DNA of 56,061 nt from Elainellaceae cyanobacterium (GTDB lineage Bacteria; Cyanobacteriota; Cyanobacteriia; CAZCXK01). The stretch's first letter is position 1; each line of letters starts with the position of its first letter. Position numbers and translations under genes: made by a program. Below the pieces are notes generated by a model. That model made no database searches. It saw only the letters and a program-made list of their open reading frames with translations, and was not told the origin of the DNA. Location of the stretch: contig JBNPEG010000036.1 of NCBI GenBank assembly GCA_051117555.1, positions 1-56,061 of the forward strand, in the 5' to 3' direction. This document shows, in pieces, positions 1 to 56,061 of the stretch.

Positions 1-154
1 ATGCTCGACGGGTTGAAATTGACCAACACCATCAACAGCATGGTTTGGGGAAACGCCATAATCGGAAGCATCAACATGAGTCGATCTCTCACTTCATCCA
101 ACTCCCTACTCCTGTCCACTGACGTGACGACTGGAGGTACATCTATTCAAGAAT

Positions 155-198
155 TATTCGTGTTACCTTCAGAATTCTCCCAAAAAGTAACACGAATA
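155..198. repeat. Spaced inverted repeat TATTCGTGTTAC-N20-GTAACACGAATA
   Basis: Perfect 12-bp arms at 155-166 and 187-198; the same core recurs at 27256-27308. Confidence 0.85.
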
Positions 199-574
199 GA
201 GGTTTAGGGATGAATCGCCCCCAGCATGCCATCGCCTTGCCGAATGCCAAGAGTTCGGTTAACGCGGGCGGAGATTAGACTATCAATTCGACCAAGTTGC
301 TAAAGTGCTCACGGTTGAGGCGTTGGCCATAGATTTGGCGAATCTCTTTTGGGTAGAGGGATTGGCGTTGTTCCCCCTACACTAATAGTCAGACGGCTGC
401 TCCCTACAGGCTCCCTATTGTATCCAGACGTTTAATCTGAAGCACATCAAAGAAACATTGATGCATGGGATAGAGGCGGGTCCTACGCATCCGCAAATTT
501 GACCAGCGCTGCTCAGAATTTACCGAAGTTGCTCAGAAAAAAGTTTTGGAGAAAAGGAGGGCGATCGCCAGAAC

Positions 575-1597
575 TTAGGGTTTCAGCACGATAGTGCCAA
601 GGGCATTCCCTGCCGCCAAACGAGCATGGGCGTCGCTGGCTTCATGCAGGGGATAAACTTTATCCAATGTAGGTTTAATGTTTCCAGCTTTGACCTGCTC
701 CAACCCCCAGCGCAAGTCATCCAGGTCGCCCATCAGGGTGCCACGAATTTGCTGCTGGGCAAAGAAGAACGGAAAGACCTCCACCGTCGATTCCATCCCC
801 GTGACCATGCCCATGGAAACCAGAATGCCAAGGGGCTTCAGCGCTTTCAGAGAGTCGGAGAAGAAACGTCCGCCCAGACTGTCTACAATCACGTCCGCGC
901 CTCGGCCATCTGTCCAGTCTTTCACCCGCTCGACAAACTCTTCCGATTCCGTTTTGATCACCCGATCAGCGCCCAAGCTGTAGACGAAGTTTTCTTTCTC
1001 TGGGGTGCGAATGGTGGCGATGACGTTAGCGCCGAGGGCTTTGGCGACCTGCACGCTGATAGAACCCGTGCCTGAAGCCGCTCCGTGAATAACTACGGTA
1101 TCTCCCGCTTTCACCTCACCCACGACTTTCACCGCCCGGACGCAGGTAACGAGCGGCATGGGCAGCGTCGCCGCCAGTTCGGGGGATAGTCCCGTCTCGT
1201 CTTTGACCAGCCAGCGTTCTGGCACCACCATGTACTCAGCATAGGTGCCGCGCTCTGCCACACCGCGAATTAGGTAGCTGGGTGCTGCACTCAGAGGATG
1301 AAAGTCGGCTTCGCTGGCATCTACGGGATATCCCGGCATGGGCATAACGCGATCGCCAATCTGAAACTTCGTCGCCCCTGGCCCGTTGGCATCGACTAGG
1401 CCAACCGCATCGGAGCCAAGAATGTGGGGAAACGGCAAATCAGTAACGCTACCTGATCGCAAGTAGTGATCCAGGCGGTTCAGCCCTGTTGCCAAAATTT
1501 TGATCCGCACCTCGCCTGCTTTAGGGTCGGGGGTTTCAATGTCGGTGTAGTACAAAACGTCAGGGGCACCGAACTGAGTGAGAACAGATGCTTTCAT
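575..1597 (-). CDS. MDR-family NAD(P)H quinone oxidoreductase / zinc-binding alcohol dehydrogenase-like protein
   Basis: 340 aa. GroES-like N-terminus (PxPKAGEVRIKI, HILGSDAVG), nucleotide-binding GAASGTG, C-terminal YPLHEASDAH..GTIVL. Confidence 0.93.
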   Translation of the reverse strand: MKASVLTQFGAPDVLYYTDIETPDPKAGEVRIKILATGLNRLDHYLRSGSVTDLPFPHILGSDAVGLVDANGPGATKFQIGDRVMPMPGYPVDASEADFHPLSAAPSYLIRGVAERGTYAEYMVVPERWLVKDETGLSPELAATLPMPLVTCVRAVKVVGEVKAGDTVVIHGAASGTGSISVQVAKALGANVIATIRTPEKENFVYSLGADRVIKTESEEFVERVKDWTDGRGADVIVDSLGGRFFSDSLKALKPLGILVSMGMVTGMESTVEVFPFFFAQQQIRGTLMGDLDDLRWGLEQVKAGNIKPTLDKVYPLHEASDAHARLAAGNALGTIVLKP

Positions 1598-1660
1598 GGG
1601 ATTTCTCCAGTAAATGAACGAAGTTGGCTTGAGAGAGCAATGACAGAAAGACCAGGCTTC

Positions 1661-1674
1661 CTATCAGAAGGTAG
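1661..1674. promoter_or_regulatory. Putative TetR operator CTATC-N4-GGTAG upstream of the oxidoreductase
   Basis: Quasi-palindrome with arms identical to the site at 2297-2310. Confidence 0.6.
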
Positions 1675-1708
1675 TTAAATGATCAAAAAAATATTCAGTT
1701 AAGGATAT

Positions 1709-2287
1709 TCAATTTTTCACGAGGGCGATCAGTTGCTCGACCATGTGGTGAAACTTTTGGGCTCCCCCTTCGGCACGGGCAACCAACATGCCGCCTTCCA
1801 GCGAGGAAAACATCAAACCAGCCAGAACTGCTACATCACCAGAAAAATGAAAGTCTCCGGTTGCCAGTCCATCCTTGAGAATGGTCGTTAACCGCGCTTC
1901 ATTTTCTCGGTAAAAGCGGCAGACTTGCTCTAAGGAAGGATGGTTGATACTGGCCAGTTCAGCCCCAACCATGCCACACAGACAAGCCTTGTCCTGGTCA
2001 CCGCTGCTCAGAGTGGCTTCGTAAAGCCCGCAGTAGCGACGCAGCTTGATTTCTAGCGAGTCATCGGAAGCGAGAATACCGTCCACAATCCGCAGAAAGC
2101 GATCGTTGTATCGGTCTAACAGCGCCACCAGCAGGTCATCCTTTTTAGGAAAGTGCGTGTGGACGCTAGCCTTACGAATGCCAACCGCTTCGCTGATGTC
2201 TTTGTAGCTCATGCCGTTGACGCCAAGGCGCTGAATCAGGTCTTGAGCGACATCGAGGATTTGAGTCTTGGTATCGGTTTGCTTCAT
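1709..2287 (-). CDS. TetR/AcrR family regulator (NemR-like)
   Basis: HTH motif SYKDISEAVGIRKASVHTHFPKKDDL; C-terminal ACLCG motif. Confidence 0.93.
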   Translation of the reverse strand: MKQTDTKTQILDVAQDLIQRLGVNGMSYKDISEAVGIRKASVHTHFPKKDDLLVALLDRYNDRFLRIVDGILASDDSLEIKLRRYCGLYEATLSSGDQDKACLCGMVGAELASINHPSLEQVCRFYRENEARLTTILKDGLATGDFHFSGDVAVLAGLMFSSLEGGMLVARAEGGAQKFHHMVEQLIALVKN

Positions 2288-2293
2288 AATGAC

Positions 2294-2322
2294 ATCCTAT
2301 CTATAGGTAGCTAGCCTGTCAA
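2294..2322 (-). promoter_or_regulatory. Sigma70-type promoter TTGACA-17-TAGGAT overlapped by operator CTATC-TATA-GGTAG (2297-2310)
   Basis: On the minus strand, -35 lies at 2322-2317 and -10 at 2299-2294; 6 nt separate the -10 from the ATG at 2287. Confidence 0.7.
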
Positions 2323-2378
2323 CCCTCTTTCTGACCTTTTTCATCTTGCGGCTTTTGTTTACTGGCTCATCAGGGACT

Positions 2379-2481
2379 ATACCAATTCTCGATTTTGGAT
2401 TTGCGATTTTGGATTGACGGCCACCAGCCCTGCAAGGGTTCTAGCCTGTTCATTGATAGCCTTACTTCGAAGAATTGGTAT
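2379..2481. mobile_element. Small MITE-like element with terminal inverted repeats ATACCAATTCT/AGAATTGGTAT
   Basis: 11-bp inverted ends enclosing GATTTTGGATT repeats; a partial copy of the end occurs near 54469. Confidence 0.55.
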
Positions 2482-2516
2482 TAGAAGCGAATCCTCGTTG
2501 ACTGACAAAAGTTCTA

Positions 2517-2756
2517 ATGTAGGTTGGCGTTGAGCGGAGCGTATAGCCCAAGGGGCATAAAAGAAACGCGAAGCGTCTCCACAGGAGTTAACCCAACACT
2601 AGCAATACTTTCAATGGGTTACGCTAACGCTAACCCATTCTATCAGTGTGACATACCTGAAATAGTGCAAATTCTTAAAGGGCTGAATCTCTTGAATCCG
2701 GTGCGTTACGCTGCGCTAACGACACCCTACCTGATACACTATTTTAGCTGTGCCAC
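2517..2756. repeat. Cluster of cyanobacterial REP-like/dispersed repeats
   Basis: GTAGGTTGG..AACCCAAC and GGTGCGTTACGCT..CGCTAAC..CCCTAC motifs shared with 16031-16186 and 52561-52676; ends in ATTTTAGCTGTGCCAC. Confidence 0.6.
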
Positions 2757-2798
2757 GCCACTATGGCTATACACGTTTTGCTAAAAAGCGATAAGATG

Positions 2799-2814
2799 TA
2801 GACAAGTCTGTATA
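2799..2814. promoter_or_regulatory. Putative TetR operator TAGACAAGTCTGTATA
   Basis: Quasi-palindrome just upstream of the second TetR gene; resembles the site at 4249-4264. Confidence 0.6.
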
Positions 2815-2828
2815 AATTCATCTTTGAT

Positions 2829-3413
2829 ATGGCTGGTACAAAATCGTCTTCAAAACTGCCTGCCCGCGATCGCATCTTGAAAGCGGCGTCGGACCTGTTC
2901 TATCAAGAAGGGGTGCAAAACGTCGGCATCGATCGCATCATCGCCGAGTCAGGTGTGGCCAAGATGTCTTTGTATAATCATTTCAAGTCCAAAGATGCCT
3001 TGATTGCCGCTTGGCTGCAACAGCGCGATATCAACTGGCGCAACTGGTTTCAGAACACGGTGGAAAACAAGGCGACAGAGCCCGCTGAACGACTCCTCGC
3101 TATGTTTGACGCACTTGGAGAGTGGTTTTCTCAACCGGATTTTCGAGGCTGTGCCTTCATCAACTCTTCCGTTGAGCTAGTTGATCCAGAGCATCCCGGT
3201 TACCAGGTTGCGATCGAGCATCAGCAGGCGATCTATGACTACATTCTGCAACTGGTGAATGAAGCTGAAATTGCCAATCCTGAAGTAGTGGCTGAGCGAT
3301 TGTTGCTGTTGGTGGAAGGGGCGATCGTGGTGGCGATGATGCGCCGCAGTCCGGCAGCGGCAGCCCATGCAAAAGCCGCCGCTACCACTTTGATTCACAA
3401 AGCCCAGCAATAG
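2829..3413 (+). CDS. TetR/AcrR family regulator
   Basis: HTH motif GIDRIIAESGVAKMSLYNHFKSKDAL; FRGCAFIN motif. Confidence 0.94.
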   Translation: MAGTKSSSKLPARDRILKAASDLFYQEGVQNVGIDRIIAESGVAKMSLYNHFKSKDALIAAWLQQRDINWRNWFQNTVENKATEPAERLLAMFDALGEWFSQPDFRGCAFINSSVELVDPEHPGYQVAIEHQQAIYDYILQLVNEAEIANPEVVAERLLLLVEGAIVVAMMRRSPAAAAHAKAAATTLIHKAQQ

Positions 3414-3419
3414 AGCTAA

Positions 3420-3872
3420 ATGAACAGAGAATTCTTCCTAACGTGGCTAAAGCTAGGCTGTATCGTCGTTAGCATCACTGGACTGGTTTCGTTTGCGGCC
3501 AGTAGTGAGACATTCGGCGAACTATGGTTATGGCTGTTTGACCTTGTAAAGTGGCCGTTGGATGGAGACCCTGCCAGCTTTAGCAGTGACACGAGGTCGC
3601 TGAACGCAATCCTCGGCGGCGTAATGGTTGGATGGGAAATGCTGATGTATTTTGTCGCCGCTGGACCTGTTGCAGAGGGCGATGTAAAGCTGGCTCGTCA
3701 GATGCTCATATCGGTTTTTGTCTGGTTCTGCATCGATTCGACGGGTTCTTACCTGTCTCAACTGCCTGGGAACATTCTGCTAAATCTGATTTTTTTAGTG
3801 ATGCTCGCTGTGCCGTTGCTAGCTTTATCGAAAGGAACTGCCACTGTGGAATCTTCAGTCGAAAGTAGGTGA
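3420..3872 (+). CDS. Hypothetical membrane protein (~4 TM)
   Basis: 150-aa hydrophobic ORF starting 6 nt after the TetR stop. Confidence 0.75.
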   Translation: MNREFFLTWLKLGCIVVSITGLVSFAASSETFGELWLWLFDLVKWPLDGDPASFSSDTRSLNAILGGVMVGWEMLMYFVAAGPVAEGDVKLARQMLISVFVWFCIDSTGSYLSQLPGNILLNLIFLVMLAVPLLALSKGTATVESSVESR

Positions 3873-3897
3873 TTTCTGTAGAAGGAGAGAACTCGCT

Positions 3898-4016
3898 TCA
3901 AATGCCATTGGCGCTTTTTAGCTTTTTAAGAGCCTGGTAAAGCGCTGCAATCTCTTCGTCTGTCAGATGCTCGGCGAAATGTTCAGCAATGGCAGCGGAG
4001 TAAACTGCCTACATCT
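3898..4016 (-). pseudogene. C-terminal remnant of a MarR-like regulator
   Basis: Translates as QM*AVYSAAIAEHFAEHLTDEEIAALYQALKKLKSANGI*, resembling a MarR terminal helix with a probable TGG>TAG change. Confidence 0.5.
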
Positions 4017-4214
4017 GAATGCCGTTACCCACGACTATCCTGAACAACTGACCCAGTTTCTTAAAAATCGTCAGTCTTCCCTTTCGACCTTGATTAGCTG
4101 AACTCTGGAATACCATTAGCGCTTTTTGAATCGCTATCAGAGCGGGCTACGCCATCGGGTCACCAAGCCCAGACTCGACTCCTCAGACATTTCAGCCAAT
4201 TTTGAATTGATTTG

Positions 4215-4264
4215 TTGACACCGCAGGGAATAACCAGTAAAGTCAGAATAGACAGAACGGTCTA
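4215..4264 (+). promoter_or_regulatory. Promoter TTGACA-17-TAAAGT followed by operator TAGACAGAACGGTCTA
   Basis: -35 at 4215-4220, -10 at 4238-4243, palindrome at 4249-4264 over the expected transcription start. Confidence 0.75.
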
Positions 4265-4303
4265 CACAATTATTCAAGCCTCACCCTTCAACCGGAGGTT
4301 ACT

Positions 4304-5284
4304 ATGCAACTGACTAAATCAACTCTCAACCAAAGCACTGATCGCGTTTACGATGTACTGGTGGCTGGCGGTGGCGCTGCCGGACTCTCAGCAGGCATCT
4401 ATCTCCAGCGCTACCTGCTCTCGACGCTCATCATCGATAAGGGCAAAGCCCGCTCCCTCTGGATGCAGGAATTGTACAATTACCTGGGACTGCCCCCCGA
4501 AACACCTGGTCGGGACGTGCTCAAGCAGGGCAAAGACCACTACCTTTCTCTAGAAGGCGATTACCTGAACGCTTATGTGGAAGAGGTTATTGACGAAGGC
4601 GAAACCTTTGCAGTGAAAGTGCGCATTGGTCGCAAAAATCCCACTTACAAAACATTCCGCACTCGCTATCTGATTGCCGCCAGTGGCATCATCGATCATC
4701 TACCCCAGCTTGCAGACATGAAAAACGTGTTCGACTACGCCGGACACAACCTGCACGTGTGTTTAATCTGTGACGGGTACGAAATGCGCGGCCAGCGGGT
4801 CGGCGTCTTCGGCAGTAGCGCTGGCAGGTTGCAAGTAGCGTTTCCGCTCGGCTGGTTCACGCCGCATATCACTCTGTTCACCAACGGGGCATTTGAAGTA
4901 GATCAGGAATTGCGCGATCGCTTCACTGAAGCAGGCTACACCCTAAACGAACAGCCCATCCGTCAGTTCCTGGGCGAAAACCATCAGATGTCTGGGGTTG
5001 AACTGGAAGATGGTTCCGTAGTGGAACTCGACGCTGGACTCGTTTCCATGGGTTCCAAGTACCACGCCGATTACCTAACAGGCATCGACCTGGAATACCA
5101 AGGTGGCAACCTGGTCACAGACTCGATGAACCGCACCTCCCATCCGCGCATCTTCGCGGTAGGCGATTTGAAAGTCGGCATGAACCAAGTCGTCATTGCC
5201 GCCGCCGATGGAGCCAATGCCGCCACCCAAATCTGGCGCGACATCCGCCGCGCCGAAGGGACGCGGCAGCTACGGGTTGCATAA
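4304..5284 (+). CDS. FAD-dependent disulfide oxidoreductase, thioredoxin-reductase family (cyanobacterial DDOR-like)
   Basis: GGGAAG FAD motif, HVCLICDG CxxC, degenerate NADPH motif, IFAVGD; GGAGG RBS. Confidence 0.9.
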   Translation: MQLTKSTLNQSTDRVYDVLVAGGGAAGLSAGIYLQRYLLSTLIIDKGKARSLWMQELYNYLGLPPETPGRDVLKQGKDHYLSLEGDYLNAYVEEVIDEGETFAVKVRIGRKNPTYKTFRTRYLIAASGIIDHLPQLADMKNVFDYAGHNLHVCLICDGYEMRGQRVGVFGSSAGRLQVAFPLGWFTPHITLFTNGAFEVDQELRDRFTEAGYTLNEQPIRQFLGENHQMSGVELEDGSVVELDAGLVSMGSKYHADYLTGIDLEYQGGNLVTDSMNRTSHPRIFAVGDLKVGMNQVVIAAADGANAATQIWRDIRRAEGTRQLRVA

Positions 5285-5297
5285 GGAGAGTTGACCT

Positions 5298-5921
5298 ATG
5301 TTGCCGCTTATGTTCACCGATTTACCCGCTGAGATTCGGCACAACTCGTCTCCTAAGTTTCTAGGGAAAGGAGAAATCCTGCTGCAACAGGGGGATTCAG
5401 CCCGGTTTATTTATTTAGTCACAAGCGGGCAAATGCGCCTAGTGAGCTTTGTCAATCAGCAAATGGTGACCCACTACTTTGTGGATGCAGGCGAACTGCT
5501 AGGCGAAAGCGCATTGTATATCCCTAATTATGCATGTACGGCGATCGCAGAAACACCCAGTGAAGTGCGCGCCATTCCGGTGAATGAATTTGCAGCAGCA
5601 CTCAAAACAAGCCCAGATCTTTCGGAGCGCTATTTGGCTCATCTGACGCAGCGGTTTTACACCGTGAAATCATTGCTGGAGTTGCGGAGTCTTCATTCTT
5701 CTCGCGATCGCCTACTGCGATACCTCATGCCTCGACTAGCTGCCGGTCAAAACACCGTGACATTAGATAAGCCGCTTCGGGCGATCGCCAGCGAACTCGC
5801 TCTCACGCCCGAAGCCTTGTCTAGACTGCTTTCCCGCCTAGAAGCAGAAGGCCTCATTAGCCGTAAACGGCGAAGCATTACCCTTTCTCAAGAATGGTTA
5901 GAAGAGTTTGCTGACTATTGA
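5298..5921 (+). CDS. Crp/Fnr family transcriptional regulator
   Basis: cNMP-binding domain (LLQQGD, GELLGESAL) and HTH motif IASELALTPEALSRLL. Confidence 0.92.
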   Translation: MLPLMFTDLPAEIRHNSSPKFLGKGEILLQQGDSARFIYLVTSGQMRLVSFVNQQMVTHYFVDAGELLGESALYIPNYACTAIAETPSEVRAIPVNEFAAALKTSPDLSERYLAHLTQRFYTVKSLLELRSLHSSRDRLLRYLMPRLAAGQNTVTLDKPLRAIASELALTPEALSRLLSRLEAEGLISRKRRSITLSQEWLEEFADY

Positions 5922-5924
5922 AAT

Positions 5925-5940
5925 CTTGACTCTGGTTAAG
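5925..5940. promoter_or_regulatory. Fnr/Crp-type box CTTGAC-TCTG-GTTAAG
   Basis: Resembles TTGAT-N4-ATCAA; lies between the Crp/Fnr gene and the VOC gene. Confidence 0.55.
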
Positions 5941-6009
5941 GAAAAAATTAGCAATCTCAACTAATCTCGCTACGACCCTCCCAATTATTCAATTCAGGAA
6001 ATTATTACT

Positions 6010-6411
6010 ATGGCTATTACCCAAGGCGCCCATCACGTTGGTTTAACCGTTCCCAGTATCGATGAAACTCGGGATTTCTTTGTCAATACATTAGAGTTCA
6101 AACACGTGGGTGAAGTGCCCGATTATCCAGCTTATTTTTTGTCGGATGGGACGTTGTTGCTCACCCTCTGGCAAGCCAGCGACCCAGCAACCGCAACTCC
6201 TTTCGACCGCAAAACAAACATCGGCCTCCATCACTTTGCCCTTAAAGTCGATGGGCTCGACACCCTCAAAACCTTACACGAAACCTTGACCAAAACCGAG
6301 GGCGTCACGATTGAATTTGCCCCCGAACCCATTGGCGGGGGACCGACCCAGCACATGATGTTCTACATTCCTGGCGGCATCCGCATGGAGCTGATCGCTC
6401 CCGGTGGTTAA
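6010..6411 (+). CDS. VOC (glyoxalase/bleomycin resistance) family protein
   Basis: Metal-ligand motifs HHVGLTV, GLHHFALKV and GGIRMEL. Confidence 0.9.
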   Translation: MAITQGAHHVGLTVPSIDETRDFFVNTLEFKHVGEVPDYPAYFLSDGTLLLTLWQASDPATATPFDRKTNIGLHHFALKVDGLDTLKTLHETLTKTEGVTIEFAPEPIGGGPTQHMMFYIPGGIRMELIAPGG

Positions 6412-6519
6412 GTCCATGCTTGGGTTGCATTTGCGGCTGGTAGCTTTGAGATCAGTGCTCAGAGGTTGCCGATCCTGCCGCAATGCACCGCAGTGGTATC
6501 AACAAGAGAATTGAATGCT

Positions 6520-6741
6520 ATGCCGCCTAAATTTACCGAAATCGAACAGTTCCACATCCCCGGCTATCCCGCCGACCCCCAGCGTGCCATTCTGATTACT
6601 ATCGAAGCCTGGGACTGGAACTGCCCCCAGCACATTCCCCACAAATATTCCGAGCAGGAAGTGCTGAGCGTAGTTGAGCCCCTGCGCGCCCGCATCGTCG
6701 AACTTGAAGCCCAATTGGAGCAGCAAAAGTATGACAGTTGA
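6520..6741 (+). pseudogene. Internally deleted pyridoxamine 5'-phosphate oxidase-family gene
   Basis: N-terminus MPPKFTEI is joined directly to the C-terminal motif RAILITIEAWDWNCPQHI; only 73 aa. Confidence 0.7.
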
Positions 6742-6821
6742 ATCTACAGAAACGGTGTAACCAGGGTGCCGGAACGCTGATGATTGGCACCGGGATTTAT
6801 ATCACGGCTCGACAATCCTAA
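6731..6821 (+). pseudogene. Remnant of a LysE-like translocator
   Basis: Overlapping ATG (MTVES), then in another frame NQGAGTLMIGTGIYITARQS*, resembling the last TM helix of LysE. Confidence 0.4.
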
Positions 6822-6847
6822 ATCGCTATTAATTTAAGGAGAACATC

Positions 6848-7810
6848 ATGGCCATTCCCGGCTGGCAAAAAGCAGAATCCCCCTTCCACCCAGGCGAACA
6901 AGCTATTCAGGAGCGCTTGGGAGGCCGCGAAAAGATGGAAGACTTTGGCCGACGAGTGATTCGCGAGTTTTTGCCAGAGCAGCATCAACAGTTTTATGCT
7001 CAGTTGTCTTATTTTCTGGTGGGCACTGTGGATAGTGAAGGAAATCTTTGGGCGTCAATCCTCGTAGGTGCACCGGGATTTATTTCTACACCAACTGACC
7101 GCACCCTCCACATCGCTGCCCAACCCCTGTATGGCGATCCCCTTGCAGACACGCTGAAAGTCGGCAGTGAGATTGGTTTTCTCGGCATCGAACTGCACAC
7201 GCGCCGCCGCAACCGGGTGAATGGGGTCGTGAGTGCGATCGCTGCCGATGGCTTTGAGGTCCAGGTTGGGCAAACGTTTGGCAACTGTCCCAAATACATT
7301 CAGGCGCGCCAATTTGATCTCGAAGCATTTGATCCGGCTACAGCCAAGCCGCTACAAACTATGACAACCTTGGGAGAGGGCGATCGCGCCATGATCGCTG
7401 CTGCCGACACCTTCTTCATCGCCACCGCTTATCTGGAGGACTCTGCCGGGGCGGCCAAAGGCGTCGATGTTTCTCACCGAGGGGGCAAACCCGGTTTCGT
7501 GCGAGTGGATGGCGATACCCTGACGGTGCCCGATTTCACCGGCAATTGCCACTTCAACACCTTTGGCAATATTGAAGTCAATCCTCGAGCGGGTTTACTT
7601 TTCATCGACTTTGAGAAAGGCACCCTGCTCTATCTCACCGGACGCGCTGAGGTCATTTGGGATAACGACCCGGACGTGGCGGCCTATGCGGGGGCTGAAA
7701 GATTGTTCAAGTTCCACGTCGAGAAGGGCATCCGGGTGGAAGGTAGCCTGCCTTTAGCTTGGTCTACGCCGGAATACTCCCGCTTTCTAGAACAGACAGG
7801 TCCCTGGTAA
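6848..7810 (+). CDS. Pyridoxamine 5'-phosphate oxidase-related FMN-binding protein
   Basis: FHPGEQAIQ, TRRRNRVNG, FGNCPKYIQ, DVSHRGGKPGFV motifs; AAGGAG RBS. Confidence 0.9.
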   Translation: MAIPGWQKAESPFHPGEQAIQERLGGREKMEDFGRRVIREFLPEQHQQFYAQLSYFLVGTVDSEGNLWASILVGAPGFISTPTDRTLHIAAQPLYGDPLADTLKVGSEIGFLGIELHTRRRNRVNGVVSAIAADGFEVQVGQTFGNCPKYIQARQFDLEAFDPATAKPLQTMTTLGEGDRAMIAAADTFFIATAYLEDSAGAAKGVDVSHRGGKPGFVRVDGDTLTVPDFTGNCHFNTFGNIEVNPRAGLLFIDFEKGTLLYLTGRAEVIWDNDPDVAAYAGAERLFKFHVEKGIRVEGSLPLAWSTPEYSRFLEQTGPW

Positions 7811-7856
7811 GCAGCAATGCCTATTTCTACAACTCACGCTTTAGGAGGTAAATACC

Positions 7857-8006
7857 ATGAAATTCAATGCCGATCTCAATGCCGATCTCAATGCCGATCT
7901 CAATGAAAGAGCGATCGCATTCTATGAAAAGTGTGGATTTACTCGCGCCGGAAAAACCGAGCCAATGTGGATTTATAGGAGAGCGTTTAGGGTTTCGCAG
8001 TTTTAA
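7857..8006 (+). pseudogene. Short chimeric remnant ending in a GNAT acetyltransferase C-terminal motif
   Basis: Strong AGGAGG RBS; 49 aa MKF(NADL)x3-NERAIAFYEKCGF...; contains a 12-bp tandem repeat at 7864-7899. Confidence 0.55.
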
Positions 8007-8061
8007 CTGCCGCCAATTAAAGTTTTGTCAGTCAATCATCCTTCGAAAAACTCAGGGCAAG

Positions 8062-8131
8062 CCCACCCATCCACCCATCTCCCCATCCACCCATCCACCC
8101 ATCCACCCATCTCCCCATCCACCCATCCATC
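8062..8131 (+). repeat. Short tandem octamer repeats (CCATCCAC/CCATCTCC)
   Basis: Directly visible; typical cyanobacterial STRR-type intergenic repeat. Confidence 0.85.
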
Positions 8132-8612
8132 ATGCCACCCACCCCATCCCTCTTCATCTCCCACGGAGCACCCGATTTACCCATCCAAACGGGTCCCACG
8201 CAAGACTTCCTGAGACAGCTATTTCAAGTCATTCCTAAGCCCAAAGCGATCGCACTTGCAACACCACCTCTACCTCGGCAAAGCCCTGTCACCGCTACGG
8301 GAAGAAGGCGTGCTGATTCTTGGTAGCGGTGCCGCCACCCATAACCTCTGGTCGTTTGGCGATCGCTATGACGCTCCTCCACCCGAATGGGTCGTCGAGT
8401 TTGATGACTGGCTGGCGCAGACCATCGCCGCCAACGACATTTCGAGCCTGCTGAACTACCGCAACATTGCACCCTTCGCCAGCAAAAACCATCCCACCGA
8501 AGAACACCTCTTCCCCCTCTTCGTCGCACTAGGCGCAGGCGGACGAGGACGGCAAATCCACCATCACTTCACTTATGGCGCGTTCAGCATGGCGGCGTAC
8601 GCGTTTGAGTGA
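8132..8612 (+). pseudogene. DODA/LigB-type extradiol dioxygenase with internal deletion and frameshift
   Basis: [15 protein letters not shown] in one frame; GVLILGSGAATHNL..HPTEEHLFPL..FSMAAYAF in another; the central part is missing. Confidence 0.85.
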
Positions 8613-8618
8613 CAACCA

Positions 8619-8681
8619 TTTTGGATTTTGGATTTTGGACCTGCCCCCCATCTACCCATCTACCCACCTACCCACCTACCC
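8619..8681 (+). repeat. Short tandem repeats (TTTTGGA x3; CTACCCAY)
   Basis: Directly visible. Confidence 0.75.
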
Positions 8682-8697
8682 AAAAAGGAGACATACC

Positions 8698-9684
8698 ATG
8701 GCTCTCGGACGACTCATTGACGGCACCTGGACCACCGAATGGACCGAACGCGACGACTCGGGGCAATTCAAGCGGATGCCGACGCTGTTCCACAATTGGA
8801 TAACCACCGATGGTTCTAGCGGATTCAGGGCAGAACCCGATCGCTACCACCTCTATGTCTCCCTGGGCTGCCCCTGGGCGCATCGGACAGTGTTGCTGCG
8901 ATCGCTCAAAGGTCTGCAAGACGGTGTCAGCCTATCGATTTTTGACCCGGTGATCAGCGATCAGGGCTGGCAGTTTTCGGAACGGTTCGGCAGCATTCCC
9001 GACAGTTTGTATGGCTCTAGCCACCTCTGGCAAATCTATACCCGCGCCAAGTCTGACTACACCGGACGGGTCACGGTGCCGGTACTGTGGGACAAGCAAA
9101 CCGAGACCATTGTCAACAACGAGTCACGGCAAATCATCCAGATGTTCAACTCGGCCTTCGACAAATTTGCCGATTATCCGGAGCGAGACTTTTATCCCGA
9201 AGCACTGCGATCGCACATTGACGCGGCGATGGACGCCATTTATCAGCCTGTCAACAATGGTGTTTATCGCAGCGGTTTTGCCTCGTCTCAGGAGGCTTAC
9301 GTCGCAGCGGTAACGGAACTCTTTGCTGCGCTCGACCATTGGGAAAACGTGCTCAGTCAACAGCGTTATCTGGTGGGCGACCCAATCACCCTCGCGGACT
9401 GGTGTATGTTCACCACGCTATTCCGCTTTGATTTGGCTTACCACGGACTGTTCAAGACGAATCTGAAGCACTTGGTTGATTACCCCAATCTCTGGAACTA
9501 TTGCCGCGAGCTATACCAGCATCCTGGCATTCGCGAATGGTGCAGCATCGAGCATGTCAAACAGCTCTACTACGCCGGCCTGCCCGAACTCAACCCCAGC
9601 GGTATTGTCCCCATTGGTCCCGACATTGACTATGCCGAACCGCACACCCGCGATCGCCAGGTCGCTATCCCAGCCCTTAGCTAA
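8698..9684 (+). CDS. Glutathione S-transferase, glutathionyl-hydroquinone reductase (YqjG/Xi class) type
   Basis: RYHLYVSLGCPWAHR, VTVPVLWD, IVNNES, NNGVYRSGFA motifs; start chosen at the ATG following the AGGAG RBS. Confidence 0.93.
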   Translation: MALGRLIDGTWTTEWTERDDSGQFKRMPTLFHNWITTDGSSGFRAEPDRYHLYVSLGCPWAHRTVLLRSLKGLQDGVSLSIFDPVISDQGWQFSERFGSIPDSLYGSSHLWQIYTRAKSDYTGRVTVPVLWDKQTETIVNNESRQIIQMFNSAFDKFADYPERDFYPEALRSHIDAAMDAIYQPVNNGVYRSGFASSQEAYVAAVTELFAALDHWENVLSQQRYLVGDPITLADWCMFTTLFRFDLAYHGLFKTNLKHLVDYPNLWNYCRELYQHPGIREWCSIEHVKQLYYAGLPELNPSGIVPIGPDIDYAEPHTRDRQVAIPALS

Positions 9685-9916
9685 ATCTTCCTAACAATAG
9701 ATCGCACTCAGATTGAAATCATCTCGGAAAACCGCCACTTCATAGAATCTTCATAAAAATATAATGACTGACATTCAAGGAGCTTGACCCAAGGTTCGGT
9801 AAGTTTTGTAAGTTCCACTACTGGCTTTTCCTCTAGTTAACTGGTATCTATATTCAAAGGATTTTTCACAGCTATTGCTCAAAAAGTTGGAAAAAGCTGG
9901 AAATTTTCCTATAAAC

Positions 9917-9954
9917 GCCGAATAGTTTTCATTTAGCCGAATAGTTTTCATTTA
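9917..9954 (+). repeat. Perfect 19-bp tandem duplication GCCGAATAGTTTTCATTTA
   Basis: Copies at 9917-9935 and 9936-9954. Confidence 0.9.
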
Positions 9955-9974
9955 AAGGGGAAAGTTCAGGGTTT

Positions 9975-10991
9975 ATGTCTATCTTAATGATTGGGACTCA
10001 ACGTTCGGGCTCAAACTTGCTGCGATTGATGCTAGATCAAATCCCCACCATTGCAGCTCCTCATCCCCCGCATATTTTGCAAAGGTTGATGCCGCTCCTG
10101 CCCACCTATGGAGACTTGTCCAATCCGTCTGCGTTTAATTTGCTAGTCGAAGATGTGTGTAGTCTTGTCGAGCTTAATCCAGTTACCTGGGAAGGCGTGA
10201 ATTTTGATCATGAAAACGTGGCATCTCGCTGCCGCGATCACTCCTTGGTGGCGGTTTTTTCTGCTATTTACGATATCTTAGCGGAAGCTCGATCCGCTGA
10301 GACATGGTGCTGCAAGAGTTTGGCGAATGTCCACTACGTCCCTGAAATTAGCGCGTATCTCCCTAGCGCCAAATATCTTTATATTTATCGAGACGGGAGA
10401 GATGTTGCTGTTTCGTTCAAGAAAGCAGTAGTTGGGCAAAAGCACTTTTATCACATTGCCCAAGAATGGAGTAAAGCGCAACGAGTCGCATTGCAAATGC
10501 GTAGTCAATTTGGTGCCGATCAGTTGTTTAGTCTCAGCTATGAAACACTCATTAGCGAACCAGAACAGTCTCTGCAAGGGTTGTGCAATTTTCTAGGCGT
10601 TGAATACACTGCTTCGATGCTAGATTTCCATCAATCTAATGAGGCTTCAAGCACAGCAACATCTAGCTCTCTTTGGTCTAATGTGACTAAGCCAGTCATG
10701 GCTCAGAACACTAAGAAGTTTCTCACACAGGCGACCGAAGAAGAGGTCAAAATCTTTGAATTGGTAGCGGGTGATGTACTGGATGCATTAGGGTATGAAC
10801 GAGTTCAGACTACGCCGCAGGATCTGCCCAGCTTTAGTGATGAAGAGGTTGCTCAATTTAATATTGAAAACCAGCGCTTAAAGTCTCAGATGCAAGAAGT
10901 AATGGATGCGGGTGATCGAGAACGGCGCGAACGTCAGGCTGCGCTGCTTAAGTCAATTAAAGAACGCAGCCCTGCAGTTGCTGTTGGCTGA
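9975..10991 (+). CDS. PAPS-dependent sulfotransferase family protein
   Basis: 5'-PSB motif IGTQRSGSNLL, 3'-PB motif YRDGRDVAVS, SYETLISEPE. Confidence 0.92.
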   Translation: MSILMIGTQRSGSNLLRLMLDQIPTIAAPHPPHILQRLMPLLPTYGDLSNPSAFNLLVEDVCSLVELNPVTWEGVNFDHENVASRCRDHSLVAVFSAIYDILAEARSAETWCCKSLANVHYVPEISAYLPSAKYLYIYRDGRDVAVSFKKAVVGQKHFYHIAQEWSKAQRVALQMRSQFGADQLFSLSYETLISEPEQSLQGLCNFLGVEYTASMLDFHQSNEASSTATSSSLWSNVTKPVMAQNTKKFLTQATEEEVKIFELVAGDVLDALGYERVQTTPQDLPSFSDEEVAQFNIENQRLKSQMQEVMDAGDRERRERQAALLKSIKERSPAVAVG

Positions 10992-11010
10992 GTCTTTAAT
11001 ATAAGTAAAC

Positions 11011-11039
11011 TGAGTTGAGGTATTCGTTACCTCAGCTCA
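11011..11039 (+). terminator. Hairpin after the sulfotransferase gene
   Basis: TGAGTTGAGGTA/TACCTCAGCTCA stem, without a U-tract. Confidence 0.4.
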
Positions 11040-11194
11040 CGTCCATCTTGACAAAGCAAATAGGCAAGAATCTGTGGATAGTAAAGCGTTGCGTTTGTAA
11101 AAGTGATTTGTGTTCTCGTTGTATTGACTTAGTTGGATGCGATCGCATTTTTCCACTTGAGTTTCATGTCTAGTCCATAATTTTTACCTGCTCT

Positions 11195-12466
11195 ATGAAT
11201 CAAGATCCTGTTACCATCCAGAGCCAAAACTCTTCTGTATCTAAGACTGACAAAGAACTCGCATCATTTAAGTATTTGTTTTGGACATTTTTGAAGATTG
11301 GGAGTACCGCCTTTGGTGGGTTCATGGCGCTAGTATCAGTTGTTGAAAATGCGGTTGTCCAGAAGCGCAAGCTAATCAGCCATGAAGACATGCTAGACGG
11401 AATCTCGCTAGCCGCTATATTGCCGGGGCCAATGGCCGCTAATGTAGTTGCGTATGTTGGCTACCGTATTCGAGGAATTTGGGGTGCCGTAGTCAGCAGC
11501 GTTAGTGTGTTGCTTCCGTCCTATTTGATGATTGTAGGGTTTACTATCTTCTATCTTCGAGCGGGCGAAATTCCTGTTGTCAATAGAGCATTTGCCGCAT
11601 TCATTCCCGCAATGGTCGCTATTATCTTAACGGCGGCTTGGCGCATGAGTAAGAAGACCATTAAGTCGTTCAAGAACTGGCGGGCGATCGCCATTGCCCT
11701 TGCCTCCGGGTTGCTTCTTAAATTTGTGGGCGGATTCTACATCACATTAGCCATTGTCTTAGCTGCTGGAATCTTAGGATATATCTGGTACCACAATGAT
11801 GTGCTCAGGCAGCAGGCTGCATCTCCTTCCCCGACGGCAGCCTCCTCATCCGATAAAGACTTTTCAAAGTTAGATATCATTCTTTCGTTTCTAGCTCTTT
11901 CCGGTTTCTTGGCGCTATACCTGATTCCACTCCCCTTTATCAGTGATGACAGTCTTGCCAGACTGTTCATTACCTTTTCAGGGATGAGTCTGCTGTTATT
12001 TGGAAGTGGGTATGTGTTTATCCCCATGATCCAAGAATTGGTGGTCAATAATTATGATTGGGTAACTCAATCTGAATTTACAAATGCGATCGCCCTAGGG
12101 CAAGTCACACCTGGTCCCATTCTGATTAGTGCTGCGTTTATTGGGTACGCTGTAAAAGGACTCTTAGGGTCAATCGTAGCCACAGTTGCCATCTTTTTCC
12201 CGCCTGCTATGCTGATGCTGACCTGTTCGCATTTGCTTCAGCAAATCAAGCAATCTTCCATTATTCAGGCGGCGTTAAGGGGAATCCGTCCTGCTGTCAT
12301 TGGGCTCATCTTTACGGCTGCGATCGTATTTGCTCAAACAGCGCAAATGCATTGGGTAACGCTACTTATTTTTGCAGGAGCAATGATCGCCCTGCTACGT
12401 TTTCGCGCTGACGTTATTTTGATCATTCCTATTGCCGGGGTTTTAGGGATATTTCTCTATCCCTAG
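11195..12466 (+). CDS. chrA: Chromate ion transporter (long-chain CHR family)
   Basis: Two homologous halves: FLKIGSTAFGG..LPGP and LLFGSGYV..GQVTPGP. Confidence 0.93.
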   Translation: MNQDPVTIQSQNSSVSKTDKELASFKYLFWTFLKIGSTAFGGFMALVSVVENAVVQKRKLISHEDMLDGISLAAILPGPMAANVVAYVGYRIRGIWGAVVSSVSVLLPSYLMIVGFTIFYLRAGEIPVVNRAFAAFIPAMVAIILTAAWRMSKKTIKSFKNWRAIAIALASGLLLKFVGGFYITLAIVLAAGILGYIWYHNDVLRQQAASPSPTAASSSDKDFSKLDIILSFLALSGFLALYLIPLPFISDDSLARLFITFSGMSLLLFGSGYVFIPMIQELVVNNYDWVTQSEFTNAIALGQVTPGPILISAAFIGYAVKGLLGSIVATVAIFFPPAMLMLTCSHLLQQIKQSSIIQAALRGIRPAVIGLIFTAAIVFAQTAQMHWVTLLIFAGAMIALLRFRADVILIIPIAGVLGIFLYP

Positions 12467-12499
12467 GGACACAAACACGGCGTTTCCAAGCTAACCCTC

Positions 12500-12530
12500 G
12501 CAGAGCTGCCTTGTGTAGCAGCTCTGCTTT
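12500..12530. terminator. Intrinsic terminator between convergent genes
   Basis: 10-bp stem GCAGAGCTGC/GCAGCTCTGC followed by TTT. Confidence 0.6.
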
Positions 12531-12975
12531 ATAACTCACTAAGGGCTTGCCATGTTTTGGGATCAACAACGCCATCAGCCAATAGACCATAGTCATTCTG
12601 AAATCGCTGAACCGCCAACATCGTCATGCGACCGAAGACCCCATCGATCGCTCCACGGTAGTATAAATCGATAGAAAGCAACTCTTGCACCGCAATGACT
12701 GCACTTCCAGAACTTCCGTGTGACAAGGTAGATATAGAGGGAGGAGCCTCTTTACATAAGGCTTTCCATGTTAGGGGGCCCACGACGCCATCTGGACGCA
12801 GAAAAAACCGAGACTGAAAATATTTGACGGCAATTTCAGTTTCCTGATCAAAAACGCCGGTTAGGGCGATCGGGCGACCTTGCTGGCTCAAACGCTGTTG
12901 GAGCTCTACAACAATGGGATGACGCGAGCCGAACCGCAAAACGGGTCTATTGGATTGATACGTCGTTGAATGCAT
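12529..12975 (-). CDS. Peptidoglycan-binding protein (two PG_binding_1 domains)
   Basis: Repeated V..LQ..L..G.F...T..AV..FQ....L..DGVV...TW.AL pattern. Confidence 0.9.
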   Translation of the reverse strand: MHSTTYQSNRPVLRFGSRHPIVVELQQRLSQQGRPIALTGVFDQETEIAVKYFQSRFFLRPDGVVGPLTWKALCKEAPPSISTLSHGSSGSAVIAVQELLSIDLYYRGAIDGVFGRMTMLAVQRFQNDYGLLADGVVDPKTWQALSEL

Positions 12976-13043
12976 AAAACAAACTGGCTAGTATGGATAT
13001 CCTCTTTGTGACATGGCCGATTCAAAATACGGAATGACGATTG

Positions 13044-13200
13044 AGATCCCCGGCTTCTAATCGTTTCTCTTCGTTACAGCCCTACGGGCTCAGTTTGTGG
13101 GGTGAGCCCCCGCGGCGCGAGGGCTCACACACGTTCAACGTCCTAACGCGAGAGCATCCGGCTATACCAATCAAGGGCTAACCACAGAAGCCAGGGATCT
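13044..13200. repeat. Inverted-repeat-bounded dispersed element
   Basis: Ends AGATCCCCGGCTTCT / AGAAGCCAGGGATCT (14 of 15 match) with an internal GC-rich hairpin. Confidence 0.55.
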
Positions 13201-13235
13201 GCCAAAACTTATGCAGATATTTAACAACACCCTTT

Positions 13236-13458
13236 AGAGGATGTTTTAAAAGGGGCCGGCGGTTATAGACGCTTGCGGCTTCTCGAAGAGTAAACCGCGC
13301 CTATACAAACAAAGTCCACCGCGGCGGACTCCAGCAAAACCAACGGTTTTTTTGTCCGTGTAACCTGCGTTTCGCAAGCGACATGTAACGCGCAGCGTCT
13401 CTGTCAAGAGAACTTTAGTCGCTAAGGCAACAAAAAATAGGACTTTTAAAACATCCTC
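13236..13458 (+). mobile_element. MITE, 223 bp, terminal inverted repeat GAGGATGTTTTAAAAG, TTA target duplication
   Basis: 16-bp perfect inverted ends with TTA on both sides; related copies at 15545-15702 and about 16600-16842. Confidence 0.85.
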
Positions 13459-13491
13459 TTAAATTCATCCTAGCGAAATTGACCGTACAGT

Positions 13492-15534
13492 TTAGAATCT
13501 GAAGACAGTTCTTAAATTGGCACCAAAAATTGGAGCATTGCCACTGCTGTGTTCGGGGTTAATAATCACGAGTAGTCCGGGGATAAGAGAAATATTGTCA
13601 TTCAGACGATATTGATAGAACCCTTCGAGATGCCAAGCCGCGCTGCCATCTTCAGGGCCACCATCATTTTCCAGTACTCTGGGAGGCTGACCGACCAACA
13701 ACCCAGCCACATTACCTTCTTTCCCGACATCAAGAGCAGTAAATGTTACTGCCCAGTTAAAAATGGTGGCATCGTCCCCTTCATCCACGGTCACGCTGCC
13801 AACCTCTGCATTCGCAAGAGACAACCCTGCCCATCCAGACAGAATAAATTGGGGAGTGATCCGCCAACTAGACTGAGCACTGAAGTGGTTTGCTGAGGTT
13901 GCAATTTGGCCAAATGGAGCATTTGCAAGCCGACTGCCCGTTGCGCCAGACACAAACGCCTGACCACCGGGATAATAAGCCCGAACATAGGTCAAACCAA
14001 AATCGAGATTATCGGTGGGATGGATGTCAATCTGGGCAAGTGCAGCGTAAGAGCCGTTAAACAGCCCATTTCCTGGATTTGGATCATCTGGATTTCGGGC
14101 TAGATATCCGACTGAAATTCCGATTAGATCATTAAAATCATAGTTGGCAGTTATTCCAGCTCCGGCTGAACCCTGATAGTAAATAGGATTAAATCGCCCA
14201 AATCTAGATACAGCACCCGAAACTGGATTAGGGAACACCGAGTTAAACGTTGGCACATTGGTTTGAAACGCTCCCCGAGTCGCATCGACGGTCAATCTAA
14301 GATTGTCTGTGACTGGAAATCGATAAAATAGCTTGCCAATGACAAACTCGCTATCGGTATCTCGGTCGAACGCAAGACGAGTCATATTCGTCCCAGTTGT
14401 GCCGATATCAAATCGAGCTGGATCGAGAGCATCTAGACGAACTCTTAGCAAATCTCTACCCGTGAAGCTAGTATTCAAATTTAGGCGAACACGATGATTG
14501 AAAGTGAGGTTTTCATCAATGCCATCACCGCTACCGTCTGCTCGTTCTTCCCCAAATATGCCGTTGACCGAGAAGGATACTTCTCCAGCTAATTTAGTCG
14601 TCGTAGAAAACTGATTGGCTTCTACTTCTGCAACCTGAGCTTCCAGACTGTCGACTCGTCCGCGTAACGTGGCTAGCTCGGCTGAAAATTCTTCTTGAAG
14701 CCGCTGTAAAACGACCAAATCGTCTCGAGTAACCGTATCTGATAGCCCCGCAGCAATGAGTTCGCTAACCCGGTCTAGGCAGGCATTCAGTCCGGCTGCA
14801 AACTCATAGCGACTCAAGGATCGGTTGCCCCGATAGGTGCCATCAGGATAGCCTGCGACGCAGCCATAGCGTTCAACCAATGATCGCAACGCTTGAAATG
14901 CCCAGTCAGTCGGTTGCACATCAGATAGTTGCGAAACAGATGTGACCTGTCCTATGGGCTCACGGATTGCAAGATCTGATACAGCAGTGACTTGATTGGG
15001 TAGTTCATCGACTGTTTGAGCGGTTAACACACCTGAAGACGCATTAAGAATAGAAGAATCAGTAGAAAGATTATTAGAAGAGGCAGTAGAAAAATTAGAT
15101 GAGCGTCGAGAATTAGGTGAGGACTGGGGGGCGATCGCCATTTCTCGATCTGAAGCAGATGAGGTAATCCATTCAATCGATGAGAAATCGAGTTCAGTCG
15201 GTACTGATTGATCAACTAAATCAAACTCTGACGTATTTAAATCGCTCTCCGTCCCGTCGGATAGCCGAGGTCGTGACGAATCTGTCTCCGCAGATGAATC
15301 TAGATCTAAGAAATTCGATGCCGTTAGCGTTTCACTCGACGTGATCAAGTGAGGCTCGATCTGAGGCAGTATTACATCGGTTTCCTGTTGATCGGCAACA
15401 ACTAATCCCGAAATAGTATTAATTTCATTGGCTGCAACTGATTCCGCAGACCAGAATCCGGTCAATAAGACCAATAAACTAGCACTCGCTTTCGTTAAGT
15501 CACGATTTTGAGTTGATTTCATATAAATCCTCAC
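13492..15534 (-). CDS. Cyanobacterial SLH-OprB porin (SomA/B, iron-uptake-porin family)
   Basis: QVTSVSQLSDVQPTDWAFQAL..GYPDGTYRG SLH motif, coiled coil, QFSTTTKL, terminal RTVFRF. Confidence 0.95.
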   Translation of the reverse strand: MRIYMKSTQNRDLTKASASLLVLLTGFWSAESVAANEINTISGLVVADQQETDVILPQIEPHLITSSETLTASNFLDLDSSAETDSSRPRLSDGTESDLNTSEFDLVDQSVPTELDFSSIEWITSSASDREMAIAPQSSPNSRRSSNFSTASSNNLSTDSSILNASSGVLTAQTVDELPNQVTAVSDLAIREPIGQVTSVSQLSDVQPTDWAFQALRSLVERYGCVAGYPDGTYRGNRSLSRYEFAAGLNACLDRVSELIAAGLSDTVTRDDLVVLQRLQEEFSAELATLRGRVDSLEAQVAEVEANQFSTTTKLAGEVSFSVNGIFGEERADGSGDGIDENLTFNHRVRLNLNTSFTGRDLLRVRLDALDPARFDIGTTGTNMTRLAFDRDTDSEFVIGKLFYRFPVTDNLRLTVDATRGAFQTNVPTFNSVFPNPVSGAVSRFGRFNPIYYQGSAGAGITANYDFNDLIGISVGYLARNPDDPNPGNGLFNGSYAALAQIDIHPTDNLDFGLTYVRAYYPGGQAFVSGATGSRLANAPFGQIATSANHFSAQSSWRITPQFILSGWAGLSLANAEVGSVTVDEGDDATIFNWAVTFTALDVGKEGNVAGLLVGQPPRVLENDGGPEDGSAAWHLEGFYQYRLNDNISLIPGLLVIINPEHSSGNAPIFGANLRTVFRF

Positions 15535-15544
15535 ACAATTACAA

Positions 15545-15702
15545 GACAGAGACGCTGCGCGTTACATGTCGCTTGCGAAAAGTAGGTTCTAACCCCGTGG
15601 TTTTGCTGGAGTCTGCGATCGCATCCGTTGGTTGCGTAGTTGCGGTTTATTTGGCGAGAAGCCGCAAGCGTCTACAACCGCAGACCCTTTTCAAACATCC
15701 TC
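15545..15702 (-). mobile_element. Truncated inverted copy of the 13236 MITE
   Basis: GACAGAGACGCTGCGCGTTACATGTCGCTTGCGAAA is the reverse complement of a segment of copy 1; ends CTTTTCAAACATCCTC followed by TTA. Confidence 0.8.
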
Positions 15703-16030
15703 TTAGATTGCTGAGTTAAGTAGAGAGCTAAACCAAGCCATTCTCAGGAGATTAATTGAACACATCCTCCGGAAATTTGTAGTATCGCTCATTGGTAGGA
15801 ACCTACTTAAACATTCCGCTGATAGATAGGTAGTGCAAACCGACCAAATTTCGTAGAAAATAGTAGAAAGCCAACGAAAACTCTGAATCACGTTGCTTAC
15901 CTATTCAGTCTGGTTAAATCTGATCCAGATAAAAAAGTATAAAGTTTATACAAAGCAATACTATTTGCATGACACAATTAGAGGGTTTGCATACGTATCA
16001 CTGATGTGCTTGATACGTATACTCGTGGAG

Positions 16031-16186
16031 TGGCACAGCTAAAATGGTGTATTGGTAGGGTGCCGTTAGCGTAGCGTCTCCAAAGGAGAAAACCCAACAG
16101 CAGAAACCCTTTAGTTGGGTTACGCTATCGCTTTAGCGAAGCCATGCCCGAAGGGCTATACCCAACCTGCTATTTTAGCTGTGTCA
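16031..16186. mobile_element. MITE-like element with ends TGGCACAGCTAAAAT/ATTTTAGCTGTGTCA
   Basis: 14 of 15 inverted ends enclosing REP-like motifs; the same end occurs at 2741-2756. Confidence 0.65.
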
Positions 16187-16599
16187 AAACTGTATGCTCA
16201 CTTAAAATTCTCTGTTCGAATTTAGAGAATTTATTTCAAACGAATATTTCATCTATCTTAGAAATTTAAAGCCTGTAAGAAATTAGCTGCAGACCTTGCA
16301 GGTTTAACTTGATCCCTGTAATAATTGCGCTGTATTGCATTTTTGTATTACGTTTCTATATCAAGTCATCTGCCATTCAATGCAAGCCTGCGAATTTATT
16401 CTTTAAACTTCCGCATTCTGATTTAAAGCTTGCAAGAATTCATCGAATACGTCTTGTCAGCCGAATCTATCTGTTGCGACGCTGAGTGTATTAAATCATA
16501 TTGCAGTGGTGCATAGTGCAATATAGCTCAACTACTTAGTTATTCTGGTCTGACAGGTTTATAGTCTGTGCTATGAATTTGGTTTGCTTAGCCACAGGG

Positions 16600-16842
16600 T
16601 TCAACTGAAGGGTCTAGCGAGCATTAGACGCCTTGCAACGTTTCGTCGAGTAAACCGCAACTACATAACCAACGTGCGCGATCGCATCCGCGACTATACA
16701 ACTCCAGCAAAACCGAAGGATATGGAGCCTACGTTTCGGTTAGGACAAGCAACGTATTCGTATAACGTTCCGAAGGAACGCGCCTCTATCAAGAGAACGT
16801 TGGTCGTCAAGGCTACAAAGAACAGGACTTTCAAACACCCTC
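16600..16842 (+). mobile_element. Degenerate third copy of the 13236 MITE
   Basis: Shares GAGTAAACCGC, ACTCCAGCAAAACC, TCAAGAGAAC and the right end GACTTTCAAACACCCTC; left end approximate. Confidence 0.7.
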
Positions 16843-16922
16843 TAAGAGAATCGATAGTCTAACTACTAGTATTAAATTCCACAGAAGATAGAGAATCTTA
16901 AATTTTGCTGAGGATAGCTGAG

Positions 16923-18128
16923 ATGCAATCAGATCATGCCGCCTTCTCTAGCCACTTACAAAGAACTTCGATTACAAAGAATATTAAGTTGATTAATACG
17001 TTAATCAGACTTGAATTCAGTGGAAAATTGAAGTGGGCGGATGAATCCGGAACTCGTTGGGTTCTATTTTTGAACTCAGGACGTATTATATATGCAATCG
17101 GGGGAAATCACTCCATTCGGCGTTGGCGAAGAAACATACAACTATATTGTCCACACCTGCAAGCAGATTTTGAAACATTAGCCCCTAAGCTAGCAGATAC
17201 GACCGATTCAGATTTATTAAACTGTCAGAGCTACGTACTACTCTGCTCATGGTTGCGTCATCATAAAATTACGACACAGAATGCTGCCCAAATTATTCAA
17301 AATAGCGTTGAAGAAATTTTATTTGACATTTCTAGAGTAAATAAAACAACTTACAAACTTCAGAGAAAATCTACCCTGCCTACCAGATTTATTCCTGTAT
17401 ATATTGATGAGAAAGAGATCCTTGAGAGGGTTCAAACACTCTGGAAAAATTGGCAAGAGGCAGGTTTGACTAATTATTCACCCGATCAGGCTCCGGTGAT
17501 TAAGATGCCTAATGAAATCAAGGCATCCACTAATAAACAGCTCTATCAAGTGCTCGTCACGTTATTAGATGGTCGACATACTCTACGTGACATAGCAATA
17601 AAGGTGAATCGAGATATCTTCCAAATTACTCAGGCTTTGCATTCCTACATTCAGTTTGGATGGATTGACCTCATTGATATTCTAGATTATTCATTCGCCG
17701 TTGCACCGGTTGAATCTAAACCAGTAGCGCCTCCAAAGCCAGGAACAAAGTTCCCATTAATTGCCTGTGTTGATGATAGTGTGTTGGTCTGCCAATCAAT
17801 GGAAAAAATTGTGAAATCTGGTGGATATGAGTTTATTGGTGTAGTAGAAGCTCATAGGGCGATCGCCAAATTTCTGTCACAAAAGCCGGATTTGATTTTT
17901 TTAGATTTGGTGATGCCGTCTACAAATGGATATGAAATTTGCAGTCAATTGCGTAAAGTTTCAAAGTTCAAGGAGGTTCCTATTATTATCCTGAGTGGAA
18001 ACGATGGCGTTGTCGATCAAATTCGGGCTCGGCTAGCAGGTGCCACTGACTTTGTGAGTAAACCTGTGGGTGCTGACGTAATCTTGAGCGTTATTCGTAA
18101 ATATCTGAAGCATACAGTTCCGACATAA
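16923..18128 (+). CDS. PatA-family response regulator (PATAN + REC; PixG-like)
   Basis: N-terminal PATAN-like region; C-terminal REC (IACVDDS, FLDLVMP, FVSKP). Start could instead be the TTG at 16905. Confidence 0.9.
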   Translation: MQSDHAAFSSHLQRTSITKNIKLINTLIRLEFSGKLKWADESGTRWVLFLNSGRIIYAIGGNHSIRRWRRNIQLYCPHLQADFETLAPKLADTTDSDLLNCQSYVLLCSWLRHHKITTQNAAQIIQNSVEEILFDISRVNKTTYKLQRKSTLPTRFIPVYIDEKEILERVQTLWKNWQEAGLTNYSPDQAPVIKMPNEIKASTNKQLYQVLVTLLDGRHTLRDIAIKVNRDIFQITQALHSYIQFGWIDLIDILDYSFAVAPVESKPVAPPKPGTKFPLIACVDDSVLVCQSMEKIVKSGGYEFIGVVEAHRAIAKFLSQKPDLIFLDLVMPSTNGYEICSQLRKVSKFKEVPIIILSGNDGVVDQIRARLAGATDFVSKPVGADVILSVIRKYLKHTVPT

Positions 18129-18237
18129 CGACGAAACTACGTTTGTTTGTAGGATACTGCCTGCTCTCGATAGAGATATCACGCTCTCAAATATTTCAGT
18201 TGTGTCGTTAAACATTCCATTGAAAAGGAGAACTCAC

Positions 18238-18612
18238 ATGGTGACAGCTCTCGTTGTTGAAGATAGCCTAACGGATAAAGAAATCATCACTAGATTTTTA
18301 CAGCTAAATGGCATCAATTTTCTCACGGCTCAAAGTGCTGAAGAAGCATTTGATAAGGTCAAAAATAATCAATTTGACCTTATTATCCTAGATGTTGTTT
18401 TGCCAGACCGCAGCGGCTTTGAAATCTGTCGCGATTTGAAAGCTGAAATGGGGACTCAGAAAATTCCAATCGTTATTTGCTCCACGAAAGGAACCGAGAT
18501 GGACAAGTTCTGGGGGATGAAGCAAGGAGCTGATGCGTATCTTCCAAAACCTCTTGACCAGGAAGAGTTTACCAAAACCATTAAGCAATTAGTCGTCCCT
18601 CACACACGTTAA
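18238..18612 (+). CDS. CheY-like response regulator (PixH/PilH-like)
   Basis: Single REC domain with DKFWGMKQGADAYLPKP; AAGGAG RBS. Confidence 0.93.
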   Translation: MVTALVVEDSLTDKEIITRFLQLNGINFLTAQSAEEAFDKVKNNQFDLIILDVVLPDRSGFEICRDLKAEMGTQKIPIVICSTKGTEMDKFWGMKQGADAYLPKPLDQEEFTKTIKQLVVPHTR

Positions 18613-18624
18613 ATATTCTTTGCC

Positions 18625-19206
18625 ATGCTTTCTGATGCTAATGCGCCGTCAAGCACCAGCACTACTGATGAATCTGTCGCCAATGATTTAGCGCTCGTAT
18701 CTCCTGATCGACAGTTTTTACAGCTCTACTTAGAAGCTGAAACACCTGCACTACTTTCAATTCTGCATTTGGTAGAAATTATCTCTATCCCTATGGGGCA
18801 AGTTGTTCCTATCTTTCAGATGCCTCCATGGGTGATGGGTGTTTATAACTGTCGAGGGGACGTGCTGTGGATGGTTGATCTCAACCAATTACTAGGATTT
18901 TCTCCCTGGTATCAGCAGAAGGGCTATATATCGAAGCACACAACCGTGATTGTCCGAAGTCGGTCGAGGAATACCTCATCAGATGCGAATCTGGTACTTG
19001 GTTTAGTTGTCAATCGTGTCGAAGGGATTTTGCTCTGTGATCCAGACTATATTGAGCCCTCCTCACAGTTTGAAAATGTCCATAGTCTGAAGCCGTTCGT
19101 AAGCGGATACTGGACTAAGTCTAATAATCAACTATACCGAATCCTAAATGCAGACGTAATTCTAGATGCCATTCATCCAACGGATCAAGCCTTGAACGCA
19201 TCCTAG
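18625..19206 (+). CDS. cheW: CheW-like adaptor (PixI-like)
   Basis: VPIFQMPPWVMGVYNCRGDVLWMVDL and LGLVV motifs. Confidence 0.92.
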   Translation: MLSDANAPSSTSTTDESVANDLALVSPDRQFLQLYLEAETPALLSILHLVEIISIPMGQVVPIFQMPPWVMGVYNCRGDVLWMVDLNQLLGFSPWYQQKGYISKHTTVIVRSRSRNTSSDANLVLGLVVNRVEGILLCDPDYIEPSSQFENVHSLKPFVSGYWTKSNNQLYRILNADVILDAIHPTDQALNAS

Positions 19207-19288
19207 GTCTGTTTGCATTTCCGTCAATCTGCTTCAGGGTGCTACCACTGCTCACCATTTCTTAAATCAGAAGTTTTGGATTAAACCC

Positions 19289-20257
19289 ATGAAGCGTGTC
19301 TCTCATTATCTTTTCAATCGCATTTCTGTGCTGATCGGGCTTTGCATTTTGCTAGTGATTCCAGCAGCATGTAGCTCAAACAGTAGTTCAACTGGATCGG
19401 CAAATGCGTCTGCTGATGCTCCTACCGATCAAAATTCTGACAATACTGTCCAAGTTGGAGTATTAGTTATTCGTGATATTGAAACATCTCGGCAACAATA
19501 TGAACCGTTAGTTAAATTCTTGTCTGAGAAAACAGGACGTTCATTTATACTTGTTCCTTTAACTCAAGAAAGCCAGTTTCTTGAAGTTGAGCAGGGAAGG
19601 ATTGATTTCGTCATTAGTAACCCCTTGGCTGCTGTTCAGATTCAACGACTTTACGATACTGAGTTTGTTGCAACACAATCTTTGCCAGAAAGCGGGGCTG
19701 AATTTGGCGGGCAAATTGTCGTTAGAAGCGATAGTAACATAACGAGCCTCAATGATCTGAGAGGAAGAAAGGGTGCTTGTGTTTCATTGGAAACAGCAGC
19801 GGCGGGCTGTCTTTTTCAAATCTTGCATTTGCAGCAAAAGGGAATTAATCCTTTTCTGAGCTTTGATAGCTTAAGAGAAATCCCGTCGCAAAATGATATC
19901 GTGCAGTCTGTCTTGAATGGCACAATCGATTTTGGCTTTATTCGAACAGGGCAGATCGAATCAATGGTGAATAGTGGCTTAATTTCTAATGTCGATGAGC
20001 TTCGGGTCTTGGAGGCCCAGCAAGACAACTTTCAGTACGAACACACCACTCGGCTTTATCCCACTTGGCCAATTGCAGCGACAGCCAGTGCGCAACCGCA
20101 GCTTGTAGAAGCTGTGAAGCAGGCTCTATTGGAGATGCCCCCTGACACTCCTGCGTTAGAAGCGGCAGGTGTTGAAAAATTTGTCCCGGCTGCCGATTAT
20201 GCAGCCGTTGACCAACTAATCGAGGAGCTACAGCTAAGGAGTTGGGATGCTAGGTAG
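19289..20257 (+). CDS. PhnD-like (phosphate/phosphite/phosphonate-type) substrate-binding lipoprotein
   Basis: Lipobox PAAC, IVVRSDSNITSLNDLRGRK, DFGFIRTG and T.LYPTWP motifs. Confidence 0.85.
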   Translation: MKRVSHYLFNRISVLIGLCILLVIPAACSSNSSSTGSANASADAPTDQNSDNTVQVGVLVIRDIETSRQQYEPLVKFLSEKTGRSFILVPLTQESQFLEVEQGRIDFVISNPLAAVQIQRLYDTEFVATQSLPESGAEFGGQIVVRSDSNITSLNDLRGRKGACVSLETAAAGCLFQILHLQQKGINPFLSFDSLREIPSQNDIVQSVLNGTIDFGFIRTGQIESMVNSGLISNVDELRVLEAQQDNFQYEHTTRLYPTWPIAATASAQPQLVEAVKQALLEMPPDTPALEAAGVEKFVPAADYAAVDQLIEELQLRSWDAR

Positions 20258-20460
20258 CGTTTGGTTTGTCTTCAGCCGCAATGGCGAGCGATGAAGCGCT
20301 CCGGAAACACAGAACTTTAGCACGGGCGATCGCCCCACTACCAACCTTCATACGCTCTAGCTGGCTAGAGTTGAGCACCGAATGGGGCATTTACCTGCTC
20401 ATACCCAAGAACGTGGGCAAATGAATCATGTTCATCATTGCAAACTCAAAGGTCTAAACC

Positions 20461-23442
20461 ATGACACAGGTTCCCTACAATTCCACAACTAAAGATGCCG
20501 TTAATACGTCTGCTTTGCCCGATTGGGCTGATTCGTCACAGGTGCAAGACACGAGCTTGGGCACGAGCATCGATGCTCAGCAGAATCCGTGGGCCGGGAT
20601 TAACTCGACTCGTTCTGCGACGTTGGGTCGGCAGTTGCTTGCCACTGTCTTACCCCTTACTCTAGCGCCTTTGGCGGTTGCGAGTTTTGCCGGTTATACG
20701 ATTACGCAAAACCGTGTTCAAACTCAGGTAAATGATCAACTAGAAGGACAGGCACTCCTTGCAAGTGGAGGAATTAGCCAAGCGCTCGAAGAAAACCTGG
20801 AGTTGACGGCAGGGTTAGCGACCAATCCGCTGGTGTCTAACCTCACCCAAGCGACAAATGAGATCGTCGAAGCAGATGGACTTCCTCAACGACCAATTGC
20901 ATCATTAGAAAATCAGTTTTCAAGCACCAAACAAATTGAACGAAATCAGGCACTCAATGATTACTTAGCCCGACTCGCAGAAACCGAGGGTCTTAGCGAA
21001 GTAATTTTGACAGAGAGCAACGGTTTAAATGTCGGCTACAGTAGAACGCCGTCTACGTTTGTACAGTATCGGAATACCTGGTGGCAGCAAGGCAAGGCTC
21101 AAGGTCAGTGGATTAGTGACCCAGAATATAACGAAGCAGTTGAAAGTCTCGGTATTTCTCTTAGCCAGCGGGTCGAGGACCCTAGCAGCGGGGAATTTCT
21201 CGGCATTCTCAAAACATTTGTTCCGTCTCAGTCGTTTGGCTTCTTGATGGGATACCTAGATAACGCAGGTATCAGCGGTTCGCAACAGGTGCAGCTTATC
21301 GACATTAGTGCCGGATCTGCTCTGGCGACATTTACCGCAGAGGGGCAAACAATTCCTGAAAGCTTGGACTCCGCACTCCAGATTGTCGGGGGTAGAACCA
21401 TTGCAGAAGTTGCAGCCCGAGCAGTTGAGTCGGTTCGGGGTGTCCAGGTGACGAGCGAAGAAGACCTTGTCACAGAGTTACAGACTGCCTATCCAATTCA
21501 AGATATTCAAGTTAGAGAACTGACATTTGGTGAAGAACAAGGATTTATTATCTCGTTTGACTTTGAAGGGAAGCAGTATGCTGTATCTACCATGCCTCAG
21601 GTTGACTGGGTGGCGATCGCCTCGATTGATATTTCAGAAGTCCGGGCAGAAGGTCGTGGACTCATCGGCATATTTGGTTTGATTGCGGCTGTCCTGGGTG
21701 GTTTGGGAGCATTGGTAACCGTAGGGCTATCAAACCGACTATCATCGCCGCTCATTGATTTGTCAGCCAAGGCTCGACAAGTATCTGCCGGTAATCTGAA
21801 CGTGACTGCGGAACCGAAAGGAACGGCTGAAGCTCAAACTCTTGCTCAAACATTTAACGACCTCGTACTGCGAGTAAAAGGATTCTTAGGAGAACAAACC
21901 CTCAATGCTCAAAAGGCAAACTTGCTGGCTGAAATTACAGGTGCCAACATTGTCAGCTCAGCCGAATTAGGCAGCGTATTTAATCAAGTGGTTGCGGAAG
22001 CCCGCACCATCCTAAATTCGGATCGCGTTGTTGTCTACCAGTTTGATCCAAATTGGAACGGATGGATTGCTGCCGAATCGGTAGAAGCAAATCTGGTCAG
22101 TGCTTATGATCAAGGTCTATCAGATTCGTGCATTCCTGAAGAAACACGTGAAAAATATCTCGCAGATGGCCTCCTCATGGTCAATGATGTTAATGCGGCT
22201 GAGTTTCATCCTGAGCATTTGCAGTTGCTTAGAAATCTGGATGTCCAATCTCTGGTCGCAGTTCCGATTAAAGCCCAAGGACGGCTCTATGGTTTGGTGA
22301 TTGCTCACCACTGTCGGTCGCGTCATAGCTGGCAACCCTCGGAAGTTGATTTTCTCATTCAGTTGGGTCTACAGGTCGGGCTCGTAATCGACCGAGTTCA
22401 GCTACTTGAGCAAACAGAAGCACTCGCTGAAGAACAGCGCCAGATTAAGGAAGGGCTTCAGCGTAATGCGTTGCAGCTTCTAATGGATGTTGATCCGGTG
22501 AGCCAAGGGGACCTGACAGTTCGTGCAAAGGTGACGGAGGATGAGATTGGCACGATTGCTGACTCGTACAACGCGATGATTACAAGTTTGCGGAAGATTG
22601 TATCTCAGGTGAAGACAGCCGCTGAACAAGTGGTAACGACAACGGATACAAACGACCAGTCGGTTCGTGCAATGTCTACCTCTGCGATGCAGCAGGCGGA
22701 TGAGATTGCTGCGGCCCTTGATCAGGCTCAAGAAATGGCAAACTCAGTACGCCAGGTCGCCGAAAATGCGAAGAAAGCTGAATTAGCGGTACAGCAGGCG
22801 TCTCAGACGGTGCAAGAGGGAGACCAAGCAATGAACCGTACTGTAGACGGAATTATGGCGATTCGAGAGACAGTTGCTGAGACGGCTAAAAAAGTGAAGC
22901 GCTTGGGTGAATCGTCGCAGAAAATCTCGAACGTTGTGAACCTGATTAGCGGATTTGCGGCTCAAACCAACATGCTGGCATTGAACGCGTCAATCGAGGC
23001 ATCTCGTGCAGGTGAAGGCGGTAAAGGATTTGCAGTGGTTGCTGAAGAAGTCCGAGAATTGGCTCGCCAGTCTGCGGATGCGACCACCGAGATTGAAAAA
23101 CTGGTCGCCGGAATTCAAGCAGAAACCAATGAGGTGGTCTTAGCGATGGAAACCGGGACAGAACAGGTGGTCAACGGTACAGAACTCGTGGACGAAACCC
23201 GTCAAAGCCTTAACCGAATTACGGCAGCCAGTCAGCAAATTAATATCCTTGTTGAGGCTATTACCCAGGTGACAACGGTGCAGTCTAAGGCGTCTGAAGC
23301 GGTGACAGCCAGTATGACAAACGTAGCGGCGATCGCCAACCGAAATTCTCAAGAAGCCAACCAAGTATCCAGTTCGTTTGAAGAATTAAACGCGGTTGCT
23401 CAAGCCTTGCAGGAAGAGGTGGGTCGATTCAAAGTTAATTGA
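20461..23442 (+). CDS. Methyl-accepting chemotaxis protein: TM-Cache-like-TM-HAMP-GAF-HAMP-MA (PixJ-like)
   Basis: GAF ([18 protein letters not shown]) and MA signature [31 protein letters not shown]. Confidence 0.95.
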
Positions 23443-23651
23443 TCGTCTATTGAGTTGGGAATTTAGATCTGCACATGATAGTTGCAGAATCTCTCAATCT
23501 TTACTGTTTTACGTGGGTTCAGAGCACTCAGTCCTGATTGAGGAGAGGCTTTTGGAAGAGAGCGATCGCAGGCAATCCGTGCTTGAACACACTGAATTCC
23601 CAACCCTTCCCCTATGTCCTAATTCCTCTCATCCCAATATCCTGAATAGCC

Positions 23652-26600
23652 ATGTCAATCAACTCTGATATCCGTGACCATGCCTACAAATTCTTCATTG
23701 AAGAAGCCCCTGAGCTACTGCAAAGTATTGAATCTGGCATTCTAACGCTCAGGCAGGAGCGTGATACATCCAAAGTTCACAGTATTATGAGAGCGGCTCA
23801 TTCTATCAAGGGTGGGTCAGCGAGTGTCGGACTCGATGCCATTAAAACGATCGCGCATCGCTTAGAAACAATCTTTAAAGCACTTTATAGCGACAGCATC
23901 GAGATCGATAGTGAGCTCGAAAACCAACTCTTGCTAGCCTATGATTGCTTACGATTGCCGCTCATGGAGCAACTCAGCACAGGTGGGTTTGATACTGAGC
24001 AAACGCTAGCTATTGCAGAGCCTATCTTTGCCCAACTAGAAGCGCAGCTAGGCGATGCAATCACAGAGACAACTGACTTCATTCCCAGTTCAGAAGATCT
24101 GGGAGTCAGTATGGCTCAGTCTATTTTTGAGATCGATGTAGCAGAGGGATTAGATCGGCTTGCAACTGTCATTGAAAACCCTCAGATACATGAAGTAACA
24201 GGTGAATTGAGAGCACAAGCCGAAGTCTTTATTGGCTTTGCCGAACTGCTAAATCTGTCAGGCTTCGCTGCCATTGCTGAAACGGCACTGCAAGCACTCG
24301 ATCAGCATCCCGATCAAGCGATCGATATTGCTCGGCTAGCTCTTGATGATTTTCGTGCAGGGCGTGAAGATGTTCTAACCAACAACACATCTAAAGGAGG
24401 TTCTCCATCCGATCGGCTATTGGCGTTTTTAGGCACGAGCGACACGGGCCTTGACAGGGCTCACGCCAGTGATGTTACACCTAATCTAGAGTTAGACTGG
24501 GTATTAGACGCAGACGACATCACCTCTAATCTGGACGTAGAAGAAGTAGACTGGGAGCCAGACGCAGATGAGATTCCGTCTAATCTAGAGTCAGAAGGCA
24601 CAGAGGAAGAATGGACATCTGACGAGATCGGCGACATTTTGGATCAGCTGGGTGATGATGTTGATCGGGTCCAAGTGTTATCTGATTTGGGGTTACTTGA
24701 TGATCAAACTGAAGTAGGAAACGCAAAACCATTCTCAGCCGAAACAGTATCAGCTCAGCTAGATCAAGTTTTGGGCAGTTTTGGTATTGTTGCAAATCCA
24801 TCTCCTGCGGACTCATCACATTCACCCGATGAACTCTCGATACCAGCAAATACAGATCCTCTATCTGCTGATCGAGATCCTTCAGATGCAGAGATTGAAA
24901 TACCCAAATCTGACCCTGTTGCGTCTCCGGAAGGGACTACGTCAGAAATACCGGCTCCTAAACCCCGATCGCCCCAATCCACCCTATCAACGGAGCCCGT
25001 GGTAACCGGGTTGACGGTTCGCGTTGAGGCCGACCGGCTCAATCGTATGAATAACGTGCTAGGTGAGCTGACCATTAACCGAAATGGAATCGATTTACAG
25101 AACAACCAATTACGCGGTTCGGTCAAAGAGCTATTTAATCGGTTTGGACGATTTCAAAGTGCGATTGAAAAACTGCGCACCCTGTCGGATCAAATGCTGA
25201 TCGCACCAGATCGCCGGGGTGCCCACTCTGTACTCGGCGGTAATGGCTCGTCAACTACTAAATCGACCAATCCCCAGACTTCGTTTGATTCCCTGGAAAT
25301 GGATAGCTACACTCAGCTTTATTCACAGACGCAAACGTTGCTTGAAGATATGGTGCAGCTTGAGGAAGCGCTTGAAGATATTTCTCTCTATAGCTATCAG
25401 TCTGATCAGCTCCTGGGACGACATCGTAAGATGCTCTCCCAGATGCAAGATGAGCTAATGTGGGCACGGATGATTCCGCTAGGGGAAATTCTAAATCGAT
25501 TTCCTCGGGTGTTACGAGATCTATCCAATCGGTATCAAAAGCCGGTCAATCTTAAGCTGACGGGCACAGACATCTTAGTTGATAAGGCGGTTTTAACCAA
25601 GCTCTATGATCCTCTTGTTCAGCTACTTCGAAATAGCTTCGATCATGGCATTGAGCCAGCTCATATCAGACAGCAACAGGACAAGCCAGAGGAAGGAAAC
25701 GTTGAGATCAGAGCCCGATATGAAGGGCGTCAAGTCGTCATTGAGGTGTATGACGATGGGCAAGGATTAAATTTTGAACAAATTCGCGATCGCGTCGTTG
25801 AGTTGGGTTGGCTGACTGAGGCAGAGGCTAAAAACGCCAGTGAGGCGCGCCTTAGCACCTTCATATTCGAACCTAGTTTCTCAACAGCCAAACGCGTTAG
25901 TGAACTGTCTGGGCGAGGAGTAGGGCTAGATATCGTACAAGCTCAGATACAGTTGCTAAACGGTAAGATTTCAGTTGCTTCTTCACCGGGTCAGGGCACC
26001 ACATTCACCCTGACACTCCCGTTAACGTTAACCATTATTAACTTGTTGATTTGCTTTGTGGGTTCTACTCCACTAGCAATTCGCAGCGATAGTATTCAAG
26101 AAGTTTTAATTCCAAAACCGGCTCAAGTTCGACAAACAAGTTCTCAAAAATTCTTAAGGTGGCAAGAGCAAGAGATTCCGGCTTATAACTTATCAGATCT
26201 ATTACATTACAATTGCCTAATCCCTGAAATTCCGCCCAGTCGAGTGTTAGCGACAGTACCGACCCCAACAAACTGGGAAGCTCCTATGCTAGTGCTAATG
26301 AGGGGAAGACAAGCCTTCGCACTCCAAATTGATCGCCTGGTGACTGAACAAGAATCGGTTGTGAAGCCGTTCGGCTCTGCAATCACTCCCCCCATCTTTG
26401 CGTATGGTTGTACCGTACTGGGGGATGGTAGCCTCATCCCGGTCATTGATGGACCTGTTTTCTTAGAAGATATGGTGAGCCGCGGCTTGGCTACCATGCC
26501 TGAAGCAACTGAGATAGATGCTTTGGCAACTCTCGCAGAGCAGAATGCGTCAGGCGATCGCGACCAGTCGAATGTCCATAGACTCAAAACGACTACCATC

Positions 26601-26981
26601 CTAGTCGTGGATGATTCAGTTACCTTACGACGCACTCTGGCGCTATCTCTAGAACGAGCCGGATATCGGGTGCTGCAGGCTCGTGATGGTCAAGAAGCGA
26701 TCGAACAGTTAGAGCAAGCTCAATCGACTCAATTGATTATTTGCGATGTGGAAATGCCCAACATGAACGGATTCGAATTTTTAACTCAGCGTCGCGAAAA
26801 TCCAAAATTTGCTAAGATTCCCACTCTCATGCTGACCTCTAGGGGAAGTGAAAAACATCGATGGTTGGCGATGAAGCTCGGTGCAGTCGAATACTTTACA
26901 AAGCCATACCTGGAGCAAGACCTATTAAAGTCAGTGGCAGGGTATGTTGCCGAGTCGCAACCTGCAGAGTTACACCCCTAA
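23652..26981 (+). CDS. cheA: CheA-like hybrid kinase: Hpt-dimerisation-HATPase-CheW-REC (PixL-like)
   Basis: MRAAHSIKG, LRNSFDHGIE, DDGQG, SGRGVGLD motifs and a C-terminal REC domain. Confidence 0.95.
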   Translation: MSINSDIRDHAYKFFIEEAPELLQSIESGILTLRQERDTSKVHSIMRAAHSIKGGSASVGLDAIKTIAHRLETIFKALYSDSIEIDSELENQLLLAYDCLRLPLMEQLSTGGFDTEQTLAIAEPIFAQLEAQLGDAITETTDFIPSSEDLGVSMAQSIFEIDVAEGLDRLATVIENPQIHEVTGELRAQAEVFIGFAELLNLSGFAAIAETALQALDQHPDQAIDIARLALDDFRAGREDVLTNNTSKGGSPSDRLLAFLGTSDTGLDRAHASDVTPNLELDWVLDADDITSNLDVEEVDWEPDADEIPSNLESEGTEEEWTSDEIGDILDQLGDDVDRVQVLSDLGLLDDQTEVGNAKPFSAETVSAQLDQVLGSFGIVANPSPADSSHSPDELSIPANTDPLSADRDPSDAEIEIPKSDPVASPEGTTSEIPAPKPRSPQSTLSTEPVVTGLTVRVEADRLNRMNNVLGELTINRNGIDLQNNQLRGSVKELFNRFGRFQSAIEKLRTLSDQMLIAPDRRGAHSVLGGNGSSTTKSTNPQTSFDSLEMDSYTQLYSQTQTLLEDMVQLEEALEDISLYSYQSDQLLGRHRKMLSQMQDELMWARMIPLGEILNRFPRVLRDLSNRYQKPVNLKLTGTDILVDKAVLTKLYDPLVQLLRNSFDHGIEPAHIRQQQDKPEEGNVEIRARYEGRQVVIEVYDDGQGLNFEQIRDRVVELGWLTEAEAKNASEARLSTFIFEPSFSTAKRVSELSGRGVGLDIVQAQIQLLNGKISVASSPGQGTTFTLTLPLTLTIINLLICFVGSTPLAIRSDSIQEVLIPKPAQVRQTSSQKFLRWQEQEIPAYNLSDLLHYNCLIPEIPPSRVLATVPTPTNWEAPMLVLMRGRQAFALQIDRLVTEQESVVKPFGSAITPPIFAYGCTVLGDGSLIPVIDGPVFLEDMVSRGLATMPEATEIDALATLAEQNASGDRDQSNVHRLKTTTILVVDDSVTLRRTLALSLERAGYRVLQARDGQEAIEQLEQAQSTQLIICDVEMPNMNGFEFLTQRRENPKFAKIPTLMLTSRGSEKHRWLAMKLGAVEYFTKPYLEQDLLKSVAGYVAESQPAELHP

Positions 26982-27005
26982 GGTGACGGGGTTGGCAATG
27001 ACGGG

Positions 27006-27230
27006 TCGTGCATTAGCGAAATCATGGCGATTCTAGTGCTGTTCCATCAAGTCGGCGATCGCAACTTCAAACATTTCTACCTCAAGCAGGTGGTTGGGCA
27101 CTGACGAGCAGCATTCTTCGGCTTGATGAGCTACAACTGCTCCATAGAATGGATGCCATCAGCGCTTACCCTGTTATGTGGGGATCTCCAGTGTTTTGGG
27201 GATGCAGCGGCATCAGCTTCATCGATTTAA
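27006..27230 (+). pseudogene. IS982-family transposase remnant
   Basis: ISEIMAILVLFHQ..RNFKHFYL..GH*..LMSY..EWMPS, then a frameshift, then CSGISFID. Confidence 0.75.
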
Positions 27231-27255
27231 AGGACTGCAAAAAGGACTGCAAATA

Positions 27256-27308
27256 TGTTCATTCGTGTTACTTTATATATAAATTCATAAAAGTAACACG
27301 AATGAACA
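27256..27308. repeat. 19-bp perfect inverted repeat TGTTCATTCGTGTTACTTT-N15-AAAGTAACACGAATGAACA
   Basis: Directly visible; overlaps the ATG at 27302; core shared with 155-198. Confidence 0.9.
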
Positions 27309-27688
27309 GTTTGCCTCAACTATACGAAGAACTGAACCAACTTCAAGCCGAGGTGATTCAACTTCAGCAGACAGGCGATAGTTTAGAAGGAGTACGATTA
27401 GAATTTACCCCAGCGGGCGGAACTGCCTCAGAAGAATCAAAACAGTGCTGCAAGTATGCCCGCTTACGCGCTGGTAAGGGCAAGCTTTTGAGCAATGGGC
27501 AGAAAAGTCAGTATGTGAAGCTCAGTGAAATTAGCCATTATCAAGGGGCGATCGCACGAGGAAAGCGCCTCAAGCAACTACGCCAAAAAATCAGCCGCGT
27601 ACGAGCCCAGATTGAGCGGGGAGAGAGCATTGCATCACAATTGGGGTTACCTTTACCCAACGCTTCAACCCACGGGAGTATTCAATAA
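27302..27688 (+). CDS. Hypothetical basic coiled-coil protein (128 aa)
   Basis: ORF from MNSLPQL; the upstream in-frame extension belongs to the IS remnant and palindrome. Confidence 0.7.
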   Translation: MNSLPQLYEELNQLQAEVIQLQQTGDSLEGVRLEFTPAGGTASEESKQCCKYARLRAGKGKLLSNGQKSQYVKLSEISHYQGAIARGKRLKQLRQKISRVRAQIERGESIASQLGLPLPNASTHGSIQ

Positions 27689-27723
27689 TGATGCATCATT
27701 ACTTTTTAGTAGGACAGGATCAG

Positions 27724-29673
27724 CTAGATTTCTAAAAGCGATTGAATCTGATTCTGATGTTTGGGTTGAATCGTTCGTTCACCTTTAACCCAGCGTGTGA
27801 TTAGCGATCGATCTACGCCTAAACTCTTAGCTAATTTGGCTCTTGACCACCCTTTGGCATCCAACGCAGCTAGCAATTCCGGCCCCGTGATGACTCTCGT
27901 TCGCTCCAATGACTCATCATCGACTAAAGCGGCGAGTGAAGCAGACTTTTGTTTAGAGCCAGAGGATCGCACAGCCCCTAGCTTTTCCTGAATCATCACA
28001 GTTGGTCTGATGACAACAATCGCCTTCAACCACAAGGGCAACCAGTTACGGGGACGAGTTCTCGACTGACTGGGGTCATCCACCACACTCCAGTCTGGTC
28101 TAATCCCATCTGGATAGGTTTCTGCATCAAACTCGATTTGCCACCCCAACTCATGGAGTGTCAGCAGTGCATTATCCCACTGCGTAATTAGCGCATTCCG
28201 CCGCTGCTTGCTGCTTCGGATTCTTTCGTGCAATTCTTTCGGTTCTAACCTCTCCAGCAGCGTTCCAACTTCATAACGCCCGTCTCGTCGAATACGGCTC
28301 ATAATGGTCAGAAAAATTGCCAGTTTAGACGCTAAACGCTGGCGATACGGATTAATCTGTAGCGTGCTCTTTGCCAGATATCCATACTGGCAGAGGGCTT
28401 CCCTACCACCGTTTAGGTCTTTGGCGTTGAGAAATTTTTCTGTCCAGCTACCAGGGCGTACTTTAATATACAGCTCGTCTGGGTCGCCTGCTTCATATCG
28501 CAACGAACCGGGTTGCTCTGCATCAATCGTTAGCGCAAGTTGCCCCGCATATTCCAGTTCTTCGAGAAGCCACATTGCGCCTCTTGCAACGTTATAGCGG
28601 TTGGAGCCAACGTTAATGTTGCTGATAAAAACGGATAGGCTACATACAAGCTCAACTAAATGACCAATCTTCTTTAGCTTTTGTCCCAACGTAATATCCG
28701 TCCGTTTATCCCAGCCAAAGAGCTTGATTAAATCTGTTCCTCTTAACCGAATCTGTTGTTCCCAGGGCTCGTCAGAATCGGTGGCGTACGATGAAAAAAT
28801 CAGCAGAACATAGGCTGCTTCGGGGCCAAACTGCTGAATAATTTCCCACGCTGCTTTGCCCGGCACGAGTTCAATCTGTTGATTTGACGCACTCTGTCGG
28901 ACGATGTTGTGCTGAATGAAACCATCCCCGACTAGTTTTTTCCAGTAGGGATACTCGCCATCTTCCCACTGACTATTAATGAGCGCCTGTGCCCCAGTTA
29001 ATATCGGATAGCCCGTTGCTACCCGCTCGATTTCTCGTCCCTGGAACAAGGTGGGATCGGTCGTAAAAGCCTCATGGGGGCGAATTCCCAGAAGTTTTTC
29101 AACGTCCTCCACTGAAAAGGCCGACAGATCAAGACCCCGCAACCACTCACTTGCGGTATAAAACGCACAGGCGCTAATCACAATTGATTCTTGCCAAGCG
29201 TCTTCCTCTGGCAAGGTCGGATCAGTTTCAACGGATAGCACTCCAGGAATTGAGCAATCCGACGGCATTCGCCGGGTAGATTTCCACTGATCTAAACGGG
29301 TTAGAATCCAGTTTGCGGTTTGCTCCCAAAAGACGTCTTTTTTAAGCACGGCTTTGAATAACTTCTCCAACCGCGCGATCGCCTGTTTTTGTAATGCTCC
29401 AATCTTCTCGGTTTCACTGTAGAGGTTGATGACATCTACTGTCCCTTGAACCTGCAACCTTAGCTGGCGCAATCGGTGTTGATTGATTCCTGTGGCTACA
29501 TTCACCAACACTAGATTGAGAAATGCCTTGCCGTGGCGTAGCTTTTCTGCATACTCGCTCACCTGCACGGTATCGACCCTCTCCTTCTCGATAGAGAATC
29601 CGGTCTTCTCAGACACCACGACGGCGGAACAAGACTGGGGGCTTCTCTTGTGCTTTGCTACCTTAGGGGGCAT
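27724..29673 (-). CDS. 649-aa plasmid protein with C-terminal XRE-type HTH; candidate replication/iteron-binding protein
   Basis: KGWSRAKLAKSLGVDRSLITRWVKGER HTH; adjacent to the repeat array. Function inferred from context. Confidence 0.75.
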   Translation of the reverse strand: MPPKVAKHKRSPQSCSAVVVSEKTGFSIEKERVDTVQVSEYAEKLRHGKAFLNLVLVNVATGINQHRLRQLRLQVQGTVDVINLYSETEKIGALQKQAIARLEKLFKAVLKKDVFWEQTANWILTRLDQWKSTRRMPSDCSIPGVLSVETDPTLPEEDAWQESIVISACAFYTASEWLRGLDLSAFSVEDVEKLLGIRPHEAFTTDPTLFQGREIERVATGYPILTGAQALINSQWEDGEYPYWKKLVGDGFIQHNIVRQSASNQQIELVPGKAAWEIIQQFGPEAAYVLLIFSSYATDSDEPWEQQIRLRGTDLIKLFGWDKRTDITLGQKLKKIGHLVELVCSLSVFISNINVGSNRYNVARGAMWLLEELEYAGQLALTIDAEQPGSLRYEAGDPDELYIKVRPGSWTEKFLNAKDLNGGREALCQYGYLAKSTLQINPYRQRLASKLAIFLTIMSRIRRDGRYEVGTLLERLEPKELHERIRSSKQRRNALITQWDNALLTLHELGWQIEFDAETYPDGIRPDWSVVDDPSQSRTRPRNWLPLWLKAIVVIRPTVMIQEKLGAVRSSGSKQKSASLAALVDDESLERTRVITGPELLAALDAKGWSRAKLAKSLGVDRSLITRWVKGERTIQPKHQNQIQSLLEI

Positions 29674-29850
29674 GACTCAACCATGTAGAAACTCAATCAG
29701 TATACTTGCAGTTCAACTGGCTAACCGTGAAGCCGTCACCGATTTCGACCTGTGTCAACAGAATTGAAATTCGTCAACAGAGGAATTTGCTTAGTAATGG
29801 ATGAAATGCACGCGTAGCAAGTGCTTAACTCATACATAAAATAGGACAAT

Positions 29851-30632
29851 GTTGACAAACTCTCTGGAATCCCATGACCTAAAATCTAGAATCCTGTGAC
29901 CAAAGAAAACACAATAGAACCGAACTGTGTTTGAGTGAGAAATACCGATCGTCAAAATTACCGCAATGCTTGGGATTTGCTTACACCATAAAAAGGGCTT
30001 TAGCTGACTGCTCCTAAGCGATTTGTTTACAAAATTTTACATTCCCATCGATGTTGACAATGTTGACAAAACATCTAGATTCAGCGGACTAGGCTTGGCA
30101 GTGATTTGTCCACAAAATTTTCAAGCCTCTAGAAGTGTTGACAATGTTGACATTGCATCTAGAATCTACTGACCAGAATCACAATCCTAAATTACGCTAC
30201 ATCTAGTATAAAGCAAGTTTTGTTTACGCTACCAATACAGATTTGCTCATTGATATCACGTCGATGTGGGTGTTGACGGGTCAGATGTGTGTTGCCAGAT
30301 CTTCTAGAATCGAGTGACTTCTCAATCTTTGCTTTGGATGTTGACAATGTTGACATCTCGCCTAGATTCAGCGGACTTTGCGGGCAACTGCCTATAGTAC
30401 TCAGCAAGAATCTTCGTTGAATGTTGCCAGCGTTGACTAGATATCTAGATTTAGATGACCAATATCGAATTTGCTCAATCAAACGTGAGTAGATTTTGCT
30501 TATTCCGTGTTGACTCTGTTGCCAACGTGTCTAGAGTGAAGTGACCATTCGCAGATCTGTGTTGCCAACTCCTCTAGAATGCCATGATAGACGCTCTAGT
30601 ATCTTAGGACGGATCGTCTAGAATCTAATGAC
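29851..30632 (+). repeat. Iteron-like array, consensus GTTGMCA-N5-TCTAGA-N6-KGAC (putative origin)
   Basis: 28-bp copies start at 29851, 30062, 30146, 30291, 30349, 30432, 30518 and 30561; half copies at 29885 and 30617. Confidence 0.85.
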
Positions 30633-30792
30633 TTAACTTTTTTCTAACCCAGTTGCTGCATCATTCTTAAAGATTGTTGACTCTCTAAGTACTTTAAGAA
30701 GATCAAGTGTGTTGACCTACTAAGTTCATTTGTACGTGCATGCTATACCTGCTCTATTCCAGTTTTTCTCTGGAACGAGCTGTAGTGGGTAT

Positions 30793-32673
30793 ATGCAAAA
30801 TAGTTTGTTATTTGAGGGAGTGCGGGAGTGGAATGACGCATTTCTGGCATTCTTTCCTCATCGTTTTGATTACATCTGGGCAGAGCATCCTCAGTTTGGT
30901 GACGCGGTCAAGTGGAGAACCGAAACTCGTCATCCTCTAAGCGATCGCCTAATTCAGCAGGGAGCCTATCTCTACGGGGTTCGCTTTGGTGCTGAAACCC
31001 ACTACTGCCTCCTTGATATTGACGCTGGAAGTATCTATCACCCTAAACACGACTCATTTGCCATCTCTCGAATCTTAGCTGCGCTAGAGCCGCTTGGGCT
31101 TGTCGGGTATGTGGCCTGTACATCTAGCTATAGCGGTGGATTACATCTCTATTTTCCCTTTCAACAAGCACAAAGTTCATGGCAGTTGGCGATCGCTGTC
31201 ACGTGTTTACTCGAAAATGCAGGCTTCAAAGCACAGCCAGGGCATCTAGAAGTATTTCCCAACCCAAAACCGTATTCAGCAGACGAAAATCCTAGTTTGT
31301 TCAATGCCCATCGACTTCCCTTACAAGCTGGCTCGTATCTGCTTAACGAAACATGGCGACCCATTTGGAGCAGTTCTCAAACATTCATTCGCCAATGGCA
31401 ATTGACTCAGCAGCACAACGACGTTGATAGAAAAGTACTTAAGCACATTCTTAAGTGCGCTAAGCGTAAGCATTTTGGAGTTTCAGGCAAAGCAGAAAAA
31501 TTCATCAATGACTTAAATGCTGAGATTGAGTTGGGGTGGACTAGTCATGGACAAACGAATCGCCTCTTGGGTCGGATTACGATGCGAGCCTATATCTTTC
31601 ACCACGTTCTCTCTGGCGGAGATCCCTTGGAAGGGGAGGCACTCGTCCATGAAATTGTTGAAACAGCGAAGGCACTACCAGGGTATAGAGATTGGTGTCG
31701 CCATCAACATGAAATTGAAGATCGGGCAGTGGAATGGGCGCGCTGTATCGAGAATAGTCACTATTTCCACTTTGGTGATCAAAGGCAAAAATTGCAGCTA
31801 GAGTCCCATAGCCCAGAGCTAAATGTTGCAGTGGATCAGTCTCCATCTTGGAATCAACGCCAATTAGCAGTCACACGAGATCGGATCAGAGGGGCGATCG
31901 CTGATTTGCTTGAGAAAGATTGTCTCCCTGCTCGACCTACTGCTCGGTTTCACGCCTTGTTAAAGTACGGTGTTGGAGGTGCATCTCTCTATCGCCATCG
32001 AGATCTCTGGCATCCCAACCACCTTGATGATCACTGTGATAATTACCGTGATTCTAGTTCCACCCAAGATGAAGCCGATAGAGTTAAAGTACCTACAAAT
32101 AATAAGTCTCCTGTGGATCCCCCCCCCAACCCCCCAACTACAAAAACGGACAGCCGGTTAGATTGCGTTCAGAGCGCATCTAACCGGCTCAGTCCTACAA
32201 GCTTATTCCCTTCGCCTGGCAGTAATAGCATATCTGACAATGCTTTTGGCGATCGCCCTTTAATGAATGCTTCTCTGAATGGTAGTAATATATTTCCTAC
32301 CGTTCAGTCTGATGGGCGTGTTTCGGAAAACGTGCAAGGATTGCAATATGTCAAACATGCATTGGTTGATGCCCAAGCGGAACGGGATGCCCGTCAGGAA
32401 GCGTCTCGACTCGCCTGGCAGCACCATCAACGCATTAAATTAGAAGCAGCGGAGCGACGTCAGATTGCTCGGATGCAGCAGTATCTAGACTCGGATGACC
32501 CCATTCTGATTGCAGAAGCGGTGGCATGGGCACAGGTTAACCCTGGCGTTTTACAAGTCAATTCTCGTCAAATGTCGATGTTGGCAGATTTTTCAGGAGA
32601 AGATAGTGGGATTGGTAAGGGGGCGATCGCGCACCGTCATGGGCTGAGTTTCAAAAATGGCAGGGTGAATTGA
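30793..32673 (+). CDS. AEP (archaeo-eukaryotic primase) superfamily protein, putative primase-type Rep
   Basis: CLLDID, SSYSGGLHLYF, LEVFPN and HRLP motifs, followed by a PriCT-like helical region and an HTH-like segment. Confidence 0.75.
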   Translation: MQNSLLFEGVREWNDAFLAFFPHRFDYIWAEHPQFGDAVKWRTETRHPLSDRLIQQGAYLYGVRFGAETHYCLLDIDAGSIYHPKHDSFAISRILAALEPLGLVGYVACTSSYSGGLHLYFPFQQAQSSWQLAIAVTCLLENAGFKAQPGHLEVFPNPKPYSADENPSLFNAHRLPLQAGSYLLNETWRPIWSSSQTFIRQWQLTQQHNDVDRKVLKHILKCAKRKHFGVSGKAEKFINDLNAEIELGWTSHGQTNRLLGRITMRAYIFHHVLSGGDPLEGEALVHEIVETAKALPGYRDWCRHQHEIEDRAVEWARCIENSHYFHFGDQRQKLQLESHSPELNVAVDQSPSWNQRQLAVTRDRIRGAIADLLEKDCLPARPTARFHALLKYGVGGASLYRHRDLWHPNHLDDHCDNYRDSSSTQDEADRVKVPTNNKSPVDPPPNPPTTKTDSRLDCVQSASNRLSPTSLFPSPGSNSISDNAFGDRPLMNASLNGSNIFPTVQSDGRVSENVQGLQYVKHALVDAQAERDARQEASRLAWQHHQRIKLEAAERRQIARMQQYLDSDDPILIAEAVAWAQVNPGVLQVNSRQMSMLADFSGEDSGIGKGAIAHRHGLSFKNGRVN

Positions 32674-32995
32674 ATTTCTAAACAAATAAAAAAATATGCG
32701 AATCTATGTTTCATTAATGATCTTAAATGATCTTGAATGAAGCAAATTTTGCTAATTGTTAGTTATGTAGTTTAACCAAATTCTATTTATTCCTTTGTAG
32801 GAACTCCTTTTCACAATCAGAGTAATCTATCGCAGCACGTTTGAAAAACTAGTTCTCTAGAGATGTCTCATACGGTATTTTGGCGATGAACTCTAATTAT
32901 CTCTGCCACTGTAGTGGGGCGGTTTAAGGATTCTGTCAATCCATTCAAGGCAAGCTTTGTAAGCTTACTATTTTCCATTGGTTTGAGGTGAGAAA

Positions 32996-33033
32996 TTTTC
33001 TGTTTCTCTGGGGCTTTTCTGTTTCTCTGGGGC
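32996..33033 (+). repeat. Perfect 19-bp tandem duplication TTTTCTGTTTCTCTGGGGC
   Basis: Copies at 32996-33014 and 33015-33033. Confidence 0.9.
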
Positions 33034-33104
33034 TACTGAATATTTTGTACAAGACTAACAGATTTGTTCTTTCTTTCAATTGGCGGTTGAATAGGGACAC
33101 TCAG

Positions 33105-33389
33105 ATGAACAAGAAACTCTCGATCGAAGGCTACAGTATCGAAATTACAACAGGCGAAGGGCCTAATGATGCCAAGCTTGCCATTAATGGAAAAGATATT
33201 CCAGTCAGATATTACGCAGGTTTCAGAGGGTGGAAGTTACCTCATACACTGTTCGGAGTTTATCCAGACTTAGAAACTCTTGCATATCATTTAATTCAAA
33301 CACGTCCCTCTTTAAGGCTTGGTCACGGAGATCCAAGCAACGATCCAGACGATGATCATCATCACAATATGCAAGGCTCTGGAGGGTAA
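33105..33389 (+). CDS. Small His-tailed protein, putative tyrosinase copper chaperone (MelC1/caddie-like)
   Basis: 94 aa; LAINGKDIPV..YPDLETLA pattern; DDDHHH tail; ends 3 nt before the tyrosinase. Confidence 0.6.
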   Translation: MNKKLSIEGYSIEITTGEGPNDAKLAINGKDIPVRYYAGFRGWKLPHTLFGVYPDLETLAYHLIQTRPSLRLGHGDPSNDPDDDHHHNMQGSGG

Positions 33390-33392
33390 ATA

Positions 33393-34484
33393 ATGGCGAT
33401 TCGTCGTATAAGCCTGACTGATTTTATTCAGAATTCTAGTTATCGAAACCGATATGTAGCGGCAGCAAAAAAACTTAAGGCAGATGGTCTTTACCAAATT
33501 TTTGTAGATTGGCACGCAGCTATTGGCCTTAATGCTCATAATAATGTTACGTTTTTGGGCTGGCATCGAATTTTTATCCGGCTTTTTGAAATCGAGTTGC
33601 AAAAAGCTGATTTAGCACTGCAAACTGCTGTGAATCCGGATTTTGACTCCAATGATGTTATTTCTCTTCCTTGGTGGGATTATCCAGCCATGAATTCGGA
33701 TAACCCCAATCACGCAACGGGCAGAATGTGGCAGAGCAACTTTATGGGAGGAAGCGGTAATCCTGTCCAGGATGGCCCTTTCAGAACAGGCGAATGGTCA
33801 GTAGAAGTTCGCAATCCTGTTGACCTTTCAGTTACACCATTCAGGTATGATCCTTGGGAAGGACATGGTTGGCTTGTGCGAGTACTCGCTCGGTCAGGAA
33901 CTCGATTACCCTCTTCAGATGAAATTAACCATGTCATCAATCGACTTAACCAGTTTGATGATGGATATTTCAGAGATTTTGGAGATGGCGTTCCAGAGAC
34001 GTCTACTTCAAACTCCTTTCGTGCGGTTCTTGAAGGATTTGCAGAAACAAATGCTGTGAAGAGAAAGCGTGAAAGTGCGATGCACAATGGTACCCACGGA
34101 TGGGTGAGTGGAACTATGGTTGATGTTCAGTTTTCACCGGGTGATCCTGTCTTCTGGCTGCATCATTGCAACATAGATAGAATTTGGGCACTTTGGCAAA
34201 TTCGACACCCTGCTCTGGCTGACCAGTATCCAACAGATTCTCAGATTGACAACGTGAGAACCAATCCGGGACCTTCTGGACAGAGGAACACTCGTGCTAG
34301 GAGGTTAGATGAACCACAACTACCGTGGGACACACCTAATAAGCCGTGGACCAAACGTGATGGCACGCTACTCATGACAACCAATGTATACACAATAGGC
34401 GATGTTCTCAACTGGACCCAAATGGGCGCGGGTTTAGGTAGTTATGAGATTGCAGGAGTTAACGCCCGCGCCATCACATTCTGA
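33393..34484 (+). CDS. Tyrosinase (type-3 copper protein)
   Basis: CuA site WH..AH..FLGWHR, LPWWD, CuB site HNGTH..SPGDPVFWLHHCNIDRIW. Confidence 0.93.
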   Translation: MAIRRISLTDFIQNSSYRNRYVAAAKKLKADGLYQIFVDWHAAIGLNAHNNVTFLGWHRIFIRLFEIELQKADLALQTAVNPDFDSNDVISLPWWDYPAMNSDNPNHATGRMWQSNFMGGSGNPVQDGPFRTGEWSVEVRNPVDLSVTPFRYDPWEGHGWLVRVLARSGTRLPSSDEINHVINRLNQFDDGYFRDFGDGVPETSTSNSFRAVLEGFAETNAVKRKRESAMHNGTHGWVSGTMVDVQFSPGDPVFWLHHCNIDRIWALWQIRHPALADQYPTDSQIDNVRTNPGPSGQRNTRARRLDEPQLPWDTPNKPWTKRDGTLLMTTNVYTIGDVLNWTQMGAGLGSYEIAGVNARAITF

Positions 34485-34494
34485 GGTTTGAAGT

Positions 34495-37400
34495 ATGGCA
34501 TTAGACGCTAGAGCTATTTCTTTACCTGTACTCAATGCGCTACGTAGAGCGCTAGAGCAAATCAGCGTCGTTACATCCCAGAAAGAGGTCTTTCAGGACT
34601 TTTTAACCTGCTTCGGCTGGGATGTGTCAATCACGGAGACACAACTGGAAGCTATTCGCAATTTCATAAATGTAGAAGGGACGCTGAGTGCTTTTGGTGA
34701 ACTGAGTGTAGCCTTGGAGAGTGGGAGCGAAAATGAGTTGCAAATCTCAGGTGAGCTTCTCTCTGGAATCATCAATCTGATTACTAGCATTAAACAGTGG
34801 AGAAGTGGCAATATTGCTTCGCTTCCTTCTCCGTTCGATGGGTCAACAACCTTCTGGGATGATTTTTCGGACGATATGCTCAATCAAATGGTGGTGATGG
34901 CTTTGCGTCAAGAAGCACCTGCATTACACCATGTTTTGGTGATATTTGGTGTGTTTGAGCAGGAGATGGTCAACCCTAGAGGGGCGCAGCGTATCCCTTT
35001 TATTCGACAAAAGGTTTATTGGAATCGGCTTGATGACTTGGTAACCGATCCGCTTAGCTTACTAAAACAATCCTTCAAGTGGGGACAATCAGGGGAAGAT
35101 TTAAACTATACAAAACTAATTTATAGTCTGGGGTTCTTAATTGAATCAGCAGGTTTTCCTGGACGGCTCAGTTCTCCTGCGGCGTCACTTCTCGATATCT
35201 ATTACTCTTCTACTAATCCAATACGGTCAAGAATTCAAGAACTCGATGTTCCCTTTTTGCTAGAGGTAGATCCAGGGTTTCAATCGTTTGCCGAAATTGG
35301 GGTTAGAGTCCTGCCTATCTCACCAGTAGCTAATAACGATGCAGCCCCGAATGGCATTATGATTGCACCACTTGCCCGAGGGAGCTTGCAAGGAAGTTCA
35401 GATAATAATTCTGAATGGGCACTCTCTCTAGTAGGCGATGCTTTGTTAGATGGTGCCTTTCGCTTAGAGATTAGACCTAATGATGCTGTCCTCGTTCTAG
35501 CCCCTGGAGAGACTTCCTTGAACGTTGGTCTGAATTTGCAGGGGCGTTTTAAGAATCCCTTCATTCTGATTGGTACAGCGCGATCGCATCGAATTGAAAT
35601 AGAAGGTCTATTTTTTGCAGTTGAGATCAAGGGAACTCAAAATAGTCCTGAAGTAATTCTCAAAACAGGCACGGGTGAGGGGGCCAATTCACCTAGAATT
35701 CGTTTCATTCTCCAAGCGAGCGAAGGAGATAGCTTTTTGCAAGACCTGCTTGGGAGTGAACCCCAGTCTGTTGACTTGGCAGGGTATCTTTCATTTTCAA
35801 GTCAGCATGGAATAGGAATTAACGGGAGTATCGGTTTTCAGTTGCAGTTTCCCTTGCATTTAGCATTGGGACCTATTGATATTCAATCTCTTCAACTAGG
35901 CACTCGCGCTAACGATTCAGGCGGAGCGGATATTCCTATTGGTATCAATGTTAAGGCAGCATTGGGGCCGCTAACTGCTGTAGTTGAAGATATCGGTGCT
36001 GCAATGGTTTTAACACCATTGAATAATACCGATTCTGGTCTGTTAGGCAACTTAGATGTTGACTGGATTTTTAAACCGCCAAACGGAGTGGGTCTGGCAT
36101 TAGATGCTGGCATCGTAGAGGGCGGTGGCTTCCTTCGGTTTGATCCAGATAAGGAACAATATGACGGAATTCTGGAGCTTAATCTCAAGGGAATCGTCAG
36201 CGTCAAAGCAATCGGGCTCATCACCACACGCTTGCCTGATGGTTCCAAGGGCTTTTCCTTACTGATCATCATCACCGCCGAATTTGGCACTGGGCTGCAA
36301 CTGGGCTTTGGCTTCGTGCTGCTGGGAGTTGGAGGACTGCTGGGGCTGAATCGCACGATGAAATTGCAGCCCTTGACTGAAGGAGTCCGGACGGGAGCGA
36401 CGGAAAGCATACTGTTCCCGCAGAACATCATTGCCAATGCACCCCGGATCATTAGTGATTTACGCCGCTTTTTCCCGCCTGAAGACGGCATTTTTCTCGT
36501 TGGTCCGATGGCAAAGCTGGGGTGGGGCACGCCCGCTCTAATTACCCTATCTTTAGGCATCATCTTCGAAATCCCAGGAAATATTGCCATTCTGGGCGTT
36601 CTCAAGGTCGTGCTACCCGACGAAAGGGCTGCCCTGCTCGTATTGCAGGTGAATTTCATCGGCGCTATCGAGTTTGACAAGCAGCGGGTTTACTTTTTCG
36701 CCACCCTGTTTGAATCAAGAATCCTCTTCAACACGATTGAGGGGGGCATGGGTGTATTGATGGCGTGGGGTGACGACAGCAACTTTGTGGTAAGTGTGGG
36801 GGGCTTTCATCCGCAGTTTACGCCTCCCCCCCTGCCGTTTCCGACTCCTCAGCGCATTGCGTTTACTGTTGTCAATCAGCCCCTAAGCCGCATCCGCGTG
36901 ATGGCCTACTTTGCCGTCACCTCTAACACAGTACAGTTTGGAGCGCGCGCCGAGATCTTTTTTGGCTTTAGCAAATTCAAGCTTGAAGGCCATCTTGCTT
37001 TTGACGCCCTGTTCCAGTTCAGTCCATTTTTCTTCATCATTGAGATTTCTTGCGAAGTCTCTCTCAAAGTCTTTGGAATCGGGCTGTTCAGCATTTCGCT
37101 GAAGTTCTCGCTTGAGGGGCCAACTCCCTGGCGGGCTAAGGGCTACGGCAAGCTCAAGCTGCTTTTCTTCACCATCAAAGCCAACTTTGACTATACCTGG
37201 GGTGAGGAGAAAGATACCTCCCTGCCACCCATTGAAGTTCTGCCGTTACTGCAAGCAGAATTTGAGAAGCTTTCCAATTGGAAGGCACAGCTTCCGGCAT
37301 CGAGCAATTTGCTGGTGTCATTGCGGATGCTGAGTGATAGTAGCGATCGCCTAGTGATGCATCCAGTGGGCACTCTGACCGTAACGCAGCGGGCGGTACC

Positions 37401-37995
37401 ATTGGATTTGCGGCTCGATAAGGTGGGCAATCAAAAGCCCAGCGATGGCAAGCGGTTCTATTTAGACGTCGCCAGTGGGTTGAAGAAGGTGGCGGATCTG
37501 GATGAGCAGTTTGCGATCGCCCAATTCCAAGACTTCAAAGATGCCGAAAAGCTATCTCAAGCTCCGTTTCAGCCCGAAGAGGCGGGGATAGAAGTAGCAG
37601 TATCTGATCAATCCTTCGCTGCGGGCAAAGCGGTGAAGCGCAACATCCGCTATGAGACGCACATCATCGATACGAATTTCCAATTTGCCTTCATTGCCCT
37701 GTTTGGCTTTGTAAATCGTCTGTTCAACCACTTCCTCAACGGTAGCGTGGTGACGAAATCAGTGGTGTCTCAGCACTATAAACGGCAGTTCCAGCCGTTC
37801 GACGACACGATTGTGCTCAAGTCCGAACAGTTTGTGGTGGCATCCACTGTGGATAACCGAGCAATCAGCCAACAGGCAGTGTTCACGAGCGAGGCAAAAG
37901 CCCGTGATTTTATGGACGCTGAGGTAGCTAGGGATGCATCCCGACGGGAGCTACTTCACGTGATTCCATCAGATGAAGTCAATGTTGAGGGGTGA
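34495..37995 (+). CDS. Large beta-rich protein, DUF6603-like (1166 aa)
   Basis: FKPPNGVGL..GGGFL..QYDG, QLGFGF..GVGGLLGLNR, SVGGFHP, YFAVTSNTVQFG and GPTPW motifs recalled for DUF6603; needs HMM confirmation. Confidence 0.8.
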   Translation: MALDARAISLPVLNALRRALEQISVVTSQKEVFQDFLTCFGWDVSITETQLEAIRNFINVEGTLSAFGELSVALESGSENELQISGELLSGIINLITSIKQWRSGNIASLPSPFDGSTTFWDDFSDDMLNQMVVMALRQEAPALHHVLVIFGVFEQEMVNPRGAQRIPFIRQKVYWNRLDDLVTDPLSLLKQSFKWGQSGEDLNYTKLIYSLGFLIESAGFPGRLSSPAASLLDIYYSSTNPIRSRIQELDVPFLLEVDPGFQSFAEIGVRVLPISPVANNDAAPNGIMIAPLARGSLQGSSDNNSEWALSLVGDALLDGAFRLEIRPNDAVLVLAPGETSLNVGLNLQGRFKNPFILIGTARSHRIEIEGLFFAVEIKGTQNSPEVILKTGTGEGANSPRIRFILQASEGDSFLQDLLGSEPQSVDLAGYLSFSSQHGIGINGSIGFQLQFPLHLALGPIDIQSLQLGTRANDSGGADIPIGINVKAALGPLTAVVEDIGAAMVLTPLNNTDSGLLGNLDVDWIFKPPNGVGLALDAGIVEGGGFLRFDPDKEQYDGILELNLKGIVSVKAIGLITTRLPDGSKGFSLLIIITAEFGTGLQLGFGFVLLGVGGLLGLNRTMKLQPLTEGVRTGATESILFPQNIIANAPRIISDLRRFFPPEDGIFLVGPMAKLGWGTPALITLSLGIIFEIPGNIAILGVLKVVLPDERAALLVLQVNFIGAIEFDKQRVYFFATLFESRILFNTIEGGMGVLMAWGDDSNFVVSVGGFHPQFTPPPLPFPTPQRIAFTVVNQPLSRIRVMAYFAVTSNTVQFGARAEIFFGFSKFKLEGHLAFDALFQFSPFFFIIEISCEVSLKVFGIGLFSISLKFSLEGPTPWRAKGYGKLKLLFFTIKANFDYTWGEEKDTSLPPIEVLPLLQAEFEKLSNWKAQLPASSNLLVSLRMLSDSSDRLVMHPVGTLTVTQRAVPLDLRLDKVGNQKPSDGKRFYLDVASGLKKVADLDEQFAIAQFQDFKDAEKLSQAPFQPEEAGIEVAVSDQSFAAGKAVKRNIRYETHIIDTNFQFAFIALFGFVNRLFNHFLNGSVVTKSVVSQHYKRQFQPFDDTIVLKSEQFVVASTVDNRAISQQAVFTSEAKARDFMDAEVARDASRRELLHVIPSDEVNVEG

Positions 37996-38004
37996 GGCAG
38001 AGTT

Positions 38005-41000
38005 ATGAGTGAACTGGGAACCTATACATTTCTGCCGTGGCTGCGCCAGGGCATTGCTAACAGCATTAACGCTGCCGATCAGGATGTCACAGTCAAGAAT
38101 CGGGCTTCGGTGGCGATCGCCCTCAAGCTCAGAGGTGATCCGGTAGAAGGCTCGAATTCACTAGAGCGGGAGATTTCTCAAGATATTGAGCTATATGGCC
38201 CCGGAGATATTATTGGCATTGACTCAAACGCCATCCTCAAAGTCGAACCCCGCAACTGGATCACCAACTTTGAGACCAATTTCCTTCCTTATATCGAGTT
38301 CTACGATGAGGATTTTCCCTGGTGCTATACCCCAGCCAAACCGAATGCTTCAAATATCAACCGTCTGCGGCCTTGGCTGATGCTGGTGGTGTTGAGAGAA
38401 GACGAATTCAAGGAAGGAGGAGCAGGTGGAGGCGATCGCCCCTTGCCCTATGTTGTTGTTGAGGAGTCGTCTGTCTTTCCTCCCTCGGCAGATCTCTGGA
38501 CCTGGGCGCACGTTCACTCGAACAGGAACTTAATTGCCGGAAGCACGGATATGGTCGTAGAGGCCGATGAAAATGGCTCGGTACTGGCCCAGTTGACGCA
38601 AACCCTGAAGCAAAATCCAGACCTCGCCTATTCCCGCATTCTTTCTCCCCGCAGGCTAACAGAAAATACGGCCTATCATGCTTTTCTGATGCCTGTGTTT
38701 GAAACTGGACGGTTGGCTGGATTAGGGCTTGACCCAACGAAGGCTCCCTATGCCACTCACTGCGCCTGGGATGTCTATCCTGAAGGAGCCACAGACCCTC
38801 GGCAGGAGCCGACCTATTACCCCGTCTACTATCGCTGGTATTTTCGCACCAGTACAGTAGGCGACTTTGAGTATCTAGTGCGGCTGCTGAAACCGAGGCT
38901 TATGGATAGTCGGGTAGGGCGGCGAGACATGGATGTACAGTATCCCGATGCCAACTTGCCCGGCATATCGGATGAATACAGCCTGAATTTGATATCCGCA
39001 GACAGTGCGGATGATTTGCCTTCAAAAGGTAGAAGCGTAGTGATTGTAGCGAAAATTGATGACTTCTATCATGCTCGGATTTTTGATGAGATTGGAAATC
39101 AGGTCGTTGACAGGGGAGAAGGAGAATTTACTCCCGATGATGCACTGGTTCAGCGATTGGAGGAGGCGCTTAGTAATCCATCACTGGATAGACAAACCAA
39201 ACAGTCGTTGATAGAGGATATTACTGCAAGTTTAGGTCATACTTTAACGGTGCCTGGGCTAGGAGGTGTACTCAAACTTGGCGGAGCCTTACAAATTCCC
39301 TTTGGCACCCTCAACGAAGACGATCAGCAAGAAGTACAGAAGTATGAGAACTGGGCACAGCCCTATCCCCATCCATTTCAAACGGAGTTGGCGGCATTTA
39401 TCAATCTGGCAGAAGGGTATAGTCGCCTGGATGCAGAAACCGCTAACAGCGACCCAAATTTGCCCGTTCCGATTAGCACAGACCCTGACCCTGATCCGCT
39501 GATCACTCCACCCCTGTATGGTCGCTGGCACGCCAAAATGCAGCGGCTCTTGGCGGACGAGGCGGGCAATGACCTGCCGCAGAATGACAACTGGGTCCAT
39601 GACCTGAATTTAGACCCCCGATTTCGCGTCGCGGCTGGCTTTGGTACAGAGGTAATTCAGAAAAACCAGGAAGCCTATATGGATGCGGCGTGGGGGCAGA
39701 TTGGCGATATTCTTAAAGCGAATCAGCAGATCAAATGGGCGCAGGTTGCTAAAGAAGTGTCCTGGATTTGGTACGACAATCACCTGCGTCCTCTCAAGGA
39801 TCGGAATCCCGATCGCTTTTTCACCTTGACGGCTCCGCTAGATCGACGGGTGCTGGTAGACGGTACGACCCGCTTCCATGCGATCAGAACCAGTATTGTG
39901 CCTCGTGCGGCGACGGTGGCCCCGATGCGGCGGATGATGCGATCGCGATCGCGCCTGATCCAAAAACTCAACTTTCCTGCTAACCGTCCCCCTGAAACCC
40001 TAGTGACGCGGATTAACAATCGGGAAATTCTCCCCGCACCGCCGAAAATCACCCCTCCTAGCCTGCCGACCCTAGACCAACTGGCGGAAGAAATGCTGCC
40101 CAATGTGCCAGAGGTGATCCTCGACTTAGTGCGCCGTATTCCATCATGGCTTAGGTTCATTATCCTGGCGCTGATCACCCTAATTTTCACCCTGATCGGG
40201 GGGCTGGTAGGACTCCTAATTGTTGGGATTCTGGCAGTGATCGCTTTTTTCTATCTGAACCGCATTGGTAGACAGACGGACGCTGCCGATAGCCTCAAGG
40301 AGGAAAATCAAACTCCCGATCGGGTAGATAGATTGCCCCAAAGTCCTGACTTTGTCCTCACTCGCCCCGATGAAGACGCACAGCCCAGTCAAGGGAATTC
40401 AGATAGTGACGAGGCGACTCGCTTCAAGGTCGCCCTCAAGGATACCTATCGCCTGATACAGGCTAGCCATCAGGCTGCCCAGGAACCGCCTCGACAGCCC
40501 CTGGATCTCCCCACCCTGACCGTAGGCACGTTTCAGGCCATCAATCCTGATGTGACCATTCCTAAGGCAACCCTAACCACAATCTTCATTCCTCCCCGCA
40601 TCAAAGATGCTCTGTTCGAAATCTTTGAGGAGGCGATGGCCTATCCAGAATTTGACATTCCCATGTACAAGCCTCTGGCGGAGATCTCGGATGAATTATT
40701 TCTGCCCAATCTGCAATACATCGAGCAAAACAGTATTTCTCTGCTAGAAACCAACCAGCGCTTCATCGAAGCCTACATGGTGGGGTTGAACCATGAGTTT
40801 GCCCGTGAATTACTTTGGCGTGAATATCCGACCGACCAGCGAGGCAGCTATTTCCGCCAGTTCTGGGATGTCAAAAGCTTCCTTGATCGCGAGAATCTGG
40901 ACAAGGAAGCACTCCGGGAAAAACTAAGGGACATTCCGCCCCTGCATCGCTGGTCAAGGTTTTCTGATCTGGGGGATCATGACCACCGAGAAGCCTCAGG

Positions 41001-41634
41001 GGAAACGGAAGAAGAACTTGTGCTCGTCATTCGAGGGGAACTGCTGAAGAAATATCCCACGGCCGAGATTTACGCTCATCGAGCAGAGTGGGAAAGGACG
41101 GACGACGGTGAAATTGATAAGACTAAGCCCCGTTCCCTGCGCTCTCTAGATGAGACAGAAGAGGACAATCCTCCTCCTTCTAAAATCCGTATGCCCCTCT
41201 ACGAAGCCAAGGTGGAGCCGGATATCTATTTCTTTGGTTTTGATTTGACCCCGAAAGAAGCGCGAGGCGAAACAGAGGATAAGCCGGACGATCCAGGTTG
41301 GTTTTTCGTGATTGAGGAACGTGCTGGTGAACCTCAGTTTGGCTTTGATATTGACCAGGATGGTGCAGGAGGAGGTATCAAGCAGCATTGGAATGATCTG
41401 TCCTGGGACGATGTACTGCCGGGAGGTGCTGCCGGAGATTTTGTCCAGCCCAGAAATTCTCCTGGAATCGCCCTCACAGAGCCACCGGAGGATGATCAGG
41501 AAGGCCGTCAGCAGTATGCCGAAGATGTGCAAGTAACTTGGACAGGGAGTGTCAGCGCGGCAGAGATGGCTTATATCATGTACCAGGTGCCCGTCCGGGT
41601 GGCTGTTCATGCCTCAGAAATGTTGCCGGAGTAG
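38005..41634 (+). CDS. Uncharacterised 1209-aa protein with an internal hydrophobic hairpin
   Basis: Long ORF in the tight operon; motifs GDFEYLVRLLKP and ELLWREYPTDQRGSYFRQFWD. Confidence 0.88.
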   Translation: MSELGTYTFLPWLRQGIANSINAADQDVTVKNRASVAIALKLRGDPVEGSNSLEREISQDIELYGPGDIIGIDSNAILKVEPRNWITNFETNFLPYIEFYDEDFPWCYTPAKPNASNINRLRPWLMLVVLREDEFKEGGAGGGDRPLPYVVVEESSVFPPSADLWTWAHVHSNRNLIAGSTDMVVEADENGSVLAQLTQTLKQNPDLAYSRILSPRRLTENTAYHAFLMPVFETGRLAGLGLDPTKAPYATHCAWDVYPEGATDPRQEPTYYPVYYRWYFRTSTVGDFEYLVRLLKPRLMDSRVGRRDMDVQYPDANLPGISDEYSLNLISADSADDLPSKGRSVVIVAKIDDFYHARIFDEIGNQVVDRGEGEFTPDDALVQRLEEALSNPSLDRQTKQSLIEDITASLGHTLTVPGLGGVLKLGGALQIPFGTLNEDDQQEVQKYENWAQPYPHPFQTELAAFINLAEGYSRLDAETANSDPNLPVPISTDPDPDPLITPPLYGRWHAKMQRLLADEAGNDLPQNDNWVHDLNLDPRFRVAAGFGTEVIQKNQEAYMDAAWGQIGDILKANQQIKWAQVAKEVSWIWYDNHLRPLKDRNPDRFFTLTAPLDRRVLVDGTTRFHAIRTSIVPRAATVAPMRRMMRSRSRLIQKLNFPANRPPETLVTRINNREILPAPPKITPPSLPTLDQLAEEMLPNVPEVILDLVRRIPSWLRFIILALITLIFTLIGGLVGLLIVGILAVIAFFYLNRIGRQTDAADSLKEENQTPDRVDRLPQSPDFVLTRPDEDAQPSQGNSDSDEATRFKVALKDTYRLIQASHQAAQEPPRQPLDLPTLTVGTFQAINPDVTIPKATLTTIFIPPRIKDALFEIFEEAMAYPEFDIPMYKPLAEISDELFLPNLQYIEQNSISLLETNQRFIEAYMVGLNHEFARELLWREYPTDQRGSYFRQFWDVKSFLDRENLDKEALREKLRDIPPLHRWSRFSDLGDHDHREASGETEEELVLVIRGELLKKYPTAEIYAHRAEWERTDDGEIDKTKPRSLRSLDETEEDNPPPSKIRMPLYEAKVEPDIYFFGFDLTPKEARGETEDKPDDPGWFFVIEERAGEPQFGFDIDQDGAGGGIKQHWNDLSWDDVLPGGAAGDFVQPRNSPGIALTEPPEDDQEGRQQYAEDVQVTWTGSVSAAEMAYIMYQVPVRVAVHASEMLPE

Positions 41635-41646
41635 GGAGTCAGCGTC

Positions 41647-44600
41647 ATGACCGAATTCGATGATACGGGCAGACAACTTAATCAGATTCAACAGCAGCGC
41701 GATCGCACTCGATTAAACCTGTTTGTTGCCCGCGAACAACTGACAAAAACCCAGGCCGCTCAACAACGGCTGAATCGCTATTTCAATCCCCAAAATCCAG
41801 ATCATCAGTCCCGCCAGCGCCAGTTGCAGTCACAACGAGCCAGGACGGAAGCCACAATTCGACAACTGGAACGTAATCTGGATGAAGTAGCGACGACCGC
41901 GACGCGGCTGACTGCCGAATTCTTGCCGTTTACCGATCCGCGTGACAACCTCCGCTTCAAACATACCGACTACCCGTTTCTACTATTTCCTCTGCGGCTC
42001 GAAACCCGCTTCAAGTCCGTGAATGTACTGGGAACAGCACCCAGTGAGCAGCTCTGGGTACGGGTGTATCCTGACGAGTGCCTAGTGGATACCTTTGAAT
42101 CCGTACTTTCAGAGAGCGAAGTTGCCAGCGTGCAAAAATTTTGGGTGGACTGGGCTAAGGCAGGGGGCATTGAGGCCGAACAGCGAGGAGCCTGGCGATC
42201 GCTCGTTTCTGGCTTCGGTGCTGGACGGGCGGCTTGGCTGATTCAGCAGTACCAACCGGATCTGAGTAGCTCCTTTCCCCAAAAGACAGAGGCAGAAACA
42301 GGGGTAGATCGGGTGCTGGCGATCGCCACCTCACAGCCCCTTTCCTCTGAAGAAAAGCCTGTTGTCGAGACGTTTTGGATTGCCTGGTGGCGAGCGGAGG
42401 GCAACGCTGTCGCGGAACAGGCCGCGATCGCCACGCTAGAAGAGGCGATCGGAGCAGACCGGGCAGCGGTGATTCTCACCGACTACGTCCCGGAAAATCT
42501 AGCCGATGAACCTCCCGCGTCTCTGACTCGGTCGGAGGCACGAGTGGCGATCGCCTGGCTCGAATTCTCTGACCCCGAACAAACAGAAACGCAACAAAAT
42601 TCCTGGTCCCAGGCTCCCCGCGTGACTGTGTTGCCAGAACGGCTGGTGCTGCTGGGCTATCGCAACGGGGAACAGGTGTTAGAACAACTGGGTAACCCGA
42701 TTCCTACCCCATTGATTGCAGGCCCCGATCCCCTGGCGGATGACGCTGACCAGTTGCGTCTGGAAAATGGCGACGTGGTGGTTAGTGACGCCATGCGGTG
42801 GATGGTAGATTTTGATCGCGCTGTAGAGGTAGGCATGGGATTTCGGGTCAATCTCAGCCCGACGGATCGGCGGCTGGGGTTTGATCAACTGCTGGTGCTG
42901 GGAGTGCGTCTGAGTGCCGATGCTGCTGCTGGGCAGGAGATGCTCGAAACCCTCTTCCAGCATCATGAAACAGGAAATTCTGGTTTTAGCCTGGTGCCTC
43001 AGGGCACGCCCACGAATAACACCGAAGGGGCAGGGTCTGGGTTTTCTGAACGCGAAGACGCGGATGACACCTATGATCTAGTGTTCAAAGCAGACCCGCT
43101 CACTCATGACCCGGATTGGCGATCGCGCCAGGATGGGCAGTGGTTGGCAGATCTCCTCGGCATCCGGCTCAGCACCTTTGACCGCACGCCCTTTGCGCGC
43201 GGGCGCGACCAGTGTGAAGCCCGTGCGATGAATACGGTACTATGGCCCGGCACCTGGGGCTATTTGATGGAATCGATGATGACCCCGGTGTTTGATGCCT
43301 CAACCATTGAGAAAACTCGCTGGTTTTTCACCCACTTTGTTTCTGCCAGGGGCATTTTGCCAGCAATTCGCATCGGCGATCAGCCCTACGGCATTCTGCC
43401 CACCACCGTCTTCAGTCGGGTGTCTTGGCTGCGGGGGAAACGCTGGCCTCGTCCGGGAGTGCCCCATCCGTCGGGCTACCGCACCTATTTGATTGAGCTA
43501 TATCAACTCTTAGAAACCATGCGAGCCGATTGGCAGCAGCAGCTCTCGAAGGTGTCCTATGTCGGCAAGAACGAGGATAGTGATCCGCATCAGATTTTGC
43601 TGGATGTGGTGGGCCTGCATCCCTCATCGGCGGAATACTACCAGCGTTATGCTGAAAGTCTAGAGCAACTGACCAATCGCCTGAAGTTGCAGGGATTTTG
43701 GGGTCAACTACTGGCAGCGCTGATTGCTGTGGGCTATCCTCAAAGCGGCATGGACTTGCTGAGCCGCCTGGGATACGAGGACGATGCTATTCCTGAAATC
43801 CTAGAGAAATTTTTCTTGAACCAACCCGATAAGCTGCTGGGGGATTTGATCGACGACCAACCCCTTTCAGAAGTTAATCCCGTTCGAGCCTACACCGATG
43901 ATGGCCGCAACTATATTCGCTGGCTGATTGATACTGCCCAGACTTCCTTTGATGCGCTGCGAAACGAGGAAGGTTTCACCGACAATCAGAAGCCCAGAGC
44001 GTTGCTTTACCTGATGCTCCGCTATGCCTTAGAACAAGGCTATTGGGATGCAGGGTTACGCCTATTTGAGACCTTTGAGCTGTTGTCTCCAGAGCAACTG
44101 GCAACTGCGCGACTCGATCCCAGCTTTGTCCATGTAGCCGATCGGGGCGTTGAATCCTCATTAGAGCGAACCTCCAACCAACTGGCGACGTCTGGCAAAC
44201 CCGTCCGGTTCAACCAGCGAAGCGAGAGTCGTTACGAATATCTTTATCAAACGGCTCCTGCAATTACGAACAATCCTGAGATGATGGTCGCCGACTACAT
44301 TCCTCAGATAATCAGTCAGTTGCCCGCCACCCGCTACTTGTATCAGCAACTCGAAGCCCTGAAGCACTTAGAACACACCCCCACTGCAGGGTTAGAACGT
44401 TTGTTCGCTGAACATGTGGATCTCTGCACCTATCGGCTAGATGCCTGGCGTTGGGGGCTATTGAACTATCAACTGCTGGGACTGCGGTATGGCGATCGCC
44501 CCACGTCCCCTGATACGCCTGGCACACCCGGTGATGATGATGACGACGACGATATTGATGTTGAACTCCTCGCAGTTGATGTAGAGCGCTCTCCGGCTAA

Positions 44601-47600
44601 AAAAGGCATCTATTTGGGGGCGTTCGGCATTCTAGAGAAAGTGAAATCAGAAAATAAACAACTCACCCCTGTTGAATTAGATGAAGAACTGGACGCTATC
44701 TTTAACCCACCAGAATCAGAGAACCTACCGCCGTTGATGCAAGACAGTACGAACGGTGGATTTATCCATGCCCCGTCACTCAACCATGCGATCGCCGCTG
44801 CCATTCTCCGCAATGGCTACATCGTCAATGCCACGCCCGACGATCCCAACCTGCTCAAGGTCAACCTGTCCTCCGAGCGAGTGCGGATGGCATTAGGCAT
44901 CATCGAAGGCATCCGCAATGGGCAAACTCTGGGAGCACTACTGGGCTATCAGCTAGAACGAGGCTTACACGATCGCCACACCGAAGCCGAAGTTGATCAA
45001 TTCATTTTTGAACTGCGTAAAGCTTTTCCCTTAGTTGCCGATCGGTTTCGGGACACTCAGTCGGATGACGCGGATGCCATTCAGACGATTGAGGCACGCA
45101 ACGTGGTGAATGGCTATGCGCTGATTAACCAAATCAAACAGTCTGGCATTAAGACCTATCCCTTTGGCGCAAGTAGTCTTCCTACAACGGGCATCACCGA
45201 TGAGCAGAAAGCAGTCATCGATACCGAAGTTGAGCGGATTCTTGATATCCAAGATGCGGTTGCTGATCTGGTAATGGCAGAGGGAGTGTATCAGGCAGTG
45301 CAGGGCAATTATGGGCGAGTAGCATCAAACCTGGACGCCTACGCTAAAGGTACTTTTCCTCCAGAACCGGAAGTCGTGCAAACACCGCGCAGTGGCATCA
45401 ATTTAACTCATCGCATGGGGTTGCATTTTGAATCCGGACTCGATCCGGCAGTATCGCCCAATGCCCTTGCAGTGACTCCCCGCACTCATGCTGAACCTGC
45501 CGTCAATGCGTGGTTAACTCGCTTGCTGCCTGATCCGGCCACCGTCATCTGCAAGGCAACGTATCTGGATGCAGCAGATGGCATTGTGAAAACGGAGGAG
45601 GTTAGCCAGCAGCAACTTGGACTACAGCCCCTAGACTTACTCTACCTCGTCAATCCTGAAGCCAACCAGGCCATGACCGAGCTGGATGACCAGGTGGTGT
45701 ATTACATGCTGACAACCCATACTCCCCGGTGGGATATCGACATCGAGATTCAGTATGTGCTCAAGCAACCGGGTCGAGTGTCTTTCTTTGAGGTCGGAGC
45801 GATGCTGAGCAGCCTCCGCAGTTTGATTCTCAAATCTCGCCCCTTGAATGCCACGGATGTCGCAATGCCGACGGAAGCTCGTCAGGAAACCGCCACGCAG
45901 GTCAGGGTTGATGAGAATCGCCTGCTGCCCTTGGCAGAGCAATTGGGAGACCTGGTGTCCCACCCTAATCCGGTGGAAGACGATCTAGATAGTTTGAAGG
46001 AGGATTTGAAGCGGTGGCAATGGTTTTCGGACACTCGCCAGAGCACCCTTTTGAATGACTATGAGCTGAGCTTGATAACCGTAGCCAGTGCGGATGATTT
46101 GCCAGAGGAGGGTGAGAGATTAGTCGTCGTCGCGAGAATCGCAGGTTCCTATCAGGTCCGGATTTTCGGTGGTGATGGCACCCAGGTGATTGATGACGGA
46201 GCAGGGGCGTTTTCCCCGGATACGGCACTGGTTTTACAACTAGAGGACGCGTTTGATAACCAACCCATTGATGACCCAACGAAGAACGAGCTTTTACAAG
46301 CGATTCGATCAAGCCTGATACAGTCTTTTCTAAGTGATATTGATCGTTGGATTGACCGGACAATGGCGCTGTTTTACCGGGCGATCGCCTTTGGTATTCC
46401 CCAAGCCAGTATCGGGTTTGCCTACGACTGGAAAAAGCAGCAGTTTGGGGCACTCCAAGACAAGGTCAATGAGCTGGTAGAACGATGGCAAGACCGCCTC
46501 ACCTCCTTCAACACGTTCCTCACCACTGACTATCCAGCCGCAACCACCGATGAGGAGCGGATCGCTCTGCTGCGCCAGGCAGAGGGGCTGGTCTCGACAG
46601 AGCTAACAGTTCCTTTGCCTGCTACTCCTGAAGCGTATCGGACGGCGGTTCAGGCAAAAGCAGTTGCGTTTGAGACAAAGCTAAATCAGTTTCGGGCAAT
46701 CCTGGATTCCTCGAATACACGCCTTTCCCAGTTGTTAGCCGATATTACGGCTCAGTTACCTCTAGATGCTTTTGAGTTTCAGGGGCTGGAGGTAACAGAG
46801 GAGGAGGAAGAAATCCTGCGGTTTTCCGGGGATCTGCATCGCCAGGTCACGCTGCTGCAAACGGAACTTCTGCGGCGACAAACCACTGCCAGTGACCAGA
46901 TCACAGAGGCTCTGAGTCTGGGCGAAGCGACAGCACGGGTAGACGGGCTGACTCAAGCCGCTAAAAGTCTACTGGGCGAGGATTTCAAACTGGTTCCAGA
47001 ATTTACGCTGTCCGCCGAACAAGCCAGTGAGTGGGATAAGGCATGGGGCGATCGCACGCTCATCCTGTCCTATCTCACTGATGCAGAACCGTCGGGATTG
47101 GGACTCGACTTTCCAGTAGATGAATGGCTGTATGGCGTAGCACGGGTGCGCGAGGATGCGGCCCACTGGGAGCGGGTGATGATGTTGAGCCATGCCTTTG
47201 GTACGGGAGAACCGGAGCTAGAACCCATCCAATTGCCCTACCGAGAGAATGACCGCTGGCTGGCTCTGCCCTATCCGACAGAATATGAGTTTGATGGCGA
47301 TCGCCTCCTCTACACCGCTCACTACACCATCCCCTTCAACCCTGGTGCAAACCAGTGCGGGCTACTGCTCGACGAGTGGACGGAAGTCATTCCTACTCCA
47401 GAGGAAACTACCGGCATCACGTTCAACTACGATCGCCCCAATGCCGAGCCGCCACAAACGCTGCTGCTGGTCATGAGTCCGCATCTCGATGGAGCGTGGC
47501 AATGGAATGACTTGGTGGATGCCATCCGCGAAACCCTGGAGGAAGCTCGTCTGCGAGCTGTTGAACCCACGCAAATAGACGATACTCCTTATGCCCGCTT

Positions 47601-47709
47601 CCTACCTGCAACGACTTCGGCAGTCACCTTCCATCCCATCACGATCATGCTCAATCTGGCTCTGAACAACACCGTATATCGTCTCATCAACACCGAAGAT
47701 AATGGCTGA
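41647..47709 (+). CDS. Uncharacterised 2020-aa protein
   Basis: Long ORF with N-terminal coiled coil; motifs FPLRLETRF, QGTPTNN, TYRLDAW, GFIHAPS and GLLLDEWTEVIP. Confidence 0.9.
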   Translation: MTEFDDTGRQLNQIQQQRDRTRLNLFVAREQLTKTQAAQQRLNRYFNPQNPDHQSRQRQLQSQRARTEATIRQLERNLDEVATTATRLTAEFLPFTDPRDNLRFKHTDYPFLLFPLRLETRFKSVNVLGTAPSEQLWVRVYPDECLVDTFESVLSESEVASVQKFWVDWAKAGGIEAEQRGAWRSLVSGFGAGRAAWLIQQYQPDLSSSFPQKTEAETGVDRVLAIATSQPLSSEEKPVVETFWIAWWRAEGNAVAEQAAIATLEEAIGADRAAVILTDYVPENLADEPPASLTRSEARVAIAWLEFSDPEQTETQQNSWSQAPRVTVLPERLVLLGYRNGEQVLEQLGNPIPTPLIAGPDPLADDADQLRLENGDVVVSDAMRWMVDFDRAVEVGMGFRVNLSPTDRRLGFDQLLVLGVRLSADAAAGQEMLETLFQHHETGNSGFSLVPQGTPTNNTEGAGSGFSEREDADDTYDLVFKADPLTHDPDWRSRQDGQWLADLLGIRLSTFDRTPFARGRDQCEARAMNTVLWPGTWGYLMESMMTPVFDASTIEKTRWFFTHFVSARGILPAIRIGDQPYGILPTTVFSRVSWLRGKRWPRPGVPHPSGYRTYLIELYQLLETMRADWQQQLSKVSYVGKNEDSDPHQILLDVVGLHPSSAEYYQRYAESLEQLTNRLKLQGFWGQLLAALIAVGYPQSGMDLLSRLGYEDDAIPEILEKFFLNQPDKLLGDLIDDQPLSEVNPVRAYTDDGRNYIRWLIDTAQTSFDALRNEEGFTDNQKPRALLYLMLRYALEQGYWDAGLRLFETFELLSPEQLATARLDPSFVHVADRGVESSLERTSNQLATSGKPVRFNQRSESRYEYLYQTAPAITNNPEMMVADYIPQIISQLPATRYLYQQLEALKHLEHTPTAGLERLFAEHVDLCTYRLDAWRWGLLNYQLLGLRYGDRPTSPDTPGTPGDDDDDDDIDVELLAVDVERSPAKKGIYLGAFGILEKVKSENKQLTPVELDEELDAIFNPPESENLPPLMQDSTNGGFIHAPSLNHAIAAAILRNGYIVNATPDDPNLLKVNLSSERVRMALGIIEGIRNGQTLGALLGYQLERGLHDRHTEAEVDQFIFELRKAFPLVADRFRDTQSDDADAIQTIEARNVVNGYALINQIKQSGIKTYPFGASSLPTTGITDEQKAVIDTEVERILDIQDAVADLVMAEGVYQAVQGNYGRVASNLDAYAKGTFPPEPEVVQTPRSGINLTHRMGLHFESGLDPAVSPNALAVTPRTHAEPAVNAWLTRLLPDPATVICKATYLDAADGIVKTEEVSQQQLGLQPLDLLYLVNPEANQAMTELDDQVVYYMLTTHTPRWDIDIEIQYVLKQPGRVSFFEVGAMLSSLRSLILKSRPLNATDVAMPTEARQETATQVRVDENRLLPLAEQLGDLVSHPNPVEDDLDSLKEDLKRWQWFSDTRQSTLLNDYELSLITVASADDLPEEGERLVVVARIAGSYQVRIFGGDGTQVIDDGAGAFSPDTALVLQLEDAFDNQPIDDPTKNELLQAIRSSLIQSFLSDIDRWIDRTMALFYRAIAFGIPQASIGFAYDWKKQQFGALQDKVNELVERWQDRLTSFNTFLTTDYPAATTDEERIALLRQAEGLVSTELTVPLPATPEAYRTAVQAKAVAFETKLNQFRAILDSSNTRLSQLLADITAQLPLDAFEFQGLEVTEEEEEILRFSGDLHRQVTLLQTELLRRQTTASDQITEALSLGEATARVDGLTQAAKSLLGEDFKLVPEFTLSAEQASEWDKAWGDRTLILSYLTDAEPSGLGLDFPVDEWLYGVARVREDAAHWERVMMLSHAFGTGEPELEPIQLPYRENDRWLALPYPTEYEFDGDRLLYTAHYTIPFNPGANQCGLLLDEWTEVIPTPEETTGITFNYDRPNAEPPQTLLLVMSPHLDGAWQWNDLVDAIRETLEEARLRAVEPTQIDDTPYARFLPATTSAVTFHPITIMLNLALNNTVYRLINTEDNG

Positions 47710-47714
47710 AGACA

Positions 47715-49673
47715 ATGGCTGAACTTCCTTCAATTCAAAACATGCGAGCGATCCTCGCTCGACGAGCCTTCCCCACGATCACCCTATGGAATCGGTTGGA
47801 GGGGCGTCCCCGACGGGATGACTTCGACCGCGCCATCAAGGCTGAGGTGCGGGATGCCCTGTGGATGCTCTGCAAACAGTGGCAGATGGGTGAGTTCTTG
47901 GGAGATGATGCCGGGTCGCCTATCTTCGCCAAAGTCCACATGGGCTCCACTCGCCTGACTAAATATCAGCCCAACGGTCACGATCCGCGCCCCTTCTCTG
48001 ACGAAGAGCCGATGGAAGCCCAGGTAGAAAACCGCCCGGTGCCGTTCGCCCTCGGTGATCAGTATATTTCCTTGAATCTTCGAGTGCTGATGGGGCGACA
48101 CTGGCTCAAACTTGTCAATCAAACCATTGGCAACTTTGATGCCGACTACATCCAGCGCTATCCCATCGATGAACCCGATCCCAATGCAGCAGCAGATGCC
48201 CAGATTTGCGCCCATCCCGAAGTGTGGCAGCAGGTTACTGCCGTAGCTGGACGCATGATGGACGGCTACGCCTTCTACCGGTATCTCACTGCCAATCCAA
48301 CCAATCGCGCCCATATCGATACGTCTATCCCAGTGACTCGTCATGCCGACGTTGATGCCCTAGCAGAACGCTTCATTGCCTGGTTCCAGCGACAGTTCTA
48401 TCAGCCCACCGAAACCCAAGGTGATGCCTGGAAACCGTCCCAACTGGAGTACCAGTTTGCCTGCTCGGCTCCAACAGTGCAAGGGGAAACCGTTTACACC
48501 GCAGACGAGTACTATCAGGGTCGACTCGACTGGTACAACTTAGACATCGACCCGACCCGCGAGGAACTGACAATTCCCAATCCACTCCCCGATTCAGATC
48601 CAGATAGCCCAAACCCAGAATCCCCGGAATCAGAAACTCCTAATCCCATAGACAGTGCTCCCACGCCTCTATCTTTCATTCCGGTGCAGGTTAGCTACGA
48701 CGGCATGCCCAACACCCGCTGGTGGGCATTTGAAGACCGCAAGACCAACTTTGGCGACATTAATCCCAAAACCCGAGATCTATCTAAACTACTGTTTATG
48801 GAGTTTGGTTTGGTCTATGCCAACGACTGGTTTTTGATTTCCTATCCCCTGCCAGCAGGAAGCATTGCGCGAGTGAAGGGTATGGCCGTAACCAACGTGT
48901 TTGGGGAGCGTATCTGGGTGGAGCCCGCAGGCAGTGGCGACGATGACGACTGGCAGCGCTGGAGCATGTTCACCATCAGCACACGCGGGCAAAACCAGGA
49001 CGCAGCGGATACTAGCCTGGTGTTGCTACCCACCGTACCCAAGATACAAGAGGGGCGATCGCTCGAAGAAATTTCCCTAATCCGCGATGAAATGGCGAAC
49101 ATGGTGTGGGGTATCGAAACGCGCATCCCCTTACCCTCGGGTGATAGCAAATCGGGACGAGAAGCGGGATATGAACTCTACAACTATTACAAACGATTGC
49201 TGGAGCAAGACATTGAAGCAGGACAAGTCGCGCCGCCTCCAGAAACCTACAACGCCCCGATTCGTTACCAGGTAATGAACCGCGTCCCGGAGAATTGGAT
49301 TCCCTTCATCCCGGTGCATGTCGAGAATGACAGCCGTCAGATTCAACTGCAACGGGCATCCATGCCCCGCATCTTACCCGGGAGTCCCGATCGTCCTAAG
49401 GTTAAGCCTCGCACCGTGCTGCTTCGGGAAGGACTCGATAATGAAACAGATCTAGAGCAGCAGCGATACTTCGTGGATGAAGTAGAGGTATCCCGTGCGG
49501 GGGCGTGTGTCTTCCAACATTATCAGCGAACGCGTTGGTATAACGGGCAGGTTTTTACGTGGCTGGGCGTACGCAAGCAGACAGGACGTGGAGAAGGTAA
49601 TAGTGGTTTGGTCTTCGACCGGCTTGTGAGTGTGCCAACCCGGCAGAGAACTGACCTTGAACCTTCATCCTAG
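47715..49673 (+). CDS. Uncharacterised 652-aa protein
   Basis: Last gene of the operon; motifs DALWML.KQWQMGEF.GDDAGSP, GMPNTRWWAFED, RDEMANMVWG and GRGEGNSGL.FD. Confidence 0.88.
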   Translation: MAELPSIQNMRAILARRAFPTITLWNRLEGRPRRDDFDRAIKAEVRDALWMLCKQWQMGEFLGDDAGSPIFAKVHMGSTRLTKYQPNGHDPRPFSDEEPMEAQVENRPVPFALGDQYISLNLRVLMGRHWLKLVNQTIGNFDADYIQRYPIDEPDPNAAADAQICAHPEVWQQVTAVAGRMMDGYAFYRYLTANPTNRAHIDTSIPVTRHADVDALAERFIAWFQRQFYQPTETQGDAWKPSQLEYQFACSAPTVQGETVYTADEYYQGRLDWYNLDIDPTREELTIPNPLPDSDPDSPNPESPESETPNPIDSAPTPLSFIPVQVSYDGMPNTRWWAFEDRKTNFGDINPKTRDLSKLLFMEFGLVYANDWFLISYPLPAGSIARVKGMAVTNVFGERIWVEPAGSGDDDDWQRWSMFTISTRGQNQDAADTSLVLLPTVPKIQEGRSLEEISLIRDEMANMVWGIETRIPLPSGDSKSGREAGYELYNYYKRLLEQDIEAGQVAPPPETYNAPIRYQVMNRVPENWIPFIPVHVENDSRQIQLQRASMPRILPGSPDRPKVKPRTVLLREGLDNETDLEQQRYFVDEVEVSRAGACVFQHYQRTRWYNGQVFTWLGVRKQTGRGEGNSGLVFDRLVSVPTRQRTDLEPSS

Positions 49674-49779
49674 GAATGCAGGAATTTACAGCAAAAGTTC
49701 TTTAAATATCTAGTCAATCTGGACAGAATAAATTATACTCAACCGAGTATGGAATTCTGAAAAGAGAATAACGGCAAAT

Positions 49780-49797
49780 GAGTATTTTGAAATATTC
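49780..49797. promoter_or_regulatory. parS/operator-like palindrome GAGTATTTTGAAATATTC
   Basis: 17 of 18 identical to the reverse complement of 50622-50639. Confidence 0.65.
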
Positions 49798-49806
49798 AGC
49801 AGATTC

Positions 49807-50610
49807 ATGGAACAAGTAAAGATTGCTATCTTGTCCAATGCAGGAGGATCGGGCAAGACGACAACCACGGTTCACGTCGCCTATGAGCTTGCACGACGTG
49901 ACATTTCGGTCGTGTTGTTTGACCTAGATCCCAATCAAAGTCTTCAGCTATTCACTGGAAATGACCCAGGCGATGCTCAAACAATTGCAGAGATTCTTCC
50001 TAATCTCAAGAACTTTAAGGGGGATTATCCGCTAATTCCTTGTTGGACTGATCACACCGATAAAGTTGACCTGCTTCCAGGGGGTGGTCAAGATCTAATC
50101 CGACTATCGAGTGAGCTCGTTGTCAATAAACGTGGAGCATACCTACTCGCAGACTGCCTGGAGGATTATCCACTTCCCCATCAGGTTTATCTTTACGATT
50201 GTCCTGCTACGATTGGAGCACTTACCAGTGCAGCTCTGGCCGCAGCGACTCACATTCTGATTCCGATTCAGTCAGAACCCAAAGCTGCCAACGGAGCCGC
50301 TTTGATGCTCCAATGGTTTTACGAAGAAATTGATAATCTTCGGCTGAGACCAGAACCTGAGATTCTGGGTGTGATCATTAATAGACATGAGCAAACCTGG
50401 AGCTACTCAAGAGAAATTGAAGAAGGAGTACCGGGAAAATTAGCGGAGCAGGGAATTCGTACTTTCTCAACCATACGCGAGTATGCAGATTTTATGAATG
50501 CATCGTCCTATGGCATCCCGCTTCAAATATATCGCCCAGGACATCAGAAAGGTGCCTCGACAAAGGGGTTCTCAGAGATCGCCGAAGCAATTTCTGCACT
50601 CCTCCAATAA
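49807..50610 (+). CDS. parA: ParA family partition ATPase
   Basis: Deviant Walker A AGGSGKTT, DLDPN, YDCP. Confidence 0.93.
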   Translation: MEQVKIAILSNAGGSGKTTTTVHVAYELARRDISVVLFDLDPNQSLQLFTGNDPGDAQTIAEILPNLKNFKGDYPLIPCWTDHTDKVDLLPGGGQDLIRLSSELVVNKRGAYLLADCLEDYPLPHQVYLYDCPATIGALTSAALAAATHILIPIQSEPKAANGAALMLQWFYEEIDNLRLRPEPEILGVIINRHEQTWSYSREIEEGVPGKLAEQGIRTFSTIREYADFMNASSYGIPLQIYRPGHQKGASTKGFSEIAEAISALLQ

Positions 50611-50621
50611 AAACAACAGTC

Positions 50622-50639
50622 GAGTATTTCAAAATACTC
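50622..50639. promoter_or_regulatory. parS-like palindrome GAGTATTTCAAAATACTC
   Basis: 8-bp perfect arms, located between parA and parB. Confidence 0.65.
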
Positions 50640-50647
50640 TATCTCAG

Positions 50648-51673
50648 ATGGCTAAAAGACAAAGAGTTGATGCGGTCAGCTTTTTTGATCGCGCTGGACA
50701 AACTAGGCAAGAAATTATTAAGCAAAAAGACGAACTTATTGCTGACCTTCAGCAACATATCGCTAACCTCCAACAGCGTGGAGTAGAGCAGGAAGCAGCG
50801 TTGGATACCATCATTCCCCTTCGGTTAAGGAACGGAATGAGCCAACCTCGATATTACTTTTCTCAGGAGTCATTAGAGCGCCTCGCGGCATCTATTAAAC
50901 GGCACGGACTGGCGGAGCCGCTAATTGTGCGCGAAGCTGATGACGAAAAGCTGGAAATCGTTGCCGGTGAACGACGATACCGAGCTGCCAAGATCGCAGG
51001 ACTTGAAACAGTCCCCTACCGTCTTAAGCAACTCAGCGATGACGATGCATACGAACTTGCAATCATCGATAATCTCTTCCGAGAAGACTTAAACTTGTTT
51101 GAGCAAACCGATTCAATGCTGAATTTAGTTGCGCTTAAGCTTGGACTTGATAGAGACGGTGCGATCTCGACGCTTTGGAAAGTTAAGAATTTTGAGGAGA
51201 GAAAAAGTAATCTATCCGAAGAAGATCACTCGCGAGTCGATATAGTTCGGGGACTGTTTGAGCCATTTGGTATTACCGTGCGCTCTTTTGTCGTTAATCG
51301 GCTGCCGATTTTAGACTTGCCTGAGGCGTTGCTCGGTGCCGTCCGAGATGGTGTCATTGAGCCTACCAAAGCGAATTTTATTGCAAAAATTGAGAATGAG
51401 CAGGAACAGGATGAACTACTACAGATAGTCGTTAACGAAAACTGGTCAACTGCGCAAATTAGGAATGAGGTTAAAACTCGACAAAATATTGCTGATGCTA
51501 AATCTGATGTTGAGCCTTATCAAGAAATCAGTGATCTGATATCAGCAACGAGTCGGCAGTTAACGAGAGTTGCGAAAAAGCTTCAAAAAGGGAAAAAAAT
51601 TGAAGATGAGCAAACGTTACAGCAAATTTCTAAGCTTTCTAGAGAACTCCAAGAATTGATGAACTCTTTGTAG
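50648..51673 (+). CDS. parB: ParB/Spo0J family partition protein
   Basis: QPRYYF, IVAGERRYRAA and DNLFREDLN motifs. Confidence 0.94.
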   Translation: MAKRQRVDAVSFFDRAGQTRQEIIKQKDELIADLQQHIANLQQRGVEQEAALDTIIPLRLRNGMSQPRYYFSQESLERLAASIKRHGLAEPLIVREADDEKLEIVAGERRYRAAKIAGLETVPYRLKQLSDDDAYELAIIDNLFREDLNLFEQTDSMLNLVALKLGLDRDGAISTLWKVKNFEERKSNLSEEDHSRVDIVRGLFEPFGITVRSFVVNRLPILDLPEALLGAVRDGVIEPTKANFIAKIENEQEQDELLQIVVNENWSTAQIRNEVKTRQNIADAKSDVEPYQEISDLISATSRQLTRVAKKLQKGKKIEDEQTLQQISKLSRELQELMNSL

Positions 51674-51684
51674 TCTTCACTATC

Positions 51685-51771
51685 TACAGCAATCCCAGAT
51701 GGGGTGTGAGCGGTGAGGTGGGCCCGCCCCACCGCTCACACACAATTCACAAGCGATTTAGGATCGCTATA
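51685..51771. mobile_element. Small inverted-repeat element with internal hairpin; may also act as terminator
   Basis: Stem GTGTGAGCGGTG/CACCGCTCACAC, flanked by imperfect inverted ends TACAGCAATCCCAGAT/ATTTAGGATCGCTATA. Confidence 0.55.
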
Positions 51772-51783
51772 TAGCAATATGCG

Positions 51784-52503
51784 CTACATGAGTGTATCGA
51801 TGCTATCCCTGTCTACGAGAGTACTGATTGAAATATTAGCTGGACAATAGAATTCATCATCGGTTCCCCACTGATAATGCCATTCAAAATTAGAACTGGC
51901 TAAGAGCAATCCTAGCCAAACCCTTACAGGTGAGAGCTGAATCTCTTTCAGAATCGTTTCTAAATCGATTGGTTGTTCTCGTTCTGCAATCCACTGGCTA
52001 ATGATGGCAGACCATTCTGAAATGGATTCTTCATAGGCAGGTGCCAAAACGGCTTGCGTTTCTTCTATTTGATCGACCATTCCTAATACAGCATCTTTGT
52101 CCACATCTCCGGCGATTGAATCTTCTGGATTCGCATGTCTACGCCTTTGCTGCAGGTCTGCTTCCTCTAATAGTTCGTCTAGATTCAGGCTCATAGTGTG
52201 ACGCAATACACCGGCGAGCATGTCATCGGTCAGCACTGGTTCGATTAGAGAGTTTGATGAGGATGGTGCATATTGAGTTTGCCAGTTTTCTAGTAGCGAC
52301 TCTGCACGAGCTGCGTGGAGTTCTGCAAGCTGGGCGATCGCCTCTCCTGCTATGTTCAACACGATATCCTGTGGAGAATTCGCTAGTATTTGCTCAAGCT
52401 TTTCTATCAGCAGACTCCAATCTGCTGTGTCAGGATAGGCGATCGCGTCACGCACCGAGGCGTTAAATTCAGCAATGTGCTGTTCTCTACTGGATCTGTC
52501 CAC
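51784..52503 (-). CDS. Hypothetical protein, ScpA (kleisin)-like
   Basis: 239 aa; AGEAIAQLAELHAARAESLL and AYEESISE..VRVWLGLLL..EFY..ISI patterns; GTG start. Confidence 0.6.
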   Translation of the reverse strand: MDRSSREQHIAEFNASVRDAIAYPDTADWSLLIEKLEQILANSPQDIVLNIAGEAIAQLAELHAARAESLLENWQTQYAPSSSNSLIEPVLTDDMLAGVLRHTMSLNLDELLEEADLQQRRRHANPEDSIAGDVDKDAVLGMVDQIEETQAVLAPAYEESISEWSAIISQWIAEREQPIDLETILKEIQLSPVRVWLGLLLASSNFEWHYQWGTDDEFYCPANISISTLVDRDSIDTLM

Positions 52504-52560
52504 TAACTTACGCTAAACTTACGCTAAATTATAACTTCTATTCTCACTTTACTAGCCTCG

Positions 52561-52695
52561 TGGCCTGATGGTGCGTTACGCTGGCGCTAACAGCATCCTA
52601 CTTCTGCCTTCTGCTTTTTGGCCTGATGGTGCGTTACGCTGGCGCTAACAGCACCCTACTTCTGCCTTCTTCCTTTTGCCCTCTGCCTTCTGCCT
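52561..52695 (+). repeat. 58-bp tandem duplication of a REP-like unit plus TTCTGCC heptamers
   Basis: Copies at 52561-52618 and 52619-52676. Confidence 0.85.
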
Positions 52696-52704
52696 TTTCC
52701 TACA

Positions 52705-53259
52705 ATGGCTCGCAACGTTAATCGAAAATGTCAGCACTGCGCTATGTTAGCCGTTGAAGATGCGATCGCCCTTCATGGTCCGATGGGGGATGACTGCTGG
52801 AATCCTGGCAACGCGCGTAAGCTAGGCTACGATTGCTATCGTCGTCGGAACCACTATCGCCATCGGGATGACGATAACCGTACTCGCCGTCGGATGAGAA
52901 AGCTAGTGAAGCAGGGCTCAACCGCAGACCTGCATCCTCCGGTTGAGCCCGTAGAAATTCTCGTCCCATCCCCGCCCCCAATCTACGCGGCTGTACTTGT
53001 GTTGTATCGAAATCATCCGGATGCGCCAGTTCATGCGGTGGCGGCTGAAATTTGGCAAGGAAGTCAGCAGGTGGGCGAGATGAAAGCAGTTCACTGTATG
53101 GGGATGAGGGGTGATCAGGTGGCTGCGTATTTGCAGAGTCTATTACAACATCTAAGAGAGCATTATGGTGTGGGACGATTTGAAGATGTGGTTAAAGAGG
53201 TGCCGGTCACACAATGTCCCATTGAAGGATGTCCGTTAGCGGCTACCGGGACGCCCTAA
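52705..53259 (+). CDS. Hypothetical protein with Cys motifs
   Basis: 184 aa; CQHC..H..CW..C at the N-terminus and CPIEGCP at the C-terminus. Confidence 0.8.
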   Translation: MARNVNRKCQHCAMLAVEDAIALHGPMGDDCWNPGNARKLGYDCYRRRNHYRHRDDDNRTRRRMRKLVKQGSTADLHPPVEPVEILVPSPPPIYAAVLVLYRNHPDAPVHAVAAEIWQGSQQVGEMKAVHCMGMRGDQVAAYLQSLLQHLREHYGVGRFEDVVKEVPVTQCPIEGCPLAATGTP

Positions 53260-53319
53260 ACCTGGCAGTTCGATTATTCTGAGATGTAGTGCTGAGCATA
53301 CTGCAGGGAGATGGTAGCG

Positions 53320-53640
53320 ATGAAGTTATATGCCGTGCGAATCTTTGTCAGACAGTGGAATCAAGCCTGTAATTTTTACCGAGATAGTCTCAGATTGACC
53401 GAGCGATTTAGGGATAATGAACTCGGTTAGGCCGAATATGACCTCGTTGGAACGTGTTTTGGGATACAGCGGGTTGATGCGAATGACAACGACCATCAAG
53501 ACCTTGTTGGGCAATTTGTCGGAGTTTCGTTGCAAGTCGAGGACATTCAGGCGTCATACCAAGATCTGCAAGAGCGAGGTGTAGAATTCGTTGCTCCATC
53601 TAAAAAGGAGGAGTGGGGTGATTCGCTTGCACATTCTTGA
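53320..53640 (+). pseudogene. VOC/glyoxalase family pseudogene
   Basis: MKLYAVRIFV..ACNFYRDSL..LG*AEYD..VSLQVEDI..LQERGVEF..EWG; in-frame TAG at 53428 and early termination. Confidence 0.8.
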
Positions 53641-53851
53641 TGAGTGCGATCGCATCAAAACCCTGCGCGTTACCCTGGCTATAGCGCCCCAACAACGTGA
53701 CTCATCCGCCAGAGTGCTTCTAACATCTGCCTTTTAAGCGCTACGCAGGTCTTGATATCATTGCACTCATAGATTTTTAAGAAACATCTCAGGGTACTTT
53801 CAGCTCTCACCTGTAGGCTCAGAGTCTAAACAGACTAGCGAGTAGGTGACT

Positions 53852-54460
53852 ATGAATCGCGTTTATTGGGCTATTTCGGGTATCAGTGCGACCCTATTGA
53901 TATATGTAGGCAATTTTATTTCAACCGATTTCATCACGCTTGCAACTAGACCTGATCGTGTAGCTCAGGTACGATTTCAACCGACCCAATTCCAACTCCT
54001 CCAATCAGATGGGGCTGGAATGACGTTAGAACATCTAGAAAATATCTTACAAAACGAGGATGATGTCACCAATCTTCAGTCCCAACCTGGGCAGTTGCAG
54101 TTTGCGCTAGACGATCGATCCATGATTGTTTTATTGAACGAAGAGAGCGATCGCATGCGCATCATAACGCCCGTTGTTTCCGCAAATCGACTCACACCCC
54201 AGCAGGTTCGAAACATCCTGATTGCCAATTTCCATACGACGCTAGATGCTCGATACGCTGTCACAGATGGGGCGTTGGTTTCACTCTTCGTGCATCGATT
54301 GTCATCCCTTCAGGACAATGATTTTCGCTCCGCACTCTATCAAGTTGCCAACTTAGCCGAAAGCTTTGGGACGACCTATTCAAGTGGCGAGCTCATTTTT
54401 GGTCCCGACGGGCAATCCCAACCTCGATCTCCTGAGATTGATGGAGAGTTGGAGATCTAG
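53852..54460 (+). CDS. Hypothetical protein with N-terminal hydrophobic segment; YbjN/type III chaperone-like fold
   Basis: DRMRIITPV..ILIANFHTTLDARYA..LVSLFVH pattern. Confidence 0.65.
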   Translation: MNRVYWAISGISATLLIYVGNFISTDFITLATRPDRVAQVRFQPTQFQLLQSDGAGMTLEHLENILQNEDDVTNLQSQPGQLQFALDDRSMIVLLNEESDRMRIITPVVSANRLTPQQVRNILIANFHTTLDARYAVTDGALVSLFVHRLSSLQDNDFRSALYQVANLAESFGTTYSSGELIFGPDGQSQPRSPEIDGELEI

Positions 54461-54584
54461 TGCGGTTGATACCAATTCTCGAGTTCGGATTTATAACCCT
54501 AAGCGCATACCGCTATATTTGATCGGGCTGTGCAAACGTACCAATCAAACAGAAAAGGACAAAAACAAAGGACGAAAATAAAGG

Positions 54585-56021
54585 ATGCTAACTACCCTAA
54601 ATTGGATACTGTTACTGGCCTATGGTGGCTTTGTATATGGCGTTGTGCAGCGCACGACGCCTCATCGAGTTTCTGCCACTGAATTTTTTGATGGAGAATC
54701 GGCCCGTGGCAAAGCACCCGAACTCTGGATCTTGGTTGCAAGTGCCGCCATTACTTGGATCTTTGCCAAATCTATTAGCAATGCCGCTGCTTTGGCAAAT
54801 GCGTTTGGCATCACCGGTGGAATCGGCTATGCCCTTTACTACTTAAGCTTTATCACAGCGGCGATCGCCATCTATTTCATTCGGGTGCGTGGAGGCTATC
54901 GTTCGCTGCCTGAGTTTTTAGTCAATAAATATGGAGTAATCTGTGCGCGACTGTTTTTGATTGCGATCGCCATTCGATTGCTGAATGAAGTATGGTCAAA
55001 CACTAAGGTATTTTCGCTCTACTTTGGCGCAGAAGGAAGTGCTGGATATTGGCTTGCCGCCGCTGTCGTAACCGTATTCACAGCCTATTACAGTTTGCTG
55101 GGAGGGCTACGCAGTAGCCTCCTTACCGATGGTGCCCAAATGCTGTTTGCTGCCGTATTATTGGTCATTATCCTAGCCACATTAGGACCAGGATTGGTCA
55201 CCAACGGGCTTCCAGTTGCTGATGCCGAAACCCAATCAGCCGGACTTACGTTTTGTGCACTGGCGCTGGTACAGGTCTTGAGCTATCCCTTTCATGATCC
55301 GGTTTTGACCGATCGTGCATTTATTACGTCCCCTCGCATCATGGTCAAAGGGTTTTTCCTGGCGGGAATCGTGAGCGGCGGATTTATCTTGCTGTTTAGC
55401 ATGGTGGGGCTGTATGCTCGCACCTTTGGGCTTGAGGGCGATCCTGTTTTGACAGTACCCATGACGCTAGGCTTGCCACTCTTGCTGATTTTCAACGCCA
55501 TCATGCTCACCAGTGCTGGATCAACCCTCGATTCAACTTTCTCTAGCACAGCAAAGCTGACAGGACGCGATTGGCGACAGCGGCATGGCGAACCCACCGA
55601 GCACCAAGCTCGAATTGGCCGTTGGGGAATGATGGCGATCGCCATCTTGGGGAATCTACCGTTGCTCAGTATCTATTTGGGCGATCGCATCGGACCCGCG
55701 ATTATTTCTGCAACAACTATCAGTGGCACGATGGTGATGGGACTCGCCCCCATCTTTCTCCTGTCATTTATTCCAGGAGTGGGACGGTTGAGCTTTTATC
55801 TTGCCTTCTTTCCAGGGCTAATCTTTGGCGTTTTGCGAGTGGTAGAAAATGCCCTCAGCACTCAAATATTTCCGACTTGGTTGAGCATTGGAACGGGGAA
55901 ATATGCTCTTGATTTGGGTGTTAATATCTACGGGCTGTTATGCTGCACGCTGGCTTATTTGATTGGCGCGTGGATTAGTCTTCGATTGGGATGGGTGAAA
56001 CTGGGCGATCGCCCAAAGTAA
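54585..56021 (+). CDS. Sodium:solute symporter family transporter
   Basis: About 13 hydrophobic segments; Y..LGGLRSSLLTD and SAGSTLDS motifs. Confidence 0.88.
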   Translation: MLTTLNWILLLAYGGFVYGVVQRTTPHRVSATEFFDGESARGKAPELWILVASAAITWIFAKSISNAAALANAFGITGGIGYALYYLSFITAAIAIYFIRVRGGYRSLPEFLVNKYGVICARLFLIAIAIRLLNEVWSNTKVFSLYFGAEGSAGYWLAAAVVTVFTAYYSLLGGLRSSLLTDGAQMLFAAVLLVIILATLGPGLVTNGLPVADAETQSAGLTFCALALVQVLSYPFHDPVLTDRAFITSPRIMVKGFFLAGIVSGGFILLFSMVGLYARTFGLEGDPVLTVPMTLGLPLLLIFNAIMLTSAGSTLDSTFSSTAKLTGRDWRQRHGEPTEHQARIGRWGMMAIAILGNLPLLSIYLGDRIGPAIISATTISGTMVMGLAPIFLLSFIPGVGRLSFYLAFFPGLIFGVLRVVENALSTQIFPTWLSIGTGKYALDLGVNIYGLLCCTLAYLIGAWISLRLGWVKLGDRPK

Positions 56022-56061
56022 ATGACTACTTGTTCTTGTAGTGCGATCGCTCTTGTAGGTG

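What the first reader, a model, noticed from the sequence alone, without database searches (positions are those of the whole stretch)
38971..46317. The same ~88-aa module sits inside two different large proteins
Seen: 38971-39234 (DEYSLNLISADSADDLPSKGRSVVIVAKIDDFYHARIFDEIGNQVVD...) and 46054-46317 (NDYELSLITVASADDLPEEGERLVVVARIAGSYQVRIFGGDGTQVID...) align without gaps at 42 of 88 identities by my count. They share an 18-nt DNA stretch, CAGTGCGGATGATTTGCC, while the host proteins otherwise look unrelated. The first copy looks more AT-rich than its flanks. Inference: an unnamed mobile in-frame domain or a docking/targeting tag added to subunits of one complex. It lacks intein ends (no N-terminal Cys/Ser...His-Asn terminus).
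Basis: partly seen in the sequence, partly recalled or inferred. Interest (0 to 1): 0.72.

Follow-up and report, generated by a model that had tools for sequence, protein, structure and literature searches.

The report
Insertable 93-residue domain cassette in cyanobacteria
Two neighbouring giant genes of a cyanobacterium each carry an in-frame copy of the same small, unnamed, self-folding protein domain that close relatives of these genes lack, and the same domain turns up as a clean 93-residue insert inside many unrelated proteins, so it behaves like a movable protein building block.

Summary
The two 88-aa stretches share 42/88 residues without gaps (E 3e-27), and this is the only similarity between the 1209-aa and 2020-aa proteins.

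The real unit is 93 codons. Orthologues up to 83% identical lack exactly those 93 residues. Orthologues of the second protein carry the module at two further sites, each again about 93 aa.

A profile of the module finds 498 protein clusters (E<=0.001). Hosts are unrelated: TcA/TcB-like toxins, contractile-injection sheath and baseplate, STAND/WD40, patatin, MscS. It also sits inside a kinase domain and a cyclophilin domain.

No Pfam or NCBIfam family matches it, and no solved fold matches convincingly. AlphaFold gives a confident four-strand, two-helix domain (pLDDT 91).

Copies are under purifying selection (dN/dS 0.13-0.51), and all eleven have lower GC than the gene downstream of them. There are one or two per genome, and every named source is a cyanobacterium. 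It has no intein ends, terminal repeats or palindrome.

Best reading: a new insertable domain cassette gained independently by each host, which stays in the mature protein as an add-on. How it inserts and what it binds are unknown.

The parts
38974..39252 (+). Cassette copy 1: 93 codons inserted in frame in the 1209-aa protein (residues 324-416)
   Evidence: 12 of 15 aligned orthologues lack exactly these 93 residues. The flanks ...LPGI(S/T)D | P(E/G)LGGVLKLGG are continuous in the orthologues without it. GC 0.43 and GC3 0.36, against flanks of 0.54 and 0.56.
46039..46335 (+). Cassette copy 2: 93 codons inserted in frame in the 2020-aa protein. Gap placement is ambiguous by 6 codons (46039-46317 or 46057-46335).
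   Evidence: 15 of 18 aligned homologues lack 93 columns here; P0275 and P0276 share the insert. GC 0.50 against flanks of 0.54-0.55.
38005..41634 (+). Host gene 1 (P0003, 1209 aa). No named family. Central hydrophobic stretch at about residues 700-750.
   Evidence: Orthologues at 50-93% identity occur in many phyla.
41647..47709 (+). Host gene 2 (P0004, 2020 aa). No named family.
34495..37995 (+). DUF6603 protein (1166 aa), third large protein of the same operon. It carries no module here, but a DUF6603 protein elsewhere (P0087) has two.
   Evidence: Pfam PF20248, E 1.2e-129. P0087: DUF6603 plus modules at 974-1069 and 1126-1208.
39003..39020 (+). Shared 18-mer inside copy 1 (codons for S-A-D-D-L-P)
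46086..46103 (+). Shared 18-mer inside copy 2

Best explanation
Both stretches are independent in-frame insertions of one unnamed, self-folding domain of about 93 residues: four beta-strands followed by two helices.

The domain travels as a discrete cassette with fixed ends, roughly x-Y-D-L-x-L ... S-S-L-G-(H/Y)-T-x-x-x. It lands in loops of unrelated cyanobacterial proteins and is translated with the host. Most likely it stays in the mature protein as a surface add-on. It has no conserved catalytic residues, so its role would be binding or adaptor-like.

Each host gained its copy separately from a diverse outside pool, not from the neighbouring gene.

Shown: the clean insertion, the constant unit size, the host diversity, the protein-level selection and the lower GC.

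Inferred: that the domain stays in the mature protein, that it binds something, and that it arrives by horizontal DNA followed by recombination. The insertion mechanism itself is unknown.
For: Clean insertions of constant size:
- P0003, 93 residues.
- P0004, 93 residues.
- P0278, 93 residues at a third site.
- Leptolyngbya sp. PCC 7375 orthologue of P0004, 93 residues after the equivalent of residue 1111.
- A protein kinase, net 93 residues between the parts matching chain residues 81 and 88 of 9ymt_A.
- A cyclophilin, about 99 residues between chain residues 59 and 65 of 3s6m_A, using a 98-residue module variant.

Breadth:
- 498 clusters at E<=0.001, 112 at <=1e-10 and 13 at <=1e-30, in 1.84 billion representatives.
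- The module lies at any position, in 1-4 copies.
- 148 of the 150 listed hosts were scanned with Pfam. Named families were found in 28/54, 16/55 and 5/39 of the three batches.
- These span TcA/TcB/VRP1/RHS toxin parts, sheath, Baseplate_J, WD40, nSTAND1, NACHT, NB-ARC, patatin, MscS, AAA, KaiC, ShlB, cyclophilin, kinase, deaminase and DUF6603.

Fold:
- pLDDT 91.4 and pTM 0.83 with a 28-sequence alignment.

Selection:
- dN/dS is 0.13-0.51 in every computable pair.
- dS is saturated between non-orthologous copies.
- Third codon positions are the least conserved.

Foreign composition:
- Module GC is below the downstream flank in all 11 copies and below both flanks in 10 of 11. GC3 is 0.28-0.50 against 0.38-0.67.

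Independent gains:
- Copy 1 is 45% identical to copy 2 but 61% identical to a Kovacikia copy.
- Modules from this operon family are scattered over the module tree.
- By matching contig lengths, all four presence/absence combinations for the two genes exist.
Against: - No mechanism was found. There are no terminal inverted repeats, no target-site duplication and no unusual DNA folding (z -0.48).
- No neighbouring mobilising gene was noticed in the window or at the eCIS locus L006; the flanks of the other module loci were not annotated.
- Copy number is only 1-2 per genome.
- The module is rare. It was found in 3 of 41 relatives and in 2 of 401 sampled genomes of the phylum, both of those being this genus. 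Only 12 candidates per genome were scored in the phylum search. This fits a classical transposing element poorly.
- That the domain stays in the mature protein is not shown.
- Nothing identifies a ligand or partner.
- Tandem arrays and beta-only half-modules in some proteins look like ordinary domain-family behaviour.
- The host tree is unresolved, so gain against precise loss cannot be separated.
- Empty-site DNA from a close relative was not available, so the junctions are known only at codon level.
Confidence: 0.6

Rival explanations
1. A purely selfish, non-autonomous in-frame mobile element. An enzyme encoded elsewhere would copy the 279-bp cassette into genes. Its fold is kept only because an insert that misfolds would destroy the host protein, much as inteins must stay splicing-competent.
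For: - The ends and length are fixed at about six checked sites.
- It inserts inside catalytic domains of unrelated enzymes.
- Presence and absence vary among close orthologues.
- GC3 is lower than in the hosts.
- Apart from R36 and Y3, the conserved positions are hydrophobic, Gly or Pro, and no acidic or His residue is conserved, which fits pressure for foldability alone.
Against: - There are only 1-2 copies per genome, and dS between all copies is saturated, so no recent bursts have occurred.
- There are no inverted repeats, direct repeats or structure at the ends.
- None was found in the viral contigs, phage records or plasmids searched.
- Tandem arrays and half-modules suggest an ordinary domain family.
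- Hosts are enriched for giant toxin or injection-type proteins, which hints at function.
Confidence: 0.25
2. A docking tag specific to this complex. The copies in the two neighbouring proteins would bind each other, or a shared partner, and hold the subunits of the DUF6603/P0003/P0004 assembly together.
For: - The module hits this three-protein family at seven or more sites. These are P0003 residue 324; three sites in the P0004 family; P0009, a P0004-like fragment with two modules; P0098, a P0003-like fragment with partial modules; and the DUF6603 protein P0087 with two modules.
- It also recurs in other multi-subunit machines (Tc toxins, CIS).
Against: - Four of the five other genomes searched hold one copy only, and the fifth holds two copies in one giant protein.
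- Close relatives carry it in only one of the two genes.
- The other hosts are unrelated, presumably cytosolic, enzymes.
- The two copies are only 45-48% identical and are not each other's nearest relatives.
Confidence: 0.1
3. An ancestral domain of these proteins that most orthologues have lost. On this view the pattern comes from deletion, not insertion.
For: The host tree inside the cyanobacterial clade is unresolved, so polarity cannot be read from it.
Against: - Only 2 of 120 listed P0003 homologues carry it, and 0 of 80 metagenome loci.
- Within one family the module sits at different sites in different lineages.
- The same module occurs inside unrelated domains.
- Its GC3 is lower than the host gene's.
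Confidence: 0.03
4. An intein-like or otherwise self-excising element that is removed from the protein or the RNA.
For: It is in frame, sporadic among orthologues and can sit inside conserved domains, as inteins do.
Against: - The ends are E...V|P, E...L|G and R...I|E. There is no Cys/Ser/Thr at the start, no His-Asn at the end and no nucleophile at +1.
- No Pfam family of any kind matches at E<=10.
- No Rfam family matches at E<=1 over 38700-39500.
- At 93 residues it is shorter than any mini-intein I know of (recalled).
Confidence: 0.02

Closest known systems
Inteins and bacterial intein-like (BIL/Hint) domains
   Same: Both are in-frame inserts translated with the host. Both are sporadic among orthologues and can interrupt well-known domains.
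   Different: The module has no nucleophilic ends, no His-Asn and no match to any Pfam family. It shows no sign of excision and is only 93 residues long. It is not site-specific, because one protein family carries it at several sites.
Rickettsia palindromic elements and other intragenic MITEs that make in-frame fusions (review PMC10969869, passages read)
   Same: Both are short cassettes found in frame inside unrelated genes and translated as part of the host protein.
   Different: RPEs are multi-copy palindromic DNA repeats of about 150 bp. Here there is no palindrome or terminal repeat, copy number is 1-2 per genome, synonymous sites are saturated, selection acts on the protein, and a compact fold is predicted with confidence.
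Accessory or receptor-binding domains inserted into TcA toxin shells and into contractile-injection sheath proteins (from my own knowledge, not from a call)
   Same: Both are discrete globular domains looped out of giant secreted machines and variable between orthologues. The module is found in TcA-like, TcB-like, sheath and baseplate proteins.
   Different: The fold and sequence have no recognised relative. The same module also sits in presumably cytosolic kinase, AAA and STAND proteins.
Effector-associated adaptor domains of STAND-NTPase conflict systems of multicellular bacteria (Kaur, Burroughs, Iyer and Aravind 2020, recalled, not read here)
   Same: Both are small promiscuous domains in nSTAND, NACHT, NB-ARC, WD40, patatin and trypsin proteins of filamentous cyanobacteria.
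   Different: As I recall them, those domains are all-alpha and sit at protein termini. This module is beta-plus-alpha and is inserted inside domains. No such Pfam model matched.

Membership tests
Intein / Hint | Cys, Ser or Thr as first residue of the insert | tested here: not met
   The first insert residue is E (P0003), E (P0278), R or H (PCC 7375), and Q or D (P0004).
Intein / Hint | C-terminal His-Asn followed by Cys, Ser or Thr in the host | tested here: not met
   The ends read ...TLTV|P...TQFL|G and ...DLDI|E.
Intein / Hint | Sequence match to Hint or intein profile families | tested here: not met
   No such family matched any of the 28 module members at E<=10.
Intein / Hint | Hint fold | tested here: inconclusive
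   No Hint structure was among the rows shown. The best VIA match had Z 5.2 and the best Foldseek match E 0.2.
RPE / MITE-type in-frame DNA repeat | Terminal inverted repeats or a palindromic, strongly folding sequence | tested here: not met
   There are no terminal inverted repeats. DNA folding z is -0.48.
RPE / MITE-type in-frame DNA repeat | Many near-identical DNA copies in one genome | tested here: not met
   This genome has 2 copies at 60% nucleotide identity. Five other genomes have 1-2.
Any curated protein family (Pfam-A 2025 copy, NCBIfam 20.0) | Profile match above the curated cut-off | tested here: not met
   No family matched the two window copies at E<=10. The best single-member values among 28 members were E 0.013 (Pfam) and 0.016 (NCBIfam). 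PF13756 scored 27-29 bits on two hosts with divergent modules, below its cut-off of 29.8.
Discrete in-frame domain cassette (the class proposed here) | Absent from close orthologues with continuous flanks | tested here: met
Discrete in-frame domain cassette (the class proposed here) | Constant unit length and ends at independent sites | tested here: met
   The insert is 93 residues at four sites in this operon family and net 93 in a kinase. It is about 99 in a cyclophilin that has a longer-loop variant. The placement in P0004 is ambiguous by 6 codons.
Discrete in-frame domain cassette (the class proposed here) | A mechanism that moves it | not testable with these tools
   No junction signature was found. 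Empty-site DNA of close relatives could not be fetched.

The most novel reading that the evidence does not exclude
The module is a new class of mobile element. It would be a non-splicing, protein-constrained, in-frame cassette that an unidentified trans-acting system moves between genes and genomes of filamentous cyanobacteria, in effect a transposable protein domain.
Probability: 0.3. Interest if true: 0.9.

Novelty: new variant of a known kind. Interest (0 to 1): 0.74.

Why it matters
- Bacterial proteins are thought to gain domains mostly at their ends, by fusion. Here one small domain is found as a unit of constant size in the middle of kinases, cyclophilins, ATPases, toxin shells and injection-machine sheaths, and close orthologues differ in having it or not. 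That gives a natural system for studying how a domain gets inserted into a folded protein.
- If a dedicated mechanism moves it, this would be a kind of mobile element not described in the papers I searched.
- A 93-residue domain that tolerates, and is tolerated in, loops of many folds would be a useful insertion scaffold for protein engineering.
- Its repeated presence in the DUF6603/P0003/P0004 proteins, alongside Tc-toxin and contractile-injection parts, is a first hint about what kind of machine that uncharacterised and widespread operon encodes.

Tried and rejected
Structure and family searches
- Foldseek against PDB with both models found nothing at E<=0.001.
- The VIA-align wide search gave a best Z of 5.2 (YTH domain 5o8m_A, rmsd 3.7, 84 aligned), below the tool's stated noise level of 7-8.
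- A profile search of PDB sequences gave best E values of 0.0064 and 0.0072, a designed protein and SiAga1. I treat these as noise.
- The ESM Atlas gave no usable hit (after a busy answer).
- PADLOC gave nothing for the operon's large proteins.
- Rfam gave no family at E<=1 over 38700-39500.

Searches for more copies
- A word-based search with the 88-aa module and 'longer' lengths found only the two near-identical orthologues.
- Pattern scans of viral contigs found no relative. tblastn against plasmids and phages found no match.
It was redone with the 8-sequence A6. That scan used a single peptide pattern and returned only 6 loci.
- The metagenome scan with P0003 kept only orthologues at 44-61% identity. 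That is too distant for nucleotide-level comparison of empty sites.

Hypotheses tested and dropped
- A preference for conserved host sites, as inteins show, is not supported. The four sites fall at conservation percentiles 67, 85, 3 and 63.
- The host tree meant to separate gain from loss is unresolved inside the cyanobacterial clade.

Not obtained
- No public sequencing run was listed for the locus, so neither expression nor population polymorphism could be examined.

Literature and earlier notes
- Four searches found no description of the module or of DUF6603: in-frame/mobile/cyanobacteria wording, motif strings, in-frame insertion/intein-like wording and DUF6603.
- Earlier scan notes had nothing on the module by sequence.
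Full report
**1. The observation**

They align without gaps at 42 of 88 residues, E 3e-27. They lie in two adjacent, same-strand ORFs: 38005-41634 (1209 aa, here P0003) and 41647-47709 (2020 aa, here P0004). In a whole-protein comparison this segment is the only significant similarity (E 7e-20); the next best alignment has E 3.6.

The 18-mer occurs at 39003-39020 and 46086-46103 and nowhere else in the window. None of 100 shuffles gave two matches. It encodes the conserved S-A-D-D-L-P motif. Identical runs of 15-23 nt also occur between non-orthologous copies from different genomes. The 18-mer therefore says nothing about recent copying.

Copy 1 has GC 0.43-0.45 against 0.53-0.55 in its flanks. 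A six-frame HMM search of the whole 6.06-Mb assembly finds only these two copies.

**2. It is a clean insertion of 93 codons**

A search with P0003 gave 2926 homologues at E<=1e-5, of which 120 were listed. An HMM scan of all listed proteins finds the module in only two of them: P0155 (93% identical, an Elainellaceae MAG) and P0156 (87%). In a 15-sequence alignment, 12 proteins lack exactly residues 324-416 of P0003 and their flanks are continuous. One of them is the Halomicronema hongdechloris orthologue, at 83% identity.

For P0004, 83 other proteins were listed.
- P0275 and P0276 share the insert.
- In an 18-sequence alignment, 15 lack 93 columns at that place.
- One of these 15, P0278, has a 93-column insert at a different place, before GDRLLYTAHY (P0004 residue 1884). 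That insert is also the module.
- The placement of the P0004 insert can slide by six codons, because both placements align the flanks about equally well.

The P0004 orthologue of Leptolyngbya sp. PCC 7375 carries 93 extra residues of the module after the equivalent of residue 1111. It has none at the window's site. None of 80 metagenomic loci with P0003 orthologues (925 kb) contains the module.

| Source | P0003 orthologue | P0004 orthologue |
|---|---|---|
| This genome and its congener G002 | + | + |
| Contig 16807 | + | - |
| Contig 20214 | - | + |
| Halomicronema | - | - |

. This pattern needs at least one extra gain, one precise loss or a recombination event. The host tree is too poorly resolved to say which.

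**3. The module is widespread in unrelated proteins**

A profile of four copies, searched against 1.84 billion representative proteins, found 498 clusters at E<=0.001, 112 at <=1e-10 and 13 at <=1e-30. In the 150 listed proteins, which range from 59 to 7998 aa, the module sits at any position. It occurs one to four times, sometimes in tandem. Some proteins hold only the beta-strand half as repeats.

Pfam scans covered 148 of these 150 proteins; two were too long. Named families were found in 28 of 54, 16 of 55 and 5 of 39 proteins, at thresholds of 1e-5, 1e-10 and 1e-12. They include:
- Toxin parts: TcA_TcB_BD, ABC_toxin_N, TcdB_toxin_midN, VRP1 and RHS.
- Contractile-injection parts: phage-type sheath and Baseplate_J.
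- Conflict-system architectures: WD40, nSTAND1, NACHT, NB-ARC-TPR with trypsin, and patatin.
- Others: MscS, AAA_5, KaiC, ShlB, FGE-sulfatase, JAB, HEAT, hemopexin, LamG, PA14, cyclophilin, protein kinase, cytidine deaminase and DUF6603.

Two cases were checked residue by residue against solved structures.
- In a cyclophilin, the host matches chain residues 6-59 and 65-163 of 3s6m_A, on either side of the module.
- In a kinase-NACHT protein, it matches residues 9-81 and 88-212 of 9ymt_A. That is a net insert of 93 residues in the loop before the ...LAMAYVEG strand.

In genome G013, a different family of the same class, the module lies inside the sheath gene of a contractile-injection locus with Pvc16_N, an AAA ATPase and gp19-type tubes. 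The window's own genome has no sheath or Pvc16 match.

**4. Who has it**

Every source that carries a name is a cyanobacterium. The named sources are Elainellaceae, Kovacikia, Leptolyngbya PCC 7375, Leptolyngbyaceae, a 'Synechococcus sp.' MAG, a Trichocoleus MAG and unclassified Cyanobacteria MAGs.

The module is rare. It was found in 3 of 41 relatives. It was found in 2 of 401 evenly sampled genomes of the phylum, both of this genus. In that search only 12 candidates per genome were scored, so weak copies may have been missed. Five other carrier genomes hold one or two copies each.

**5. What kind of sequence it is**

AlphaFold2 with a 28-sequence alignment gives pLDDT 91.4 and pTM 0.83. The predicted topology is strands 4-10, 23-29, 32-38 and 44-48, then helices 57-67 and 74-87. 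A four-sequence run gave pLDDT 83.6. No solved structure matches convincingly. No Pfam or NCBIfam model matches.

The invariant or near-invariant positions are Y3, L5, P17, G20, A27, R36, I37, F38, G42 and L59. Apart from R36 and Y3 these are hydrophobic, Gly or Pro, and no acidic or histidine residue is conserved. That argues against an enzyme.

Across 11 copies with DNA:
- dN/dS is 0.13-0.51 in every computable pair.
- Synonymous sites are saturated between non-orthologous copies.
- The two orthologous pairs give 0.22 and 0.18.
- Third codon positions are the least conserved.
- Module GC is below the downstream flank in all 11 copies and below both flanks in 10 of 11. GC3 is 0.28-0.50 against 0.38-0.67.

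The DNA shows no terminal inverted repeats, no flanking direct repeats and no unusual folding. No Rfam family matches. What is conserved is therefore a protein domain, not a DNA repeat, and its composition is foreign to its hosts.

**6. The two copies are not copies of each other**

Copy 1 is 45% identical to copy 2 over the 93-94 residue unit, but 61% identical to the Kovacikia copy. In a quick tree of 111 module instances (FastTree, short sequences, supports not examined), the modules from this operon family are scattered among modules from other hosts. Each host therefore seems to have drawn its copy separately from a diverse pool.

**7. A recurring host**

The three large proteins of this operon family are hit repeatedly:
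- P0003 at residue 324.
- The P0004 family at three sites.
- P0009, a P0004-like fragment, with two modules.
- P0098, a P0003-like fragment, with partial modules.
- P0087, a DUF6603 protein, with two divergent modules.

Yet the operon itself was found in only 2 of 41 relatives. Together with the Tc-toxin and injection-system hosts, this suggests either that giant surface-exposed assemblies tolerate the cassette best, or that it does something useful on them.

**8. Mechanism: what I commit to**

Most likely (0.6), this is a self-folding domain cassette. It enters genes as a unit of fixed length and is translated with the host. It then remains as a looped-out add-on with a binding or adaptor role. 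It is kept where it is tolerated or useful, and it spreads by horizontal DNA and recombination.

The clean insertions, unit size, host range, selection and composition are shown. Retention in the mature protein, binding and the route of spread are inferred.

The main rival (0.25) is a purely selfish cassette moved by an unknown enzyme. A complex-specific docking tag (0.1), ancestral presence with loss (0.03) and self-excision (0.02) are less likely, for the reasons given under each rival.

**9. Comparison with known things**

The module shares with inteins the in-frame, sporadic, domain-interrupting habit. It fails every intein feature tested. It shares with Rickettsia palindromic elements the translated in-frame insertion into unrelated genes (review PMC10969869, passages read). 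It lacks their palindromes, their copy number and their DNA-level conservation.

It resembles the accessory domains looped into TcA shells and sheath proteins, and the small adaptor domains of cyanobacterial STAND systems. Both of these comparisons come from my own knowledge. It is unrelated to them by any test run here.

Four literature searches found no description of the module or of DUF6603.

**10. Limits**

- Empty-site DNA of close relatives could not be fetched, so junctions are known only to the codon.
- No sequencing run was listed.
- The self-association prediction never ran because of a full queue.
- The taxonomy of most module-bearing metagenome proteins is unknown.
- The link between genes on 'the same contig' rests on matching contig lengths.

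Noticed in passing
L006 9096-11144 (minus strand; genome G013): The contractile-injection sheath gene that carries the module has an in-frame TAA inside the module, after ...VAKVDNSY. The reading frame continues on both sides. This could be a pseudogene, an assembly error or read-through.
   Followed up: no
window 33393-49673: The operon runs tyrosinase, DUF6603 protein, P0003, P0004, then a 652-aa protein. The DUF6603/P0003/P0004 trio is conserved at about 45-60% identity in Actinomycetota, Bacteroidota, Nitrosomonas, Acidobacteria-type MAGs and soil metagenomes (414 relatives in one scan). It has no named family for P0003 or P0004 and no paper on DUF6603 in the searched library.
   Followed up: partly
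window 49807-51673: ParA-like (AAA_31/CbiA) and ParB-like genes directly follow the operon. Their ORFs as listed overlap by about 110 nt. This may mean the contig is a plasmid or an integrated element.
   Followed up: no
P0252 (orthologue of P0003), alignment A4 columns 483-600: This orthologue lacks the module. It has two other insertions, about 25 and about 60 residues, near the equivalent of residues 450-495 of P0003. They did not match the module profile.
   Followed up: no
P0043, P0049 (hosts with the divergent module subtype FDLRL...LHFRIFD): Pfam PF13756 (Stimulus_sens_1) scores 27-29 bits over the module region, just under its 29.8-bit cut-off. Three of 28 module members also match it, at E>=0.078. 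This may be a remote relationship.
   Followed up: partly
P0029, P0052, P0056, P0116, P0142: The beta-strand half of the module (profile positions 1 to about 55) occurs on its own as two to four repeats. The cassette may derive from an older repeat domain.
   Followed up: no
window 16905-26981: A chemotaxis-type operon: a PATAN-like response regulator (DUF4388 plus REC), CheW, a phosphonate-binding-like protein, an MCP with GAF and HAMP domains, and a hybrid CheA. This is typical of cyanobacterial phototaxis or motility clusters.
   Followed up: no
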